The position numbers were made by a program, and so were the translations under genes. This document shows, in pieces, positions 1 to 64,000 of a DNA stretch of 64,000 nt. Origin of the DNA: Escherichia coli (GTDB lineage Bacteria > Pseudomonadota > Gammaproteobacteria > Enterobacterales > Enterobacteriaceae). Numbering within the stretch: the first letter of the stretch is position 1; every line of letters starts with the position of its first letter. A model generated the notes under the pieces. That model was given only the letters and a program-made list of their open reading frames with translations. It made no database searches and was not told the DNA's origin. The DNA is taken from the NCBI RefSeq assembly GCF_044324875.1, contig NZ_CP172185.1; one strand, given 5' to 3'.

Positions 1-105
1 TATCCTGGCGAAGCCGCGTCAGTAACATATGCTGAATAGTGTTAGGCGTTAATTTTAGCCTGTTAATCAATACTATTAAGATTTATTAATCGCTTTAAGG
101 AGAAG

Positions 106-336
106 ATGATGAAAAAGACTGCCGCAATTATTTCTGCCTGTATGCTGACTTTTGCCCTGAGCGCCTGTTCCGGTTCGAACTATGTGATGCACACCAATGA
201 CGGACGTACCATCGTCTCTGACGGCAAACCACAGACTGATAACGATACCGGTATGATTTCGTATAAAGACGCTAATGGCAACAAACAGCAGATCAACCGT
301 ACTGACGTGAAAGAGATGGTCGAACTGGATCAGTAA
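106..336 (+). CDS. ygdI: DUF903-family small lipoprotein (YgdI/YgdR-like); lipobox LSAC near N-terminus
   Basis: 76-aa ORF with signal peptide and Cys in lipobox; SD aaggag at 97-102; ATG at 106 or 109; synteny next to gcvA as in K-12. Confidence 0.8.
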
Positions 337-351
337 TTCGCGATCGCAAGG

Positions 352-558
352 TAAAAAAAAGCACCGCAATTAGGCGGTGCTACATTAATCACTATGGACA
401 GACAGGGTAAATGTACAGGAAGTGAAAAAAGGTAGCTTTGCTACCATGGTCTGAATCGCAGACCAATTGCAAACACAACAACACAACATCACAACCGTAA
501 GCCAAAAGTTCACCAGAACACGCATTCCGATAAAACTTTTCGTTCCGGCTCAGGAAGT
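352..558 (-). ncRNA. gcvB: GcvB small regulatory RNA, divergent from gcvA, ending in a rho-independent terminator (GCACCGCCUAAUUGCGGUGC + U8)
   Basis: Reverse complement of 352-558 reads ACTTCCTGAGCCGGAACGAAAAGTTTTATCGGAATGCG...GTGTTGTTGTGTTTGCAATTGG...GCACCGCCTAATTGCGGTGCTTTTTTTT, which matches my memory of the E. coli GcvB sequence including the GU-rich R1 region. Confidence 0.9.
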
Positions 559-686
559 GCCGCCACTATAGGTATTTGCTGGTAGAAGCTCAACGGACAA
601 TTTATAATGGCTCAGATTAAAAAAACTAATAGGTTACACAGTGTGATCTAATTGTTAAATTCATTTAACATCAAAGTTTAAAAGCC

Positions 687-1604
687 ATGTCTAAACGATT
701 ACCACCGCTAAATGCCTTACGAGTTTTTGATGCCGCAGCACGCCATTTAAGTTTCACTCGCGCAGCAGAAGAGCTTTTTGTGACCCAGGCCGCAGTAAGT
801 CATCAAATCAAGTCTCTTGAGGATTTTTTGGGGCTAAAACTGTTCCGCCGCCGTAATCGTTCACTCCTGCTGACCGAGGAAGGGCAAAGCTATTTCCTCG
901 ATATCAAAGAGATATTTTCGCAATTAACCGAAGCGACGCGTAAACTCCAGGCCCGTAGCGCCAAGGGGGCGTTGACGGTCAGTTTACTCCCCAGTTTCGC
1001 CATTCATTGGTTGGTTCCGCGACTTTCCAGCTTTAATTCAGCTTATCCGGGAATTGACGTTCGAATCCAGGCGGTTGATCGTCAGGAAGATAAGCTGGCG
1101 GATGATGTTGATGTGGCGATATTTTATGGTCGGGGCAACTGGCCGGGGCTACGGGTGGAAAAACTTTACGCCGAATATTTATTGCCGGTGTGTTCGCCGC
1201 TACTGCTGACTGGCGAAAAACCCTTGAAGACCCCGGAAGATCTGGCTAAACATACGTTATTACATGATGCGTCACGCCGTGACTGGCAGACATATACTCG
1301 CCAATTGGGGTTAAATCATATCAACGTTCAGCAAGGGCCAATTTTTAGCCATAGCGCCATGGTGCTGCAAGCGGCTATTCACGGGCAGGGAGTGGCGCTG
1401 GCAAATAACGTGATGGCGCAATCTGAAATCGAGGCCGGACGTCTTGTTTGCCCGTTTAATGATGTTTTGGTCAGTAAAAATGCTTTTTATCTGGTTTGTC
1501 ATGACAGTCAGGCAGAACTGGGTAAAATAGCCGCCTTTCGCCAATGGATCCTGGCGAAAGCCGCTGCTGAACAAGAAAAATTCCGCTTTCGTTATGAACA
1601 ATAA
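687..1604 (+). CDS. gcvA: LysR-family glycine cleavage system transcriptional activator GcvA
   Basis: 305 aa; N-terminal HTH LNALRVFDAAARHLSFTRAAEELFVTQAAVSHQIKSLE; synteny with gcvB. Confidence 0.95.
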   Translation: MSKRLPPLNALRVFDAAARHLSFTRAAEELFVTQAAVSHQIKSLEDFLGLKLFRRRNRSLLLTEEGQSYFLDIKEIFSQLTEATRKLQARSAKGALTVSLLPSFAIHWLVPRLSSFNSAYPGIDVRIQAVDRQEDKLADDVDVAIFYGRGNWPGLRVEKLYAEYLLPVCSPLLLTGEKPLKTPEDLAKHTLLHDASRRDWQTYTRQLGLNHINVQQGPIFSHSAMVLQAAIHGQGVALANNVMAQSEIEAGRLVCPFNDVLVSKNAFYLVCHDSQAELGKIAAFRQWILAKAAAEQEKFRFRYEQ

Positions 1605-1622
1605 TTTACGTAGGGTACGACC

Positions 1623-2018
1623 ATGACCAGCCGTTTTATGCTGATTTTCGCCGCCATTAGCGGCTTCATTTTTGTGGCTCTGGGCGCTTTTGGCGCGCAT
1701 GTGTTAAGTAAAACCATGGGGGCCGTTGAGATGGGCTGGATCCAGACCGGTCTCGAATACCAGGCGTTCCACACGCTGGCGATCTTAGGTCTGGCGGTGG
1801 CAATGCAGCGTCGCATCAGTATCTGGTTTTACTGGAGTAGCGTTTTCCTCGCGTTAGGCACGGTGCTGTTCAGCGGCAGCCTTTATTGCCTGGCACTGTC
1901 CCATCTGCGTTTGTGGGCGTTTGTCACTCCGGTTGGCGGCGTGAGCTTCCTTGCGGGCTGGGCGTTAATGTTAGTTGGTGCTATCCGTTTAAAACGCAAG
2001 GGCGTAAGTCATGAATAA
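1623..2018 (+). CDS. ygdD: DUF423 inner-membrane protein
   Basis: 131 aa, four predicted TM helices; K-12 synteny between gcvA and rlmM. Confidence 0.85.
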
Positions 2019-3111
2019 GGTTGTATTGCTGTGCCGTCCGGGCTTTGAAAAAGAGTGCGCCGCAGAAATTACCGATAAAGCCGGCCAGCGGGAAATTTTC
2101 GGTTTTGCCCGCGTGAAAGAGAATGCGGGTTATGTGATTTATGAATGTTATCAACCTGATGATGGCGATAAGTTAATCCGTGAGCTGCCGTTCAGTTCAT
2201 TAATTTTTGCCCGCCAGTGGTTTGTAGTGGGGGAACTCCTGCAGCATTTGCCGCCAGAAGATCGTATTACTCCCATTGTCGGCATGTTACAGGGCGTAGT
2301 AGAGAAGGGCGGTGAACTGCGTGTTGAAGTTGCCGATACCAACGAAAGCAAAGAGTTGCTGAAATTCTGCCGTAAATTCACCGTGCCGCTACGCGCTGCC
2401 TTGCGCGATGCGGGTGTGCTGGCGAACTATGAAACGCCGAAGCGTCCGGTTGTGCATGTATTCTTTATTGCACCAGGCTGCTGCTATACCGGTTACTCAT
2501 ACAGCAACAATAATTCGCCGTTCTATATGGGCATTCCGCGCCTGAAATTTCCGGCAGATGCGCCGAGTCGTTCCACGCTCAAACTGGAAGAGGCATTTCA
2601 TGTGTTTATTCCTGCGGATGAGTGGGATGAACGCCTGGCGAACGGGATGTGGGCGGTGGATTTAGGCGCTTGCCCAGGCGGCTGGACCTACCAACTGGTG
2701 AAGCGCAACATGTGGGTTTATTCCGTCGACAACGGCCCGATGGCGCAAAGTCTGATGGATACCGGACAGGTGACGTGGCTGCGGGAAGACGGTTTCAAAT
2801 TCCGTCCGACACGCAGCAATATCTCCTGGATGGTATGCGATATGGTTGAAAAACCGGCGAAAGTTGCGGCATTGATGGCGCAGTGGCTGGTTAATGGCTG
2901 GTGCCGTGAAACCATTTTCAACCTCAAACTGCCGATGAAAAAACGCTACGAAGAAGTGTCACACAATCTGGCGTATATTCAGGCACAGCTTGATGAACAT
3001 GGCATAAATGCTCAGATCCAGGCGCGGCAGTTGTATCACGATCGCGAAGAAGTGACGGTGCACGTCCGCCGTATCTGGGCTGCGGTGGGTGGTCGTCGCG
3101 ACGAGCGATAA
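2011..3111 (+). CDS. rlmM: 23S rRNA (cytidine2498-2'-O)-methyltransferase RlmM
   Basis: 366 aa; THUMP-like N-terminus plus SAM-MTase motif [10 protein letters not shown]; overlaps ygdD stop by 8 nt. Confidence 0.9.
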
Positions 3112-3154
3112 CAGGCAAGGCCGGGGCGTCGTCTCCGGCCTGCTACCCTTTCCG

Positions 3155-3895
3155 TCAGGCTGTTACCAAAGAAGTTGCAACCTGGCGCTCATCAGAAATA
3201 ATGTGCGTTACCTCATCCAGATGCCCGATGCGGGCTTCCCCTGAACGATTAAATTTACTTTTATCAATCAATAACAACGATTGCGCGGCGCGTTTTAATA
3301 GCATTGATTTGTAATCAGCGTTGATGGCATTGGAGTCCCACAGTGCGCCGCTGCTATCGATCCCTTCACAAGAAAAAATAAACAGATCGATTTCCAGCGA
3401 TTTAAGTTGAGAAATCAGCGAGGGATTGACGTAACAGCCATATTTGCGCTCAAGTGTGCCGCCGGAACTGATCAGTTGAATGCGTTCGCGTTTACCGAGT
3501 TCATGGCAAATCGGATGGCTATTGGTGAAGACCTGGATGTTGATGTCAGGCAACTGGCGTGCCAGATACCAGCAGGTTGAACTTGCGTCTAAGGCTATTA
3601 CCATCCCTTCTTCAATCCACGCGAGCGCCTCGCGCGCGATATCTGCTTTATGCGCATAATGGCTTTTCAGCCGGATGTGAAAGGGATCGCCACTGTCTTG
3701 ATTTTGACGGTGGATATATTTAGCGCGCCCATGATTGCGCAGAATTTTACCCTGCGTCTGTAATTCATTGAGATCGCGACGAATGGTTTCTTTACTGACC
3801 TTTAGCTGTTCAGAGAGAGCTTCCGTGGTCAGGCTGGTATGGTTCAGCAGCAGGTCGACTATCGCTTGCTGGCGTGCCGCTTTCATATTTTTCAC
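3155..3895 (-). CDS. fucR: DeoR-family L-fucose operon activator FucR
   Basis: 246-aa ORF; likely true start at MKAARQQ (around 3886); DeoR HTH plus sugar-phosphate-binding C-domain. Confidence 0.9.
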   Translation of the reverse strand: MKNMKAARQQAIVDLLLNHTSLTTEALSEQLKVSKETIRRDLNELQTQGKILRNHGRAKYIHRQNQDSGDPFHIRLKSHYAHKADIAREALAWIEEGMVIALDASSTCWYLARQLPDINIQVFTNSHPICHELGKRERIQLISSGGTLERKYGCYVNPSLISQLKSLEIDLFIFSCEGIDSSGALWDSNAINADYKSMLLKRAAQSLLLIDKSKFNRSGEARIGHLDEVTHIISDERQVATSLVTA

Positions 3896-3943
3896 CCCAT
3901 CATTCGATAACCGCCCGCGTCATGCGGGCGTACCGGTATGAGA

Positions 3944-4366
3944 TTACGGTGTTACCCCTTTTTTTAAAAGAATATTCCCGTACTTCGCTCGTTCGCCTGT
4001 GATAACGATCGCAAAGGCTTTTTGTGCCCGTTCATAAAACGCAAAACGATTGATGCGGATGATGTCAGGACACGGGGCTTGTAGTGAAAGCGCATTACGG
4101 TAACGTCGTTCTACTTCAGGATCGAGAGTGTCACCTTCTACCGCCGCCATCATCACCAGCGGCGGTGCATAACTGTCCAGTTCAAATAACGGGATAATCG
4201 CCTGGAGCAAGTCGCTCACCAACAGGCCATCAGCGCGGATCACCTGCGGTCCCATCGAATGGGCGGGAAAGTGAGCATCGGAAAAAATAATTTCATCTCC
4301 ATGCCCCATCTCTGCCAGCACTTTCAATAGTTCGGGAGAAATTAACGGCGAAATTGTTTTCAGCAT
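3944..4366 (-). CDS. fucU: L-fucose mutarotase FucU (RbsD/FucU family)
   Basis: 140 aa; synteny fucK-fucU-fucR. Confidence 0.9.
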
Positions 4367-4367
4367 T

Positions 4368-5816
4368 TCACACTTCCTCTATAAATTCAGGTTCAGTTTG
4401 CGGGTAGAAATAACGGTACTGATAATGAATCTGCGCGCGGGCTTCTTCCGGGCTGTTAAATTCCCCTACGCCATACCAACCGAACAGCGCAGCTCCTGCG
4501 ACGGTCGTTTCTGCGTCGTCGAGAACTTTTACCGGAATATCAAGCATATTGGCTTTAATCTGATTCCACAAAGTGTTGCGACTTCCTCCGCCGACTAACA
4601 ATAATTCAGAGGCTTTAAAGTGCCCGATTTTTTCCAGCATCTGTAGATTGCGCTGTAATTGCTCAGTTAACCCTTCCAGCGCCGCGCGATAGAAATGCCC
4701 CCGCGTGGTATTAAGCGTCACTCCTTGCCAGCCAGCGTTCTGACACGACAATAAATCACACTGCATTTTCACACCATCCGCGCCAGGTGCGATCAGACGA
4801 GCCTCTTCAATCAACATTTGCCAGGGAGTTTCAGCCGTCCAGAACAGTTTTCTCACCCATTCCAGCACGCCGGATGCCAGCCATTGCATACCTGGGTTAT
4901 ACAACCCTGCCTGACTATCCAGTTCGCAGGTGGAACCGGCATACTGACTTAACAGCGAAGTATCAACCTGGGCGCTACGGACCATTAAAATTTCCCATGT
5001 ACCGGAAGAGAGCACGGGTTCATTTTGTTCAGCACCAGCGCCAAAAAGGGCGAACTGGGTATCGTGACCTGCGGAAATCACCGGTATGCCAACGGGTAAG
5101 CCGAGCATTGCTGCGGCGCTGTTCTGTAACGTACCAATCTGTTCACCCGCTTCCACCAGACGAGGGAAGAGGCGGCGTGGAATACCGGTGGCGTGTAAAA
5201 TTTGCGGACTGAAATCGCGTTGCTGGATATCCAGCATCTGGCTGGTTCCGGCCATCGTGATATCAGTAGTGAATTCGCCGGTTAAACGGTGGTTAATCAG
5301 CGACGAAATAAAGAGCCAGGCGTGCGCGCGTTCCAGCAGTTGTGGATGATTTTCTTTCAACCACACCAACTTATATAACGTATTGAAACTAAAGGCTCCG
5401 ACGCCAGAAATAGCCTGCAACTGCTGTGCGGAGATCAACCGTTCAATATTGTCCATTACCGCTGCTGTTCGCGGACATTTCCAGCTAATGATCGGATAGA
5501 GCAGATTGCCTTGCTTATCTACCAGAGCGCCATCCACACCAAAGGTGGTGACGGCGATACCGCGGATGTGGCATTCAGTCAGTTCACTATTGATTTGCCG
5601 ACAGCAATCAGCAAAGCGTTGCAAAATGGCGTCTAAAGACCACTGGTGCCAGGTGGTGTTTTCCATCGCGATATCGCTGGCATTAGGCGTTGAGGCGCGG
5701 GCAACAATTTTTCCCTGCCGATTAACCGCGATGGCCCTGACATTGGTCGCGCCACAGTCGAGTACCAGGATAACTTCTTGTTTCATAATCGCTCCTGCAA
5801 TATAGCCGGATAACAT
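4368..5816 (-). CDS. fucK: L-fuculokinase FucK (FGGY kinase)
   Basis: 482-aa ORF (probable true start [15 protein letters not shown] at about 5786); FGGY motifs. Confidence 0.9.
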
Positions 5817-5872
5817 TGCTTATCCGGCTAACCACTCTTGCTTGTTCAGGCCCGGTAGCCGGAGCGACCGGG
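5805..5872. repeat. REP-like GC-rich palindromes in the fucK-fucI intergenic region (GCCGGATAACATTGCTTATCCGGC; CCCGGTAGCCGGAGCGACCGGG)
   Basis: Two imperfect palindromes with CCGGATAA/TTATCCGG cores typical of REP units. Confidence 0.45.
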
Positions 5873-5894
5873 CATCACATCAGGGAGTAATGTA

Positions 5895-7670
5895 TTAACG
5901 CTTGTACAACGGGCCGTAGTTCTGGCAAGCGCGGTAATCCTGGCCTTCAATATCCATGCCGTGCGCGGCCCAGGCAGAAGGACGATACACTTTGGTCTCT
6001 TCAACGTTGTGCATACATACCGGGATACGCAGCATGGAGGCAAGAGTGATAAAGTCTGCGCCAACGTGGCCGATGGTTAGAACCCCGTGGTTAGCGCCCC
6101 AGTTCGCCATTACCGAGTACACATCCGTAAACGGCCCTTTACCGGTGAGGCGCGGTGCAAACCAGGTGGTTGGCCAGGTTGAGTTGGTGCGTTTGTTGAG
6201 GATGTCATGCACATCCTTCGGCAATTCCACGCTCCAGCCTTCCGCGATTTGCAGTACCGGTCCCAGGCCTTTGATGATGTTGACACGAGTCATGGTGAAC
6301 GGGACGCCGCCTTCGGTAAGGAAGCGGGAAGAGTAACCGCCGCCACGGAAGTATTCGTGGATCGCCGGGCACCATTCGGTAGCGGCGAGGCAAGCGTCAG
6401 CCTCTTGCTGAGAGATTTCCCAGTGTGGCTTCATCGTCGGGTTACCTTCGCTGTCGCGTTGTTTACAGGAACCGTCCAGCGCAGCAGAACCGGAGTTGAT
6501 CAAATGGATGATGCCGTGTTCTGCCAGTCCATCGAGTTTATGCCCCGTTACACGTTCAATTGCTTCTGGTGACCAGTAGGTACGCACATCGGCAAATACC
6601 TGAGCGGTGCCGGTGAGCTGGTGACCCATTAGCATTGCCACGCCGTTAAGACTGTCGTTTTCGGTCGCCACGACAAAGGGTTCGCGCACGCCATTCCAGT
6701 CAAATGAACTGTTAAGGATCGCTTCGGCGGTGTCGCCATTGGGATATTGATCGGTCCAGTGGCGTTGTCCCTGGAAGCCCGCAGCGATGGCGTTGTAGCC
6801 AAGTGATTCTTCTACGCGACCAATATCGGCCAGTTTGCTGTTGCCTTGCATCATGTCGCGGATACACATCGCCATCAGTAAACTTTCGCGCAGAACTGCG
6901 CGGCTTTGCTCGGCATTGCGTTGATACTGTTTGTTATTTTCATCTTCGCCATAGCGGAAGTTTTTATCAGCCCAGGCCAGCGCCATTTCCAGTTCGGCTT
7001 CGTCGTAAATCTTCTGATCGATACGGCGACGAAGTTCGGTCATATCCACCGCCTGGACTTTCATTCCCAGCCAGGATTCAAAGAAGTTGTGATCAACAAT
7101 AGAACCGGCGATACCCATCGAAACGCCACCCAGCGACAGATAGCTTTTACCTTTCATGCTGGCGACGGCCAAACCGGCGCGGGCAAAGCGCAGCAGTTTT
7201 TCTTCAACATCAGCAGGAATCGATGTGTCATCGGCATCCTGAACGTCATGACCGTAAATGGAGAATGCCGGGATGCCTTTCTGGCTGTGAGCTGCCAAAG
7301 CCGCAGCCAGGTAAACAGCGCCGGGGCGTTCAGTGCCGTTAAAGCCCCAAATGGCTTTCGGGCGGGTTGGATCCATGTCGATAGTTTCACTGCCATAGCA
7401 CCAGCAAGGCGTTACCGTAATGGTGAGGCCTACATTCTGACTGCTGAATTTTTCTTCGCAAGCAGCGGCTTCAGCCATACCCGCGATACAGGTATCGGAA
7501 ATGACACACTCGACGGCAGCTCCGCAGGCATGGCGCAGTTTCTCGGTCAGCAGTGCGGCCGTAGCTTTCGCCATATTCATTGTTTGTTCTTCAAGCGACT
7601 CACGAACACCCATGCGACGACCGTCAATAACCGGGCGGATACCAATTTTCGGTAAGCTGATTTTTTTCAT
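5895..7670 (-). CDS. fucI: L-fucose isomerase FucI
   Basis: 591 aa; canonical fucPIK order. Confidence 0.95.
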
Positions 7671-7702
7671 TACAGATTCCTCACTTTATTCGGAAAATAT
7701 GT

Positions 7703-9019
7703 TCAGTTAGTTGCCGTTTGAGAACGGAAACGGGCAAAGATAAAGATGACCGCGAAGCAGAGTGCGGGGATCAGTTCAGCAGTGGGGATGTTGCCCGCCG
7801 CGTCACTGACAAAACCCATGACCGGAGTGACAATACCGCCGCCAATAATGGTCATAACGATGAAGGACGAACCGTATTTGGTGTCCTGGCCGAGATTCTT
7901 AATGCCCAGCGAGAAGATTGTTGGGTACTGAATCGACATAAAGGCACTGCATAATGTCAGGGCTATTAAGCCCACATGACCGCCAGCGAAGGCTGAGATC
8001 AGGCACAGTGCCATAGCGATTAATGCGTAGGCTGCCAGGACTTTGTGTGGTGCGAAGCGACTGATGAGCCAGGTACCGGTGAAACGACCAATAAAGAAGC
8101 ACACCATGGTTCCGGTTAAATAGTTAGCGGCAAAGCCTGCGGTCATACCTGGAATTTCTTCTACAGCGTAGCGAATCAAATAGCTCCAGCAGGCCGTTTG
8201 CGCGCCGACATAGCAGAATTGCGCTAATACCGCCCAGCGCCAGTGACGAATACGCGCCAGACGAGAAAGCGATGCGGAGAACGATCCTTGTTTGGCGTCA
8301 CTGTGATTATCACTCTGCAATGCCGGGAATTTCGTCAGCATGATCAGCAGGGCGACCAGTAACACGATAGCCACGATGATCATATAAGGTGTCTGTACCG
8401 ATAATACCAGGCTGTGTTTATACGCACTCAATTGCTCTGGAGACATTTTATCGAGAACGTCTTGCGATTGATGTGGCACGTTAGACAAAATAAGACTTTG
8501 CCCAAAGACAACCGCGATAATTGCGCCAAACGAGTTAAATGTTTGCGCAAGATTTAAGCGGAAGTGACCACTGCTTTCCGGCCCTAATACCGTAACAAAA
8601 GGGTTTGCGGCAGTTTCCAGACAACCTAATCCGGCTGCAATAATAAATAGGCCAACTAAAAATAAGGTGTAGTTCATTATTTCTGCAGCGGGCCAGAATA
8701 ATGCAGCGCCCAAGGCATATAAAAATAATCCGGTAATAATCCCTGCTTTATAACTGAGTTTTTTCATCAATATCCCAGCAGGGATTGGGATAATGAAATA
8801 ACCAAAGTAAAAGGCCGATTGGATCAGGCCAGCCTGGAAATTTGTCAGCGTAAAAGCCTGCTGGAATTGAGGTAATAAAATGTCGTTAAGGTTATTGGCT
8901 ACCGCCCAAAGAAAAAACAGTGAGCACAGCAGCGCGAATGGAATAATGTAACTTCTGCTTTGCCCTGCATCTTTATCTACCGCACGGTAACTCTGCGTTT
9001 GTATTGATGTGTTTCCCAT
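7703..9019 (-). CDS. fucP: L-fucose:H+ symporter FucP (MFS)
   Basis: 438 aa, 12 TM helices. Confidence 0.95.
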   Translation of the reverse strand: MGNTSIQTQSYRAVDKDAGQSRSYIIPFALLCSLFFLWAVANNLNDILLPQFQQAFTLTNFQAGLIQSAFYFGYFIIPIPAGILMKKLSYKAGIITGLFLYALGAALFWPAAEIMNYTLFLVGLFIIAAGLGCLETAANPFVTVLGPESSGHFRLNLAQTFNSFGAIIAVVFGQSLILSNVPHQSQDVLDKMSPEQLSAYKHSLVLSVQTPYMIIVAIVLLVALLIMLTKFPALQSDNHSDAKQGSFSASLSRLARIRHWRWAVLAQFCYVGAQTACWSYLIRYAVEEIPGMTAGFAANYLTGTMVCFFIGRFTGTWLISRFAPHKVLAAYALIAMALCLISAFAGGHVGLIALTLCSAFMSIQYPTIFSLGIKNLGQDTKYGSSFIVMTIIGGGIVTPVMGFVSDAAGNIPTAELIPALCFAVIFIFARFRSQTATN

Positions 9020-9207
9020 AGCATCCTCTTAGGTTCAGAAGCTTAAGCACGTAATCGGTTATGTTTTCAAAAGTGCAAAACCAGCGAGTTCGGGCTTCAT
9101 ATCAGTGAATATTTGCCTGTCAGAAATGAACTCATGGATTCATTTTCAAATAAAAAACGCTCTGTAATATGACGGCGGTCACACTTATTAGCTGGGAGGT
9201 GACTTTA

Positions 9208-9223
9208 TGTGACTACCATCACT
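9208..9223. promoter_or_regulatory. CRP-like site TGTGACTACCATCACT in the divergent fucPIK/fucAO control region
   Basis: TGTGA-N6-TCACT match; located in the 546-bp divergent intergenic region. Confidence 0.35.
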
Positions 9224-9565
9224 TTAATAATCGAAATTTCATGCCCGTTTCAGAAAATAAATCATAAAAAACACAAACCCGATGACCGTATTAATTGTTT
9301 GTGCCGAAAACGGGCATTTCTGGCGAGGGGGAATGGAAAAATGACCGTTTTGATAAATATTTTTAAGAGCGGTCATTTTTAATAGGGTTATAAAAAGAGA
9401 ACTTGCAGTTATTTACTGTGATTAGTTGAACCAGGTCACAAAATATAAGCTTGTGAATTTCTTTCTGGTTAATCAGGAAGAAGATGGTGGGTAATTAAAC
9501 GGCTAATTCAATAGTGTGAAAGGAACAACATTATTGCCCTGTTTTGAATCAGAGAGAGGTAGCTA

Positions 9566-10213
9566 ATGGAACGAAATAAACTTGCTCGTCAGATTATTGA
9601 CACTTGCCTGGAAATGACCCGCCTGGGACTGAACCAGGGGACAGCGGGTAACGTCAGTGTACGTTATCAGGATGGGATGCTGATTACGCCTACAGGTATT
9701 CCATATGAAAAACTGACGGAGTCGCATATTGTCTTTATTGATGGCAACGGTAAACATGAGGAAGGAAAACTCCCCTCAAGCGAATGGCGTTTCCATATGG
9801 CGGCCTATCAAAGCAGACCGGATGCCAACGCGGTTGTTCACAATCATGCCGTTCATTGCACAGCAGTTTCCATTCTTAACCGACCGATCCCCGCTATTCA
9901 CTACATGATTGCGGCGGCTGGCGGTAATTCTATTCCTTGCGCGCGTTATGCGACCTTTGGAACACGCGAACTTTCTGAACATGTTGCGCTGGCTCTCAAA
10001 AATCGTAAGGCAACTTTGTTACAACATCATGGGCTTATCGCTTGTGAGGTGAATCTGGAAAAAGCGTTATGGCTGGCGCATGAAGTTGAAGTGCTGGCGC
10101 AACTTTACCTGACGACCCTGGCGATTACGGACCCGGTGCCAGTGCTGAGCGATGAAGAGATTGCCGTAGTGCTGGAGAAATTCAAAACCTACGGGTTACG
10201 GATTGAAGAGTAA
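9566..10213 (+). CDS. fucA: L-fuculose-phosphate aldolase FucA (class II aldolase)
   Basis: 215 aa; SD gagagg upstream. Confidence 0.95.
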   Translation: MERNKLARQIIDTCLEMTRLGLNQGTAGNVSVRYQDGMLITPTGIPYEKLTESHIVFIDGNGKHEEGKLPSSEWRFHMAAYQSRPDANAVVHNHAVHCTAVSILNRPIPAIHYMIAAAGGNSIPCARYATFGTRELSEHVALALKNRKATLLQHHGLIACEVNLEKALWLAHEVEVLAQLYLTTLAITDPVPVLSDEEIAVVLEKFKTYGLRIEE

Positions 10214-10237
10214 TTTCGTAAAGCAACAAGGAGAAGG

Positions 10238-11389
10238 ATGATGGCTAACAGAATGATTCTGAACGAAACGGCATGGTTTGGTCGGGGTGCTGTTGGGGCT
10301 TTAACCGATGAGGTGAAACGCCGTGGTTATCAGAAGGCGCTGATCGTCACCGATAAAACGCTGGTGCAATGCGGCGTGGTGGCGAAAGTGACCGATAAGA
10401 TGGATGCTGCAGGGCTGGCATGGGCGATTTACGACGGCGTAGTGCCCAACCCAACAATTACTGTCGTCAAAGAAGGGCTCGGTGTATTCCAGAATAGCGG
10501 TGCGGATTACCTGATCGCTATTGGTGGTGGTTCTCCACAGGATACTTGTAAAGCGATTGGCATTATCAGCAACAACCCGGAGTTTGCCGATGTGCGTAGC
10601 CTGGAAGGACTTTCCCCGACCAATAAACCCAGTGTACCGATTCTGGCAATCCCCACCACAGCAGGCACTGCGGCAGAAGTGACCATTAACTACGTGATCA
10701 CTGACGAAGAAAAACGGCGCAAGTTTGTTTGCGTTGATCCGCATGATATCCCGCAGGTGGCGTTTATTGACGCTGACATGATGGATGGTATGCCTCCAGC
10801 GCTGAAAGCTGCGACGGGTGTCGATGCGCTCACTCATGCTATTGAGGGGTATATTACCCGTGGCGCGTGGGCGCTAACCGATGCACTGCACATTAAAGCG
10901 ATTGAAATCATTGCTGGGGCGCTGCGAGGATCGGTTGCTGGTGATAAGGATGCCGGAGAAGAAATGGCGCTCGGGCAGTATGTTGCGGGTATGGGCTTCT
11001 CGAATGTTGGGTTAGGGTTGGTGCATGGTATGGCGCATCCACTGGGCGCGTTTTATAACACTCCACACGGTGTTGCGAACGCCATCCTGTTACCGCATGT
11101 CATGCGCTATAACGCTGACTTTACCGGTGAGAAGTACCGCGATATCGCGCGCGTTATGGGCGTGAAAGTGGAAGGTATGAGCCTGGAAGAGGCGCGTAAT
11201 GCCGCTGTTGAAGCGGTGTTTGCTCTCAACCGTGATGTCGGTATTCCGCCACATTTGCGTGACGTTGGTGTACGCAAGGAAGACATTCCGGCACTGGCGC
11301 AGGCGGCGCTTGATGACGTTTGTACCGGTGGCAACCCGCGCGAAGCAACGCTTGAGGATATTGTAGAGCTTTACCATACCGCCTGGTAA
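10238..11389 (+). CDS. fucO: L-1,2-propanediol oxidoreductase / lactaldehyde reductase FucO (iron-containing ADH)
   Basis: 383-aa ORF (start MANRMILNE at 10241); Fe-ADH motifs. Confidence 0.95.
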   Translation: MMANRMILNETAWFGRGAVGALTDEVKRRGYQKALIVTDKTLVQCGVVAKVTDKMDAAGLAWAIYDGVVPNPTITVVKEGLGVFQNSGADYLIAIGGGSPQDTCKAIGIISNNPEFADVRSLEGLSPTNKPSVPILAIPTTAGTAAEVTINYVITDEEKRRKFVCVDPHDIPQVAFIDADMMDGMPPALKAATGVDALTHAIEGYITRGAWALTDALHIKAIEIIAGALRGSVAGDKDAGEEMALGQYVAGMGFSNVGLGLVHGMAHPLGAFYNTPHGVANAILLPHVMRYNADFTGEKYRDIARVMGVKVEGMSLEEARNAAVEAVFALNRDVGIPPHLRDVGVRKEDIPALAQAALDDVCTGGNPREATLEDIVELYHTAW

Positions 11390-11395
11390 ATGCGC

Positions 11396-11470
11396 TGATG
11401 TGATAATGCCGGATGCGACGCTAGCTGCGTCTTATCCGGCGTATAAGTTCATTAAATTCAATGTGTTGAT
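11396..11470. repeat. REP element(s) downstream of fucO (GCCGGATGCGACGC...GCGTCTTATCCGGC)
   Basis: Canonical REP palindrome with CTTATCCGGC core. Confidence 0.55.
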
Positions 11471-11493
11471 AATCGTTTGCATCCGGCACGCCG

Positions 11494-13727
<2,234 letters not shown>

Positions 13728-13784
13728 AGGAAATACATCGCGTTAAAACGGAGGAAGCGCCGCCCGAAAGCGGCGCGAAAGGAC

Positions 13785-15074
13785 TTAGCTGAACAGAGAG
13801 TAGAAGATTGCGGAGATTGCAATCAGACCCATCACGACAACGAATACGTTGCTGATGTGACCGCTGTACTTACGCATTGCCGGTACTTTCTGAATTGCGT
13901 ACATCGGCATCAGGAACAGGATCATCGCGATGATTGGGCCGCCCAGGGTTTCAATCATACCCAGGATGCTCGGGTTCAGGGTGGCAACAATCCAGGTCGT
14001 TACCAGCATGAACAGCGCAGTAATACGGTTCAGCTTGTTGATTTCGATAGACTTACCTTTACCACGCAGAGATTTAATCACCATACCGTTGAAGCCTTCA
14101 CGTGCGCCCAGGTAGTGGCCGAGGAAGGATTTGGTGATAGCGATAATCGCGATAATCGGTGCCATCCACGCGATAACCGGTGCGTTAAAGTGGTTAGCCA
14201 GGTAAGACAGAATCGAGATGTTCTGCTCTTTAGCCGCAGCCAGGTCTGCCGGAGTCAGGCTCAGTACGCAGCTGAATACGAAGAACATTACGGTCAGCAC
14301 CATCATGATGTGTGCGAATGCCAGGATCTTCGAGCATTTCTGTTCTGCCATATCGCCGTACTCTTCACGCTTCGCAACAGCGAAAGAAGAGATGATCGGA
14401 GAGTGGTTGAACGAGAACACCATTACCGGAATTGCCAGCCACAGGGTCATCCACAGACCGTTTCCGGTTGCCGATGCAGTGTCCAGAGACAGCGTTTCCA
14501 GTGCTGCGCCGTTCCACTGCGGGATCAGGTACAGAGCCAGCAGCATCAGTACGCCAACAAACGGGAATACCAGAATACTCATCGCTTTAACGATCATCTG
14601 CTCACCGAAGCGAACGATGGTCATCATACCCACGATCAGGATCAGCGACAGAATCGCACGCGGCGGTGGTGTCATACCCAGCTGGTGAGACATGAAGCTT
14701 TCAACTGTATTGGTGATTGCCACGCTATAAACCAGCAGGATCGGGTAGATAGCGAAGAAGTAGAGCAGGGTAATCAGTTTACCTGCGCCAATACCAAAGT
14801 GTTCTTCTACAACCTCGGTGATGTCTTCGCCCGGGTTTTTACCAGACAGTACGAAGCGAGTCAGACCGCGGTGAGCAAAAAATGTCATCGGGAACGCAAG
14901 GATAGCCATGATGATCAGCGGGATCATACCGCCAACACCGGCGTTGATTGGCAGGAACAGCACGCCCGCGCCGATTGCCGTGCCGTAAAGGCCCAGCATC
15001 CACATGGTGTCTGTCTTGCGCCAGGCACTACGAGAGTCTTTCGACGCAATCGTGCTGGTTTGAGTCGTTTCCAT
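13785..15074 (-). CDS. sdaC: Serine:H+ symporter SdaC (HAAAP family)
   Basis: 429 aa, polytopic membrane protein. Confidence 0.95.
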
Positions 15075-15592
15075 CTATTTCTCCTGGAGGAATGCAAATA
15101 ATTCAGCTTTTAGCCAGTTCAGCCCGGGAAGGTGCCTGACCGTAAAAATGAAATCTGTCTATCGGCGATGGCTTAATCATTTACCGCCGTAATAATTTGA
15201 GGGCGGAAAGATACACACAAGTTATGTATCTATCAGTGATCTTGATCCCAAATACAATAATCTACTTGGAAGATAGATTATCCCAACGCTTTACTCTGTA
15301 AATCAAAAGTAAAAGAGAATTTAAGGGCAATATTTGCCCATTAAACGACATCTGACTTCTTCCGGGGCGCGCAATATATGTAGGTTGAACTGAAAAAATC
15401 AATACTTTTAGTTAATCATGGCGATAATTTCTTTTTCATAGCGATAAAATGTGGTTTATGAAAATAGGTAAACGTTTGCGTTACAACATAAATTGTATGA
15501 CATATTAACTGTAATGATATTTATCGCGTGAGGGTGGTAAGAAACATTCATATAACAAATGAAATAAATTGATGGGTATGTGACCAAAAACG

Positions 15593-15623
15593 AGAAAACC
15601 CGGCAACAAACGTCACCGGGGGA
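15593..15623 (-). terminator. Putative intrinsic terminator downstream of ppnN (CCCGG-N12-CCGGG + UUUUCUCG on the minus strand)
   Basis: Short GC stem followed by a U-rich tract 7 nt after the ppnN stop. Confidence 0.35.
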
Positions 15624-15629
15624 GGGAGA

Positions 15630-16994
15630 TTACGTGCAGATTTCGTAGCAAGGGATGTAGGCTGAGCCTGGCAACTTCATACGATGCTGGGCAACAAAAC
15701 CCTGTAGCAGGTCATCCATACGACGCATAATCTCTTTATCGCCGTTGATTTTATAAGGACCAAACTCTTCAATGGCGCGAATACCGACTTCTTTTACGTT
15801 ACCCGCCACAATACCGGAGAACGCACGGCGCAGGTCGGCAGCCAGCACTTCAACGGGTTGATCCGGGTAAAGCTTCAGATTAGCCATATTCTCGTGAGAC
15901 GGCTCAAACGGCATTTGCAAATCTGGCGCAATGCGCATTGACCAGTTAAAGCTGTAGGCATCGCCTGTGTCGCGGCGATTTTCTTTCACCAGCGGCATCG
16001 ATTTTTTCATCTGACGAGCGACTTCAGCGGCGTCATCAATGATGATGCGGTAATGGCGGCGCGCGTTTTCACCCAACGTATGCACGACAAACTCGTCCAG
16101 TACGCGGAAGTAGTCGGCGCTCTCTTTCGGGCCGGTGAGGATCAATGGTAAAACCTGATCTTTGTTGGCCGGGTTCATTAAAATTCCCAGCAAATACAGC
16201 AACTCTTCTGCCGTACCCACACCGCCAGGGAAGATAATGATACCGTGAGCGATACGGACAAACGCTTCCAGACGTTTTTCGATATCTGGCATGATGATCA
16301 ATTCGTTGACCAGCGGGTTAGGCGGTTCAGCGGCGATAATCGACGGCTCTGTCATACCAATAAAACGACTGTCTTTGTAACGCTGCTGTGCGTGTCCGAC
16401 CGCAGCGCCTTTCATCGGCGCTTCCATCGCTCCCGGACCACAGCCGGTGCAGATATTCAGCTCACGCAGGCCCAGCTGATTCCCGACGCGACGGGCATAC
16501 AAATACTCGTTTTCGTTAATTGAGTGCCCGCCCCAGCAGACCACCATATTTGGCGCTTCACCGACATGCAGTGCGCGAGCGTTACGCAAGATGGAAAAGA
16601 CCAGGTTAGTGATGTGGACGGAGTTGTCGAGATTCAGGTTGGGAAAACGAACGGTGTTATGGATTTGCCCGTAAACGAAGAGAATGTCACGCAGAACCGC
16701 GAACAAGTTGGCCTGCAAAGCGCGAATAATTCGCCCATCGACAAAAGCCTCTTCCGGGGGATTAATCAGTTCCAGCTTTACGCCGCGTTCACGGCGCAGG
16801 ACGTTAATATCGAAATTTTCAAAACGAGACAGCAATTCTTTGCTGTTATCGGTCAAACTACCGGAGTTCAGTACGGCAAGTGAACAGTTGCGAAACAGTT
16901 GATAGAGGTCGCTGCTGGCGGTGCGTTTAAGCATATCCACTTCCAGCTGCGACAACATATCCATGGAGCCAAGCGGGCTAATATGTGTAATCAA
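15630..16994 (-). CDS. ppnN: Nucleotide 5'-monophosphate nucleosidase PpnN (YgdH, LOG-family)
   Basis: 454 aa; LOG/TIGR00730-like PGGxGTxxE motif ([13 protein letters not shown]). Confidence 0.9.
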
Positions 16995-17105
16995 GAAAAA
17001 CTCCTTATGGGACGAATATCGTCATTCCCTTTGATTACAATAGCCCTGCCTGATGACCTTTCACAACCTTCTGCGTGAATCCAGCACGCAAAATTGAGAA
17101 AAAAT

Positions 17106-17954
17106 TTATTGCCGAACCAGTCTTGTGGTCGATGGGACAAAATCGCTATTACTGCGCCACGGGTTAATGTCCAGACCGCCACGACGGGTATAACGTGCGT
17201 AAACGCTCAATTTCTCTGGCTGGCAGAAGCGTAACAGGTCATTAAAGATGCGTTCCACGCACTGTTCGTGGAACTCGTTGTGATGACGGAAAGAAACCAG
17301 GTAACGCAGCAGTTTTTCTCTGTCAATTTGGCGTCCACGATACTGAATTTGGATCGATCCCCAATCTGGTTGATGGGTGATCAGGCAATTTGATTTCAGC
17401 AGGTGGCTGACGAGCGTCTCTTCTACTACTTTTTCGCCACTGGTGGCATTCTCCAGATAGTCAGTAGTGAATTCATAGTTATCGATAGTGATATCCTGGT
17501 CATCAATGCAAGTGCCATTGAAATGACCTATCGGTTGGCCTTCCAGTTCATCAAGACGATATAACGCCACGCTAACCTTACCCTGAGCGCAAGTGCTTAA
17601 GTCGCGCTCCAGCGTCTGGCGCACCTCATCCCAGTTATTAAAACGCGTCTGGTTAAAACTGTTGAGATAGAGCTTAAAACTCTTCGACTCAATCAGATTT
17701 GCGCTGGTGTAATCAAGTTCAACATGACCGACGGCGACCTGCGGCAAACCTTTCGCATTCAGCCAGGAAAGTTCATATAGCGTCCAGATATCCGTACCGT
17801 GAAAAGGCAGGTTATCCGCTTTCAGACCCAGCGGATCGCGATTCAGACTACGCGGAACGCCTTGCAGTAGGCTGGCGTCATAGGTATCCCGGTAATCGGT
17901 TGATTTTCCAAGAGTCAGGCCCGCAAGTGCCTGATGGTTTGCATAAGAAGACAT
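17106..17954 (-). CDS. queF: NADPH-dependent 7-cyano-7-deazaguanine (preQ0) reductase QueF (two-domain type)
   Basis: 282 aa; QueF motif E(S/L)K(S/A)hK(L/Y)(Y/F/W) present as ESKSFKLY. Confidence 0.95.
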
Positions 17955-18021
17955 GTTTCACCGTCATAAACCAGATAAACTAAACGACAAGTGTATCTGG
18001 TTTAAGTGAAGAGAGAAATTA

Positions 18022-18567
18022 GTGGACGATTTGACCGCACAAGCCCTGAAAGATTTTACTGCACGCTACTGCGATGCGTGGCATGAAGAGCATAAAAGCT
18101 GGCCGTTGAGTGAGGAACTGTACGGCGTTCCTTCACCGTGCATTATTTCAACCACCGAAGACGCCGTATACTGGCAACCCCAGCCGTTTACCGGGGAACA
18201 AAATGTAAACGCGGTTGAACGCGCTTTTGATATTGTGATACAACCCACAATTCATACCTTTTATACGACTCAGTTTGCCGGGGATATGCACGCGCAGTTT
18301 AGCGATATTAAACTGACATTGCTGCAAACCTGGAGTGAAGACGACTTCCGTCGGGTGCAGGAAAATCTGATTGGTCATCTGGTGACTCAGAAAAGGCTAA
18401 AATTGCCGCCCACGCTATTTATCGCGACGCTGGAAGAAGAGTTAGAGGTGATCTCGGTGTGTAATCTCTCCGGTGAAGTGTGTAAAGAGACGCTGGGAAC
18501 ACGTAAACGGGCGCATTTAGCCTCAAATCTTGCGGAATTCCTTAATCAACTTAAGCCTCTTCTGTAA
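18022..18567 (+). CDS. syd: SecY-interacting protein Syd
   Basis: 181 aa; K-12 synteny. Confidence 0.9.
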
Positions 18568-18586
18568 TCCAAATACCCCATCTGGT

Positions 18587-18604
18587 TGTGAGAGATCTCT
18601 TACA
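18587..18604. promoter_or_regulatory. UvrY (BarA/UvrY two-component system) 18-bp palindromic box TGTGAGAGATCTCTTACA about 180 bp upstream of csrB
   Basis: Perfect 18-bp palindrome at the position of the known UvrY/SirA binding site upstream of csrB. Confidence 0.6.
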
Positions 18605-18777
18605 GACTCTGTAGGAGATCGCCAGGAAATAAGCGAATACTTAAAAAGATAAGAATCGTTATTTTCATTTAAAATCAATATATTGCTTGTTAATCCTTAA
18701 CTTTCATATTAAATTTTCCTTAAGGCATTGTCTGTAAGCGCCTTGTAAGACTTCGCGAAAAAGACGATTCTATCTTC

Positions 18778-19143
18778 GTCGACAGGGAGTCAGACAACGA
18801 AGTGAACATCAGGATGATGACACTTCTGAAGGACACACCAGGATGGTGTTTCAGGGAAAGGCTTCTGGATGAAGCGAAGAGGATGACGCAGGACGCGTTA
18901 AAGGACACCTCCAGGATGGAGAATGAGAACCGGTCAGGATGATTCGGTGGGTCAGGAAGGCCAGGGACACTTCAGGATGAAGTATCACATCGGGGTGGTG
19001 TGAGCAGGAAGCAATAGTTCAGGATGAACGATTGGCCGCAAGGCCAGAGGAAAAGTTGTCAAGGATGAGCAGGGAGCAACAAAAGTAGCTGGAATGCTGC
19101 GAAACGAACCGGGAGCACTGTGAATACAGTGCTCCCTTTTTTT
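18778..19143 (+). ncRNA. csrB: CsrB sRNA (CsrA-sequestering RNA) ending in a rho-independent terminator
   Basis: About 366 nt with more than 15 CAGGA(U/A)G / AGGAUG GGA motifs, ending GGGAGCACUGUGAAUACAGUGCUCCC + U9; matches remembered K-12 csrB. Confidence 0.9.
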
Positions 19144-19188
19144 ATTCCTGCTATTCTTCGCGGCAGTTTTTCTTATTGAGGTTGCTTT

Positions 19189-19518
19189 ATGACCACTCAT
19201 GACCGCGTTCGTCTCCAGTTGCAGGCGCTTGAAGCGTTACTGCGTGAACATCAGCACTGGCGAAACGATGAACCCCAGCCGCATCAATTTAATAGTACCC
19301 AACCGTTCTTTATGGACACCATGGAACCACTGGAGTGGTTGCAGTGGGTGCTGATCCCGCGAATGCACGATTTGTTAGAAAACAACCAGCCGTTACCGGG
19401 CGCTTTTGCCGTTGCTCCCTATTATGAAATGGCGCTGGCGACGGACCACCCGCAACGCGCGCTTATTCTGGCTGAGCTGGAAAAACTGGATGCTCTTTTT
19501 GCGGATGATGCGAGCTAA
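19189..19518 (+). CDS. yqcC: DUF446 protein YqcC
   Basis: 109 aa; synteny csrB-yqcC-truC. Confidence 0.85.
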   Translation: MTTHDRVRLQLQALEALLREHQHWRNDEPQPHQFNSTQPFFMDTMEPLEWLQWVLIPRMHDLLENNQPLPGAFAVAPYYEMALATDHPQRALILAELEKLDALFADDAS

Positions 19519-20300
19519 TGCTGGAAATACTCTATCAGGATGAATGGCTGGTTGCGGTAAATAAACCCTCCGGCTGGCTGGTTCACCGCAGCTGGCTGGA
19601 TCGCGACGAGAAAGTAGTGGTCATGCAAACCGTGCGTGACCAGATAGGCCAGCATGTGTTTACTGCTCATCGTCTGGACCGACCAACTTCTGGTGTGTTG
19701 TTGATGGGATTATCCAGCGAGGCCGGACGGCTGCTGGCACAACAGTTTGAACAGCACCAAATCCAGAAACGTTACCATGCGATTGTGCGCGGCTGGTTGA
19801 TGGAAGAAGCAGTTCTGGATTATCCACTGGTGGAAGAACTGGACAAAATCGCTGATAAATTTGCCCGCGAAGATAAAGGCCCACAGCCAGCAGTGACGCA
19901 TTATCGCGGTCTGGCGACCGTAGAAATGCCGGTAGCGACCGGACGTTACCCGACCACGCGCTACGGCCTGGTGGAACTGGAGCCGAAAACCGGACGCAAG
20001 CACCAGCTCCGTCGCCATCTTGCCCATTTGCGCCACCCGATTATTGGCGACAGCAAACATGGTGATTTACGCCAGAATCGCAGCGGTGCTGAGCATTTTG
20101 GCCTTCAGCGGTTAATGTTGCATGCCAGTCAGTTGTCATTGACGCATCCTTTTACTGGCGAGCCGCTGACTATTCACGCGGGCCTGGACGACACCTGGAT
20201 GCAGGCGTTATCACAATTTGGCTGGCGCGGTCTGCTTCCTGAAAATGAAAGGGTTGAGTTCAGTGCGCCATCGGGTCAGGATGGAGAGATAAGTTCCTAA
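19518..20300 (+). CDS. truC: tRNA pseudouridine65 synthase TruC (RluA family)
   Basis: 260 aa; RluA-family catalytic motif [12 protein letters not shown]. Confidence 0.9.
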
Positions 20301-20317
20301 TCCAGGGAGAAAACGGT

Positions 20318-20767
20318 ATGGCGGAAATTGGTATTTTTGTCGGCACCATGTACGGAAATTCGCTGTTAGTGGCGGAAGAAGCAGAAGCAATTCTGACCGC
20401 ACAGGGCCACAAAGCAACGGTATTTGAAGATCCTGAATTAAGCGACTGGCTGCCCTATCAGGATAAGTATGTTCTGGTGGTTACGTCCACGACCGGGCAG
20501 GGCGACCTTCCTGATAGCATTGTGCCGCTCTTTCAGGGAATCAAAGATACCCTGGGCTTCCAGCCGAATCTGCGTTATGGCGTGATTGCGCTCGGCGACA
20601 GTAGTTATGTGAATTTCTGCAATGGCGGCAAACAGTTCGATGCCTTGTTGCAGGAACAGAGCGCTCAGCGAGTGGGAGAAATGCTGTTGATTGACGCCAG
20701 TGAGAACCCGGAACCGGAAACGGAATCAAATCCGTGGGTCGAACATTGGGGCACGCTGTTGTCCTGA
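20318..20767 (+). CDS. yqcA: Flavodoxin-like protein YqcA
   Basis: 149 aa; flavodoxin FMN-binding signature (T/S)xTGxT present as TSTTGQG. Confidence 0.9.
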
Positions 20768-20819
20768 TACGTTCAGCGAGCGGTAAATGCCGTTTTAGCG
20801 GTGCTGAATCGAATCTTTT

Positions 20820-20876
20820 CAGGCAAATGCCAGTAAAAACTGCTTCATAGCGCGGATTTTTACTGGCGTTTGCCTG
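20820..20876. repeat. 20-bp near-perfect inverted repeat (CAGGCAAATGCCAGTAAAAA ... TTTTTACTGGCGTTTGCCTG) with a 17-nt loop, between yqcA and gudP
   Basis: 20/20 pairing including one G-U; no flanking U-run on either strand, so not a canonical intrinsic terminator. Confidence 0.5.
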
Positions 20877-21201
20877 GAGTCAAGCGATCCATTTCATACT
20901 CTTCTTTATTTCTTCGTTTTAACCCTTCCTTTCTTGTTCTTGTTTTCATTTCCGTGAAGTGGATTCCACCGTCCAGGGCTAATGCCAAAATCGGGCCTCA
21001 TTGAACGCATTAATGTTGTGTTGTTGCACGGTGAGCCACTATGGCGCGCTTTTTATACTGCTATTGCCAGATATAAACACGCGCCGTATTCGGCGAACGA
21101 CCTATAAAAACGGCAAAAAACACCCTACGTCACCTCTGATTTCCTGGCGATGTCGCAGTCCAGAGTGAGCGTGGCTAACGCGAATTTTCAGGAGTGCAAC
21201 A

Positions 21202-22554
21202 ATGAGTTCTTTAAGTCAGGCTGCGAGCAGTGTGGAAAAACGCACAAATGCTCGTTACTGGATAGTGGTGATGTTGTTTATCGTCACATCCTTCAACTAC
21301 GGCGACCGCGCTACGCTTTCTATTGCCGGTTCGGAAATGGCCAAAGATATCGGCCTTGATCCCGTGGGAATGGGCTATGTGTTCTCTGCTTTCTCATGGG
21401 CTTATGTTATCGGACAGATCCCTGGTGGTTGGTTGCTGGATCGTTTTGGTTCAAAACGCGTCTACTTCTGGTCGATCTTTATCTGGTCGATGTTTACCTT
21501 GCTGCAAGGCTTCGTCGATATTTTTAGTGGATTCGGCATTATCGTTGCCCTGTTTACGCTGCGCTTCCTGGTCGGGCTTGCTGAAGCGCCATCTTTCCCC
21601 GGCAACAGTCGCATTGTTGCGGCCTGGTTTCCGGCGCAGGAAAGGGGAACGGCGGTGTCGATTTTTAACTCCGCTCAATACTTCGCAACGGTGATCTTCG
21701 CGCCGATTATGGGCTGGCTGACGCATGAAGTGGGCTGGTCACACGTCTTCTTCTTTATGGGCGGTCTGGGCATTGTCATCAGCTTTATCTGGTTGAAAGT
21801 CATCCACGAGCCAAATCAACATCCGGGTGTAAATCAGAAAGAGCTGGAGTACATCGCCGCGGGTGGCGCGCTGATCAATATGGATCAGCAAAATACCAAA
21901 GTTAAAGTGCCGTTCAGCGTGAAGTGGGGGCAGATCAAACAGCTGCTCGGGTCACGGATGATGATCGGCGTTTATATCGGTCAGTACTGTATCAACGCCC
22001 TGACTTACTTTTTCATTACCTGGTTTCCGGTTTATCTGGTGCAGGCGCGTGGGATGTCGATCCTGAAAGCGGGCTTTGTGGCTTCCGTTCCGGCGGTTTG
22101 CGGTTTTATCGGCGGTGTGCTGGGTGGGATTATTTCCGACTGGCTGATGCGCCGCACGGGATCGCTGAACATTGCGCGTAAAACACCGATCGTAATGGGC
22201 ATGTTGCTGTCGATGGTGATGGTGTTCTGCAACTACGTCAACGTTGAGTGGATGATCATCGGTTTTATGGCGCTGGCCTTCTTCGGTAAGGGCATCGGGG
22301 CGCTGGGTTGGGCAGTAATGGCAGATACCGCGCCAAAAGAGATCAGCGGTCTTTCCGGTGGCCTGTTCAACATGTTCGGTAACATTTCTGGCATCGTCAC
22401 GCCAATCGCAATTGGTTATATCGTTGGCACGACTGGCTCGTTTAATGGGGCGCTGATTTATGTTGGTGTTCATGCCTTAATCGCGGTGCTGAGCTACCTG
22501 GTGCTGGTGGGCGATATCAAGCGTATCGAGCTGAAACCTGTCGCGGGGCAATAA
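21202..22554 (+). CDS. gudP: Glucarate/galactarate MFS transporter GudP
   Basis: 450 aa, 12 TM helices, MFS anion:cation symporter family. Confidence 0.9.
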
Positions 22555-22555
22555 G

Positions 22556-23896
22556 ATGACGACACAATCCAGTCCTGTTATTACTGATATGAAAGTCATT
22601 CCGGTCGCCGGGCACGATAGCATGTTGCTTAATATTGGTGGGGCGCATAACGCATATTTCACTCGCAATATTGTGGTACTCACCGATAACGCCGGGCATA
22701 CCGGCATTGGTGAAGCGCCAGGCGGAGAGGTGATTTATCAGACACTGGTCGATGCTATTCCGATGGTGTTGGGCCAGGAAGTTGCGCGCCTGAATAAAGT
22801 GGTTCAGCAGGTGCATAAAGGTAATCAGGCAGCCGATTTTGATACCTTCGGCAAAGGTGCCTGGACTTTTGAATTGCGCGTTAATGCCGTGGCGGCGCTG
22901 GAAGCCGCCTTGCTTGACCTGCTAGGTAAGGCGCTGAATGTTCCGGTCTGCGAACTGTTGGGGCCAGGCAAGCAACGCGAGGCTATTACCGTCCTCGGTT
23001 ATCTGTTTTATATCGGTGATCGGACCAAAACCGATCTTCCTTATCTGGAAAATACGCCGGGCAACCATGAGTGGTATCAATTGCGGCATCAGAAAGCGAT
23101 GAACAGCGAAGCCGTTGTGCGTCTGGCGGAAGCCTCACAGGATCGCTACGGCTTTAAAGATTTCAAACTTAAGGGCGGCGTGTTACCTGGCGAGCAAGAA
23201 ATCGACACTGTTCGTGCATTGAAGAAACGCTTCCCGGATGCGCGGATTACCGTTGATCCCAACGGTGCATGGCTGCTTGATGAAGCTATTTCTCTGTGCA
23301 AAGGGCTGAATGATGTTCTTACCTATGCTGAAGATCCATGCGGAGCAGAACAGGGGTTCTCCGGACGTGAAGTGATGGCGGAGTTTCGACGGGCGACCGG
23401 CTTGCCCGTCGCGACTAACATGATCGCCACCAACTGGCGCGAAATGGGCCATGCGGTGATGCTCAATGCGGTAGATATTCCACTTGCCGATCCGCATTTC
23501 TGGACGCTTTCCGGTGCAGTCCGCGTAGCGCAGCTTTGCGACGACTGGGGGCTGACCTGGGGCTGCCATTCCAATAATCACTTCGATATCTCTCTGGCGA
23601 TGTTTACCCATGTGGGTGCGGCGGCACCGGGTAATCCTACCGCTATCGATACCCACTGGATTTGGCAGGAGGGCGATTGTCGCCTGACCAAAAATCCGCT
23701 GGAGATTAAAAACGGAAAAATTGCCGTTCCTGATGCGCCCGGTCTGGGCGTGGAACTGGACTGGGAGCAGGTACATAAGGCGCATGAGGCCTATAAACGT
23801 CTGCCTGGCGGTGCGCGTAACGACGCGGGCCCGATGCAGTACCTGATCCCCGGCTGGACCTTTGACCGTAAACGTCCCGTTTTCGGCCGTCATTGA
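22556..23896 (+). CDS. gudX: Glucarate dehydratase-related protein GudX (enolase superfamily)
   Basis: 446 aa; paralog of the downstream gudD. Confidence 0.9.
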
Positions 23897-23916
23897 TTTT
23901 GAAAAAGGACATAAAT

Positions 23917-25257
23917 ATGAGTTCTCAATTTACGACGCCTGTTGTTACTGAAATGCAGGTCATCCCGGTGGCGGGCCATGACAGTATGCTGATGAATCTG
24001 AGTGGTGCACACGCACCGTTCTTCACGCGTAATATTGTGATTATCAAAGATAATTCTGGTCACACCGGGGTAGGGGAAATTCCCGGCGGCGAGAAAATCC
24101 GTAAAACGCTGGAAGATGCGATTCCGCTAGTGGTGGGTAAAACGCTGGGTGAATACAAAAACGTTCTGACGCTGGTGCGTAATACATTTGCCGATCGTGA
24201 TGCCGGCGGGCGCGGTTTGCAGACATTTGATTTGCGGACCACTATTCATGTGGTTACCGGGATAGAAGCGGCAATGCTGGATCTGCTGGGGCAACATCTG
24301 GGGGTTAACGTGGCATCGCTGCTGGGCGATGGTCAACAGCGTAGCGAAGTCGAAATGCTCGGTTATCTGTTCTTCGTCGGTAATCGCAAAGCCACACCGC
24401 TGCCGTATCAAAGCCAGCCGGATGATAAATGTGACTGGTATCGCCTGCGTCACGAAGAAGCGATGACGCCGGATGCGGTGGTGCGCCTGGCGGAAGCGGC
24501 ATATGAAAAATATGGCTTCAACGATTTCAAACTGAAGGGCGGTGTACTGGCCGGGGAAGAAGAAGCAGAATCTATTGTGGCACTGGCGCAACGCTTCCCA
24601 CAGGCGCGTATTACCCTCGATCCTAACGGTGCCTGGTCGCTGAACGAAGCGATTAAAATTGGTAAATACCTGAAAGGTTCGCTGGCTTATGCAGAAGATC
24701 CGTGTGGTGCGGAGCAAGGTTTCTCCGGGCGTGAAGTGATGGCAGAGTTCCGTCGCGCGACTGGCCTGCCGACCGCAACCAATATGATCGCCACCGACTG
24801 GCGGCAGATGGGCCATACGCTCTCGTTACAATCCGTTGATATCCCGCTGGCGGATCCGCATTTCTGGACGATGCAAGGTTCGGTACGTGTGGCGCAAATG
24901 TGCCATGAATTTGGCCTGACCTGGGGTTCGCACTCTAACAACCACTTCGATATTTCCCTGGCGATGTTTACCCATGTAGCCGCTGCTGCACCGGGTAAAA
25001 TTACTGCTATTGATACGCACTGGATCTGGCAGGAAGGCAATCAGCGTCTGACCAAAGAACCGTTTGAGATCAAAGGCGGGCTGGTACAGGTGCCGCAAAA
25101 ACCAGGATTGGGCGTAGAAATCGATATGGATCAGGTGATGAAAGCCCACGAGCTGTATCAGAAACATGGGCTTGGTGCGCGAGACGATGCGATGGGAATG
25201 CAGTATCTGATTCCTGGCTGGACGTTTGATAACAAGCGCCCGTGCATGGTGCGTTAA
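23917..25257 (+). CDS. gudD: D-glucarate dehydratase GudD (enolase superfamily)
   Basis: 446 aa from ATG 23917 ([13 protein letters not shown]); ORF track extends upstream to 23893. Confidence 0.95.
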
Positions 25258-25329
25258 GACAGAAAACCAAAACCGGCTTCATAAGAAGTCGGTTTGAGAT
25301 TACTGACGAAGTGGTTTACGGGGCCGGTT

Positions 25330-25435
25330 TTCCCCCTCGCCCTTTCAGGGAGAGGGGCGGGGTGAGGGTAATCATTCGCACTTGCGTTGGCCTGTTCCCC
25401 TCACCCTAACCCTCTCCCCGGAGGGGCGAGGGGAC
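25330..25435. repeat. Large GC-rich imperfect palindrome (CCCCCTCGCCCTTTCAGGGAGAGGGGCGGGGTGAGGG ... CCCTCACCCTAACCCTCTCCCCGGAGGGGCGAGGGG) between convergent gudD and barA; BoxC-like intergenic repeat
   Basis: Two about 36-nt arms that are near reverse complements; resembles the GC-rich BoxC family of E. coli intergenic repeats. Confidence 0.45.
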
Positions 25436-25497
25436 TGTCTGTGCTGCTCCCAGCATTGGCATTGGACGGAACCTATTTTGACTCGACAAGACGTCCA

Positions 25498-28254
25498 TTA
25501 CCCGAGAATTTTGCTGGCTTCGCGCGCGACATTATCCATCTCGTCCAACAGTTCCAGCAGCTCCGGCTCCAAATCTTCTTCTTTAGTACCGCTACGTAGC
25601 TGTTGTTCGATCAGCTGGCAGAGATTCTTCATACGCGGCACACCGCTATAGCCGCAACTGCCATGCAGTTTATGAATCAAATCAACCAGGCCTTCCGGGT
25701 TTTCTCCAACCAGCTGTTCCTCAACTTTGTTGCGAACTTCAGGCAGGAAATCGAGTAACATTTGCAGCATATCGCGCGCTAAATCGGTTTTTCCTGCTGC
25801 CTGGCGTAGTGCCAGTTGCCAGTCGAGGGTCGCATTCGGGTTCACCACAATTTCGTTGACTTCGGGCGTCACGACGCGAGACGAAATACCGCTGCCAGGC
25901 TTGTAGCGCAACAACAAATTATGCAATCGCTCTTCTTCAATCGGTTTCGCCAGATAATCGCTCATCCCTGCGCCAAGCAGCTTCTCTTTTTGCCCGGCCA
26001 TTGCATGCGCCGTTACCGCGATAACTGGCGTTTGTTGCTGATGGGGGAGCTGGTGGATGAGTTCGCAGGCCCGAATGCCGTCCATGTCCGGCATTTGAAT
26101 ATCCATTAAGATCAAATCGAACGGCATCTGTTTCGCCCGTTCAACCGCCTGATGCCCGCTATCGCAAAGTTCCACATGTTGCACCATATCTTCCAGCAAT
26201 GCGCCGATAAGTTTCAGGTTAGCGGGGTTGTCATCAACCGCCATGACTGTCATTGCCAGCTTACTTTCATCGGTTACAGGCAAAAGCGTGTTTTGTTTGT
26301 GATGACAAAATTCCGTCAGGGCAGGTAACAGGCGCGTAGGTGTTAATGGTTTCAGCAGACACGCGCCGATACCATCTTGCTTAAGTTTTTCAGCATTGAC
26401 TTGTGCATGGCAAGGAAGTGCCAGCATCAGGAAATCGGTCATCGATACCGCTTTCGCTAATCGCTCATGTTGCATTGTTAGCGGCTCGCGGAAGGTCACC
26501 GCAATGCCTAATAACATCATGTCGTAATGCGCGGGAGGCAGCGCGGAGAACGTTGGGCTATAAACCACTTCCAGCGGCGTTTCACTTAAAATATCCAGCG
26601 TGCATTGCGCTGCTGCGGAGTTTGGTTCGACATAGGCCAGGCGCTTGCCGGCGAGGCACTGGGTGGATGGCCCTTCGATAATAATGTTCGGGTTCAGATC
26701 GAGATTAATGTGGAACCAGAAAGTTGAACCGCGATTCGGCTGGCTATGGAACGAAATATCGCCGCCCATTTCATTAACCAGTTTTTGTGTAATCACCAGC
26801 CCCAGCCCGGTGCCACCATGACGGCGGGAAATACTGGCATCAGCCTGTCGGAAGGCCTGGAATAAGCGCGATTGATCGCGTTCAGGAATACCAATGCCGG
26901 TATCCCGAATCTGCACTTCAATCTGCACTTTAGTATTACTCAGCGCACGTTTTTCTACCAGAATATCAATGTTGCCATTCTCGGTGAATTTAATTGCATT
27001 CCCTACCAGGTTAGTGATGATTTGCTGTAATCGCAGTGGGTCGCCAATTACGTTATCGGGCACGTCGCTCTTAATATTGAGCGTCAGTTCCAGCCCTTTA
27101 TCGTGAGAAGAATGTGCCAGCAGGGTAACGACTTCATCCAGCGTGCTGCGTAGTGGGAATGGAATACTTTCCAGAATCAGCTTACCTGCTTCCAGTTTCG
27201 AGAAGTCGAGAACATCATTAATAATTGCCAGCAAATTATTTGCCGAACGTTCAATCGTATTCAGGTGATCGCGCTGCGTTGGTGTTAATTCTGTTTTCAG
27301 CGTCAGGCGGGTAAAGCCAATAACACCATTCAGTGGTGTACGCAGCTCGTGTGACATATTTGCCAAAAACTCGGATTTAATACGCGCCGCTTCCTGGGCG
27401 CGCTTTTTCGCCAGATCCAACTCAACGTTCTGAATTTCCATCTGCTCCAGCGTTTCACGCAGATCGGACGTCGCCTGGTCGATATTGTGCTGCATCTCTT
27501 CGTGATAAGCAGCCAGCGACATTGCCATCGAGTTGATACCGTTTTTCAGCATATCCAGCTCGCCGAGCATAAATCCTTCCACCCGGCTGTCGAGTTGCCC
27601 GCGACGGATGCGGTCGACGGTATTCACCATGTTGCGAATCGGACCGGTTACATCGCGCATTAAGCGCCAGCCAAAAATAAGCGCAATACCGATACAAAAC
27701 AGCATCATCACGCTGGAAATAAAGATCTCTTTATATTGCTGCAAGCGAACCGATTTAAGATCCAGCTCCAGCGCAATATATCCCAGCATATTTTGACTAT
27801 TTTTGGCATCGCTACTGGGCGATTCGTCGGGGGAGTAACTCTCAGAAATAATCGGCGTGCGGAGGATCATAATATCGCCGTCACGAGTGACAGTGAGCTG
27901 GCGAGGAAACGGCACGTTGCTGCCGAGCTGCATTGATGAAGGATCAAGATGAAAATTGGAGGTGACAAAGAGTCGGTTATTTTCATCATAAACCGAAATC
28001 GCGCGAACAATATCGGAATGGCGACGATGCAGTACGCTTATTAACTGACCGATAGATTCGCGATTTTGCAGGCTCATGCCATATTCAGTAGAAACTGCAA
28101 GCGGCTCAATAATGCTGGCTCCGGCATCTTCCAGTTGACGCTGCAAGTCGTTATAGCGATGCACAACGAAAAAGATACTCAGCAATAAACCAATAAGGAC
28201 GGTCGGTGCCAGGATCAGAATCATCATGCGTGCGCGCAGGCTGTAGTTGGTCAT
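25498..28254 (-). CDS. barA: Hybrid sensor histidine kinase BarA (HAMP-HisKA-HATPase-REC-HPt)
   Basis: 918 aa; H-box [11 protein letters not shown] domain and C-terminal HPt. Confidence 0.95.
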
Positions 28255-28310
28255 GGAGTTCCGTTATGGGACAATTAAGGTCACACTGTTAAATTGAGAA
28301 AGTCTCGCCA

Positions 28311-29612
28311 ATGGCGCAATTCTACTCTGCAAAACGACGCACGACGACGCGTCAGATCATAACTGTTTCAGTCAACGACCTCGACTCTTTTGGTCAGGGC
28401 GTGGCGCGACATAACGGCAAAGCGTTATTTATTCCTGGATTACTGCCACAGGAAAACGCGGAAGTTACTGTTACTGAAGATAAAAAACAGTATGCCCGCG
28501 CTAAAGTCGTGCGCCGGTTAAGCGATAGCCCGGAACGCGAAACGCCACGCTGCCCTCATTTTGGCGTATGCGGTGGCTGTCAGCAACAACACGCCAGCGT
28601 GGATTTACAGCAGCGAAGCAAAAGTGCGGCACTCGCCCGATTAATGAAACACGAAGTCTCTGAAGTGATCGCCGATGTTCCCTGGGGCTATCGCCGTCGC
28701 GCGCGTTTAAGTTTGAACTACTTACCGAAAACACAGCAACTTCAGATGGGGTTTCGCAAAGCGGGCTCCAGTGACATTGTCGACGTTAAACAATGCCCCA
28801 TTTTAGTGCCCCAACTTGAAGCATTGCTGCCCAAAGTCAGGGCATGCCTGGACAGCTTACAAGCTATGCGCCATCTTGGTCATGTTGAACTGGTACAGGC
28901 AACCAGCGGCACGCTGATGATTTTGCGCCATACCGCACCGCTAAGTTCGGCTGATCGCGAAAAACTGGAACGCTTTTCGCATTCTGAAGGCCTGGATCTG
29001 TATCTCGCCCCCGATAGTGAGATACTCGAAACCGTCGCTGGTGAGATGCCCTGGTATGACTCAAACAGGTTGCGCTTAACTTTTAGCCCGCGCGATTTTA
29101 TTCAGGTCAATGCGGGTGTGAACCAAAAAATGGTAGCGCGTGCGTTGGAATGGCTGGATGTGCAACCTGAAGATCGCGTACTGGATTTGTTCTGCGGTAT
29201 GGGCAACTTTACACTGCCATTAGCGACACAAGCTGCCAGTGTGGTGGGTGTAGAAGGTGTTCCGGCGCTGGTGGAAAAAGGCCAGCAGAATGCGCGTCTT
29301 AATGGCTTACACAATGTGACGTTTTATCACGAAAATCTTGAAGAAGATGTCACAAAGCAGCCGTGGGCGAAAAACGGCTTCGATAAAGTGTTGCTGGACC
29401 CGGCGCGAGCAGGTGCCGCAGGTGTTATGCAGCAAATTATAAAACTGGAACCTATTCGTATAGTTTATGTATCCTGTAACCCTGCAACGCTGGCTCGGGA
29501 TAGCGAAGCGTTATTAAAAGCAGGATATACCATTGCGCGACTGGCGATGCTGGATATGTTCCCACACACGGGACATCTGGAATCGATGGTACTTTTCTCG
29601 CGCGTTAAATAG
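28311..29612 (+). CDS. rlmD: 23S rRNA (uracil1939-C5)-methyltransferase RlmD (RumA)
   Basis: 433 aa; TRAM domain plus Cys4 Fe-S cluster plus SAM MTase. Confidence 0.9.
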
Positions 29613-29659
29613 TTGCGATTTGCCGATTTCGGCAGGTCTGGTCCCTAAAGGAGAGGACG

Positions 29660-31894
29660 ATGGTTGCGGTAAGAAGTGCACATATCAATAAGGCTGGTGA
29701 ATTTGATCCGGAAAAATGGATCGCAAGTCTGGGTATTACCAGCCAGAAGTCGTGTGAGTGCTTAGCCGAAACCTGGGCGTATTGTCTGCAACAGACGCAG
29801 GGGCATCCGGATGCCAGTCTGTTATTGTGGCGTGGTGTTGAGATGGTGGAGATCCTCTCGACATTAAGTATGGACATTGACACGCTGCGGGCGGCGCTGC
29901 TGTTCCCTCTGGCGGATGCCAACGTAGTCAGCGAAGATGTGCTGCGTGAGAGCGTCGGTAAGTCGGTCGTTAACCTTATTCACGGCGTGCGTGATATGGC
30001 GGCGATCCGCCAGCTGAAAGCGACGCATACCGATTCTGTTTCCTCCGAACAGGTCGATAACGTTCGCCGGATGTTATTGGCGATGGTCGATGATTTTCGC
30101 TGCGTGGTCATCAAACTGGCAGAGCGTATTGCTCATCTGCGCGAAGTAAAAGACGCGCCGGAAGATGAACGCGTACTGGCGGCAAAAGAGTGCACCAATA
30201 TCTACGCGCCGTTGGCGAACCGTCTTGGGATTGGACAACTGAAATGGGAGCTGGAAGATTACTGCTTCCGTTATCTCCACCCGACCGAATACAAACGCAT
30301 CGCAAAACTGCTGCATGAACGCCGTCTCGACCGCGAACACTATATCGAAGAGTTTGTCGGCCATCTGCGCGCTGAGATGAAAGCTGAAGGCGTTAAAGCT
30401 GAAGTGTATGGTCGTCCGAAACACATCTACAGCATCTGGCGCAAAATGCAGAAAAAGAACCTCGCCTTCGATGAGCTGTTTGATGTGCGTGCGGTACGTA
30501 TTGTCGCCGAGCGTTTACAGGATTGTTATGCCGCACTGGGGATAGTGCACACTCACTATCGCCACCTGCCGGATGAGTTTGACGATTACGTCGCTAACCC
30601 GAAACCAAACGGTTATCAGTCTATTCATACCGTGGTTCTGGGACCAGGTGGCAAAACCGTTGAGATCCAAATCCGCACTAAACAGATGCATGAAGATGCA
30701 GAGTTGGGTGTTGCTGCGCACTGGAAATATAAAGAGGGCGCGGCAGCTGGCGGCGCACGTTCGGGACATGAAGACCGGATTGCCTGGCTGCGTAAACTGA
30801 TTGCGTGGCAGGAAGAGATGGCTGATTCCGGCGAAATGCTCGACGAAGTACGCAGCCAGGTATTTGACGACCGGGTGTATGTCTTTACGCCGAAAGGTGA
30901 TGTCATTGATTTGCCTGCGGGATCAACACCGCTGGACTTCGCTTACCACATCCACAGTGATGTCGGACACCGCTGCATCGGGGCAAAAATTGGCGGGCGC
31001 ATTGTGCCGTTCACCTACCAGCTGCAGATGGGCGACCAGATTGAAATTATCACCCAGAAACAGCCGAACCCCAGCCGTGACTGGTTAAACCCAAACCTCG
31101 GTTACGTCACAACCAGCCGTGGGCGTTCGAAAATTCACGCCTGGTTCCGTAAACAGGACCGTGACAAAAACGTTCTGGCTGGGCGGCAAATCCTTGACGA
31201 CGAGCTGGAACATCTGGGGATCAGCCTGAAAGAAGCAGAAAAACATCTGCTGCCGCGTTACAACTTCAATGATGTCGACGAGTTGCTGGCGGCGATTGGT
31301 GGCGGGGATATCCGTCTCAATCAGATGGTGAACTTCCTGCAATCGCAATTTAATAAGCCGAGTGCCGAAGAGCAGGACGCCGCCGCGCTGAAGCAACTTC
31401 AGCAAAAAAGCTACACGCCGCAAAACCGCAGTAAAGATAACGGTCGTGTGGTGGTTGAAGGTGTCGGTAACCTGATGCACCACATCGCGCGCTGCTGCCA
31501 GCCGATTCCTGGAGATGAGATTGTCGGCTTCATTACCCAGGGACGCGGTATTTCAGTACACCGCGCCGATTGCGAACAACTGGCGGAACTGCGCTCCCAT
31601 GCGCCAGAACGCATTGTTGACGCGGTATGGGGTGAGAGCTACTCCGCCGGATATTCGCTGGTGGTCCGCGTGGTGGCTAATGATCGTAGTGGGTTGTTAC
31701 GTGATATCACGACCATTCTTGCCAACGAGAAGGTGAACGTACTTGGCGTTGCCAGCCGTAGCGACACCAAACAGCAACTGGCGACCATCGACATGACCAT
31801 TGAGATTTACAACCTGCAAGTGCTGGGGCGCGTGCTGGGTAAACTCAACCAGGTGCCGGATGTTATCGACGCGCGTCGGTTGCACGGGAGTTAG
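29660..31894 (+). CDS. relA: GTP pyrophosphokinase RelA ((p)ppGpp synthetase I)
   Basis: 744 aa. Confidence 0.95.
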   Translation: MVAVRSAHINKAGEFDPEKWIASLGITSQKSCECLAETWAYCLQQTQGHPDASLLLWRGVEMVEILSTLSMDIDTLRAALLFPLADANVVSEDVLRESVGKSVVNLIHGVRDMAAIRQLKATHTDSVSSEQVDNVRRMLLAMVDDFRCVVIKLAERIAHLREVKDAPEDERVLAAKECTNIYAPLANRLGIGQLKWELEDYCFRYLHPTEYKRIAKLLHERRLDREHYIEEFVGHLRAEMKAEGVKAEVYGRPKHIYSIWRKMQKKNLAFDELFDVRAVRIVAERLQDCYAALGIVHTHYRHLPDEFDDYVANPKPNGYQSIHTVVLGPGGKTVEIQIRTKQMHEDAELGVAAHWKYKEGAAAGGARSGHEDRIAWLRKLIAWQEEMADSGEMLDEVRSQVFDDRVYVFTPKGDVIDLPAGSTPLDFAYHIHSDVGHRCIGAKIGGRIVPFTYQLQMGDQIEIITQKQPNPSRDWLNPNLGYVTTSRGRSKIHAWFRKQDRDKNVLAGRQILDDELEHLGISLKEAEKHLLPRYNFNDVDELLAAIGGGDIRLNQMVNFLQSQFNKPSAEEQDAAALKQLQQKSYTPQNRSKDNGRVVVEGVGNLMHHIARCCQPIPGDEIVGFITQGRGISVHRADCEQLAELRSHAPERIVDAVWGESYSAGYSLVVRVVANDRSGLLRDITTILANEKVNVLGVASRSDTKQQLATIDMTIEIYNLQVLGRVLGKLNQVPDVIDARRLHGS

Positions 31895-31989
31895 TCTTAC
31901 ATAGCTGGATATGGCGTCAGCCGTATCCAGCGATATCTTTTACTCGAAGGTATTACACCTGACAGACCCGCAATTTTCAGGACAATTCA

Positions 31990-32781
31990 ATGAATCAAAT
32001 CGACCGTTTGCTCACTATTATGCAGCGCCTGCGCGACCCGGAAAACGGCTGCCCGTGGGATAAAGAGCAGACATTTGCCACCATTGCGCCTTACACCCTT
32101 GAAGAAACCTACGAAGTGCTGGACGCCATCGCCCGTGAAGATTTTGACGATCTTCGCGGTGAACTGGGCGATCTGCTATTCCAGGTGGTGTTTTACGCGC
32201 AAATGGCTCAGGAAGAAGGGCGCTTTGACTTTAATGATATTTGCGCTGCTATTAGCGATAAATTAGAGCGTCGCCATCCGCATGTTTTTGCTGACAGTTC
32301 TGCCGAAAACAGTAGTGAAGTGCTTACCCGTTGGGAGCAAATCAAAACCGAAGAGCGCGCGCAGAAAGCGCAGCATTCAGCGCTGGACGATATTCCTCGT
32401 AGTTTACCGGCTTTAATGCGTGCGCAAAAAATCCAGAAACGTTGCGCCAACGTTGGTTTCGACTGGACGACGCTTGGTCCGGTAGTCGATAAAGTCTACG
32501 AAGAGATCGACGAGGTGATGTACGAGGCGCGGCAGGCTGTTATCGACCAGGCTAAACTGGAGGAGGAAATGGGTGACCTGCTGTTTGCCACGGTCAACAT
32601 GGCACGCCATTTAGGGACAAAAGCAGAGATTGCACTACAAAAAGCCAATGAAAAATTCGAGCGCCGTTTTCGCGAAGTGGAGCGTATTGTTGCCGCGCGT
32701 GGACTGGAAATGACAGGTGTTGACCTCGAAACAATGGAAGAAGTCTGGCAACAGGTAAAACGGCAGGAAATTGATCTCTAA
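31990..32781 (+). CDS. mazG: Nucleoside triphosphate pyrophosphohydrolase MazG
   Basis: 263 aa; tandem MazG domains. Confidence 0.9.
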   Translation: MNQIDRLLTIMQRLRDPENGCPWDKEQTFATIAPYTLEETYEVLDAIAREDFDDLRGELGDLLFQVVFYAQMAQEEGRFDFNDICAAISDKLERRHPHVFADSSAENSSEVLTRWEQIKTEERAQKAQHSALDDIPRSLPALMRAQKIQKRCANVGFDWTTLGPVVDKVYEEIDEVMYEARQAVIDQAKLEEEMGDLLFATVNMARHLGTKAEIALQKANEKFERRFREVERIVAARGLEMTGVDLETMEEVWQQVKRQEIDL

Positions 32782-32993
32782 GGGAATTACGTGGTCAAGC
32801 GCGATTTGTGTCATTTTTTAAATGACAAGCGCTTGATTTGCGTCAAAAACATTTACCCCAAAGGGGCTATTTTCTCACTCCTGATTTCAATAGTGCGCTG
32901 GCGAAGAGGAGGGATAATGAAAGTTTGTGGCACAGGTCATGTTCGGGTATACTGCTTTCCCGTCCTGGTTATTCCATCGTCTTTTCAACCTAA

Positions 32994-34646
<1,653 letters not shown>

Positions 34647-34718
34647 GTAAAAAAGTTAGAACGGCAACGCGTACCCTGGGTACGCGTTGTTTGTCTGGAG
34701 TTTCAGTTTAACTAGTGA

Positions 34719-36032
<1,314 letters not shown>

Positions 36033-36050
36033 GTCTGACTTTATCTGATT

Positions 36051-36084
36051 AAAAAATGCCAGCCTTCGGGCTGGCATTTTTTAT
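36051..36084. terminator. Bidirectional rho-independent terminator between convergent eno and the TPM operon (A6-TGCCAGCC-TTCG-GGCTGGCA-T6)
   Basis: 8-bp GC stem with a tetraloop, flanked by an A-run and a T-run. Confidence 0.75.
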
Positions 36085-36091
36085 GGTTGAG

Positions 36092-36985
36092 TTACCAGCG
36101 ACCGGACGCGCCGCCACCGCCAGAAGAACCGCCCCCGCCGCTAAATCCGCCGCCACTTGAGCCGCCACCGGAAGAGGATGAAGAAGAACCTTTTCTTGAA
36201 GCTCTTTCTTTACTGAGTTTTTTGTATTTGGCGCGTAGCTTTTTATTAACGATAAGCCAAAAAATAACCAGTGGTACGATAGCAAAAGGCGTGAGCATAC
36301 CGCAGGCAACGATTAAATTCGTCCATGGTCCTGGCTCGGCAACATAGAGGAATACCATCCCATAAATTCCGCCAGTCAGTGCTATCCAGGGTAAATTCGA
36401 CGGATCGGTAAAAACAATAAAATATGAAAGTACCGCCAGCAATATAATTACAGCAAGCGATAATGGAATAGGGGGATTGATACTGTAATAATCCCCCCTG
36501 TCTTCCGGTAATTCACCATTCAACAGAAGCGCTCCGATATTTTCGCTTGCCAGTGTTAACCCACCCATCAAGTCATCACTTTTGAAGGCTGGGATTAATA
36601 TATTACGGATAATCTTCGCTGCTTGCAGATCGGTAACCACCCCTTCCAGCCCGTAGCCCACTTCTATACGGACAGCATGATCTTCCCAGGCAACCAGCAG
36701 TAAAATACCATCGTTTCGCTGCTTATCTCCCAGTTTCCAGCTATCAAAAACGCGTGTTGCATATTGTTCAATGGTATCGTCTCCGGTGGATGGCACTATT
36801 AATACGGCGACCTGGGCCCGTGTTTTTTGTGTGATATCCTGCAGCTGTTGTGTCAGTGATTGTTGTTCAGACGTGCTTAACGTACCAGTAATATCGGTCA
36901 CCTGTTGGCGCAGCTCCGGCACAGCAATTTGCTGGGCAAGCCCAGGAAGGCACCATAAAGTAAGTAGAAAAAAGATTAAGCGCAT
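36092..36985 (-). CDS. TPM-domain (YgcG-like) membrane protein, paralog A: signal peptide, periplasmic TPM domain, 3 TM helices, Lys-rich segment, Gly/Ser tail ending SGRW
   Basis: 297 aa; TPM core NDGILLLVAWEDHAVRIEVGYGLEGVVTD; C-terminus GGGSSGGGFSGGGGSSGGGGASGRW. Confidence 0.85.
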   Translation of the reverse strand: MRLIFFLLTLWCLPGLAQQIAVPELRQQVTDITGTLSTSEQQSLTQQLQDITQKTRAQVAVLIVPSTGDDTIEQYATRVFDSWKLGDKQRNDGILLLVAWEDHAVRIEVGYGLEGVVTDLQAAKIIRNILIPAFKSDDLMGGLTLASENIGALLLNGELPEDRGDYYSINPPIPLSLAVIILLAVLSYFIVFTDPSNLPWIALTGGIYGMVFLYVAEPGPWTNLIVACGMLTPFAIVPLVIFWLIVNKKLRAKYKKLSKERASRKGSSSSSSGGGSSGGGFSGGGGSSGGGGASGRW

Positions 36986-36990
36986 AATGA

Positions 36991-38139
36991 TTACCAGCGT
37001 CCGGATGAACCGCCGCCTCCTGAAGAACCACCACCACCGCGGAAAGAATTTCTCGACGAAGAGCGAGAATGAGCATTACGATTCCCCGTTTTCCTGTTGC
37101 TTTTTTCTCCTGACCCCAGTTTAAGATTGCCAGTAAATTTGGCCACAATGATCAGCAGAACTATGCCAGCAATGGTTATTGGGCCGATAAAATGATCAAT
37201 TAGCCCAATAATTGTTGAGATGAATGCAATATCTTTATTACTGGCGAACACCAGGCACCATCCCACAATAATTATCAGCATCACGACAAACAATGAATTT
37301 CGTCCTGATTCACGAACCTGCGGAGTCTTCTTTTGTTTTTTCACTTTAGTGTTTTTATTTTTGGGGGCCAGCATCATAGGAAATGCGCGGCACATATTAA
37401 AAACTACCGCGAGACGCTGCCAGCAGGTTGTTGCTAACAATAAACTAAAACAAACGACCGATACCCGCCGAATGATGACATCGTCCTGAAAGGAGAAAAA
37501 CCAGACCATAGGGGTAATCATCGATATCATCCATATGCCACGCCCTGGGCGGCTGGCAAATCGCCAGAGGACAACGATGGCAACGATCATCAGCAGTGTC
37601 CAGGCAAGACAAGGCAGCGAACGTTGCGGATTAGCAAACAGATGATTGGCTAAAGCATCCAAAGGGCTAAGGTTCGCTTTGATATGGGTAAACTGTGCGA
37701 TGCTTTCAATTCCGCCCGTTAATCCAGCAAAGAGATTGTTTTTTTCGAATTCTGGCTGCATATGGTAACGAACAATTTGCGCAGCTTGTTCCGGCGGCAA
37801 CATCTGTTCCAGTCCATGTCCAATCTTCATTGACGCCAGCCCTTCCGGCCATACGACGAGAATTAAGATACCTTCGCCATATCGCTTCTCTCCAACGGGT
37901 TTCCAGTGATATACCCCGTATCTCTGCGAGGCTGCAAGTTTAATGTTTTTGCCCCCTGTGGTCGGCGTGACCAACACGGCCACCTGGAAGTGGTTTTGCT
38001 GCACGAGAGTCTGTAATTGTTGAGTTAAAGCAGTTTGTTCTTCTGTCGTTAATGTCCCGGTTAAGTCAGTTACTGAAGGCAATTGTTCAGCGAATACCTG
38101 AAAACCGCATAGCATCAGAAGTAAGAGAAAAATACGCAT
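36991..38139 (-). CDS. TPM-domain membrane protein, divergent paralog B, with extended polytopic membrane region and Gly/Ser-SGRW tail
   Basis: 382 aa; signal peptide, divergent TPM-like domain (GILILVVWPEGLASMKIGHGLE), at least 4 TM helices, tail GGGGSSGGGGSSGRW; SD aaggaa upstream. Confidence 0.8.
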   Translation of the reverse strand: MRIFLLLLMLCGFQVFAEQLPSVTDLTGTLTTEEQTALTQQLQTLVQQNHFQVAVLVTPTTGGKNIKLAASQRYGVYHWKPVGEKRYGEGILILVVWPEGLASMKIGHGLEQMLPPEQAAQIVRYHMQPEFEKNNLFAGLTGGIESIAQFTHIKANLSPLDALANHLFANPQRSLPCLAWTLLMIVAIVVLWRFASRPGRGIWMISMITPMVWFFSFQDDVIIRRVSVVCFSLLLATTCWQRLAVVFNMCRAFPMMLAPKNKNTKVKKQKKTPQVRESGRNSLFVVMLIIIVGWCLVFASNKDIAFISTIIGLIDHFIGPITIAGIVLLIIVAKFTGNLKLGSGEKSNRKTGNRNAHSRSSSRNSFRGGGGSSGGGGSSGRW

Positions 38140-38153
38140 ATCAATTCCTTTTG

Positions 38154-39047
38154 TTACCAGCGCCCGGAAGCGCCACCGCCACCAGATGAACCGCCACCAC
38201 CGCTGAAATTGTCATTGTTGAATGAAGAGGATGACGATGATGAATAGTGGGAGGAAGAATTGCTTCTTGTATGGCGTGATGGCTGGTTGGCATCACGCAT
38301 CGAATCCCGAACCTTTTTGCCGAAGGGGGTAAAAGCGATGGCGACAGCCAGGAACGGTGTGGCGAAGCAGAGTAATGTTGCGAGTACTCCCCAGCTTCCG
38401 CTGAAGCCTGCTATAGGTAAAACAAAGGCCAGTACAATAGCTGCGAAGCAAATTACTCCCAGCGTTTTGATATATCCTCTGGCAGAAATAAACGTCAGTA
38501 CTATCGCCCAGACTAACAAAGCCCACCAACCGCTAAAAGGCAAAGGGTGATCGGTCGGTGTTATCGTTGCTAAATTATTCCCCGTCAGACGACTTTCAAT
38601 ATCGCTGATTCCCTTTTGCAAACCACCAGCCAGGTCCCCTTTTTTAAATGCCGGAATAATACTGTTGCGAATAATTTTCCCGGACTGTGCATCCGTAATA
38701 ATACCTTCCAGTCCGTAACCGATTTCAATACGCACGGTATGATCCTGCCAGGCGACTAACAGTAGAACGCCATCATCGTGGTCTTTATCACCCGGTTTCC
38801 AGCTATCGAATACCCGCGTTGCGTACTGCTCGATGGTTTCATCGCCTGTTGTTTCAACCACTAACACGACCAACTGTGCGTTGTTTTTTTGCGTCAGGGC
38901 TTTAATCTGGTTGGTCAGGGTGTTTACTTCACTGTTTGTCAATGTGCCGGTTAAGTCATTCACATACCTGGGTGATTCAGGTACTGGAATTTGTGTGGCA
39001 AACACAGATGAACAGAAGAAAGCCATAAGGAAGATAAAATTTCGCAT
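38154..39047 (-). CDS. TPM-domain (YgcG-like) membrane protein, paralog C, with Gly/Ser-SGRW tail
   Basis: ORF track gives 38154..39077; preferred start is ATG 39047 (MRNFIFLMAFFCSSVFA signal peptide) with SD ggggaag; TPM core DDGVLLLVAWQDHTVRIEIGYGLEGIITD. Confidence 0.85.
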   Translation of the reverse strand: MRNFIFLMAFFCSSVFATQIPVPESPRYVNDLTGTLTNSEVNTLTNQIKALTQKNNAQLVVLVVETTGDETIEQYATRVFDSWKPGDKDHDDGVLLLVAWQDHTVRIEIGYGLEGIITDAQSGKIIRNSIIPAFKKGDLAGGLQKGISDIESRLTGNNLATITPTDHPLPFSGWWALLVWAIVLTFISARGYIKTLGVICFAAIVLAFVLPIAGFSGSWGVLATLLCFATPFLAVAIAFTPFGKKVRDSMRDANQPSRHTRSNSSSHYSSSSSSSFNNDNFSGGGGSSGGGGASGRW

Positions 39048-39060
39048 ATAACTTCCCCGC

Positions 39061-39663
39061 TTAATGCGCATTAGCATTCTGGCTAAAATCTATTATTGGT
39101 GCTTTACTCACAGCTGCGACGTCATCCGGCAAATAATTTTTCTTCGGTGTGTAATCCATGACCTTTGCGGTTAATACAGCGGGGAATTTGCGGATAGTGA
39201 CATTATATTGTTCAATGGCTTTAATATATCTTCCTCGCGCAACGGCAATTCTATTTTCACTTCCTTCGAGCTGTACCATTAAATTTTGATAGAGTTCCTG
39301 AGCTTTTAAATCAGGGTAACGTTCACTAATTATCGTTAACTGACCGAGAGTGCGAGACACCTGCGCCTGGGCTTGTTGCCAGGCTTGTAATTTTTGCGCA
39401 TCTCCCGGAGCTTGCTGAAGATCGCTACTGGCGCGATTAGCCTGGCTACGTGCCAATGTTACGGCTTCCAGTACCTCTTGTTCATGGCTGGAATAACCTT
39501 TAATACTGGCGACAAGATTAGGAATAAGATCGGCGCGACGTTGATATTGATTCAATACCTCAGACCAGGAGGCGTTAACCTGCTCATCATAGGTTTGAAT
39601 ATCGTTATATCCACAGCCTGATAAATTGGCAATAAATATAATTACGATGAATATCCTGAGCAT
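39061..39663 (-). CDS. LemA-family protein, predicted lipoprotein (lipobox LSGC), first gene of the lemA-TPM operon
   Basis: 200 aa; LemA family architecture. Confidence 0.8.
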   Translation of the reverse strand: MLRIFIVIIFIANLSGCGYNDIQTYDEQVNASWSEVLNQYQRRADLIPNLVASIKGYSSHEQEVLEAVTLARSQANRASSDLQQAPGDAQKLQAWQQAQAQVSRTLGQLTIISERYPDLKAQELYQNLMVQLEGSENRIAVARGRYIKAIEQYNVTIRKFPAVLTAKVMDYTPKKNYLPDDVAAVSKAPIIDFSQNANAH

Positions 39664-39835
39664 GTCTATGTCCCTTTTAATTAATTCCTTAAAACATAAT
39701 ACGCCGCTTCATTTTATTCTTTATGATCTCATCCACTTTTTGCCTTAAACCTGCCTGTAACAGAATGTTAATAAGACATGATTGTTGTGGCAGGATCTGC
39801 AATAATTAACAATTATCCACTTCACAGAGAATGCT

Positions 39836-40507
39836 ATGCAGTACCCGATTAACGAGATGTTCCAGACCCTGCAAGGTGAGGGTTACTTTACCGGCGTCCC
39901 CGCCATTTTTATTCGTTTACAGGGATGCCCGGTTGGCTGTGCCTGGTGCGACACCAAACACACCTGGGAAAAGCTTGAGGATCGGGAAGTCTCCCTTTTC
40001 AGCATTCTGGCGAAGACCAAAGAGAGTGATAAGTGGGGGGCGGCGAGCAGTGAAGACTTGCTGGCTGTCATTGGTCGCCAGGGATACACCGCGCGGCATG
40101 TGGTGATTACGGGTGGTGAGCCTTGCATTCATGATTTGCTGCCACTGACTGACCTGCTCGAAAAGAACGGTTTTAGCTGCCAGATCGAAACCAGTGGTAC
40201 TCATGAGGTACGCTGCACACCGAATACCTGGGTTACCGTATCGCCAAAGCTGAACATGCGCGGCGGCTATGAAGTGTTGTCACAGGCACTGGAGCGAGCC
40301 AACGAAATCAAGCATCCAGTGGGACGCGTACGTGATATTGAAGCACTGGATGAACTACTGGCAACACTGACCGATGATAAACCGCGAGTCATTGCACTGC
40401 AGCCGATTAGCCAAAAGGATGATGCTACTCGTTTATGTATCGATACGTGCATTGCGCGCAACTGGCGTTTGTCGATGCAAACGCATAAATATTTAAATAT
40501 TGCCTGA
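39836..40507 (+). CDS. queE: 7-carboxy-7-deazaguanine synthase QueE (radical SAM)
   Basis: 223 aa; CxxxCxxC-type motif CPVGCAWCD. Confidence 0.9.
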   Translation: MQYPINEMFQTLQGEGYFTGVPAIFIRLQGCPVGCAWCDTKHTWEKLEDREVSLFSILAKTKESDKWGAASSEDLLAVIGRQGYTARHVVITGGEPCIHDLLPLTDLLEKNGFSCQIETSGTHEVRCTPNTWVTVSPKLNMRGGYEVLSQALERANEIKHPVGRVRDIEALDELLATLTDDKPRVIALQPISQKDDATRLCIDTCIARNWRLSMQTHKYLNIA

Positions 40508-40699
40508 TTAAACATTTATAAGCGTTATAAATGGGTGGAACCTGTAAAGACTTCTACTCATTTATATTCTTTGTCGCCTCTGAAAAACCTCCATTTTGCC
40601 CATCCTGAACTAATCATTATCATTCTCTACAAATTTTATGGCGTTAATTTTTCGTTGGAGTGAAAATTATTGCGGTGAAATTTGGTAGATTTTAGTTTG

Positions 40700-40845
40700 A
40701 ATAGAGTTATTTCAAATATTTATCTTTTTAATCAATGGATTAAATGCTCTTTAACATAATGGATGTGTTGTTTGTGTGATACTGTAAAGTTGGTAGATTG
40801 TGACTGGCTTAAAAAATCATTAATTAATAATAGGTTATGTTTAGA
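40700..40845 (+). promoter_or_regulatory. AT-rich CRISPR leader (promoter and IHF region) immediately upstream of the first repeat
   Basis: Sequence ...TGGCTTAAAAAATCATTAATTAATAATAGGTTATGTTTAGA abuts repeat 1; matches my memory of the E. coli type I-E leader end. Confidence 0.6.
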
Positions 40846-41118
40846 GAGTTCCCCGCGCCAGCGGGGATAAACCGCTTCATCTGTCGGGCTAACTGGACAA
40901 AGAAACGAGTTCCCCGCGCCAGCGGGGATAAACCGTCGGTTTGACATCAAAGAAGCCATCAATCAGGGAGTTCCCCGCGCCAGCGGGGATAAACCGGTCT
41001 GGCCATAGGAACAAAGAAATTTGTCTTTGAGTTCCCCACGTCAGCGGGGATAAACCGGACACAGAGCGCCGCTATAGCGCCTATGCCAAGAGTTCCCCGC
41101 GCCAGCGGGGATAAACCA
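40846..41118 (+). CRISPR. Type I-E CRISPR array (CRISPR2.1 position): 5 repeats of 29 bp (GAGTTCCCCGCGCCAGCGGGGATAAACCG) and 4 spacers of 32 bp each
   Basis: Repeats at 40846, 40907, 40968, 41029 (variant CCCCACGTCAG) and 41090 (terminal, ...AAACCA); spacers at 40875-40906, 40936-40967, 40997-41028 and 41058-41089; regular 61-bp periodicity. Confidence 0.95.
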
Positions 41119-41586
41119 CCATATAACCCGTTATCTCTTTCTCAAGTTTTTATATTAGCAGTACTTGTAATAAGCAACATATCCACGTAACACCTCATGT
41201 TCAAAATAGTTCTCCATGCCAGAGAAGTTCACAATTATCGATACAAAAAATTAAATTTAATCAAAGTGTTATTTGTATGATTCTTAAATCGTTAAGAAAT
41301 TTTAATATATTATTTTTTTAATATTAATTAATGCCTGTTAATTTTTTCTTTAGAATAACAGTGTATTTTTTAAGCTTATTATTCATTGATTAAGTAATAA
41401 ATCTGGAAATTTGTCTTTGTTTTGAGGCTAATGAGTGATTTTACATAATCGCCTCTATACGCTGTTGATGAATAGTTCTTATGAATAAAGATATCCAGTT
41501 CATACTTTAAGTGAAAATTGATAAAGTGCGATTCGTATTGTCTTTTATTCTAAAGACATCGAGTGTAGTTAATATTCCTTGTAAAA

Positions 41587-41709
41587 ACAGGGATAAACCG
41601 AACTAGTTAAAGTTTTTATTATGTTCCCTGCATCAGCGGGGATAAACCGGACTTGTTATCATTTTTTAAGTTGTCGAACTTATGTTCCCCGCGTCAGCGG
41701 GGATAACCA
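41587..41709 (+). CRISPR. Degenerate mini-array (CRISPR2.2-2.3-like remnant): truncated repeat, then 2 variant repeats (ATGTTCCCTGCATCAGCGGGGATAAACCG; ATGTTCCCCGCGTCAGCGGGGATAACC) with one 32-bp spacer and one about 20-bp spacer
   Basis: Repeat-like units at 41587-41600 (partial), 41621-41649 and 41682-41709; spacer at 41650-41681 is 32 bp. Confidence 0.7.
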
Positions 41710-41755
41710 TTCAGGTATGTTCAGGCCGGGCAGTTTCCCGCCCGGTCTTCCTCAC

Positions 41756-43234
41756 TTACGCATTCGACCAGCTCTGGATCGAATCTTCATTCCCCAGCTC
41801 ACCATGCATCACTTCATACGATTTTTTCAGGATCACATCAGTGTGTTTGGTTAGGTCTTTGAAAATGCCTTTATTCATCGCGTTGTAGCGTTTGGCGTTG
41901 CTCTCAACAGGCATAAAGATATCTTTCACGCGAACCATTTTGTCGACAGCCGTTGCGTAATCCGGGTATAGCCCCAGACCTACCGCCGTATTAATCGCTG
42001 CCCCCAGGCTTGCACAACCATTAATGGCGTTACGGCGTGCCGGAAGGTTGAACACGTCGGCAAAAATCTGCATAAACAGATCGCTGTTCGAACCGCCGCC
42101 AGTAATGATCACATGCTTTGCAAAGTGATTCATTTCATTACACATATTGTCGTAATTGTTCTTCAGCGTCAGCGCCACGCTTTCCAGTATCGAACGATAT
42201 ATCCATGCGTAATCCATGCTGGAATCAAAGCCAATCATAATCCCGCGTTTGTACGGTTCCCACGGATTGGTCAGCCAGTCCAGCACCGTCATCAGACCAT
42301 TACAGCCTGGCGGCACACAAGAAGCTTTTTTGTTGAGTAAATCTTCCGGTGAAAGATCCTGCGCCCTGGCATCCTGAATTAACGACTCGCCTAGCATGTC
42401 GCGCAGCCAGCTCACCGTCCACATGCCTTTGCGAATACCGTAACCTTCATACAGCAAGGTTTGCGGAATAGAAGACATAATCGGCCAGTACGCTACCGGA
42501 TCTTTCGGCAGTACTTTGCCGTTCATCATCAACGCGATGTAAGTGCCAAGAGAAATTACCGCAGTTTCATCATCCAGTAACCCGGCTCCCAGTGCTTCTA
42601 CCGGTTTATCACTGGTGGTACAAACAACCGGCAGCCCAGCCGGGAAATGTGTCGCCAGCGCGGCTTGAGGAGTGATATGCCCAAGAACAGTGCCCGGCAT
42701 TTGCACATCAAACAGCATATGACGGGGGATATTAAACTTCTCCATGACTGCGGCATCTTCACTCCATGCCCAGGTCTTATAATCCACCGGCCACTGACCA
42801 AAATAGTTGGCGATATTGTCTTTAAACTCGCCGGTTAAGCGATGCGTCAGATAACCCGAAAAAGAGGTGACATATGCCACGTCAGGATTCGTATGTTCGT
42901 AAGGGCGTGTAACGCGTGCATCCTGCCAGCTAATCAACGGCGCAGCTGGCGTGCCATCGGCTTTCAATAACGCACGGCAGCAACGGATGGATCCCAGACC
43001 AATACCGACAATATCTTCTTTATTTCCGGCAAACTGACTCATCAAATCGTGACCGGCAAAGCATAATGATGCCCATAAATCGTCGTCAGGATGTTCTGCG
43101 GTATCGGCATCTGGCGTGTGCATCGGCTGCAATAAGCCTTTGCCTTCGCAAACCACATTACCTTCCAGATCGTACATCACCACTTTTGTGCTCTGACTTC
43201 CACCATCAATCCCTATGATGTATTTTTTCGACAT
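41756..43234 (-). CDS. ygcE: FGGY-family carbohydrate kinase
   Basis: 492 aa; FGGY N-terminus IGIDGGSQSTKVV. Confidence 0.9.
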   Translation of the reverse strand: MSKKYIIGIDGGSQSTKVVMYDLEGNVVCEGKGLLQPMHTPDADTAEHPDDDLWASLCFAGHDLMSQFAGNKEDIVGIGLGSIRCCRALLKADGTPAAPLISWQDARVTRPYEHTNPDVAYVTSFSGYLTHRLTGEFKDNIANYFGQWPVDYKTWAWSEDAAVMEKFNIPRHMLFDVQMPGTVLGHITPQAALATHFPAGLPVVCTTSDKPVEALGAGLLDDETAVISLGTYIALMMNGKVLPKDPVAYWPIMSSIPQTLLYEGYGIRKGMWTVSWLRDMLGESLIQDARAQDLSPEDLLNKKASCVPPGCNGLMTVLDWLTNPWEPYKRGIMIGFDSSMDYAWIYRSILESVALTLKNNYDNMCNEMNHFAKHVIITGGGSNSDLFMQIFADVFNLPARRNAINGCASLGAAINTAVGLGLYPDYATAVDKMVRVKDIFMPVESNAKRYNAMNKGIFKDLTKHTDVILKKSYEVMHGELGNEDSIQSWSNA

Positions 43235-43260
43235 GATTTTTCTCCTGTAATTTTCTGGAC

Positions 43261-44538
43261 TTACTTGCTGCTAGCCATAGCAGGGGCGCTATCAGCAGTA
43301 CGAATTTTTTGGAACAGCAAAAAGGTAAAGACGATCACCATGGCAAGCGCCGCCATGCCCATCAGCCACATATTGCGGTAGGCTTCTGCAGCGGGCAGGG
43401 TGTCTTGCCAGTAGCCGATAATCGGGTAAACGAAGACATCCGGCAGGAATCCAATCACCGAACAAATACCTACCGTGGTGCCCATAATGTAAGACGGTGT
43501 TCTCGCTTCGCCAGGGCAGGCCCAGTACAGCCCGCGTGAGGCGTAACAGGTGAATCCCAGCAGTAAAATCAGGCCAATCCCCATCGCGACCGATTGCGGG
43601 TTAGAGTTCGTGACGAGCAGGGCAGTTAACGCCAGCAAGCCGAGTACGGAAAGGATTTGGATCACGCGGGTAGGGGATTTCACTTTGCTGTAGGTGGTGA
43701 TAATGCCACCAAGTGGGCCGCACAGTGCGCGGAAGATTTTGTTGATCACAATCCCCATGTAGCTCGCCGCCACCAGCGACATGCCGTACATTTCGGTCAG
43801 ATAGTTGGTGGAGTAACTCAGAATGGCGTAGATGGTGAAGACACCAAAAATCACCATGCTGCAATACCAGGTGGTGCTGATGCGCAAAACAGCCAGGATG
43901 TCGCTAAGCTGGAATGACTGTTTTTCTTCGTTATTGGTATTGCACAGGTTGTTGTTATCGCTAACAAAAAACCAACACAAAATGCCCAGCAGAATGTAAA
44001 CCACACTATAGATAATAATGACCGTTTTCAGGCTGGCGCTGTCATCCGGTGCAAAGCGAGAAAAGACCCACATGGTAAACACCGCCAGCGACATTACACC
44101 GACGCCGCGCAGCCCTTCCATCCAGCCCATAATTTTCCCTTGCTCGCTATGATCGCCCAGCAACGAGGCGGCTTTAATCGACACCGACCACAGCATTAAA
44201 ATAGTGGTTATCGCAAAGGCGACCTGAATACAGAGCATTACCCACAGCGGTGGATATGTTGCCATTAACAGACCCAGTAATCCGGTAATGATCATCGCGG
44301 AAGTAATCATTTTGCGGTGTGAAAATTTATCGGCAATAACGCCGCTGGGGGCATAAAGAATAATAGCCGCAATACCAAAGGTACTCATTATTAAACCTAT
44401 CTCGGTATTGCTGAATCCCATAAATTTCGCCATGGGAATTTGATAAATATAACGTAAATAAGCCAGGTCGAAACTAACGCCGCCGCTAAAACTAATTATC
44501 GCGAGGGTTATCCAACGGCGATATGAGTTGTGTTGCAT
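43261..44538 (-). CDS. yqcE: MFS transporter
   Basis: 425 aa, 12 TM helices; upstream of ygcE in the same orientation. Confidence 0.9.
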   Translation of the reverse strand: MQHNSYRRWITLAIISFSGGVSFDLAYLRYIYQIPMAKFMGFSNTEIGLIMSTFGIAAIILYAPSGVIADKFSHRKMITSAMIITGLLGLLMATYPPLWVMLCIQVAFAITTILMLWSVSIKAASLLGDHSEQGKIMGWMEGLRGVGVMSLAVFTMWVFSRFAPDDSASLKTVIIIYSVVYILLGILCWFFVSDNNNLCNTNNEEKQSFQLSDILAVLRISTTWYCSMVIFGVFTIYAILSYSTNYLTEMYGMSLVAASYMGIVINKIFRALCGPLGGIITTYSKVKSPTRVIQILSVLGLLALTALLVTNSNPQSVAMGIGLILLLGFTCYASRGLYWACPGEARTPSYIMGTTVGICSVIGFLPDVFVYPIIGYWQDTLPAAEAYRNMWLMGMAALAMVIVFTFLLFQKIRTADSAPAMASSK

Positions 44539-44562
44539 ATCGTATTCCCATTTGTAATAGAC

Positions 44563-44610
44563 AAAAAAAAGAGAAAAGTAAGCCGCCCTTTCAGGTGGAT
44601 TACTTTTCTC
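44563..44610 (-). terminator. Leader intrinsic terminator about 25 nt upstream of the yqcE start codon (minus strand: GAGAAAAGUAA-18 nt loop-UUACUUUUCUC + U8)
   Basis: Perfect 11-bp stem followed by 8 U on the minus strand, inside the 5' leader of yqcE-ygcE. Confidence 0.6.
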
Positions 44611-44659
44611 AGGTCTCTAGTAATTGCAATAAGAAATAACATGGAAAGCAGTGGTGTTG

Positions 44660-44675
44660 TGTGAGAGTAATCACG
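44660..44675. promoter_or_regulatory. CRP-like site TGTGAGAGTAATCACG, positioned about -41.5 relative to the inferred minus-strand yqcE promoter
   Basis: TGTGA-N6-TCACG (9/10 half-site match). Confidence 0.45.
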
Positions 44676-44716
44676 CTTCTGCTTTTTAAAATTATTTGAC
44701 AATTCGAATATCACAC

Positions 44717-44732
44717 TGTGATTACGATCACA
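44717..44732. promoter_or_regulatory. CRP consensus site TGTGATTACGATCACA, about -41.5 relative to the inferred ygcW promoter (extended -10 TGATAAAAT at 44751-44759)
   Basis: Perfect TGTGA-N6-TCACA. Confidence 0.55.
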
Positions 44733-44786
44733 TTAGCGATTATGCCCTTATGATAAAAATTATCTCCAGTTACCAGAGATAATGAG

Positions 44787-44832
44787 AAAGGTAACTTCCC
44801 TCTCGCGGGGGAAGTTACCTTTCTTTTTTTTT
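44787..44832 (+). terminator. Strong leader intrinsic terminator 25 nt upstream of the ygcW start codon (AAAGGTAACTTCCC-loop-GGGAAGTTACCTTT + CTTTTTTTTT)
   Basis: Perfect 14-bp stem plus a 9-T run, between the predicted promoter and the ygcW SD/ATG (44847/44857). Confidence 0.75.
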
Positions 44833-44856
44833 GCCTTACGGAAATTGGAGCTAACT

Positions 44857-45642
44857 ATGTCAATCGAATCTCTCAATGCGTTCTCAATGGATTTTTTCTC
44901 CCTGAAAGGCAAAACCGCAATTGTTACCGGCGGGAATAGCGGTTTAGGCCAGGCATTTGCCATGGCGCTGGCCAAAGCAGGCGCAAATATCTTTATTCCA
45001 AGCTTCGTTAAAGATAACGGCGAAACAAAGGAAATGATTGAAAAACAGGGTGTTGAGGTGGACTTCATGCAGGTGGATATCACCGCAGAAGGCGCGCCGC
45101 AGAAGATAATCGCCGCCTGTTGCGAACGTTTCGGTACCGTCGATATTCTGATTAACAATGCCGGTATTTGTAAGCTGAATAAGGTGCTGGACTTCGGTCG
45201 TGCCGACTGGGACCCGATGATTGATGTGAACCTGACCGCCGCATTCGAGTTAAGCTATGAAGCTGCAAAAATTATGATCCCGCAGAAAAGCGGTAAAATC
45301 ATTAATATCTGTTCATTATTCTCTTACTTAGGTGGACAATGGTCACCTGCATATTCTGCCACTAAACATGCTCTTGCCGGATTCACCAAAGCTTATTGTG
45401 ATGAACTAGGTCAATATAATATTCAGGTAAATGGTATTGCCCCTGGCTATTATGCAACAGATATTACGCTGGCGACACGCAGTAATCCAGAAACTAATCA
45501 GCGCGTTCTTGATCATATTCCGGCAAACCGTTGGGGCGATACTCAGGATTTAATGGGCGCAGCCGTATTCCTCGCAAGTCCGGCTTCAAATTATGTTAAC
45601 GGGCATTTATTAGTGGTCGATGGCGGTTATTTAGTGCGCTAA
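44857..45642 (+). CDS. ygcW: Short-chain dehydrogenase/reductase (KduD/2-deoxy-D-gluconate 3-dehydrogenase-like)
   Basis: 261 aa from ATG 44857 (SD ggag); Rossmann motif TGGNSGLG; ORF track extends to 44782 across the terminator, which is implausible. Confidence 0.85.
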   Translation: MSIESLNAFSMDFFSLKGKTAIVTGGNSGLGQAFAMALAKAGANIFIPSFVKDNGETKEMIEKQGVEVDFMQVDITAEGAPQKIIAACCERFGTVDILINNAGICKLNKVLDFGRADWDPMIDVNLTAAFELSYEAAKIMIPQKSGKIINICSLFSYLGGQWSPAYSATKHALAGFTKAYCDELGQYNIQVNGIAPGYYATDITLATRSNPETNQRVLDHIPANRWGDTQDLMGAAVFLASPASNYVNGHLLVVDGGYLVR

Positions 45643-45711
45643 TCCATAACGGTGGTTTCTGTTTTCTCTTATTAATGATTATTCCATTTTTATTATCAGG
45701 AAGGAATTACT

Positions 45712-47166
45712 ATGTCTTTATCTCGCGCAGCGATTGTCGACCAGCTAAAGAAAATTGTTGGTGCAGATCGCGTAATTACCGATGAAACAGTATTAAAGAA
45801 GAACAGTATTGACCGTTTTCGCAAATTTCCGGATATTCATGGCATTTATACTTTGCCGATTCCGGCAGCGGTCGTAAAACTCGGTTCCACAGAACAAGTA
45901 TCCCGTGTGCTGAATTTTATGAATGCGCACAAAATTAACGGTGTGCCGCGTACCGGTGCTTCCGCTACCGAAGGTGGGCTGGAAACCGTTGTGGAAAACT
46001 CGGTGGTGCTCGACGGCTCTGCCATGAATCAAATCATTAATATTGATATTGAGAATATGCAGGCCACGGCGCAATGCGGAGTTCCGCTGGAAGTGCTGGA
46101 AAACGCGTTGCGTGAAAAAGGTTACACCACGGGGCATTCTCCGCAGTCAAAGCCGCTGGCGCAGATGGGCGGCCTGGTAGCAACCCGCAGTATCGGGCAG
46201 TTCTCCACACTCTACGGCGCAATCGAAGATATGGTCGTTGGTCTGGAAGCAGTATTGGCTGATGGCACCGTAACACGCATTAAAAACGTACCACGCCGCG
46301 CGGCAGGCCCGGACATTCGTCACATCATCATCGGCAACGAAGGTGCATTGTGCTATATCACTGAAGTAACAGTGAAAATCTTTAAGTTCACCCCGGAAAA
46401 CAACCTCTTCTACGGCTATATCCTGGAAGACATGAAAACCGGCTTCAACATCCTACGTGAAATCATGGTGGAAGGGTATCGTCCGTCGATCGCTCGTTTG
46501 TATGACGCTGAAGATGGCACCCAACACTTCACCCATTTTGCCGACGGAAAATGCGTGCTGATCTTTATGGCTGAAGGTAACCCTCGCATTGCGAAGGCGA
46601 CGGGCGAAGGGATTGCTGAAATCGTGGCACGTTACCCGCAATGCCAGCGAGTGGACAGCAAGCTGATCGAAACCTGGTTTAACAACCTGAACTGGGGACC
46701 GGATAAAGTAGCTGCCGAACGTGTGCAGATCCTCAAAACCGGCAACATGGGCTTTACCACCGAAGTGTCCGGCTGCTGGAGCTGCATTCACGAAATCTAC
46801 GAAAGCGTTATTAACCGTATTCGTACCGAGTTCCCGCACGCCGACGACATCACCATGCTGGGCGGTCACTCCTCTCATAGCTATCAGAACGGCACCAACA
46901 TGTACTTCGTCTACGACTACAACGTCGTTGACTGTAAGCCGGAAGAGGAAATCGACAAGTACCACAATCCGCTCAACAAAATCATCTGCGAAGAAACCAT
47001 TCGCCTCGGTGGTTCGATGGTGCACCACCACGGTATCGGTAAACATCGCGTTCACTGGAGCAAACTGGAACACGGCAGCGCGTGGGCGTTGCTGGAAGGG
47101 CTGAAAAAGCAGTTCGATCCTAACGGCATTATGAATACGGGTACTATCTATCCGATTGAAAAATAA
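45712..47166 (+). CDS. ygcU: FAD-linked oxidase (GlcD / alkyl-DHAP synthase-like)
   Basis: 484 aa; FAD-binding PCMH domain plus C-terminal oxidase domain. Confidence 0.9.
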   Translation: MSLSRAAIVDQLKKIVGADRVITDETVLKKNSIDRFRKFPDIHGIYTLPIPAAVVKLGSTEQVSRVLNFMNAHKINGVPRTGASATEGGLETVVENSVVLDGSAMNQIINIDIENMQATAQCGVPLEVLENALREKGYTTGHSPQSKPLAQMGGLVATRSIGQFSTLYGAIEDMVVGLEAVLADGTVTRIKNVPRRAAGPDIRHIIIGNEGALCYITEVTVKIFKFTPENNLFYGYILEDMKTGFNILREIMVEGYRPSIARLYDAEDGTQHFTHFADGKCVLIFMAEGNPRIAKATGEGIAEIVARYPQCQRVDSKLIETWFNNLNWGPDKVAAERVQILKTGNMGFTTEVSGCWSCIHEIYESVINRIRTEFPHADDITMLGGHSSHSYQNGTNMYFVYDYNVVDCKPEEEIDKYHNPLNKIICEETIRLGGSMVHHHGIGKHRVHWSKLEHGSAWALLEGLKKQFDPNGIMNTGTIYPIEK

Positions 47167-47259
47167 TGTGTCAGGCAGCGTTCCGCGATGACGGAGCGTT
47201 GCCTTTTCGGCTTCTCAGGCGAGAAGCCGTTCTTATTACCGGACAATGAAGGGGTAAAG

Positions 47260-48597
47260 ATGAACACTTCACCGGTGCGAATGGATGATTTACCGCTTAA
47301 CCGTTTTCACTGTCGAATTGCTGCGCTCACTTTCGGCGCACACCTGACCGACGGTTATGTTCTAGGCGTCATTGGTTACGCCATTATTCAGCTTACGCCC
47401 GCCATGCAACTGACGCCGTTTATGGCGGGTATGATCGGCGGCTCGGCGCTCCTTGGTTTGTTTCTTGGCAGCCTGGTTCTTGGGTGGATCTCCGACCATA
47501 TTGGTCGGCAAAAAATCTTCACCTTCAGCTTTTTGCTGATTACGCTCGCTTCGTTCTTGCAATTTTTTGCCACCACGCCAGAGCATCTTATTGGATTGCG
47601 CATTTTGATCGGCATTGGTCTGGGAGGCGATTACTCAGTCGGTCACACCTTGCTGGCTGAATTTTCCCCGCGCCGCCATCGCGGTATTTTGCTGGGCGCA
47701 TTCAGTGTGGTGTGGACCGTAGGCTATGTGCTGGCAAGTATTGCCGGACATCACTTTATTACCGAAAGCCCGGAGGCCTGGCGCTGGCTGCTGGCATCAG
47801 CGGCGTTACCAGCCTTGCTGATTACGCTGCTACGTTGGGGCACGCCGGAATCGCCACGCTGGCTACTGCGCCAGGGGCGTTTTGCTGAAGCTCACGCTAT
47901 CGTGCATCGCTACTTTGGTCCCCATGTTTTACTGGGCGATGAAGTGGCAACGGCGACCCATAAACACATCAAAACATTGTTCTCTTCGCGCTACTGGCGG
48001 CGCACAGCGTTTAACAGCGTCTTCTTTGTCTGCCTCGTAATCCCATGGTTTGTGATTTATACCTGGCTGCCAACTATCGCCCAAACTATTGGTCTGGAAG
48101 ATGCGCTGACAGCCAGCCTGATGCTTAATGCGTTGTTAATTGTGGGCGCGCTGCTGGGATTAGTTCTGACGCACCTGCTGGCACATCGCAAATTTTTGCT
48201 GGGAAGTTTTTTGCTGCTGGCGGCAACGCTGGTCGTGATGGCCTGTTTGCCTTCCGGCAGTTCATTAACGCTGCTGCTTTTTGTTCTCTTCAGCACCACC
48301 ATTTCGGCAGTCAGTAATCTGGTGGGCATTTTGCCTGCGGAAAGTTTTCCTACTGACATTCGCTCGCTGGGCGTCGGTTTTGCCACCGCCATGAGTCGGT
48401 TGGGCGCGGCAGTAAGTACGGGCCTGCTGCCGTGGGTGCTGGCGCAGTGGGGAATGCAAGTCACCTTATTGCTCCTGGCGGCAGTGTTGTTGGTTGGTTT
48501 TGTCGTGACCTGGCTATGGGCACCAGAAACCAAAGCACTCCCGCTGGTGGCGGCGGGAAATGTAGGAGGTGCGAATGAACATTCTGTTAGCGTTTAA
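47260..48597 (+). CDS. ygcS: MFS sugar/metabolite transporter
   Basis: 445 aa from ATG 47260 (SD aagggg); ORF track start 47188 is likely over-extended. Confidence 0.85.
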   Translation: MNTSPVRMDDLPLNRFHCRIAALTFGAHLTDGYVLGVIGYAIIQLTPAMQLTPFMAGMIGGSALLGLFLGSLVLGWISDHIGRQKIFTFSFLLITLASFLQFFATTPEHLIGLRILIGIGLGGDYSVGHTLLAEFSPRRHRGILLGAFSVVWTVGYVLASIAGHHFITESPEAWRWLLASAALPALLITLLRWGTPESPRWLLRQGRFAEAHAIVHRYFGPHVLLGDEVATATHKHIKTLFSSRYWRRTAFNSVFFVCLVIPWFVIYTWLPTIAQTIGLEDALTASLMLNALLIVGALLGLVLTHLLAHRKFLLGSFLLLAATLVVMACLPSGSSLTLLLFVLFSTTISAVSNLVGILPAESFPTDIRSLGVGFATAMSRLGAAVSTGLLPWVLAQWGMQVTLLLLAAVLLVGFVVTWLWAPETKALPLVAAGNVGGANEHSVSV

Positions 48598-49354
48598 AGC
48601 CGAACCGGATGTCGGAATGCTGGCGGAAAAAGAGTGGCAGGCGGCGGCTCAGGGTAATAGCGGACCGGATGTTTCGCTTCTGCGAAGTTTACTCGGTGCT
48701 GATGAACAGGCTGCCGCCGCGCTGCTGTTGGCGCAGAGAAAAAACGGTACGTCGATGTCTTTAACCGCGTTGAGCATGGGGGATGAACGGGCGTTGCACT
48801 GGCTGCGCTATCTCATGGCTCTTGGGTTTGAGGAAGCTGTATTGCTGGAGACGGTGGCAGATCTGCGCTTTGCGCCGGAATTTGTCGCTCGCCATATTGC
48901 CGAATGGCAGCGTCAGAATCCGCTGGATCTGATAATTACCGGCTGCCAAAGCAGCGAAGGGCAGAATGGGCAAACGCCATTTTTGCTGGCGGAAATGCTG
49001 GGCTGGCCCTGCTTCACCCAGGTGGAGCGTTTTACTCTCGACGCGCCGTTTATCACCCTTGAACAGCGTACTGAAAACGGGCTGCGCTGTTGCCGGGTTC
49101 GCTTGCCTGCGGTGATTGCCGTGCGTCAGTGCGGTGAAGTGGCCTTGCCAGTACCGGGAATGCGTCAGCGAATGGCGGCGGGGAAAGCAGCAATTATCCG
49201 TAAAACTGTTGCTGCCGAATTGCCAGCGATGCTGTGTCTGCAACTGGCAAGAGCAGAGCAACAACGCGGAGCGACGCTGATTGATGGGCAAACGGTAGCA
49301 GAAAAAGCGCAAAAGCTATGGCAGGACTATTTACGCCAAAGGATGCAGCCATGA
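48575..49354 (+). CDS. ygcR: Electron transfer flavoprotein beta-subunit-like (FixA-like)
   Basis: 259 aa from ATG 48575 with SD aggagg; overlaps the ygcS end. Confidence 0.85.
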   Translation: MNILLAFKAEPDVGMLAEKEWQAAAQGNSGPDVSLLRSLLGADEQAAAALLLAQRKNGTSMSLTALSMGDERALHWLRYLMALGFEEAVLLETVADLRFAPEFVARHIAEWQRQNPLDLIITGCQSSEGQNGQTPFLLAEMLGWPCFTQVERFTLDAPFITLEQRTENGLRCCRVRLPAVIAVRQCGEVALPVPGMRQRMAAGKAAIIRKTVAAELPAMLCLQLARAEQQRGATLIDGQTVAEKAQKLWQDYLRQRMQP

Positions 49355-50211
49355 ATATCGCAATTGTGACAATAAATCAGGAGAATGCCGCAATAGCGAG
49401 CTGGCAGGCGGCGCAGGATTTCAGCGGTTGTACCCTGGCGCACTGGAAGATTGAACCTCAGCCCGCTGTGGCGGAACAGGTGCTGGATGCGCTGGTGGAA
49501 CAGTGGCAGCGAACGCCTGCGGACGTTGTTCTCTTTCCGCCGGGAACGTTTGGCGATGAACTGTCGACCCGGCTGGCCTGGCGTTTACATGGTGCAAGCA
49601 TCTGCCAGGTGACTTCGTTAGATATTCCAACCGTAAGCGTGCGCAAATCCCACTGGGGAAATGCGCTAACGGCGACGCTGCAAACAGAAAAACGCCCGCT
49701 ATGCCTTTCCCTGGCGCGTCAGGCGGGAGCAGCGAAAAACGCCACGTTGCCCTCTGGTATGCAGCAACTGAACATTGTCCCAGGTGCGCTTCCCGACTGG
49801 CTGGTTAGCATAGAGAATCTGAAAAATGTTAGCCGCGACCCATTAGCTGAAGCCAGACGGGTGCTGGTGGTGGGGCAGGGCGGAGAGGCAGATAACCAGG
49901 AAATCGCTATGCTGGCAGAAAAGCTGGGAGCCGAAGTGGGCTACAGTCGGGCACGAGTGATGAACGGTGGCGTTGATGCCGAAAAAGTGATTGGTATTTC
50001 TGGACATCTGCTGGCACCTGAGGTGTGTATTGTTGTTGGCGCTTCCGGCGCAGCAGCGTTAATGGCGGGCGTACGCAATAGCAAGTTTGTGGTGGCGATT
50101 AATCATGACGCCAGCGCGGCGGTATTTTCACAGGCAGATGTTGGCGTGGTTGATGACTGGAAAGCGGTGCTGGAGGCTCTGGTGACAAACATTCACGCAG
50201 ATTGCCAATAA
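49351..50211 (+). CDS. ygcQ: Electron transfer flavoprotein alpha-subunit-like (FixB-like)
   Basis: 286 aa; ATGA overlap with the ygcR stop. Confidence 0.85.
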   Translation: MNIAIVTINQENAAIASWQAAQDFSGCTLAHWKIEPQPAVAEQVLDALVEQWQRTPADVVLFPPGTFGDELSTRLAWRLHGASICQVTSLDIPTVSVRKSHWGNALTATLQTEKRPLCLSLARQAGAAKNATLPSGMQQLNIVPGALPDWLVSIENLKNVSRDPLAEARRVLVVGQGGEADNQEIAMLAEKLGAEVGYSRARVMNGGVDAEKVIGISGHLLAPEVCIVVGASGAAALMAGVRNSKFVVAINHDASAAVFSQADVGVVDDWKAVLEALVTNIHADCQ

Positions 50212-50212
50212 C

Positions 50213-50330
50213 GTGCTGCCGGATGATCCTGCCTACGGTTCTGGGCTGGGGACTTGTAAGCCTGATAAGACGCGTCAAGCGTCGTATCAGGCGCTGAATG
50301 TCGGATGTGGCGTGCAGCCTACAAATCACA
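50213..50330. repeat. Cluster of REP elements (GCCGGATGATCCTGCCTAC...; GCCTGATAAGACGCGTCAAGCGTCGTATCAGGCG; GTCGGATGTGGCGTG)
   Basis: Multiple REP palindromes with the GCCTGATAAGACGCG...CGCATCAGGC signature between convergent ygcQ and ygcP. Confidence 0.55.
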
Positions 50331-50357
50331 CAAATTCAACTCGTTACGAGTATCCCG

Positions 50358-50933
50358 TCAAAGCAATTTTTTCGCTAACGTCCAGACCCCGGTATTCGTG
50401 GTGGAAAGCGCCACAACACCCGCGTTAATCGCATTACGCGCATCTTCTTCATCGCACACCAGCCCGCCGGCAATCAGCGGTTGGCGGATTTTCTCCGTCA
50501 CCCAGCCTAGCACTTTAGGCATACAGCCTGGCAGGATCTCAATACAATCCGGATTCGATTGCGCAACTTGCTTATCAATGTTGTGAAACGAAATCGAATC
50601 AACAATAAACAGGCGATGAATACAGAAAAAACCTTCCGCTCTTGCCGCTTTTAGCATCGATGCTTTCGTGCTGATAATGCCGTCCGCCTCGGTCACCAGT
50701 TTCAGAAACTGAATCACCACTTCTTTGTTCGATGCGCCTTCCAGCAAATCAACATGAATAAAGGCATATTTTCCGGCGTTTTTAATCTTTTTAACGATAT
50801 TACTGATGGTGCAGATATTGCCGTACAACACGGAAATAAACTGGCATTCAGAGTCGATTGCCAGTTGCAGGCTGGCATTATCTTTAACGGCAGCAATCAC
50901 CGGATTCTGGCGGAGCAGGTGTAAGAGGGGCAT
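50358..50933 (-). CDS. ygcP: GlpP-family (glycerol-3-phosphate-responsive antiterminator-like, PF04309) putative RNA-binding antiterminator
   Basis: 191 aa; shares B. subtilis GlpP hallmark blocks (HVDLLEG, GIISTK, HRLFIVDS, PDCIEILPG, GGLV...A...GVVALSTTN). Confidence 0.85.
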   Translation of the reverse strand: MPLLHLLRQNPVIAAVKDNASLQLAIDSECQFISVLYGNICTISNIVKKIKNAGKYAFIHVDLLEGASNKEVVIQFLKLVTEADGIISTKASMLKAARAEGFFCIHRLFIVDSISFHNIDKQVAQSNPDCIEILPGCMPKVLGWVTEKIRQPLIAGGLVCDEEDARNAINAGVVALSTTNTGVWTLAKKLL

Positions 50934-50949
50934 AAATTATCCTTATTAT

Positions 50950-51210
50950 TTATCCAAAGCGGTAGGTGATGCCGAATCCGGAAGGCGGATAGTGCCACTG
51001 TTGTAGCGTTTTTTCATCGCACAGCAAACGGCAGGTGCCGCACTCCAGACAATTACGATAATCAACGTGCAAATCACCCTCCGGTGTGAGCGAAAAAAGA
51101 CCAGCCGGACAAGCGTTAATCAACTGTTGTGCCGTCTGGCGCTCAACGGAGTCTGCCGGAACAATATGTGGCGCATCAGCAGCGCGCCAGAGATTACGGG
51201 CTACAGACAT
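50950..51210 (-). CDS. ygcO: FixX-like ferredoxin (4Fe-4S)
   Basis: 86 aa from ATG 51210 (SD aggag); Cys motif CLECGTCRLLCD; 10-nt overlap with the ygcN stop. Confidence 0.8.
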   Translation of the reverse strand: MSVARNLWRAADAPHIVPADSVERQTAQQLINACPAGLFSLTPEGDLHVDYRNCLECGTCRLLCDEKTLQQWHYPPSGFGITYRFG

Positions 51211-52472
51211 CGAATACTCCTGACAACATCGCCCGCCAGATGCCACAGGCCATGACGACGTAAATGACGCCAGAATAACTGGCGCAGCGGTGGAACAGGT
51301 TTATCACCCTGATCCCATAAATCACGGGAAATATCCTGCATTAACGCAGGCCACGCCCGATACCAGCCAGGGCGTTGCAAAAGCGCCGGAACATGCTGAT
51401 AACGCTGTAAAACATCCCACAGCAGGCTGCGCTCTACGTTGTGATGATAAAGCGGAAACAGATTTTGCGGCTCGCGGTGCTGGCAGGCGCTTATTAGCGT
51501 TTGTGCCGCCGCCTGCGCGCCAGTTAGCGCCATATCCATGCCGCGCACGGAAATTCCGGTATTGACGCAACTGCGCAACGCATCGCCCACCAGCAGTCAG
51601 CCGTTACCGGCGTATTGCATCGGCATACTGTGTAAGCCACCTTCTGGCACCAGATGCGCACCATACTCCAGTGATTCCGTGTTTTTGATAAGCGGGCGCA
51701 CTGCCGGATGCGTTTTAAAGCGAGCCAGCAGCTCGCTTGCCGGAACACGACTTTGCGTAAGGGAAGAGAGCGGGCAAACAATCCCTAACGAGAGCGTTTG
51801 TTGATTAGTATAAAGAAATGCGCCGCCGGGTAAGTCATCACAGATCCCGCCGCTGAACAGCAACGCTGCGCCTTCGTTATTCTCCAGATGAAAACGTTCT
51901 TCAATAGCGGATGTTTCCAGCGACAGCACTTCTTTGATCCCCAACGCCATCGCTTCGCCAGCAGGACGAGTCACTAACCCGTGACGTTCAGCCAGGACGC
52001 TGTTGGCACCTTCTGCCAGCACCACATAACGGGCGCGGAGAATATCGTCACCACAAATGACACCACACACCCTGCCGTTTTCTTCATACAGCGCATCCAC
52101 CGTCGCACCGGGGATGCATTCGACACCTTCTTTTTCGGCTTCGGCAACCAGCCACGGATCGAACCGTGCACGTAATACACTCCAGGATTCACCGCCGGGC
52201 TGTAAGCTGGAAAACGTCGTTGCGCCATCCGGCGTTAGCAGAGAAAGGCTTTCGTGAGTGATGCGTCGTTCAAGAGGCGCGGTCAGATGAAATTGCGGGA
52301 GGAGTTCCGCGAGCGCATGGGTGTATAAACGCCCGCCGGAAAGATTTTTGCTGCCGGGGATTTCAGCGCGTTCCAGTAACAGAACGGACAAACCTGCCCG
52401 CGCGCAGCGTAAAGCACAAGCGGTACCTGCTATACCCGCACCAATAATAATAATGTCGCAGTTGTCTTCCAT
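51201..52472 (-). pseudogene. ygcN: FixC-like FAD-dependent oxidoreductase (ETF-quinone oxidoreductase-like) interrupted by an in-frame TGA at 51597-51599
   Basis: ORFs 51597..52502 and 51201..51590 are in the same frame separated only by TGA; joined length from MEDNCD (52472) is 423 codons, equal to intact K-12 YgcN; N-terminal FAD motif GAGIAGTACA. Confidence 0.75.
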
Positions 52473-52549
52473 GTCATGCCCCAGATATCCAGAACACAAC
52501 ACCCTAACATGGCGTTACTTAAGGGAAATTGACCGCCGACACACTCTTA

Positions 52550-52915
52550 TCATTCGCCGCGATAGATACAGCCTGCAGTACAGGTTTCTTTTACCATCAC
52601 CGCACTTAACAGCGGCACAACGGGTTTAACCTGATCCCAAATCCATTTTGCTAAAACTTCGCTGGTTGGGTTTTCCAGACCTGGAATATCATTGAGATAA
52701 TGGTGATCGAGGCGCTCATAAGTTGGCTTAAACGCCGCTTTCAGTTCAGCGAAATCGATAATCCAGCCCGTATGCGGATCGACCTCCCCGGTAATTTCCA
52801 GTCGCACCATAAAGGAATGCCCGTGCAGGCGACCACATTTATGCCCTTCCGGGACGTGTGGTAAGCGGTGAGCGGCTTCGAAGGTGAAATCTTTAAATAA
52901 CGTGGTGGACATCAT
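52550..52915 (-). CDS. queD: 6-carboxy-5,6,7,8-tetrahydropterin synthase QueD
   Basis: 121 aa from [19 protein letters not shown]; PTPS motifs (CGRLHGHSF). Confidence 0.9.
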
Positions 52916-53230
52916 AATTTCTCTACAGGACGATAAAACCGCCGTAGAGTACCGGAAAGGCTGTTTTTTCGCATTATCTAAAACGACTTTGTTGCGCAAA
53001 ATCGCTGATTTATCTTATTGATGGGCAATATTCATTTGTTTTTCATTGGGTTGGTTAATCTATTTTGTTGTTAAAGACTATTGCTAAAACAGGTTAGTCG
53101 ATTTGGTTATTAGTTATCGCTATCCCGTCTTTAATCCACACCGTTCACCCCGTTAACCTTACCTTCTCTTCTGTTTTATGGGCGCTGACAGGGCGCAGAA
53201 ACAGCTTTGCTTACTGGAACATAACGACGC

Positions 53231-55030
53231 ATGACGACACAGGTCCCACCTTCCGCGTTGCTTCCGTTGAACCCGGAGCAACTGGCACGCCTTCAGGCGG
53301 CCACGACCGATTTAACTCCCACCCAGCTTGCCTGGGTTTCTGGCTATTTCTGGGGCGTGCTCAACCAGCAGCCAGCTGCGCTTGCAGCGACGCCAGCGCC
53401 CGCCGCAGAAATGCCGGATATAACTATTATCTCCGCTTCGCAAACCGGCAATGCGCGCCGGGTTGCTGAAGCATTACGCGATGATTTATTGGCGGCAAAA
53501 CTGAACGTTAAGCTGGTGAACGCGGGCGACTATAAATTCAAACAAATCGCCAGCGAAAAACTGCTTATCGTGGTGACGTCAACGCAAGGGGAAGGGGAAC
53601 CGCCGGAAGAAGCCGTCGCGCTGCATAAGTTCCTGTTCTCCAAAAAAGCGCCAAAGCTGGAAAACACTGCATTTGCCGTGTTTAGCCTCGGCGATAGCTC
53701 TTATGAATTTTTCTGCCAGTCCGGGAAAGATTTTGACAGCAAGCTGGCGGAACTGGGCGGTGAACGCCTGCTCGACCGTGTCGATGCCGACGTTGAATAC
53801 CAGGCTGCTGCCATCGAGTGGCGCGCCCGCGTGGTTGATATTCTGAAGTCCCGTGCGCCTGTCGCGGCACCTTCGCAATCCGTCGCTACTGGCGCGGTAA
53901 ATGAAATCCACACCAGCCCGTACAGCAAAGACGCGCCGCTGGTGGCGAGCCTCTCTGTTAACCAGAAAATTACCGGGCGTAACTCTGAAAAAGACGTTCG
54001 CCATATCGAAATTGACTTAGGTGACTCGGGCCTGCGTTACCAGCCGGGTGACGCGCTGGGCGTCTGGTATCAGAACGATCCGGCACTGGTGAAAGAACTT
54101 GTCGAACTGCTGTGGCTGAAAGGCGATGAAACTGTCACCGTTGACGGCAAAACGCTGACCCTGAGCGAAGCGCTCCAGTGGCACTTTGAACTCACCGTCA
54201 ACACCGCGAATATTGTTGAGAACTACGCCACGCTTACCCGCAGCGAAACGCTGCTGCCGCTGGTGGGCGATAAAGCGAAGTTACAGCATTACGCCGCGAC
54301 CACGCCGATTGTTGACATGGTGCGTTTCTCTCCGGCGCAACTGGATGCCGAAGCGCTGATTAACCTGTTGCGCCCGCTGACCCCGCGCCTGTATTCCATC
54401 GCCTCCTCGCAGGCGGAAGTCGAGAACGAAGTGCACGTTACCGTTGGTGTGGTGCGTTACGACGTGGAAGGCCGCGCCCGTGCCGGTGGTGCCTCCAGCT
54501 TCCTCGCGGATCGTGTGGAAGAAGAGGGTGAAGTCCGCGTCTTTATCGAACATAACGACAACTTCCGCCTGCCCGCTAACCCGGAAACCCCGGTGATCAT
54601 GATTGGCCCTGGCACCGGCATCGCGCCGTTCCGTGCCTTTATGCAGCAGCGTGCTGCCGACGAAGCGCCGGGTAAAAACTGGCTATTCTTTGGCAACCCA
54701 CACTTTACGGAAGATTTCCTCTACCAGGTGGAGTGGCAGCGCTACGTGAAAGAAGGCGTATTGAGCCGCATCGATCTTGCCTGGTCGCGCGACCAAAAAG
54801 AAAAAGTTTATGTACAAGACAAACTGCGCGAACAGGGCGCGGAGCTGTGGCGCTGGATCAATGACGGTGCCCACATTTATGTCTGCGGCGACGCTAATCG
54901 CATGGCGAAAGACGTTGAGCAGGCACTTCTGGAAGTGATTGCCGAATTTGGTGGCATGGACACCGAAGCGGCGGATGAATTTTTAAGTGAGCTGCGCGTA
55001 GAGCGCCGTTATCAGCGAGATGTCTACTAA
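53231..55030 (+). CDS. cysJ: Sulfite reductase [NADPH] flavoprotein alpha component CysJ
   Basis: 599 aa; flavodoxin plus FAD/NADPH domains. Confidence 0.95.
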
Positions 55031-56742
55031 TGAGCGAAAAACATCCAGGGCCTTTAGTGGTCGAAGGAAAACTGACAGACGCCGAGCGCATGAAGCTTGA
55101 AAGCAACTACCTGCGCGGCACCATTGCGGAAGATTTAAACGACGGTCTGACCGGTGGTTTTAAGGGCGACAACTTCCTGCTGATCCGCTTCCACGGCATG
55201 TATCAGCAGGATGACCGCGACATCCGCGCTGAACGTGCTGAACAGAAGCTGGAGCCGCGTCATGCGATGCTGCTGCGCTGTCGTCTGCCGGGTGGGGTGA
55301 TTACCACCAAACAGTGGCAGGCGATCGATAAATTTGCCGGTGAAAACACCATTTATGGCAGCATTCGCCTGACCAACCGCCAGACGTTCCAGTTCCATGG
55401 CATTCTGAAAAAGAACGTCAAACCGGTGCACCAGATGCTGCACTCAGTCGGTCTTGATGCGCTGGCGACCGCCAACGACATGAACCGTAACGTACTCTGT
55501 ACCTCGAACCCTTACGAGTCGCAGCTGCACGCGGAATCCTATGAATGGGCGAAGAAAATATCTGAACATCTGCTGCCGCGTACCCGCGCGTATGCGGAGA
55601 TCTGGCTCGATCAGGAAAAAGTCGCCACCACCGATGAAGAACCGATCCTCGGTCAGACTTATTTGCCGCGTAAATTCAAAACCACGGTAGTGATCCCGCC
55701 GCAGAACGATATCGATCTGCACGCCAACGACATGAACTTCGTGGCGATCGCCGAAAACGGCAAGCTGGTGGGCTTTAACCTGCTGGTGGGCGGTGGGCTT
55801 TCCATCGAGCACGGCAACAAGAAAACCTACGCCCGCACGGCGAGTGAGTTTGGTTATCTGCCGCTGGAGCATACGCTGGCGGTGGCAGAAGCCGTCGTGA
55901 CGACTCAGCGCGACTGGGGTAACCGTACCGATCGTAAAAATGCCAAAACCAAATACACGCTGGAGCGCGTGGGGGTTGAGACGTTTAAAGCGGAAGTGGA
56001 GCGTCGCGCGGGGATCAAATTTGAACCGATCCGTCCGTATGAGTTTACCGGACGCGGCGATCGTATTGGTTGGGTTAAGGGCATTGATGATAACTGGCAC
56101 CTGACGCTGTTTATCGAAAATGGTCGCATCCTTGATTATCCGGGGCGTCCGCTGAAAACTGGCCTGCTGGAGATCGCGAAGATCCACAAAGGTGATTTCC
56201 GCATTACGGCGAACCAGAATCTGATCATCGCCGGTGTGCCGGAAAGCGAGAAAGCGAAGATCGAGAAGATCGCCAAAGAGAGCGGGTTAATGAATGCCGT
56301 CACGCCGCAGCGTGAAAACTCAATGGCCTGCGTGTCATTCCCGACTTGCCCGCTGGCGATGGCCGAAGCCGAGCGTTTCCTGCCGTCTTTTATCGACAAC
56401 ATCGATAATTTAATGGCGAAACATGGTGTCAGCGATGAGCATATCGTGATGCGTGTAACAGGCTGCCCGAACGGTTGTGGTCGCGCGATGCTGGCGGAAG
56501 TGGGCCTGGTGGGTAAAGCGCCGGGTCGCTACAACCTGCATCTTGGCGGCAACCGCATTGGGACACGTATCCCACGGATGTATAAAGAAAACATCACCGA
56601 GCCGGAAATCCTGGCGTCGCTTGATGAACTGATAGGGCGCTGGGCGAAAGAGCGCGAAGCGGGTGAAGGCTTCGGCGACTTTACGGTGCGTGCGGGCATC
56701 ATTCGCCCGGTGCTCGATCCGGCGCGCGATTTGTGGGATTAA
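55030..56742 (+). CDS. cysI: Sulfite reductase [NADPH] hemoprotein beta component CysI
   Basis: 570 aa; ATGA overlap with the cysJ stop. Confidence 0.95.
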
Positions 56743-56744
56743 CC

Positions 56745-56800
56745 ATCAGCCCGGTCTTGTAGGCCTGATAAGACGCGTGAGCGTCGCATCAGGCAAGGCA
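56745..56800. repeat. REP element between cysI and cysH (GCCTGATAAGACGCGTGAGCGTCGCATCAGGC)
   Basis: Canonical REP palindrome. Confidence 0.55.
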
Positions 56801-56815
56801 AACAGTGAGGAATCT

Positions 56816-57550
56816 ATGTCCAAACTCGATCTAAACGCCCTGAACGAACTGCCGAAGGTAGATCGCATTCTGGCGCTGGCAGAAACTAACGCCGAACTGG
56901 AAAAACTGGATGCTGAAGGCCGCGTTGCCTGGGCGCTGGATAATCTGCCCGGTGAATATGTACTTTCTTCCAGTTTCGGCATTCAGGCGGCGGTGAGCCT
57001 GCATCTGGTGAATCAGATTCACCCGGATATCCCGGTGATCCTGACCGATACGGGTTATCTGTTCCCGGAAACCTACCGCTTTATTGACGAGTTAACGGAC
57101 AAACTCAAGCTCAACCTGAAAGTGTACCGCGCTACCGAAAGCGCCGCCTGGCAGGAAGCGCGCTACGGCAAACTGTGGGAGCAGGGTGTTGAAGGCATTG
57201 AAAAGTACAATGACATCAACAAAGTCGAACCGATGAACCGGGCGCTGAAAGAACTGAATGCGCAAACGTGGTTTGCTGGCCTGCGCCGCGAACAATCCGG
57301 CAGTCGCGCCAATTTACCGGTGCTGGCAATTCAGCGTGGCGTATTTAAAGTGCTGCCGATTATCGACTGGGATAACCGAACGATATATCAGTATCTGCAA
57401 AAACATGGCCTGAAATATCATCCATTATGGGACGAAGGATATTTATCCGTCGGTGATACCCATACAACCCGTAAATGGGAACCCGGCATGGCGGAAGAAG
57501 AAACGCGTTTCTTTGGCTTAAAAAGGGAATGTGGGCTGCACGAAGGGTAA
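56816..57550 (+). CDS. cysH: Phosphoadenosine phosphosulfate (PAPS) reductase CysH
   Basis: 244 aa from [14 protein letters not shown]; ORF track's upstream extension to 56663 runs through the REP and is implausible. Confidence 0.95.
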
Positions 57551-57815
57551 AATATCGTACCGCTTAATAAACGTCTCTGTCTGAAAAGATGGGGGCGTTT
57601 TTATTTTGCGAGCAGCATTCCTGATTTTAAACGTGAACGCCGCTGGAAGAATTATCAAGTATAGAATGGCGTTGGGTGCTTGAGGCTGTCTGGCGTTAAG
57701 CATTCGCGAGGTTCCAGATGGACAAAAGCCCCAGGCGATATTTCTATCAACCTGAGGCCAGCGTTCGAACCTAAGCAATTCGAATGTTAGTCTCTTCTTT
57801 GCAGGGAGGCAAGAC

Positions 57816-57968
57816 ATGCTGACAAAATATGCCCTTGTGGCAATCATCGTACTGTGTTGTACAGTACTGGGATTCACGCTGATGGTAGGCGACTCGTTGT
57901 GTGAGTTGAGTATCAGAGAACGTGGTATGGAGTTTAAGGCAGTTCTCGCTTACGAATCGAAGAAGTAG
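57816..57968 (+). CDS. Hok/Gef-family type I toxin (HokE-like), 50 aa
   Basis: [50 protein letters not shown] is near-identical in pattern to HokE ([31 protein letters not shown]...KAVLAYEPKK); single TM plus conserved Cys; 3' GC hairpin CGCGGGGG-UAAAA-CCCCGCG at 57975-57994; below the ORF-track size cutoff. Confidence 0.8.
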
Positions 57969-58319
57969 CCACCACGCGGGGGTAAAACCCCGCGTATTGA
58001 ATTGTGATGGTTTGGTCTCCTGCACCCTTTTTTAATTTATATTGTTTATGTGAATATTATGCCTATGTTTATTATTCATATATATTACGGATGAAAATTA
58101 TTTGATTATTCATAATGTGCAAAATGGCATCTGAATCGATCGCAGTTTGGCATTCGAATCGATCATGATTTGGCATCCATCTCCGATCACAGTTTGGCAT
58201 CACAATCGATCACGATTTGGCATGCTTCCGATCATTGATTGGCATCCTGCCAGTCACTCCGGGAATTAACTCTTTTCACCACAGTCTCCATTGCCGTGTT
58301 TAAACCAGTGGAGACGTCA

Positions 58320-59885
58320 ATGTCCAGAAAGAGAAAATCCAGGAGCACTATGGAAACCTGTTTTAAGATCCTTCAGCTCAAGTTCGACAAGAAGCTGACT
58401 AACCGTTGTATCGGACTGACGTTACACATCAGCGCCTCAACCGTTTTTGAGGTTCTTGCCCGCTTCAAAGCCTCTTCTCTGTCATGGCCATTACCTGCTG
58501 ATATATCCCATGACACGCTGGAGAAACTCATTTTTCCGCCCAAAGACACCTTTGCATCAGAGCTTGTAATGCCTGACATGTTGTACTTCGATACGGAAAT
58601 GAGAAAACCAGGTGTGACGCGGCAACTGTTGTGGATGGAATACAAGGCACAGGCGGGTAACAAAGCGATGGGATACTCGCACTTCTGCCGTTGCTACCGG
58701 GAGTGGAAAAAAACGCGACGTCTCTCCATGCGCCAGGAGCATCGTGCCGGCGAAAAGCTTTTTATCGACTTCTGTGGTCCTACGGTTCCTGTTATTAATC
58801 CGGACACCGGTGAGATACGCCGCGTGGCAATCTTCGTGGCCGTAATGGGGGCGTCCAACTATACCTACGTTGAAGCGTGCGAAGGTCAGGACATGATGTC
58901 ATGGTTAAATGCCCACAGCCGTTGCCTGACCTTCCTGGGCGGCGTACCGAAGCTGCTCATCCCCGATAACCTCAGAAGCGCAGTGAAAAAGGCCGATCGA
59001 TATGAGCCTGTCATCAACGACAGTTATCAGGCACTGGCTGAGCACTATGGCACGGTTATCATCCCGGCCCGACCACGCAAACCTAAAGATAAACCAAAAG
59101 CAGAAAACGGCGTCCTCATCGTTGAACGATGGCTTCTTGCCCGCATCCGTAATGAAACCTTCCACACGCTCAGGGCGCTGAATGCGCGCCTTAGGGAGTT
59201 ACTGACAGACATGAATAACCGGCCAATGAAGGGGTACGGCAATCAAACCCGTGCAGAACGCTTCCGCATACTGGATGCGCCAGCACTCTCTCCGCTGCCT
59301 CTGGCACCTTATGAATACACGGAATACAAAGCTGTGAAGGTTGGCCCTGACTACCACGTTGAATATGCCCGTCACTGGTACTCCGTTCCACACGAACTGG
59401 TCGGTCAGCGTCTGTCACTGAAGGCGGGGCAGTCGGTGGTACAGCTCTGGCACAAGGGGCAGTGTGTGGCGCAACATCCGCGCAGCACACATGAATATAA
59501 ACACACAACCAATCCGCTTCACATGCCAGAGCGCCACCGGCAGCACGGGACATGGACACCGGAACGCCTGATCGAGCAGGGAAAACGTACGGGCCCGTCC
59601 ACAGGCCGGGTGGTTGAATCCATGCTGAAGGCAAAACCCCATCCGGAACTGGCTTATCGTGCAGTTCTGGGGCTGCTGGCACTTCAGAAAAAATACGGCC
59701 CGGAACGGCTGGAAAAGGCCTGTTACGTTGCCCTGCACTATAACGCCCCTGACAGACGCTTTATCGACAATCTGCTGCGTCACCATCGGGAGAACCTGGA
59801 GCTTCCATTATCCCGCCAGGGCGAACAACATCCGGCATATGCTTCAGAGCATGAAAACCTGCGTGGTCCGGGCTACTACCACTGA
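58320..59885 (+). CDS. istA: IS21-family transposase IstA (HTH plus DDE integrase core)
   Basis: 521 aa from ATG 58320 (SD ggagacg); integrase-core-like region (FIDFCGP...VAVMGASNYTYVEACE). Confidence 0.85.
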   Translation: MSRKRKSRSTMETCFKILQLKFDKKLTNRCIGLTLHISASTVFEVLARFKASSLSWPLPADISHDTLEKLIFPPKDTFASELVMPDMLYFDTEMRKPGVTRQLLWMEYKAQAGNKAMGYSHFCRCYREWKKTRRLSMRQEHRAGEKLFIDFCGPTVPVINPDTGEIRRVAIFVAVMGASNYTYVEACEGQDMMSWLNAHSRCLTFLGGVPKLLIPDNLRSAVKKADRYEPVINDSYQALAEHYGTVIIPARPRKPKDKPKAENGVLIVERWLLARIRNETFHTLRALNARLRELLTDMNNRPMKGYGNQTRAERFRILDAPALSPLPLAPYEYTEYKAVKVGPDYHVEYARHWYSVPHELVGQRLSLKAGQSVVQLWHKGQCVAQHPRSTHEYKHTTNPLHMPERHRQHGTWTPERLIEQGKRTGPSTGRVVESMLKAKPHPELAYRAVLGLLALQKKYGPERLEKACYVALHYNAPDRRFIDNLLRHHRENLELPLSRQGEQHPAYASEHENLRGPGYYH

Positions 59886-59901
59886 CAGAAGGAACAACAG
59901 T

Positions 59902-60657
59902 ATGAGTGATAACCTGTTAAACAAACTGACCCAACTGAAACTCCCGGCGATGGCCGGGAGCCTGATACGGCAGCGGGAAACGCCTCAGACCTACGACGAA
60001 CTGTCGTTCGAGGAAAGGCTGACGCTGCTGGTTGATGACGAGCTTCTGAGCAGGGAAAACAGCCGTGTGGCACGGTTGAGAAAAAATGCCGGCCTGAAAT
60101 ACCAGGCAACACCGGAAGGGCTGCGCTATCCGGCCTCAAGAGGTCTGCGGGCTGAACAGATGAGAGAACTGCTGAACGGCCACTACATAACCCACAGGAA
60201 AAACCTGCTGATAACCGGTCCGACAGGATGTGGCAAGAGCTGGATAGCCAATGCGCTGGGCGAACAGGCATGTCGACAGAAACACAGCGTCCGGTACTGT
60301 AGAACCGGGCGATTACTGGAACAACTGGCTCAGGGACGTGTTGATGGCAGCTGGCTGAAATATCTGAAACAGTTGCAAAAAATACAGGTTCTAATCCTGG
60401 ACGATCTGGGGCTGGAACAGTTAAGTAACGCCCAGTGTAATGACCTTCTGGAGCTCATAGAGGATCGTTACGGACAAAGCAGCACGATAGTGGTAAGCCA
60501 GTTCCCGGTAGATAAATGGCATGGTCTGATGGAGAACCCAACAACAGCAGATGCCATCCTGGACAGACTGGTACATAACTCACACCGAGTGGTCCTTCAG
60601 GGAGAGTCACTGAGGAAAAATCCCCCGGTAGTGGAAAGCAGCGAAAAAACGCGTTAA
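59902..60657 (+). CDS. istB: IS21-family helper ATPase IstB (Walker A GPTGCGKS)
   Basis: 251 aa from ATG 59902 (SD aaggaac); AAA+ IstB family. Confidence 0.85.
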   Translation: MSDNLLNKLTQLKLPAMAGSLIRQRETPQTYDELSFEERLTLLVDDELLSRENSRVARLRKNAGLKYQATPEGLRYPASRGLRAEQMRELLNGHYITHRKNLLITGPTGCGKSWIANALGEQACRQKHSVRYCRTGRLLEQLAQGRVDGSWLKYLKQLQKIQVLILDDLGLEQLSNAQCNDLLELIEDRYGQSSTIVVSQFPVDKWHGLMENPTTADAILDRLVHNSHRVVLQGESLRKNPPVVESSEKTR

Positions 60658-60808
60658 AAAGCGGTAGAAAAAGTTAAGTTCCCGGTTGATCGAATGGATG
60701 CGAATCGCTGATCGGACTTCGATGCCAATCCGTGATCGAATAGAGCGGAATACGCACATAATGTAAATATTTTATTGAACGATATATATCACAGATAATT
60801 TTTAATAT

Positions 60809-63508
60809 ATGCGTAAATATCCTTTAAGTTTACTGAAGGATAAAAATATTGTGACTTTTTTTGATTTCTGGGGAAAAACCCGACGCGGCGAGAAAGACGG
60901 GGGCGACGACTATCACCTTCTTTGCTGGCATTCGCTGGATGTAGCCGCGATGGGCTATTTAATGGTTAAAAGCAATTGCTTCGGGCTGACTGACTATTTT
61001 CGTCAACTAGGTTTCGCTGATACGGAGCAGGCAGCACAATTTTTCGCCTGGCTATTGTGCTGGCACGATACTGGAAAATTTGCCCGCTCTTTTCAGCAAC
61101 TTTACCTGCACCCACAACTCAAGGTTCCGGAAGGCGCAAGAAAGAATTACGAAAAGATCTCTCATTCAACGCTGGGCTACTGGCTGTGGCATCATTATTT
61201 AAGTGAATACGAAGAATTGCTTCCTTCATCTTCACTCTCTCCGCGCAAACTTAAACGGGTGATGGAGATGTGGATGCCCATAACTACCGGGCATCATGGT
61301 CGCCCGCCTGACCGTATTGATGAACTGGATAATTTTCTGCCTGAAGACAAAGCTGCCGCGCGAGATTTTCTTCTTGAAATCAAACCACTGTTTCCGCTCA
61401 TAGAGATCCCCGCATTCTGGGATGATGATGAGGGCATTGAACTTATAAAACACCTTTCCTGGTATATCTCTGCAACCGTCGTGCTCGCAGACTGGACGGG
61501 TTCGTCAACGCGATTTTTTCCACGCGTCGCACACCCAATGGATATTAAAGGTTACTGGCAGAAAACTTTAGTTCAGGCTCAAAACGCCTTAACCGTCTTT
61601 CCTCTAAAAGCAAAAGTCGCGCCTTTCACCGGAATTAATACGCTGTTTCCTTTTATTGAGAATCCGACACCGTTACAGCAAAAGGTGCTGGATCTGGATA
61701 TCAGCCAGCCAGGGCCACAGTTATTTATTCTGGAAGATGTGACTGGCGCAGGTAAAACGGAAGCGGCGCTTATCCTGGCGCACAGGTTGATGGCTGCGGG
61801 TAAAGCGCAGGGTTTGTTTTTTGGCCTGCCAACAATGGCAACGGCCAATGCCATGTACGATCGACTGGTCAAAACCTGGCTTGCTTTCTATTCGCCAGAG
61901 TCCCGCCCCAGCCTGGTGCTGGCACACAGTGCCCGAACATTAATGGACCGCTTTAATGAATCACTCTGGTCCGGTGATTTAGTCGGGTCAGAAGAACCGG
62001 ATGAACAAACGTTCAGTCAGGGATGTGCGGCCTGGTTTGCCGACAGTAACAAGAAGGCGCTACTGGCTGAAATTGGCGTCGGCACGCTGGATCAGGCGAT
62101 GATGGCTGTGATGCCGTTCAAACATAATAATCTGCGGCTTCTGGGACTGAGTAACAAAATCCTGCTGGCTGATGAGATCCATGCCTGTGACGCTTACATG
62201 TCATGCATTCTTGAAGGGCTGATCGAGCGGCAGGCGCGTGGCGGAAACAGCGTCATTTTGCTTTCTGCCACGTTATCTCAACAGCAGTGCGACAAACTCG
62301 TTGCTGCCTTTGCGCGTGGTACAGAGGGCCAGCAAGAAGCTCCGTTCCTGGAAAAGGATGATTACCCCTGGCTGACGCACGTTACGAAATCCGATGTGCA
62401 TTCACACCGGGTAGCGACGCGCAAAGACGTTGAGCGTAGCGTGAGCGTGGGTTGGCTTCATAGCGAACAAGAATGTATTGCGCGTATCGAATCGGCAGTA
62501 AGTCAGGGGAAATGCATCGCCTGGATCCGGAATTCTGTCGATGACGCTATTAAGGTTTATCGTCAGTTGCTTGCCCGCGGCGTCATTCCTGCTTCCAGCC
62601 TTTCTCTGTTTCATAGCCGCTTTGCTTTTAGCGATCGCCAGCGAATTGAAACGGAAACGCTGGCACGCTTCGGTAAAGAAGATAGCTCACAGCGTGCCGG
62701 AAAAGTCCTCATTTGTACTCAGGTCTTAGAGTCGAGCGTTGATTGCGATATGGACGAAATGATTTCCGACCTGGCCCCTGTTGATTTGCTGATCCAGCGA
62801 GCGGGGCGATTACAGCGGCATATCCGCGATATTAATGGTCAGTTAAAGCGTGACGGAAAAGACGAGCGTTCCCCTCCTGAATTGCTGATTCTGGCCCCCG
62901 TCTGGGACGACGCTCCAGGTGACGAATGGTTCGGCAGTGCCATGCGTAACAGTGCATATGTCTATCCCGATCATGGACGAATCTGGCTGACGCAGCGTGT
63001 ACTGCGTGAGCAAGGCGCTATTCAAATGCCACACGCAGCCCGCCTTCTTATTGAATCAGTCTACGGTGAGGACGTGGTAATGCCGGAAGGATTTGCCCGC
63101 AGCGAGCAGGAGCAAGTGGGCAAATATTACTGCGATCGCGCAATGGCTAAAAAGTTTGTGCTGAACTTCAGGCCTGGCTATGCCGCCAATATCAACGATT
63201 ACCTTCCGGAAAAGCTGTCGACACGTCTGGCGGAGGAGTCTGTTTCCCTGTGGCTGGCTACCTGTATTGCCAGTGTGGTGAAGCCTTATGCCAACGGTGC
63301 TCACGCATGGGAAATGAGCGTTGTCAGAGTGCGTCGAAGCTGGTGGAAAAAACATCGGGATGAGTTTTCTTTACTGGAAGGGGAAGCGTTCAGGCAGTGG
63401 TGCATTGAACAGCGGAAAGATCCGGAGATGGCAAACGTGATTTTAGTTACCGATGACGAAAGTTGCGGGTATTCGGCTATGGAAGGATTGACTGGCAAGG
63501 TTGGTTGA
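60809..63508 (+). CDS. cas3: Type I-E Cas3 nuclease/helicase (HD plus SF2 helicase), non-K-12 variant
   Basis: 899-aa ORF; HD motif HSLDVAA, Walker A GAGKTEAA, DExH-like DEIH; alternative GTG start at 60848 with SD aagga; sequence diverges strongly from K-12 Cas3. Confidence 0.9.
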   Translation: MRKYPLSLLKDKNIVTFFDFWGKTRRGEKDGGDDYHLLCWHSLDVAAMGYLMVKSNCFGLTDYFRQLGFADTEQAAQFFAWLLCWHDTGKFARSFQQLYLHPQLKVPEGARKNYEKISHSTLGYWLWHHYLSEYEELLPSSSLSPRKLKRVMEMWMPITTGHHGRPPDRIDELDNFLPEDKAAARDFLLEIKPLFPLIEIPAFWDDDEGIELIKHLSWYISATVVLADWTGSSTRFFPRVAHPMDIKGYWQKTLVQAQNALTVFPLKAKVAPFTGINTLFPFIENPTPLQQKVLDLDISQPGPQLFILEDVTGAGKTEAALILAHRLMAAGKAQGLFFGLPTMATANAMYDRLVKTWLAFYSPESRPSLVLAHSARTLMDRFNESLWSGDLVGSEEPDEQTFSQGCAAWFADSNKKALLAEIGVGTLDQAMMAVMPFKHNNLRLLGLSNKILLADEIHACDAYMSCILEGLIERQARGGNSVILLSATLSQQQCDKLVAAFARGTEGQQEAPFLEKDDYPWLTHVTKSDVHSHRVATRKDVERSVSVGWLHSEQECIARIESAVSQGKCIAWIRNSVDDAIKVYRQLLARGVIPASSLSLFHSRFAFSDRQRIETETLARFGKEDSSQRAGKVLICTQVLESSVDCDMDEMISDLAPVDLLIQRAGRLQRHIRDINGQLKRDGKDERSPPELLILAPVWDDAPGDEWFGSAMRNSAYVYPDHGRIWLTQRVLREQGAIQMPHAARLLIESVYGEDVVMPEGFARSEQEQVGKYYCDRAMAKKFVLNFRPGYAANINDYLPEKLSTRLAEESVSLWLATCIASVVKPYANGAHAWEMSVVRVRRSWWKKHRDEFSLLEGEAFRQWCIEQRKDPEMANVILVTDDESCGYSAMEGLTGKVG

Positions 63509-63605
63509 GATGCCTGCGACAGGGCTCTCTGAATAGTTGATACACCGAAAAGGATGGAATGATGGACAACCGACCTGGGATGGTCTTTTTTACGAGAGGA
63601 TGCGT

Positions 63606-64000
63606 ATGAACTCGTTTTCACTTCTGACAACCCCGTGGTTGCCCGTTCGTTATAAAGACGGAACGACAGGCAAACTGGCGCCTGTCGATCTGGCGGATGA
63701 AAATGTTGTCGATATTGCTGCGCCACGGGCAGATCTCCAGGGAGCGGCATGGCAGTTTTTGCTGGGGCTACTACAAACCAGCTTTGCGCCAAAAGATCAT
63801 CGTCGTTGGGATGATATCTGGGAAGACGGACTGGAATCTGAAAAGCTACGGGAAGCATTGCTGTCCTTAGAACACGCTTTCCAGTTTGGGCCAGATTCCC
63901 CTTCATTTATGCAGGATTTCGAGGCGCTCACAGGAGATAAAGTTCAGGTCGCTTCGCTACTGCCTGAGATTCCCGGCGCTCAAACAACGAAGTTTAATAA
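63606..64000 (+). CDS. cse1: Cse1/CasA (Cascade large subunit), 5' partial, runs off the window end
   Basis: ATG 63606 with SD gagagga; MNSFSLLTTPWLPVRYKDGTTGKLAPVDLAD... (compare K-12 CasA MNLLIDNWIPVRPRNGG); open to the window end. Confidence 0.75.
   Translation, partial: MNSFSLLTTPWLPVRYKDGTTGKLAPVDLADENVVDIAAPRADLQGAAWQFLLGLLQTSFAPKDHRRWDDIWEDGLESEKLREALLSLEHAFQFGPDSPSFMQDFEALTGDKVQVASLLPEIPGAQTTKFN

Follow-up and report, generated by a model that had tools for sequence, protein, structure and literature searches.

The ygcN locus and its interrupted reading frame

The window, a 64,000-nucleotide stretch of Escherichia coli DNA, is 97–99.5% identical to complete E. coli genomes. It runs from fuc through gud, barA, relA, eno, queE, a CRISPR region and the ygcE-to-ygcN segment to queD, cysJIH, hok and cas3. 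Both the identity and this gene order mark it as chromosomal E. coli DNA. Around ygcN the neighbours are the same in the window and in genomes with an intact gene: queD, ygcN, ygcO, and ygcP follow each other, and ygcQ, ygcR, ygcS, ygcU, and ygcW lie on the opposite strand. The island also encodes a FGGY kinase (ygcE), a GlcD-like protein (ygcU), an SDR protein (ygcW), and MFS proteins (ygcS/yqcE), a gene content that suggests sugar-acid and polyol substrates. Between 15.6 and 64 kb, 35 other genes were compared and every one is full length, among them ygcE, yqcE, ygcW, ygcU, ygcS, ygcR, ygcQ, ygcP, and ygcO. The features discussed below are collected in the table.

Features of the window in and around ygcN, with positions counted from the first base of the window
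Feature	Position	Strand	Basis or remark
CRISPR array, type I-E, small	40834-41121		between queE and ygcE
CRISPR array, type I-E, small	41572-41713		between queE and ygcE
ygcR (ETF beta-like) and ygcQ (ETF alpha-like), intact	48575..50211	+	presumed electron donors to YgcN/YgcO
ygcO, FixX-like ferredoxin, 86 aa, intact	50950..51210	-	ATG overlaps the ygcN end by 10 nt (51201..51210)
ygcN, disrupted (pseudogene), 423 codon positions and terminal TAG	51201..52472	-	translation, collinearity with E. coli 042, tblastn
C-terminal remnant, untranslated, 131 codons and stop	51201..51596	-	matches the NCBIfam profiles PRK10015 and FixC at their positions 301-425
GD (Gly296-Asp297) of the conserved LLVGDA FAD motif, four codons past the stop	51582..51587	-	orthologs; alignment with 7KOE chain C
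Premature TGA, codon 292, ancestral TGG (Trp)	51597..51599	-	TGG in 15/15 Escherichia/Enterobacteriaceae orthologs
Mutated base, gene nucleotide 876, G to A (plus strand C to T)	51597..51597	-	comparison with intact-allele assemblies
Remaining N-terminal frame, 291 aa, Rossmann/GxGxxG FAD domain and ETF-QO ubiquinone-binding-like domain	51600..52472	-	Pfam; public contigs
cysJ codon 63, GGT to GAT (Gly63Asp)	53418		private to the window
IS21-family element (istA/istB, ISSso4-like)	58119-60756		between the hok/gef gene and cas3
cas3, intact 899-aa ORF	60809-63508		annotated as frameshifted in 042 and O17_K12a

The ORF list has two entries in one frame and on one strand, 51597..52502 (301 aa, counted from an upstream GTG) and 51201..51590 (129 aa). 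The true start of ygcN is the ATG at 52472 and not that GTG. When 52472..51201 is translated, its 424 codons comprise 291 sense codons, a TGA, 131 further sense codons, and the normal stop, so that the protein reads MEDNCD...QYAGNG before the internal stop at codon 292 and LLVGDALRS...IRCL after it. The minus-strand bases at the site are GGT AAC GGC TGA CTG CTG GTG GGC GAT; the three letters of the TGA fall on 51599 (T), 51598 (G), and 51597 (A). Both the description in the earlier note of two ORFs in one frame parted by a TGA and its joined length of 423 codons from MEDNCD agree with these data, the latter matching the annotated 423-aa ygcN of E. coli 042. The window gene is collinear with that of 042 end to end, and in tblastn residues 1–423 align with a single internal stop. 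In 5,121 of the 5,426 complete E. coli genomes one annotated gene covers both halves end to end at 98–99% nucleotide identity, which excludes a chance ORF pattern. Hence, the split ORFs are one interrupted gene. Gene callers split off a 112-aa downstream ORF that starts at the ATG at 51539, within the C-terminal remnant. Compared with intact E. coli YgcN (b2766-type; 'FAD-dependent oxidoreductase' in RefSeq; 423 aa; WP_001305786.1 in 042), which is the same gene at the same locus with the same neighbours, the window differs in having TGA instead of TGG at codon 292 and a product of 291 instead of 423 aa.

Two further features of the region, both lying between queE and ygcE, are CRISPR arrays. 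Five repeats (GAGTTCCCCGCGCCAGCGGGGATAAACCG, with a 61-bp period) make up one of them, and the other is formed by two or three degenerate copies. Both were missed by Tandem Repeats Finder, which was run on 40400-41800, and were found by a separate repeat search.

Ancestral codon, progenitor allele, and other disrupted alleles

The earlier note had proposed an ortholog alignment for finding the ancestral sense codon, and such an alignment gives a uniform answer. Codon 292 is TGG in E. coli 042, and TGG (Trp) followed by LLVGD is found in 15 of 15 orthologs from Escherichia, Scandinavium, Enterobacter, and other Enterobacteriaceae. The orthologs were taken from GTDB species representatives, which comprised E. 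coli, 'Shigella flexneri', E. albertii, E. ruysiae, E. whittamii, and Escherichia sp., together with Scandinavium, Enterobacter sp., and one Enterobacteriaceae genome. In three distant Firmicutes homologs the aligned residue is Leu, and a stop at codon 292 is absent from all of these divergent sequences (15 Enterobacteriaceae orthologs and three Firmicutes homologs). The presence of TGG throughout the orthologs indicates that the stop is the derived state, reached from TGG by a G-to-A transition at nucleotide 876 of the gene. Across the genus, intact ygcN has a median pairwise dN/dS of 0.076. On these comparisons, ygcN is normally kept by purifying selection, and the stop is a loss in one clone.

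The progenitor can be recognized among public assemblies. When the stop is replaced by Trp, the resulting protein is present unchanged in the collection (P0031, UPI0004DAB830), on 36 contigs in 74 blocks; GCA_044906065.1 and GCA_018168095.1 are examples of genomes with this allele. We fetched seven E. coli assemblies with the intact allele, and all seven have G, not A, at nucleotide 876. In six of them this base is the sole difference from the window over 1,272 nt, and the seventh has one more SNP. The agreement extends further in four of the seven, where the 6.0-kb block from ygcS to cysJ (47431..53417) matches the window except at that base. One assembly with the intact allele (L025), compared with the window along roughly 11.5 kb of the ygc island, differs at two positions, of which the second is codon 81 of ygcS. 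The change at that codon, GGA to GGT, is synonymous and is a second SNP shared by the TGA lineage. Complete genomes are more distant. A 61-mer across the stop has no exact match among complete E. coli genomes, with seven genomes one base off, and the 5,426 complete RefSeq genomes of E. coli contain neither the TGA allele nor the progenitor haplotype, the best identity being 98.6% over 1.4 kb. A single G-to-A transition turned the Trp292 codon into TGA; the ygc-island haplotype on which it arose is intact in other respects and is still in circulation in E. coli.

The ygc-island haplotype (about 41.9–53.4 kb) is itself nearly identical in genomes whose flanks differ by 1–6%, as seen when seven genomes (L025-L031) were compared over 41200-58118 of the window. 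The differing flanks are cysJIH on one side and, on the other, the 41.2–41.9 kb segment beside the CRISPR remnant. A near-identical island between diverged flanks suggests that recombination has produced a mosaic around the CRISPR/cas-cys region.

Other disrupted ygcN alleles occur in Escherichia. An unrelated E. coli lineage (L023; ENA ERZ843206, 3001-3876) has TAG at the same Trp292 codon. Its allele differs from that of the window at 83 sites over ygcN-ygcO, which marks its stop as an independent nonsense mutation at codon 292. The protein cluster also contains frameshifted forms of 311–316 aa and a 276-aa form, and their sites of disruption differ. These alleles are likewise loss-of-function, but arose as independent events on different allele backgrounds, whereas the TGG-to-TGA change of the window has spread clonally to about 118 contigs. 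Three E. albertii ygcN products (P0003, P0004, and P0007; 364–373 aa) belong among these disrupted forms, too. Their first 291 residues are shared, after which they run on into unrelated sequence (...CATLGAA(L/I)NTSVGLRLYPDY...), and this suggests that ygcN was joined to another gene, by deletion or rearrangement, at nearly the position of the stop.

Carriers of the TGA allele and readings of the stop

In the public assembly collection, the exact 291-aa product is found on about 118 contigs, spread over 121 blocks. Its carriers are mostly Logan assemblies of SRA runs and include one NCBI record, SRB26725.1, whose 112-aa downstream companion ORF is SRB26724.1. Two carriers from different SRA runs were compared with the window over longer distances. 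Along 16.5 kb, the contig L002 (SRR33412997) has 99.994% identity with the window; for L003 (SRR31121952) the figure is 99.992% along 12.4 kb. In both, ygcN-ygcO is identical to that of the window, TGA included. Exact-pattern scans of GTDB species representatives and of JGI metagenome contigs returned no match to the TGA allele, and the allele is therefore confined to isolate data (Logan, NCBI). The earlier note had named a sequencing error as its alternative. An error in sequencing or assembly, with TGG in the true genome, is conceivable in that the difference is a single base. However, the identical truncated product and DNA recur in many independently sequenced runs and in the NCBI record, the same base stands in 99.99%-identical surroundings in L002 and L003, and the ygcS marker is common to the lineage. 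We therefore reject this reading and give it hardly any credence. The earlier note had also held that the same TGA in many genomes would suggest recoding and not decay. Carriers are indeed many, but recoding does not follow from their number, since they are near-clonal (99.99%) and not divergent orthologs.

Programmed recoding, with UGA read as selenocysteine or as a conserved readthrough site, has in its favour that UGA is the selenocysteine codon and that E. coli has the machinery for selenocysteine insertion. In contrast, a SECIS stem-loop directly 3' of the UGA is not seen. The 68 nt from the TGA fold at -23.5 kcal/mol, compared with -24.1 ± 2.8 for shuffled sequences (z = 0.20), and thus form no stable hairpin. 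The Rfam scan (E-value mode, E ≤ 10) found no SECIS family and no other match except a spurious one to a snoRNA. Orthologs have Trp at the position, never Cys, selenocysteine, or a stop, and the Firmicutes homologs with their Leu likewise have neither Cys nor selenocysteine; UGA is not conserved in divergent orthologs. One base separates the TGA allele from the intact circulating allele, and the other lineage has UAG, not UGA, at the same codon. The earlier view that selenocysteine is unlikely and that a SECIS-like hairpin is lacking thus holds, and we regard recoding as vanishingly improbable. A functional split gene is very unlikely, too. Translation would have to restart at the GTG at 51590, three codons past the stop, or at the ATG at 51539, and the two fragments would have to form an active enzyme. 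In-frame starts do lie close downstream, and callers annotate the 112-aa ORF. Yet neither start is preceded, by reading, by a Shine-Dalgarno-like sequence, the break, which falls within the FAD-binding fold, parts a strand from its GD motif, and no ortholog is naturally split at this position. In the protein cluster, the remaining truncations stem from frameshifts at scattered sites, as decay predicts.

A further reading refines the main explanation more than it opposes it. Near-cognate Trp-tRNA(Trp) could misread the UGA, and trace wild-type YgcN would keep the pathway partly working. Of the stop codons in E. coli, UGA is the leakiest, the base following the stop is C, and UGAC is reportedly the weakest termination signal in this species. 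As the misreading tRNA is tRNA(Trp) and the original residue is Trp, readthrough would rebuild the exact wild-type protein. In E. coli K-12, UGA readthrough, in which Trp-tRNA(Trp) stands against RF2, amounts to about 2% at 37 °C and 4% at 25 °C (PMC10570021). On the other hand, the enzyme is probably weakly expressed, a few per cent of it may have no effect, and polarity would also reduce the mRNA. Moreover, the K-12 figures are inflated by the weak RF2 variant of that strain, with readthrough in wild strains probably lower, and prfB lies outside the window. The tRNA scan of the window found no tRNA, and hence no suppressor tRNA. We consider it unlikely, with an outside chance, that leaky translation sustains the pathway. 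Similarly doubtful is the extension by which the allele would be a conditional hypomorph, whose readthrough level varies with temperature and cAMP and whose residual YgcN may make the mutation nearly neutral, letting it spread clonally. The TGA allele may be a strong hypomorph instead of a null.

We are thus highly confident in reading the stop as a recent, lineage-specific nonsense mutation at Trp292 of ygcN that truncates the protein to a very probably inactive fragment. As judged from the compared alleles, the TGA allele is a recent, clonally inherited allele with predicted loss of function.

The comparison with carriers brought out two other differences within the window. The 2.6-kb IS21-family element, which sits just upstream of the intact cas3, is 99.5–100% identical to copies elsewhere in E. 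coli and has an 8-bp target duplication (CATAATGT-like). It is not in the sister contig L002, which is otherwise 99.99% identical, nor in any other comparator, and its absence from all of them makes it an insertion private to this genome. The other difference is the cysJ change, directly ahead of a flavodoxin-type loop. Codon 63 is GGT in thirteen comparators including L002, and it is the sole mismatch between the window and L002 over 16.5 kb. Gly63Asp is thus a mutation specific to this strain or else a sequencing error.

The truncated YgcN and the ygc island

In Pfam searches YgcN matches DAO (61–64 bits), FAD_binding_2/3, and, at residues 176–273, ETFQO_UQ-bd, the last with 30.6–31.5 bits compared with a cut-off of 27.7. 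A FAD-binding Rossmann fold (GxGxxG) and an ETF-QO-type domain are hence both found. Against NCBIfam, intact YgcN of 042 scores 363.9 bits on FixC (PRK10157), whose cut-off is 610, and 377.9 bits on PRK10015, whose cut-off is 466. These scores below both cut-offs place YgcN, by profile, in a paralogous subfamily and not in FixC itself. The best solved relative is FixC of the Thermotoga maritima FixABCX complex (7KOE chain C), which aligns with residues 4–418 (E = 2e-56). FixC, as represented by this chain and by E. coli PRK10157, has homology to YgcN over the full length and has the N-terminal GxGxxG and the GD motif in common with it. YgcN resembles FixC also in its partners, which are a FixX-like ferredoxin and ETF alpha/beta-like genes, and differs from it in scoring below the FixC cut-off and, in the window, in being truncated.

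The GD motif contacts FAD in folds of the glutathione-reductase-2 / p-hydroxybenzoate-hydroxylase type. It is conserved in all orthologs examined, and the GDA motif of 7KOE chain C aligns with residues 296–298 of YgcN. This alignment bears out the earlier description of a FixC-like FAD oxidoreductase truncated right before its GD motif. The stop removes the C-terminal 131 residues, which is 31% of the chain, and standing four codons ahead of the GD motif it leaves the window YgcN without a complete FAD-binding fold. Ribosomes would stop at codon 292 and release a 291-residue fragment. Given the loss of the GD motif and of 131 residues, we infer that this fragment is very probably inactive as an ETF-quinone-oxidoreductase-like enzyme.

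The effect of the stop may reach beyond ygcN. A FixX-like ferredoxin gene and ETF alpha/beta-like genes lie near ygcN. YgcO matches FixX with E = 1e-21, and ygcO, ygcQ, and ygcR all score under equivalog cut-offs. The start of ygcO lies 10 nt inside the end of ygcN (ATGTCTGTAG), and translation of ygcO is probably coupled to that of ygcN. Because ygcO starts inside the last ygcN codons, early termination 393 nt upstream would uncouple its translation, probably lowering the level of the FixX-like ferredoxin, and Rho polarity may add to this. A scan for promoters and terminators over 50300-53250 gave counts at chance level. With YgcN truncated, it is a reasonable inference from homology that the electron route from YgcRQ to YgcNO, which the earlier note had expected to fail, would be broken. 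Our literature search on ygcN and ygcO found no functional study and one incidental mention in a gene list.

Taken by its features, the allele is an ordinary nonsense pseudogene. Events of this kind are well known, this instance is undescribed, and its sequence was already public as two ORFs. The records SRB26725.1 (291 aa) and SRB26724.1 (112 aa) are better annotated as one ygcN pseudogene, and beyond annotation the TGA allele is of little importance. Base 51597 is a marker of a clonal E. coli lineage that is absent from the 5,426 complete RefSeq genomes. The same haplotype with and without the stop constitutes a natural near-isogenic pair, by means of which the role of the ygc (FixABCX-like) island could be sought.

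Follow-up and report, generated by a model that had tools for sequence, protein, structure and literature searches.

Downstream of cysH in this Escherichia coli genome lies a short open reading frame that had been read from the DNA letters, without database searches, as an intact HokE-like type I toxin gene, which raises the question of whether it belongs to a complete toxin-antitoxin locus and, if so, to which one. Throughout, the window is the whole 64,000-nucleotide stretch of DNA that was analysed. The best explanation, given a probability of about 0.9, is that the locus is the chromosomal hokX/sokX (HokG) type I toxin-antitoxin system, structurally complete and placed, as in most E. coli, in the interval that separates cysH from type I-E cas3. 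Uninterrupted copies are present of the toxin ORF and SokX, of the hok and Sok promoters, of the tac, ucb, dcb and fbi elements and the leader GAGG, and of the Sok-target and 3′ GC hairpins (Table 1).

Table 1 Features of the hokX/sokX locus and of the adjacent insertion sequence, in window coordinates
Feature	Position	Strand	Details and basis
hok mRNA promoter -10 box TAGAAT, predicted	57662-57667	+	Conserved in 72 loci
hokX mRNA, full length, predicted	57674-58033	+	From tac through the T-run after fbi
tac element GGGUGCUUGAGGCU	57674-57687	+	mRNA 5′ end; fbi partner in MFE fold and RNAalifold consensus
SokX antisense RNA, predicted	57718-57776	-	K-12 sokX (b4701) maps at 57/59 bases
ucb / anti-SD AAGCCCCAGG	57726-57735	+	Alternative partner of tac (open form) and of leader GAGG (closed form)
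Leader GAGG	57754-57757	+	Equivalent of R1 mok Shine-Dalgarno; dcb partner in Rfam structure
Sok-target hairpin	57761-57787	+	9-bp stem, loop CCUAAGCAA; Rfam structure
Sok promoter	57784-57812	-	-35 TTGCCT (57812-57807), 17-nt spacer, -10 TAACAT (57789-57784), start ~57776
12-codon ORF	57784-57822	+	Only upstream ORF crossing hok Shine-Dalgarno and start; TGA overlaps hok codons 2-3 (AUGCUGA)
dcb GUCUC	57790-57794	+	Pairs with GAGGC 57754-57758; Rfam and RNAalifold
hok Shine-Dalgarno GGAGG	57805-57809	+	6 nt 5′ of ATG; invariant in 72/72 loci
hokX (= hokG) coding sequence	57816-57968	+	ATG start, 50 codons; Pfam, HokE identity, dN/dS
UACG motif, codon 46 (TAC, Tyr)	57951-57954	+	Only TACG in the mRNA
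3′ GC hairpin ACGCGGGG-GUAAAA-CCCCGCGU	57974-57995	+	Stem 57974-57981 / 57988-57995; covariation
fbi element GGUCUCCUGCACCC	58014-58027	+	Complementary to tac; MFE fold, consensus
T-run	58028-58033	+	Immediately 3′ of fbi; homology boundary
ISSso4-type IS21-family element	58119-60756	+	Boundaries by alignment to uninterrupted AF40 locus; outside the toxin-antitoxin module

The 50-codon Hok/Gef reading frame was borne out by a profile search, in which the 50-residue peptide matched HOK_GEF (Pfam PF01848) at 39.1 bits against a cutoff of 22 (E = 5.7e-10), with the alignment spanning positions 1-42 of the 42 profile positions. The single transmembrane helix and the conserved cysteine that had been proposed were both recovered, the former as a hydrophobic stretch at residues 6-24 (mean Kyte-Doolittle hydropathy 2.76) and the latter as Cys29, kept in 75 of 75 homologs; HokX thus has the Hok/Gef layout of 50 amino acids, a single N-terminal hydrophobic helix and a cysteine in the predicted periplasmic tail. 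The peptide scored below cutoff against the NCBIfam HokA equivalog NF007290 (53 vs 89) and the Hok subfamily model NF007279 (39.5 vs 73), and therefore is not HokA and falls outside the NF007279 model, although PGAP nonetheless labels it 'Hok/Gef family protein'. HokA, the top NCBIfam model, is a misleading assignment, as direct comparison of the peptide with its K-12 paralogs puts HokE much closer (39/50 residues, 78%, the best among HokA-E, compared with 24/50 for HokA and 16-19/50 for HokB, HokC and HokD), which justifies the description 'HokE-like'. The dN/dS of the hok coding sequence has a median of 0.125 and a maximum of 0.357 over 73 pairs. Judged from these substitution patterns, the HokX peptide is under purifying selection, which says only that the peptide matters; its toxic role stays predicted.

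The peptide is identical to RefSeq WP_000956458.1 (AF40, O157:H7, EcPF40) and to the UniProt entry HokG (HOKG_ECO57), is called hokX in the literature, and occurs in exact form on at least 1000 contigs. The locus is therefore already known, being annotated in RefSeq and named in UniProt and in papers, and hokX/sokX of E. coli B, O157:H7, AIEC and UPEC is the same locus with an identical peptide at the same cysH-adjacent position. The position has been described as cysH-iap (PMC7232551), and hok and sokX adjoin cysH in 90% of 237 UPEC strains, the remainder having sokX only, as in K-12 (PMC12736100). In the window cysH ends at 57550 and cas3 starts at 60809, 2.84 kb past the hok stop, in agreement with the distance first estimated; hok is thus directly downstream of cysH and upstream of cas3, and the order cysH-hok-cas3 (or iap in cas-less strains) is shared with AF40, O157 Z866 and EcPF40. 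Of 5426 complete E. coli genomes, 4220 (78%) carry hok in full at this fixed position, so the sequence-only reading of the region as an accessory mosaic was overstated and holds for the insertion sequence alone, which is strain-specific. As a discovery the locus is ordinary, hokX being carried by about four of five E. coli genomes; its value is one of calibration, in that a 50-residue toxin was recognised from raw sequence and the K-12 remnant correctly named.

K-12 hokE/sokE is the closest paralog, with the same leader architecture and the same UACG at codon 46. That the locus is a moved or duplicated hokE rather than a distinct paralog could be argued from the 78% amino-acid identity and from the label 'protein HokE' that some sources give to the exact peptide. 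However, hokE lies between ybdK and entD, whereas hokX is single copy at cysH-cas3/iap in thousands of genomes, and species representatives hold both types at separate loci (e.g., L011 and L042 in one Escherichia genome). The spacing between Shine-Dalgarno sequence and ATG also differs, with GAC in hokX and TATAAAC, four nucleotides more, in hokE, and this difference alters how the upstream ORF is phased with hok; in hokE the two are in frame. A hokE copy is therefore a most improbable origin.

The claim that K-12 retains only a sokX remnant at this position was confirmed. The K-12 sokX remnant (b4701) matches the window identically or almost so through leader, SokX and Sok promoter as far as the hok ATG (57818; 96.8% over 251 bp), beyond which the sequence is unrelated, and the K-12 locus is without the hok coding sequence, the 3′ hairpin and fbi. 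The target-hairpin loop is CCCAAACAA in K-12 and CCUAAGCAA in the window.

The antisense RNA proposed for the minus strand of the leader is well matched by the K-12 sokX mapping and by the Rfam sok model (RF01794), which aligns full length at 57674-57831 with 111.7 bits against a cutoff of 59 (E = 6.6e-26). Predicted SokX begins with a single-stranded 5′ tail, which leads into a terminator-like hairpin and U-run, with a fold energy of -23.8 kcal/mol (z = -2.4), and the locus thus carries a cis-encoded Sok with its own promoter and terminator hairpin. RNA-seq and ribosome-profiling reads map to sok_15/sokX in EDL933. The Sok promoter is kept in 72 of 72 related loci, with a spacer of exactly 17, a -10 box that fits TAnnAT and an identical -35, although conservation of the -35 is confounded by its overlap with the hok Shine-Dalgarno sequence. 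A consensus promoter scan flagged neither the hok nor the Sok promoter, the latter because it agrees with consensus at only 8 of 12 positions, and both assignments therefore rest on comparative conservation. A second Rfam match, ctRNA_p42d at 57567-57609 (26 bits vs a cutoff of 50), was rejected as the cysH terminator hairpin.

The RNA structure of the locus was analysed with an RNAalifold consensus of 72 related loci from many genera, which shows 14 covarying pairs, and such covariation supports the predicted helices. For the hok transcript, TAgaAT sits at -12 to -7 relative to the tac G, being TAGAAT in 38 of 72 loci with most others fitting TAnnAT; the hexamers upstream of it show no conservation and no conserved -35 across the 72 loci, so the hok promoter is probably weak. 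The Rfam sok match begins at the predicted mRNA 5′ end. The minimum free energy fold of 57674-58036 (-128.9 kcal/mol, z = -3.8; none of 100 shuffled sequences was as stable) pairs the two ends, and the consensus pairs tac with fbi (columns 1-6 with 394-399), both in agreement with tac/fbi closure. The tac/fbi core is near-invariant, GGGTGCYTGAGGCT of tac being conserved in more than 70 loci, and a single compensatory change, CG to UA (L084), was seen, so covariation there says little; both elements keep their positions across genera. No local terminator hairpin was found after fbi by a consensus terminator scan, and the T-run is the likely transcript end.

Alternative pairings are also encoded. 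In the Rfam consensus structure GGG-GCUU is paired with AAGCCCC (tac/ucb), and GCCCCAGG in ucb is complementary, as read from the sequence, to CCUGAGGC (57751-57758), in line with the R1 model of ucb/anti-SD pairing (PMC9841398). The stem between the leader Shine-Dalgarno sequence and dcb covaries (AU 52 / GC 14 at columns 102:144). The arms of the Sok-target stem vary jointly, e.g., GTTCGAA/TTCGAAT vs ATCCAAC/GTTGGAT, as judged by eye without a formal count. A YUNR U-turn is a Sok recognition motif; no claim is made for such a turn (CUAA) in the target loop here, because the loop sequence varies across the family. The GC hairpin reported at 57975-57994 proved to be the core of a larger stem (57974-57995) with compensatory changes (CG 44 / UA 20 and AU 45 / UA 7 of 72). 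By analogy with the R1 hairpin, whose role is described in PMC9841398, it is expected to be the terminal stem-loop of the processed, translatable mRNA. The locus therefore shares with R1 hok/mok/sok a Hok/Gef peptide, tac/fbi pairing, alternative tac/ucb and Shine-Dalgarno/dcb pairings, a leader GAGG, a cis Sok and a stable post-processing 3′ stem-loop (PMC9841398). Unlike the plasmid R1 system, hokX is chromosomal, its leader is ~70 nt shorter with GAGG at +81 instead of ~+105, and it is without a separate terminator hairpin past fbi.

What sets this strain apart from known hokX/sokX loci is an ISSso4-type insertion sequence between the module and cas3, the module itself being unchanged. The element encodes istA then istB (IstA with rve and Mu-transposase C domains; IstB_IS21 at 204 bits), has repeated TTTGGCAT-type motifs at both ends, and is flanked by an 8-bp target duplication, CATAATGT, at 58111-58118 and 60757-60764; this gene order, the multiple terminal repeats and the short target duplication identify the IS21 family. 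Its PGAP name is 'IS21-like element ISSso4 family', and copies with 100% identity are found elsewhere. The element lies 52 bp upstream of cas3. The IS-module junction of this strain is absent from the 5426 complete E. coli genomes. The possibility that the insertion knocked out the locus, in the manner of IS186 and IS150 at K-12 hokC, hokE and hokA, has in its favour that an IS next to a hok gene is a known route to inactivation (PMC7232551) and that the element begins, as the sequence-only reading had measured, 150 bp from the hok stop. However, it starts 85 bp past fbi and the T-run, the predicted mRNA end, so the hokX locus is undisrupted, and homology with cas-less strains stops at 58034, so nothing downstream belongs to the module. 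In WG5 hokX (an E. coli B-type allele), K-12 hokE and K-12 hokC, by contrast, IS186 interrupts the 3′ arm of the corresponding hairpin, ~20 bp past the stop, and fbi is removed; in the window both the GC hairpin and fbi are intact. Inactivation by the IS21-family element is thus very improbable. The conserved GGGG-N6-CCCC 3′ hairpin is a repeated IS186 landing site that disables laboratory-strain hok loci and is untouched here.

A further control layer may lie in the UACG motif at codon 46, which is TACG in 70 and TGCG in 5 of 75 homologs. hokG is edited at 10-37% in 10 UPEC clinical isolates, and hokE undergoes Y46C editing at the same UACG motif (PMC13017025). The hokG primers of that study match the window at 57818 and 57958, and we infer that the motif is the site of the reported hokG A-to-I editing, which would give Y46C. 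In hokB, also of the Hok family, A-to-I editing of the mRNA at a UACG motif replaces a Tyr codon by a Cys codon (PMC13017025), although HokB shares only 16 of 50 residues with HokX and, by our reading of the alignment, its edited Tyr occupies the site where the family has its first conserved Cys; in hokX, unlike hokB, Cys29 is already encoded.

The leader had been expected to host an overlapping mok frame as well as Sok, and here the Sok part stood whereas the mok part was only weakly upheld. In R1, translation of mok up to the hok Shine-Dalgarno sequence is mandatory, and Hok is no longer translated once the mok start codon is mutated or the frame is cut short by a premature stop (PMC9841398). 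hokX has no 70-codon mok: there is no ATG, GTG or TTG 5-11 nt past GAGG 57754-57757, and thus no frame that starts after the leader Shine-Dalgarno sequence, is covered by Sok and is read through the hok Shine-Dalgarno sequence. Between the Sok target and hok all three frames contain stops, with the exception of the 12-codon ORF, which begins 8 nt outside the Sok duplex, is without its own Shine-Dalgarno sequence, and is a possible minimal mok. Its start codon lies within the 3′ side of the Sok-target stem and, on the opposite strand, also serves in the Sok -10 box. The column of ATG 57784 is ATG in 62 and ATA in 10 of 72 loci; this conservation can be attributed to the Sok -10 box, since the invariant bases 57784/85/88/89 are its T1, A2, A5 and T6 (TAnnAT) and the G varies, and the ATG was therefore downgraded as a conserved mok start. 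In loci with a canonical ATG after GAGG, the equivalent ATG lies in a different frame. A second candidate, an ORF from ATG 57718 (Shine-Dalgarno GAGG 57709), is closed by TAA 57772 in the window, as in AF40 and O157, and is open in K-12. A premature TAA in mok as a cause of silencing was rejected, as ATG 57718 is present in just 10 of 72 loci and nearly every genus has a stop in its frame, at differing positions; in this comparison the open frame of K-12 is the derived state.

It has to be considered whether transcription and Sok regulation persist while Hok goes untranslated in Escherichia after loss of the mok start, leaving an intact yet disabled system, an argument that Pedersen and Gerdes made for K-12 hokB and hokD (cited in PMC7232551). 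The R1 mutations are in keeping with silence. So is the leader GAGG, which no start codon follows either in the window or in any other locus from Escherichia; in the Klebsiella and Kluyvera relatives an ATG stands exactly 7 nt beyond it. However, only 11 of the 72 related loci have a start codon 5-11 nt after GAGG, and its absence from the other 61, from many genera, makes this the family norm and not a lesion. The shared trait thus weakens the proposal that hokX works exactly like R1 and leaves family membership unaffected. Purifying selection also acts among loci without a canonical start, the short ORF does traverse the hok Shine-Dalgarno sequence, ending at AUGCUGA, and codon 46 has the pattern of an editing site with a hardwired alternative, TGCG, which matters only if the protein is made. 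Translational silence is on balance unlikely, and a structurally complete hokX/sokX remains the preferred reading.

For hokX/sokX, an R1-like mechanism in detail is favoured with some reserve, by analogy with R1 (PMC9841398). The weak promoter would give a stable full-length hok mRNA (~57674-58033), locked by tac/fbi pairing, while ucb would mask the leader GAGG. Gradual trimming of the 3′ end to the GC hairpin would remove fbi, after which tac would switch to ucb and the leader would open. SokX, transcribed from the conserved promoter overlapping the hok Shine-Dalgarno sequence, would pair with its target at 57718-57776 and lead to decay, so that Hok would be produced only upon SokX loss and would enter the inner membrane via its single helix.

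Besides the IS186 landing site, the lack in most HokX/HokE-type loci of the mok start that R1 requires could interest toxin-antitoxin specialists. It is tentatively proposed that HokX/HokE-type loci, which make up most of this subfamily in the Enterobacteriaceae, dispense with a canonical mok, with Sok acting via mRNA decay alone or via the 12-codon leader ORF. If true, such control of HokX/HokE would represent a variant of the R1 coupling described in textbooks, and would accompany Tyr46-to-Cys editing, which could provide a second cysteine and a further layer of control.

The 50-codon reading frame that begins 266 bp downstream of the cysH stop (57550) belongs to hokX (also named hokG), which with its antisense RNA gene sokX forms a chromosomal type I toxin-antitoxin locus that is already described, widespread and single-copy, and this copy is complete by every computable criterion with the exception of a canonical mok, the reading frame to which hok translation is coupled in plasmid R1. 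The sequence-only reading had proposed an intact Hok/Gef-type toxin locus here, which was essentially right: the frame is present as described, and the peptide matches the entire Pfam HOK_GEF profile (39.1 bits, cutoff 22, E = 5.7e-10), has a single hydrophobic stretch (residues 6-24) and carries a cysteine, Cys29, kept in 75/75 homologs. The identical sequence stands in RefSeq as WP_000956458.1 ('Hok/Gef family protein'). AF40 and O157:H7 have it annotated with cysH on one side and cas3 on the other; in EcPF40, a UPEC strain that has no cas genes, its neighbours are cysH and iap. According to an exact-sequence look-up, at least 1000 contigs encode exactly this peptide, under names that include UniProt 'Putative protein HokG' (HOKG_ECO57). 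Pairwise Nei-Gojobori comparison of the window frame with 73 homologs gave a median dN/dS of 0.125 (maximum 0.357); therefore the peptide itself, and not only the RNA, is under purifying selection.

Among 5426 complete E. coli genomes, 5425 matched the 560-bp region at least partially and 3371 covered 80% or more of it. Of the 5426, 4220 (78%) have one chromosomal copy of the hok coding sequence, and in 2923 of these carriers its identity is 99% or higher. From the region and coding-sequence counts, roughly 62% of the 5426 genomes have an uninterrupted module through fbi, the 3' mRNA pairing element, ~16% keep the coding sequence and lose homology before fbi, and ~22% have no coding sequence. 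These counts agree with the literature: an AIEC study assigned hok-5 to the cysH-iap region and identified it as E. coli B hokX (PMC7232551), and hok plus sokX lay beside cysH in 90% of 237 UPEC, the remainder having sokX only, like K-12 (PMC12736100). K-12 MG1655 is identical to the window until the hok ATG (57818), followed by unrelated sequence before cas3, and its annotated sokX maps to the leader (Table); the statement of the sequence-only reading that K-12 holds only a sokX remnant was thus accurate.

Table. Features of the hokX/sokX locus and its flanks (window coordinates)
Feature	Position	Strand	Details
cysH terminator hairpin	57569-57600		promoter/terminator scan
hok promoter -10 box	57662-57667	+	TAGAAT; 7 nt ahead of tac G; TAgaAT pattern conserved across comparison set
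tac	57674-57687	+	GGGUGCUUGAGGCU; pairs with fbi
sokX (b4701, K-12 annotated ncRNA)	57718-57776	-	57/59 bases match
ucb (tac/ucb alternative pairing)	57726-57732	+	GGG-GCUU with AAGCCCC, Rfam structure line
12-codon ORF	57784-57822	+	sole ORF crossing hok SD; TGA overlaps hok codons 2-3 as AUGCUGA
Sok promoter	-35 57812-57807; -10 57789-57784	-	TTGCCT; TAACAT; 17-nt spacer
hokX coding sequence	57816-57968	+	ATG 57816; 50 codons; stop ends 57968
UACG at codon 46 (Tyr46)	57951-57954	+	only TACG in this mRNA
3' GC hairpin	57974-57981 / 57988-57995	+	stem; loop GUAAAA; downstream of hok stop
IS186 landing sites	57974-57995 (window equivalent)		L090 about 2907-2930; L005 about 1490-1510; L006 about 1730-1752 (comparison loci)
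fbi	58014-58027	+	GGUCUCCUGCACCC; pairs with tac
8-bp target duplication	58111-58118; 60757-60764		CATAATGT; flanks IS21 element
ISSso4-type IS21 element	58119-60756		2638 bp; alignment to uninterrupted AF40 locus

In a comparison of the peptide with the five Hok proteins of the annotated K-12 reference genome, HokE was the nearest (39 of 50 residues identical), followed by HokA (24), HokC and HokD (19 each) and HokB (16), which bears out the description 'HokE-like'; the peptide scored under the cutoff of both the NCBIfam HokA and Hok-subfamily models. hokX is a locus distinct from hokE, which lies between ybdK and entD in K-12 whereas hokX adjoins cysH, and both types occupy separate sites in species representatives. 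Two or three HokX/HokE-type loci occur together in single genomes of Pseudocitrobacter faecalis, Klebsiella oxytoca, K. michiganensis, K. grimontii and other species (L014/L020/L079, L033/L040, L039/L047, L044/L049 and others in our locus numbering), so the subfamily is multi-copy outside Escherichia. Decayed copies were seen in Shigella flexneri SFBU1023 (L086; hok frameshifted past residue 31) and E. coli ECMA0423 (L088; only a fragment matching residues 17-42 left), and S. flexneri SFBU0723 (L013, about 2359-2715) combines an intact hok with a K-12-type target-hairpin loop, CCCAAACAA.

The comparison of RNA elements drew on 72 full-length loci, no two identical, whose genera include Escherichia, Klebsiella, Kluyvera, Citrobacter, Pseudocitrobacter, Scandinavium and Phytobacter. 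The Rfam 'sok' model matched the leader end to end (57674-57831; 111.7 bits, gathering score 59, E = 6.6e-26). The hit lies on the strand of the hok mRNA, since the consensus of this model spans tac, the 5' pairing element, to the hok AUG. The minimum-energy fold of 57674-58036 (-128.9 kcal/mol, z = -3.8, 0/100 shuffles as stable) pairs tac with fbi, as does the RNAalifold consensus; over 70 loci retain both elements, alike in sequence and in position, and one (L084) shows a compensatory C-G to U-A change. Two-sided changes were found in other helices: in the 5' hairpin, with as many as 24 sequences at one pair; in the stem that SD and dcb form in the leader (GAGGC/GUCUC; AU 52, GC 14); and in the 3' GC hairpin (CG 44 / UA 20; AU 45 / UA 7). 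The GC hairpin noted after the hok stop is real. No conserved -35 box of the hok promoter was found in the 72-locus comparison, which fits a weak promoter.

The proposal that the leader can host both Sok and mok held for Sok, by the K-12 sokX match, the Rfam score and the promoter, and failed for a canonical mok. All 72 loci have an identical Sok -35, a spacer of exactly 17 nt and a -10 fitting TAnnAT; conservation of the -35 is confounded since it overlaps the invariant hok SD, whereas that of the spacer and the -10 pattern is not. SokX folds into a 5' tail, then a terminator-like hairpin and U-run. In R1, mok starts ~8 nt past the leader GAGG, its translation up to the hok SD is required, and start-codon mutations or upstream stops in it abolish Hok (PMC9841398). 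Here, the homologous GAGG (57754-57757; next sequence CCAGCGTTCGAAC) has no ATG, GTG or TTG 5-11 nt past it, the sole defining feature that failed. That the hokX locus is consequently translationally silent is nevertheless unlikely: such a start codon is lacking in all Escherichia loci and in 61/72 overall, an ATG or GTG 7 nt past GAGG being present in 11, all Klebsiella and Kluyvera. Since the trait is the rule in this family and selection acts on the peptide, the mok-less layout is read as a variant arrangement rather than a lesion. A nonsense mutation in mok (ATG 57718 to TAA 57772, in a frame open in K-12) was considered and rejected, as only 10/72 loci have that ATG and stops interrupt the frame at different points in other loci; it is open up to the hok start only in L013. 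The ATG at 57784 is shared by 62/72 loci, but the invariant bases of this region coincide with T, A, A and T in the Sok -10 box on the opposite strand while the G varies, and its conservation therefore needs no coding explanation.

Expression is indicated by RNA editing. A study of UPEC from clinical sources published in 2025 names hokG as one of several new A-to-I editing sites embedded in UACG, and its supplement reports hokG editing of 10-37% in ten isolates and hokE Y46C at GCUUACGAA (PMC13017025); the hokG primers used there have exact matches in the window, at 57818 and 57958. For hokE the site is given explicitly, for hokG the levels of editing, and the edited hokG base is most likely A57952 (Y46C) because codon 46 holds the only TACG of the mRNA. 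This codon is TACG in 70/75 homologs and a hardwired TGCG (Cys) in 5, and Cys is also present at the equivalent position of HokA and HokB, a pattern in line with the reported editing that points to editing as the source of a second Cys. The editing data show that hokG is transcribed in natural isolates, and a low level of RNA-seq and ribosome-profiling signal at 'sok_15/sokX' of O157:H7 EDL933 (PMC5331693) points the same way.

The IS21 element encodes IstA, with rve and Mu-transposase C domains, and IstB, which scores 204 bits; identical copies are named 'IS21-like element ISSso4 family' by PGAP. Full-length copies were found in 225 genomes, and the element's junction with hokX was found in 0 of 5426 complete E. 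coli genomes. It starts 85 bp past the T-run that follows fbi, and the conserved module ends exactly at 58034 in cas-less strains, so the insertion lies outside the toxin-antitoxin module. In contrast, IS186, held to have disabled K-12 hokC and hokE, sits in the 3' arm of their GGGG-N6-CCCC hairpin ~20 bp past the stop, as it does in the B-type hokX of WG5, the sole genome examined from the ~16% class; the junction …CC|CATAAGCGCTAACTTAAGGG (= CATAAGCGCTAACTT) is the same in all three and fbi is removed. The conserved 3' hairpin of hok mRNAs is a repeated IS186 landing site. Between cysI and cysH there is a REP-like palindrome (56763-56795; Rfam naRNA4 33.6 bits, below the 59.5 cutoff). Alignment of the EcPF40 locus (L089) with 57034-58118 showed that cas-less strains are missing the whole type I-E cas locus and that hokX abuts iap; with the deletion or replacement boundary exactly at 58034, the toxin-antitoxin module was kept when its cas neighbour was lost. 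In the window, most of the AT-rich sequence that natively precedes cas3 (ATG 60809) is separated from it by the IS21 element. IS21-family ends are able to contribute outward promoter elements, and the insertion could alter cas3 expression. For specialists, only two points merit a second look, this strain-specific insertion, whose end lies 52 bp ahead of cas3, and the architecture without mok.

Follow-up and report, generated by a model that had tools for sequence, protein, structure and literature searches.

Insertion of an intact ISSso4-type IS21-family element between hok and cas3 in an Escherichia coli cas-E1 type I-E CRISPR-Cas locus

The cryptic bgl operon, which is silenced by H-NS, is activated by IS1 or IS5. 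The fucAO genes are likewise activated by IS5 (PMC11894529), and for IS21-family elements the described cases of hybrid promoters include the IS21 junction promoter, ISKpn7-blaKPC, and ISBf1-cepA (PMC9330008). Insertion sequences have also been reported in the neighborhood of CRISPR-Cas genes, as IS186 and an uncharacterized IS are listed in the iap-cysH region of E. coli (Almendros et al. 2014, PMC3903273). In E. coli K-12, cas3 forms its own transcription unit, which is influenced by CRP and H-NS (PMC7019758, PMC4782391), and the CRP footprint on its promoter is reported to extend from -38 to -66 (PMC7019758). When H-NS is absent from K-12 cells, Cas3 is reported to be the factor that limits type I-E interference (PMC4782391), and an effect of an IS on cas3 expression would thus be of modest interest.

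The window analyzed here is a stretch of 64,000 nucleotides of E. coli DNA (contig NZ_CP172185.1 of assembly GCF_044324875.1), in which an IS lies in the AT-rich spacer between hok and cas3 of a cas-E1 type I-E locus (Table 1). The features that define the cas-E1 variant (Almendros et al. 2014) are present, namely an exact match to the cas3E1-R primer at 60890-60909, an intact hok/sok link, and a variant-specific spacer; the rest of the cas operon is located beyond the window end, such that the assignment rests on the 5′ part of cas3, hok/sok, and the spacer. The hok/sok module is undisturbed by the IS, and is represented by a match to Rfam sok (RF01794) at 57674-57831 with 111.7 bits and by a Pfam HOK_GEF match on a 50-aa ORF at 57816-57968.

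Table 1. Positions of the features in and around the hok-cas3 spacer (window numbering).
Feature	Position	Strand	Basis
hok/sok module, intact, undisturbed by the IS	57674..57968	+	Rfam and Pfam
Distal variable AT-rich hok-cas3 spacer, ~24% GC, parted from cas3 by the IS	58000..58110		Composition and alignments
Target-site duplication (TSD), left copy, CATAATG, 7 bp	58111..58117		Flush with IS left end
ISSso4-type IS21-family insertion sequence	58118..60756	+	Limits set by comparing 14 other copies
IS left end: terminal repeat and five subterminal repeats spaced ~23 bp (GATCnnnGnTTGGCAT)	58118..58246	+	Repeat search and regex scan
istA, transposase, 511 aa, intact	58350..59885	+	Pfam rve and Mu-transpos_C_2
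istB, AAA+ helper ATPase, 251 aa, intact, reads toward cas3	59902..60657	+	Pfam IstB_IS21, E = 1e-60
IS right end: two inverted subterminal repeat copies and terminal sequence	60698..60756	+	Inverted-repeat search and regex scan
TSD, right copy, CATAATG, 7 bp	60757..60763		Flush with IS right end
Native conserved cas3 upstream sequence, 94 nt, still joined to cas3	60757..60850	+	Alignments
Candidate 9-bp hairpin in putative cas3 leader, covers AAGGA Shine-Dalgarno of the GTG	60818..60842	+	Folding; weak evidence
cas3, cas-E1 variant, 885 aa from the probable GTG start, intact	60851..63508	+	Pfam Cas3_HD and start-codon comparison

The element is an intact ISSso4-type member of the IS21 family with a length of 2,639 bp. 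It is a known and catalogued IS, and the event is of a known kind. The designation ISSso4 is an ISfinder name that reaches this element through the PGAP/RefSeq family label on its proteins, rather than through comparison with a nucleotide reference. A DDE transposase gene (istA) is followed on the same strand by istB after a gap of 16 nt, which is the gene order of the IS21 family, and both predicted proteins match, without a difference, those encoded by istA and istB in strain GPEC1040 (WP_045147483.1 and WP_001282653.1, respectively). The RefSeq labels on identical copies read 'IS21 family transposase' and 'IS21-like element ISSso4 family helper ATPase IstB'. These labels and the Pfam matches agree with the first-pass annotation of this DNA, which had recognized an IS21-family element, its orientation, and its position within the hok-cas3 spacer, directly before cas3. 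Comparison with the 14 other copies gives the termini as TGCAAAATGG...GGAATACGCA, with TG...CA ends, and the bases beyond TGCAAAATGG...AATACGCA vary in every copy compared. Repeated motifs are present inside both ends, as in other IS21-type termini. A regex scan places the left-end subterminal copies at start positions 58138, 58161, 58185, 58208, and 58230, and the right-end matches at 60698-60713 and 60722-60737. By analogy with IS21, these subterminal repeats would be putative multiple binding sites for IstA.

A single intact copy of the IS has transposed into the hok-cas3 spacer, leaving cas3 and its downstream flank untouched. The element is bordered by a perfect direct repeat, CATAATG, although the first-pass annotation had reported that no clean TSD could be identified. 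Its placement of the IS was sound, but the limits that it gave (58111 and about 60763) enclose both TSD copies and lie beyond the ends of the element itself. The comparison with an IS-free locus that it had proposed bears out the insertion and the duplication. Specifically, strain 7/2, whose site is empty, carries CATAATG only once in its spacer (positions 3412-3418 of that locus), and in-silico excision of the IS plus one TSD copy yields 855 bp that align in a single piece and with 100% identity to many E. coli genomes. Target duplications of the IS21 family measure 4-8 bp (ISfinder/TnPedia), and the 7-bp repeat is thus a short direct target duplication of this family's kind; the TSD length is 4-7 bp in 13 of the 15 IS copies examined. 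By itself, the empty site fits a 5-bp TSD as well as one of 7 bp. A 5-bp reading (CATAA, with the IS starting TGTGC) was considered and dropped because the 14 other copies place the two bases before TGCAAAATGG in the flank. The last base of the IS is located 52 nt from the annotated cas3 ATG (60809) and 94 nt from the GTG at 60851, and the distance of 45 bp that had been given earlier holds when the count to the ATG begins at the end of the TSD. Neither the 899-aa Cas3 translation nor 3,239 nt of the right flank differs from the counterpart in strain 7/2.

This insertion is an ordinary, recent, and strain-specific event. Over its 2,639 bp, the IS copy in the window shows no mismatch to copies in four other replicons, and it differs from other E. 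coli copies by 0-8 mismatches. Since the element matches copies located elsewhere base for base and its junction is absent from the complete E. coli genomes searched, the insertion is recent and confined to the strain. Among the 5,426 complete E. coli genomes, 216 carry a copy that spans 80% or more of the query. In many E. coli genomes the element is multi-copy, reaching 24 places in one genome. The junction between the IS and the spacer was found in none of these 5,426 genomes (best coverage of 92%), and a second search returned no place covering at least 80%. Nor is the spacer a hotspot for IS elements, as it is uninterrupted in 2,769 genomes and split in about two, with only two extra places among the 3,235 matching records of the spacer search. 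One of these split spacers, among about 2,770 genomes with the spacer, was examined and carries IS1A.

The cas3 gene encodes the HD nuclease, SF2 helicase core, and C-terminal domain of the Cas3 signature in one intact ORF, with Pfam matches to Cas3_HD (1e-31), DEAD, and Cas3-like_C_2 (1e-33), of which the DEAD match is weak (25.5 bits versus a cut-off of 26). The RefSeq-style annotation begins the gene at the ATG at 60809 and yields a protein of 899 aa. However, the true start is probably the GTG at 60851, in which case the ATG has been misannotated and the cas-E1 cas3 start is probably 14 codons too long. We doubt the ATG because relatives tolerate indels in the stretch from it to the GTG, and because the gene begins at the GTG in species that are further removed. 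One-base indels in this interval are present in CT282, AH02, Escherichia sp. MOD1, Pseudocitrobacter, and E. coli SCPM-O-B-8794, and NIST0056 has 1-nt indels around the cas3 start, where the comparison concerned the indels rather than the reading frame. In E. albertii, Intestinirhabdus, and C. sedlakii, there is no in-frame ATG upstream, and a GTG occupies the homologous position. Moreover, position 1 of the Pfam Cas3_HD model aligns to residue 7 of the protein that starts at the GTG. The overlong start call has a practical consequence, in that it makes pipelines label at least one intact gene as 'frameshifted': the 885-aa ORF of CT282 is intact from the GTG, yet its annotation carries this term.

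Alignments reveal strong conservation from TTATTCATAATG to the GTG, whereas the sequence upstream of TTATTCATAATG is variable. Escherichia, Shigella, and Pseudocitrobacter share this conserved block, whose first bases, TTATTCATAATG, coincide with the site of insertion. In the window, the block is still attached to cas3, downstream of the IS, and the retained 94 nt has a GC content of 19%. The TTATT directly 5′ of the duplication is part of the conserved block as well, and has been displaced by the IS. On the other side of the element, 111 nt of AT-rich DNA is now 2.6 kb away from cas3, and this distal spacer varies between lineages and has many indels, among them a 41-bp deletion in Escherichia sp. 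MOD1. The earlier claim that the IS displaces the native cas3 promoter is therefore unsupported, as the conserved block stays with cas3 and the DNA that moved is variable spacer; the sequence gives no evidence that a promoter was removed.

From its conservation, the 94-nt block is probably the core promoter and leader of cas3, and it marks where to seek these uncharacterized cas-E1 elements. We found no mapped transcription start site for the cas-E1 cas3 gene (O157 and related) in the literature. It is also conceivable that the conservation of the block reflects a leader or an operator rather than a promoter. Within the putative leader, the candidate hairpin has a predicted MFE of -8.2 kcal/mol (z = -2.1). 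RNAalifold finds the same stem with 9 predicted pairs and with a 1-nt indel in the loop; two one-sided changes keep one of the pairs, and two sequences lose the innermost pair. No double covariation was found in this hairpin among the aligned sequences, which are too similar and exhibit one-sided changes only.

No convincing sigma-70 promoter, either native or IS-hybrid, can be called in this region, and the scans cannot place the promoter. A strict sigma-70 consensus scan yielded no promoter on either side of the junction. With a simple PWM scan that was built from hexamer frequencies and judged against shuffled sequence, the best native candidate (TTTATT-17-GATAAT, 60771-60799) scored 7.0 bits versus a median best of 8.3 bits in the shuffles. 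The best IS-derived -35 (TCGAAT at 60736, a 3/6 match) pairs across a 17-nt spacer with TAATGT for 4.96 bits, which is below both the best wholly native candidate and the shuffle median, and pairings of IS -35 sequences with CATAAT gave no more than 4.1 bits. Hexamers of the right end match TTGACA at 3/6 positions at most (TCGAAT, TAGAGC), and none that resembles TTGACA is present in the last 25 nt. The first-pass annotation had pointed out that IS21-family ends can create outward-reading hybrid promoters, and this is true in general (PMC9330008). Its extension to the present locus, with cas3 driven by a promoter borne on the IS, is not borne out by these scores or by the empty strict scan. 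Our scans found no terminator on the + strand between istB and cas3, and read-through from istAB into cas3 is possible.

The candidate explanations of what the insertion may do to cas3 expression differ in how well they fit the locus. We lean toward the view that the IS left the conserved cas3-proximal regulatory block and the GTG start in place and took away distal DNA only. The 94 nt between the IS and the GTG would then comprise a conserved regulatory block, consisting of a core promoter and a leader whose hairpin covers the Shine-Dalgarno sequence. Given the GTG start and this block, it is reasonable to suppose that the core promoter was most likely retained, and that the lost part would be distal, poorly conserved AT-rich DNA. 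The expected outcome would be a modest or conditional shift in cas3 regulation, perhaps through altered spreading of H-NS or weak read-through from istAB, and both the outright loss of a promoter and the construction of a new one by the IS seem less likely than such a modest change. It is unlikely that the native promoter lay upstream of the insertion or straddled it, with a displaced -35 or UP element and with CATAAT as its -10, such that cas3 is now silent or strongly reduced and CRISPR interference in the strain is weakened. The splitting of the spacer and the relocation of its distal AT-rich part would suit such silencing, as would the 5/6 match of the duplicated CATAAT to the -10 hexamer and the lack of a visible strong promoter in the retained 94 nt, and natural IS-mediated inactivation of CRISPR-Cas has been documented (PMC10359306). 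However, conservation within the spacer is lowest in the DNA that was displaced, of which Escherichia sp. MOD1 lacks 41 bp, and the empty site offers no acceptable -35 located 16-18 bp upstream of CATAAT (CGGATG, GGATGA, ACGGAT). Furthermore, the conserved block and leader are still joined to cas3.

We consider it quite improbable that cas3 is instead driven from the IS, by a hybrid promoter or by istAB read-through, and has thereby been uncoupled from H-NS-type silencing. Junction and hybrid promoters are known for IS21-family elements (PMC9330008), and H-NS represses K-12 cas3 in stationary phase (PMC4782391). At this locus, istA and istB face cas3 with no terminator-like structure from the istB stop to cas3, the -10-like CATAAT abuts the IS end, and 2.6 kb of DNA with ~50% GC inside a tract of ~20-25% GC could break silencing. 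Against these points stand the weak IS-derived -35 sequences and the lack of a TTGACA-like hexamer in the last 25 nt of the right end. In addition, the internal istA promoter of IS21-type elements is weak except in the tandem junction form. It is more doubtful still that the separation of the conserved block from the AT-rich tract and istAB read-through have together relieved H-NS-type silencing and rendered Cas3 constitutive, which, if true, would be a natural IS-activated CRISPR nuclease, like the activation of bgl or fucAO by IS elements. Finally, the IS might have been misplaced when repeats were collapsed by the assembler, since multi-copy elements of this type often cause misassembly. 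This prospect is negligible, as a misjoin would not yield a perfect 7-bp TSD along with flanks that rejoin exactly to a known empty site.

As found, the insertion is of little importance, as it adds one more case of a common E. coli IS landing beside an intact gene in a single strain. If the expression of cas3 is altered, then it would be of modest importance as a natural switch of CRISPR immunity that involves the loss of no cas gene.

The element shares with ISSso4 its istA-istB organization, the ISSso4 family labels on IstA and IstB, the TG...CA ends, and the multiple subterminal repeats. In these features the element shows no difference, and only its insertion site sets it apart. Its arrangement also resembles those of bgl, fucAO, ISKpn7-blaKPC, and ISBf1-cepA, in which an IS resides in an AT-rich region shortly upstream of a poorly expressed gene with its right end toward that gene. 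However, no outward -35 or fusion promoter can be recognized here, and the resemblance is positional only.

The locus is also similar to K-12 cas-E2, where a short (~95 bp) AT-rich, variant-specific region is located beside a hok/sok remnant or module, and the 94 nt retained here is of similar length. The CRP site and promoter of K-12 have no counterpart in this locus because homology between the cas-E2 and cas-E1 variants ends at the hok ATG. We set aside the K-12 promoter and CRP site as a guide to promoter location, since the upstream regions are non-homologous and the analogy is one of length only.

The nearest precedents for a natural IS in an enterobacterial type I-E cas locus come from Sheng et al. 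2023 (PMC10359306), on IS elements that change or eliminate CRISPR-Cas function, and from Almendros et al. 2014 (PMC3903273), on E. coli CRISPR-I arrangements that IS elements have shaped. In those examples, the IS elements interrupt cas coding sequences or mediate deletions, whereas the element described here belongs to a different family, is intergenic, and leaves the visible cas sequence intact.

Within 58111-60808, upstream of cas3, lies a complete insertion sequence that, as the first-pass annotation had recognized, belongs to the IS21 family. Its two ORFs are on the same strand and have Pfam matches expected of istA and istB, and copies elsewhere carry the RefSeq labels "IS21 family transposase" and "IS21-like element ISSso4 family helper ATPase IstB". 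The left end has five subterminal repeats spaced by about 23 bp (GATCnnnGnTTGGCAT) plus a terminal copy, and the right end has two inverted copies of the subterminal repeat plus the terminal one. Such a multi-repeat end architecture is typical of IS21-family elements.

The exact ends were set by comparison with 14 other copies. Because the two bases preceding TGCAAAATGG differ from copy to copy, the element runs TGCAAAATGG...GGAATACGCA and is 2,639 bp long; this same variation rules out ends of TGTGC...CGCA with a 5-bp duplication, CATAA. The limits first proposed, 58111 and about 60763, place the element correctly, although they are the outer edges of a target-site duplication that was overlooked at that stage, when no clean duplication was reported. 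Direct repeats of 4-7 bp lie flush with the ends in 13 of the 15 copies, the window included (4 bp in one, 5 bp in three, 6 bp, the commonest, in six, and 7 bp in three). Five of these 13 duplications start with CAT. The two copies that have no duplication, on a tet(X4) plasmid (L089) and in a prophage (L092), suggest later rearrangement.

Positions of features in and around the insertion
Feature	Position	Remarks
sok	57674-57831	Rfam; upstream of the element
hok	57816-57968	Intact; Pfam HOK_GEF; ATG at 57816
Target duplication, left copy	58111-58117	CATAATG, 7 bp; flush with element end
Insertion sequence	58118-60756	
istA	58350-59885	IstA, 511 aa; Pfam rve and Mu-transpos_C_2
istB	59902-60657	IstB, 251 aa; Pfam IstB_IS21, E = 1e-60
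Hybrid promoter candidate	60736-60764	TCGAAT-17-TAATGT
Target duplication, right copy	60757-60763	CATAATG, 7 bp; flush with element end
Retained promoter candidate	60771-60799	TTTATT-17-GATAAT
cas3 ATG (RefSeq)	60809	
Hairpin in putative cas3 leader	60818-60842	UAUCCUUUA/UGAAGGAUA, 9 bp
cas3 GTG (probable start)	60851	
cas3E1-R primer match	60890-60909	

Removing the element and one repeat copy in silico yields 855 bp that match many E. coli chromosomes, strain 7/2 for example, at 100% in a single piece, and CATAATG occurs only once in this empty-site spacer. A misassembly would not yield such a duplication. We consider this structural description to be very nearly certain.

A megablast search of 58000-60900 against 5,426 complete E. 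coli genomes found the element in 216 of them at ≥80% coverage, on both chromosomes and plasmids and in up to 24 places per genome. Across all 2,639 bp, the window copy matches those of four other replicons, a tet(X4) plasmid among them, without a single mismatch. Translated, its istA and istB give exactly the proteins of the GPEC1040 CDSs annotated as WP_045147483.1 and WP_001282653.1. Given these identities, the element is intact and its insertion is probably young.

The junction of the element with the spacer was present in none of the 5,426 genomes, where no match covered more than 92% of the 2.9-kb query, and a 241-bp query across the right junction gave no place with ≥80% coverage. The reconstructed spacer is unbroken in 2,769 genomes, with only two extra places in 3,235 matching records. 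Only about two spacers are split in some 2,770 genomes, one of them in strain JMK_KBN3987, where an IS1A (about 1790-2560 of the extracted locus, L002) directly follows hok, some 180 bp ahead of the annotated cas3 ATG. Because the junction is absent and the spacer so widely unbroken, the hok-cas3 spacer is not an IS hotspot, and the insertion is private to this strain.

The E. coli type I-E system here is of the cas-E1 variant that Almendros et al. 2014 (PMC3903273) defined, and their cas3E1-R primer matches exactly. Strain 7/2 shares the annotated 899-aa Cas3 and 3,239 nt of right flank without a difference; the visible part of the cas operon ends at the window edge, with the remainder beyond it. 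An ungapped comparison of the left flank with that strain falls out of register within 54800-57700 (2,046 mismatches in 3,316 nt, the last 416 nt being identical), and this implies one or more indels before position 57700, either within the cysI-cysH region or in the gap between cysH and hok.

The conserved start of cas3 is probably the in-frame GTG, and the RefSeq ATG would then be 42 nt too far upstream. One-base indels lie between the two codons in E. coli CT282, AH02, and SCPM-O-B-8794, in Escherichia sp. MOD1, and in Pseudocitrobacter, and in CT282 (L104, 171-2871) an ORF of 885 aa runs intact from the GTG despite the "frameshifted" annotation. Escherichia albertii, Intestinirhabdus alba, and Citrobacter sedlakii have a GTG at the homologous position and no ATG in the in-frame upstream sequence. 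Moreover, tblastn matches to distant relatives start at residues 13-17 when counted from the ATG, and Pfam Cas3_HD begins at residue 7 when counted from the GTG. An AAGGA is placed 10 nt before the GTG, while no Shine-Dalgarno sequence precedes the ATG. The 45 bp reported initially between element and gene is correct as a count from the duplication edge to the ATG; with the GTG as start, the distance from the element is therefore 94 nt.

RefSeq flags several cas-E1 cas3 genes (CT282, AH02, FORC_042, and NIST0056) as "frameshifted", "internal stop", or "partial". Where a 1-nt indel falls in the ATG-GTG interval, a "frameshifted" pseudogene call can result, CT282 being the one case checked. The AH02 gene appears truly truncated. 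In FORC_042 this interval is free of indels, which places its frameshift somewhere else. In nucleotide sequence, NIST0056 also has 1-nt indels around the start. The predicted hairpin in the putative leader (z = -2.1) spans the AAGGA Shine-Dalgarno sequence. Its loop carries an inter-lineage 1-nt indel, and two one-sided changes preserve one pair; double covariation is absent across the compared lineages. In E. albertii, a different hairpin folds over its AGGA.

The general premise that IS21-family ends form hybrid promoters has literature support, including a junction promoter for IS21 and hybrid promoters for ISKpn7 and ISBf1 (PMC9330008). For this element, the proposal of an IS-driven cas3 promoter is wrong or unproven: no hexamer in the terminal 25 nt at the right end exceeds 3/6 matches to TTGACA, the best hybrid candidate scores 4.96 bits with an ad hoc hexamer-frequency PWM, and pairings that use the duplication's CATAAT reach at most 4.1 bits with that PWM. 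Support for an IS-built promoter is thus weak. Read-through from istA/istB is a more concrete possibility; both genes are oriented toward cas3, and no terminator was detected between istB and cas3 by a terminator scan or by folding of 60650-60860 (z = -1.2, no hairpin with a trailing U-run). Because the spacer is 19-24% GC versus about 50% for the element, and because H-NS represses cas3 in stationary-phase K-12 (PMC4782391), it is also conceivable that the insertion alters cas3 silencing in either direction, though de-silencing by the element strikes us as quite unlikely.

Displacement of a native promoter, also claimed initially, is wrong or unproven as well. Spacer alignments of ten Escherichia, Shigella, and Pseudocitrobacter lineages reveal strong conservation from TTATTCATAATG to the GTG, preceded by about 100 bp that are variable and indel-rich (41 bp of it absent from Escherichia sp. 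MOD1). The element has landed at the upstream edge of this block, which stays with cas3 while the variable stretch has been moved; because CATAATG was duplicated, only TTATT of the block is parted from the gene. A strict consensus scan found no promoter in the spacer, and the best retained candidate scores 7.0 bits with the same ad hoc PWM, below the shuffled-sequence median best of 8.3 bits. Since the scans give no promoter above chance and we found no transcription start site for cas-E1 cas3 in the literature, we infer with modest confidence, from the conserved block and by analogy with K-12, that the core promoter and leader most likely lie in the retained 94 nt.

K-12, a cas-E2 strain, has just ~95 bp of variant-specific sequence upstream of cas3, with a CRP footprint on the cas3 promoter reported at -38 to -66 (PMC7019758). 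Its homology with the cas-E1 locus stops exactly at the hok ATG, and it retains sokX and the hok leader without hok, whereas hok and sok are both intact in the window. The element itself is catalogued and this type of event is familiar, with IS insertions in cas loci on record (PMC10359306, PMC3903273).
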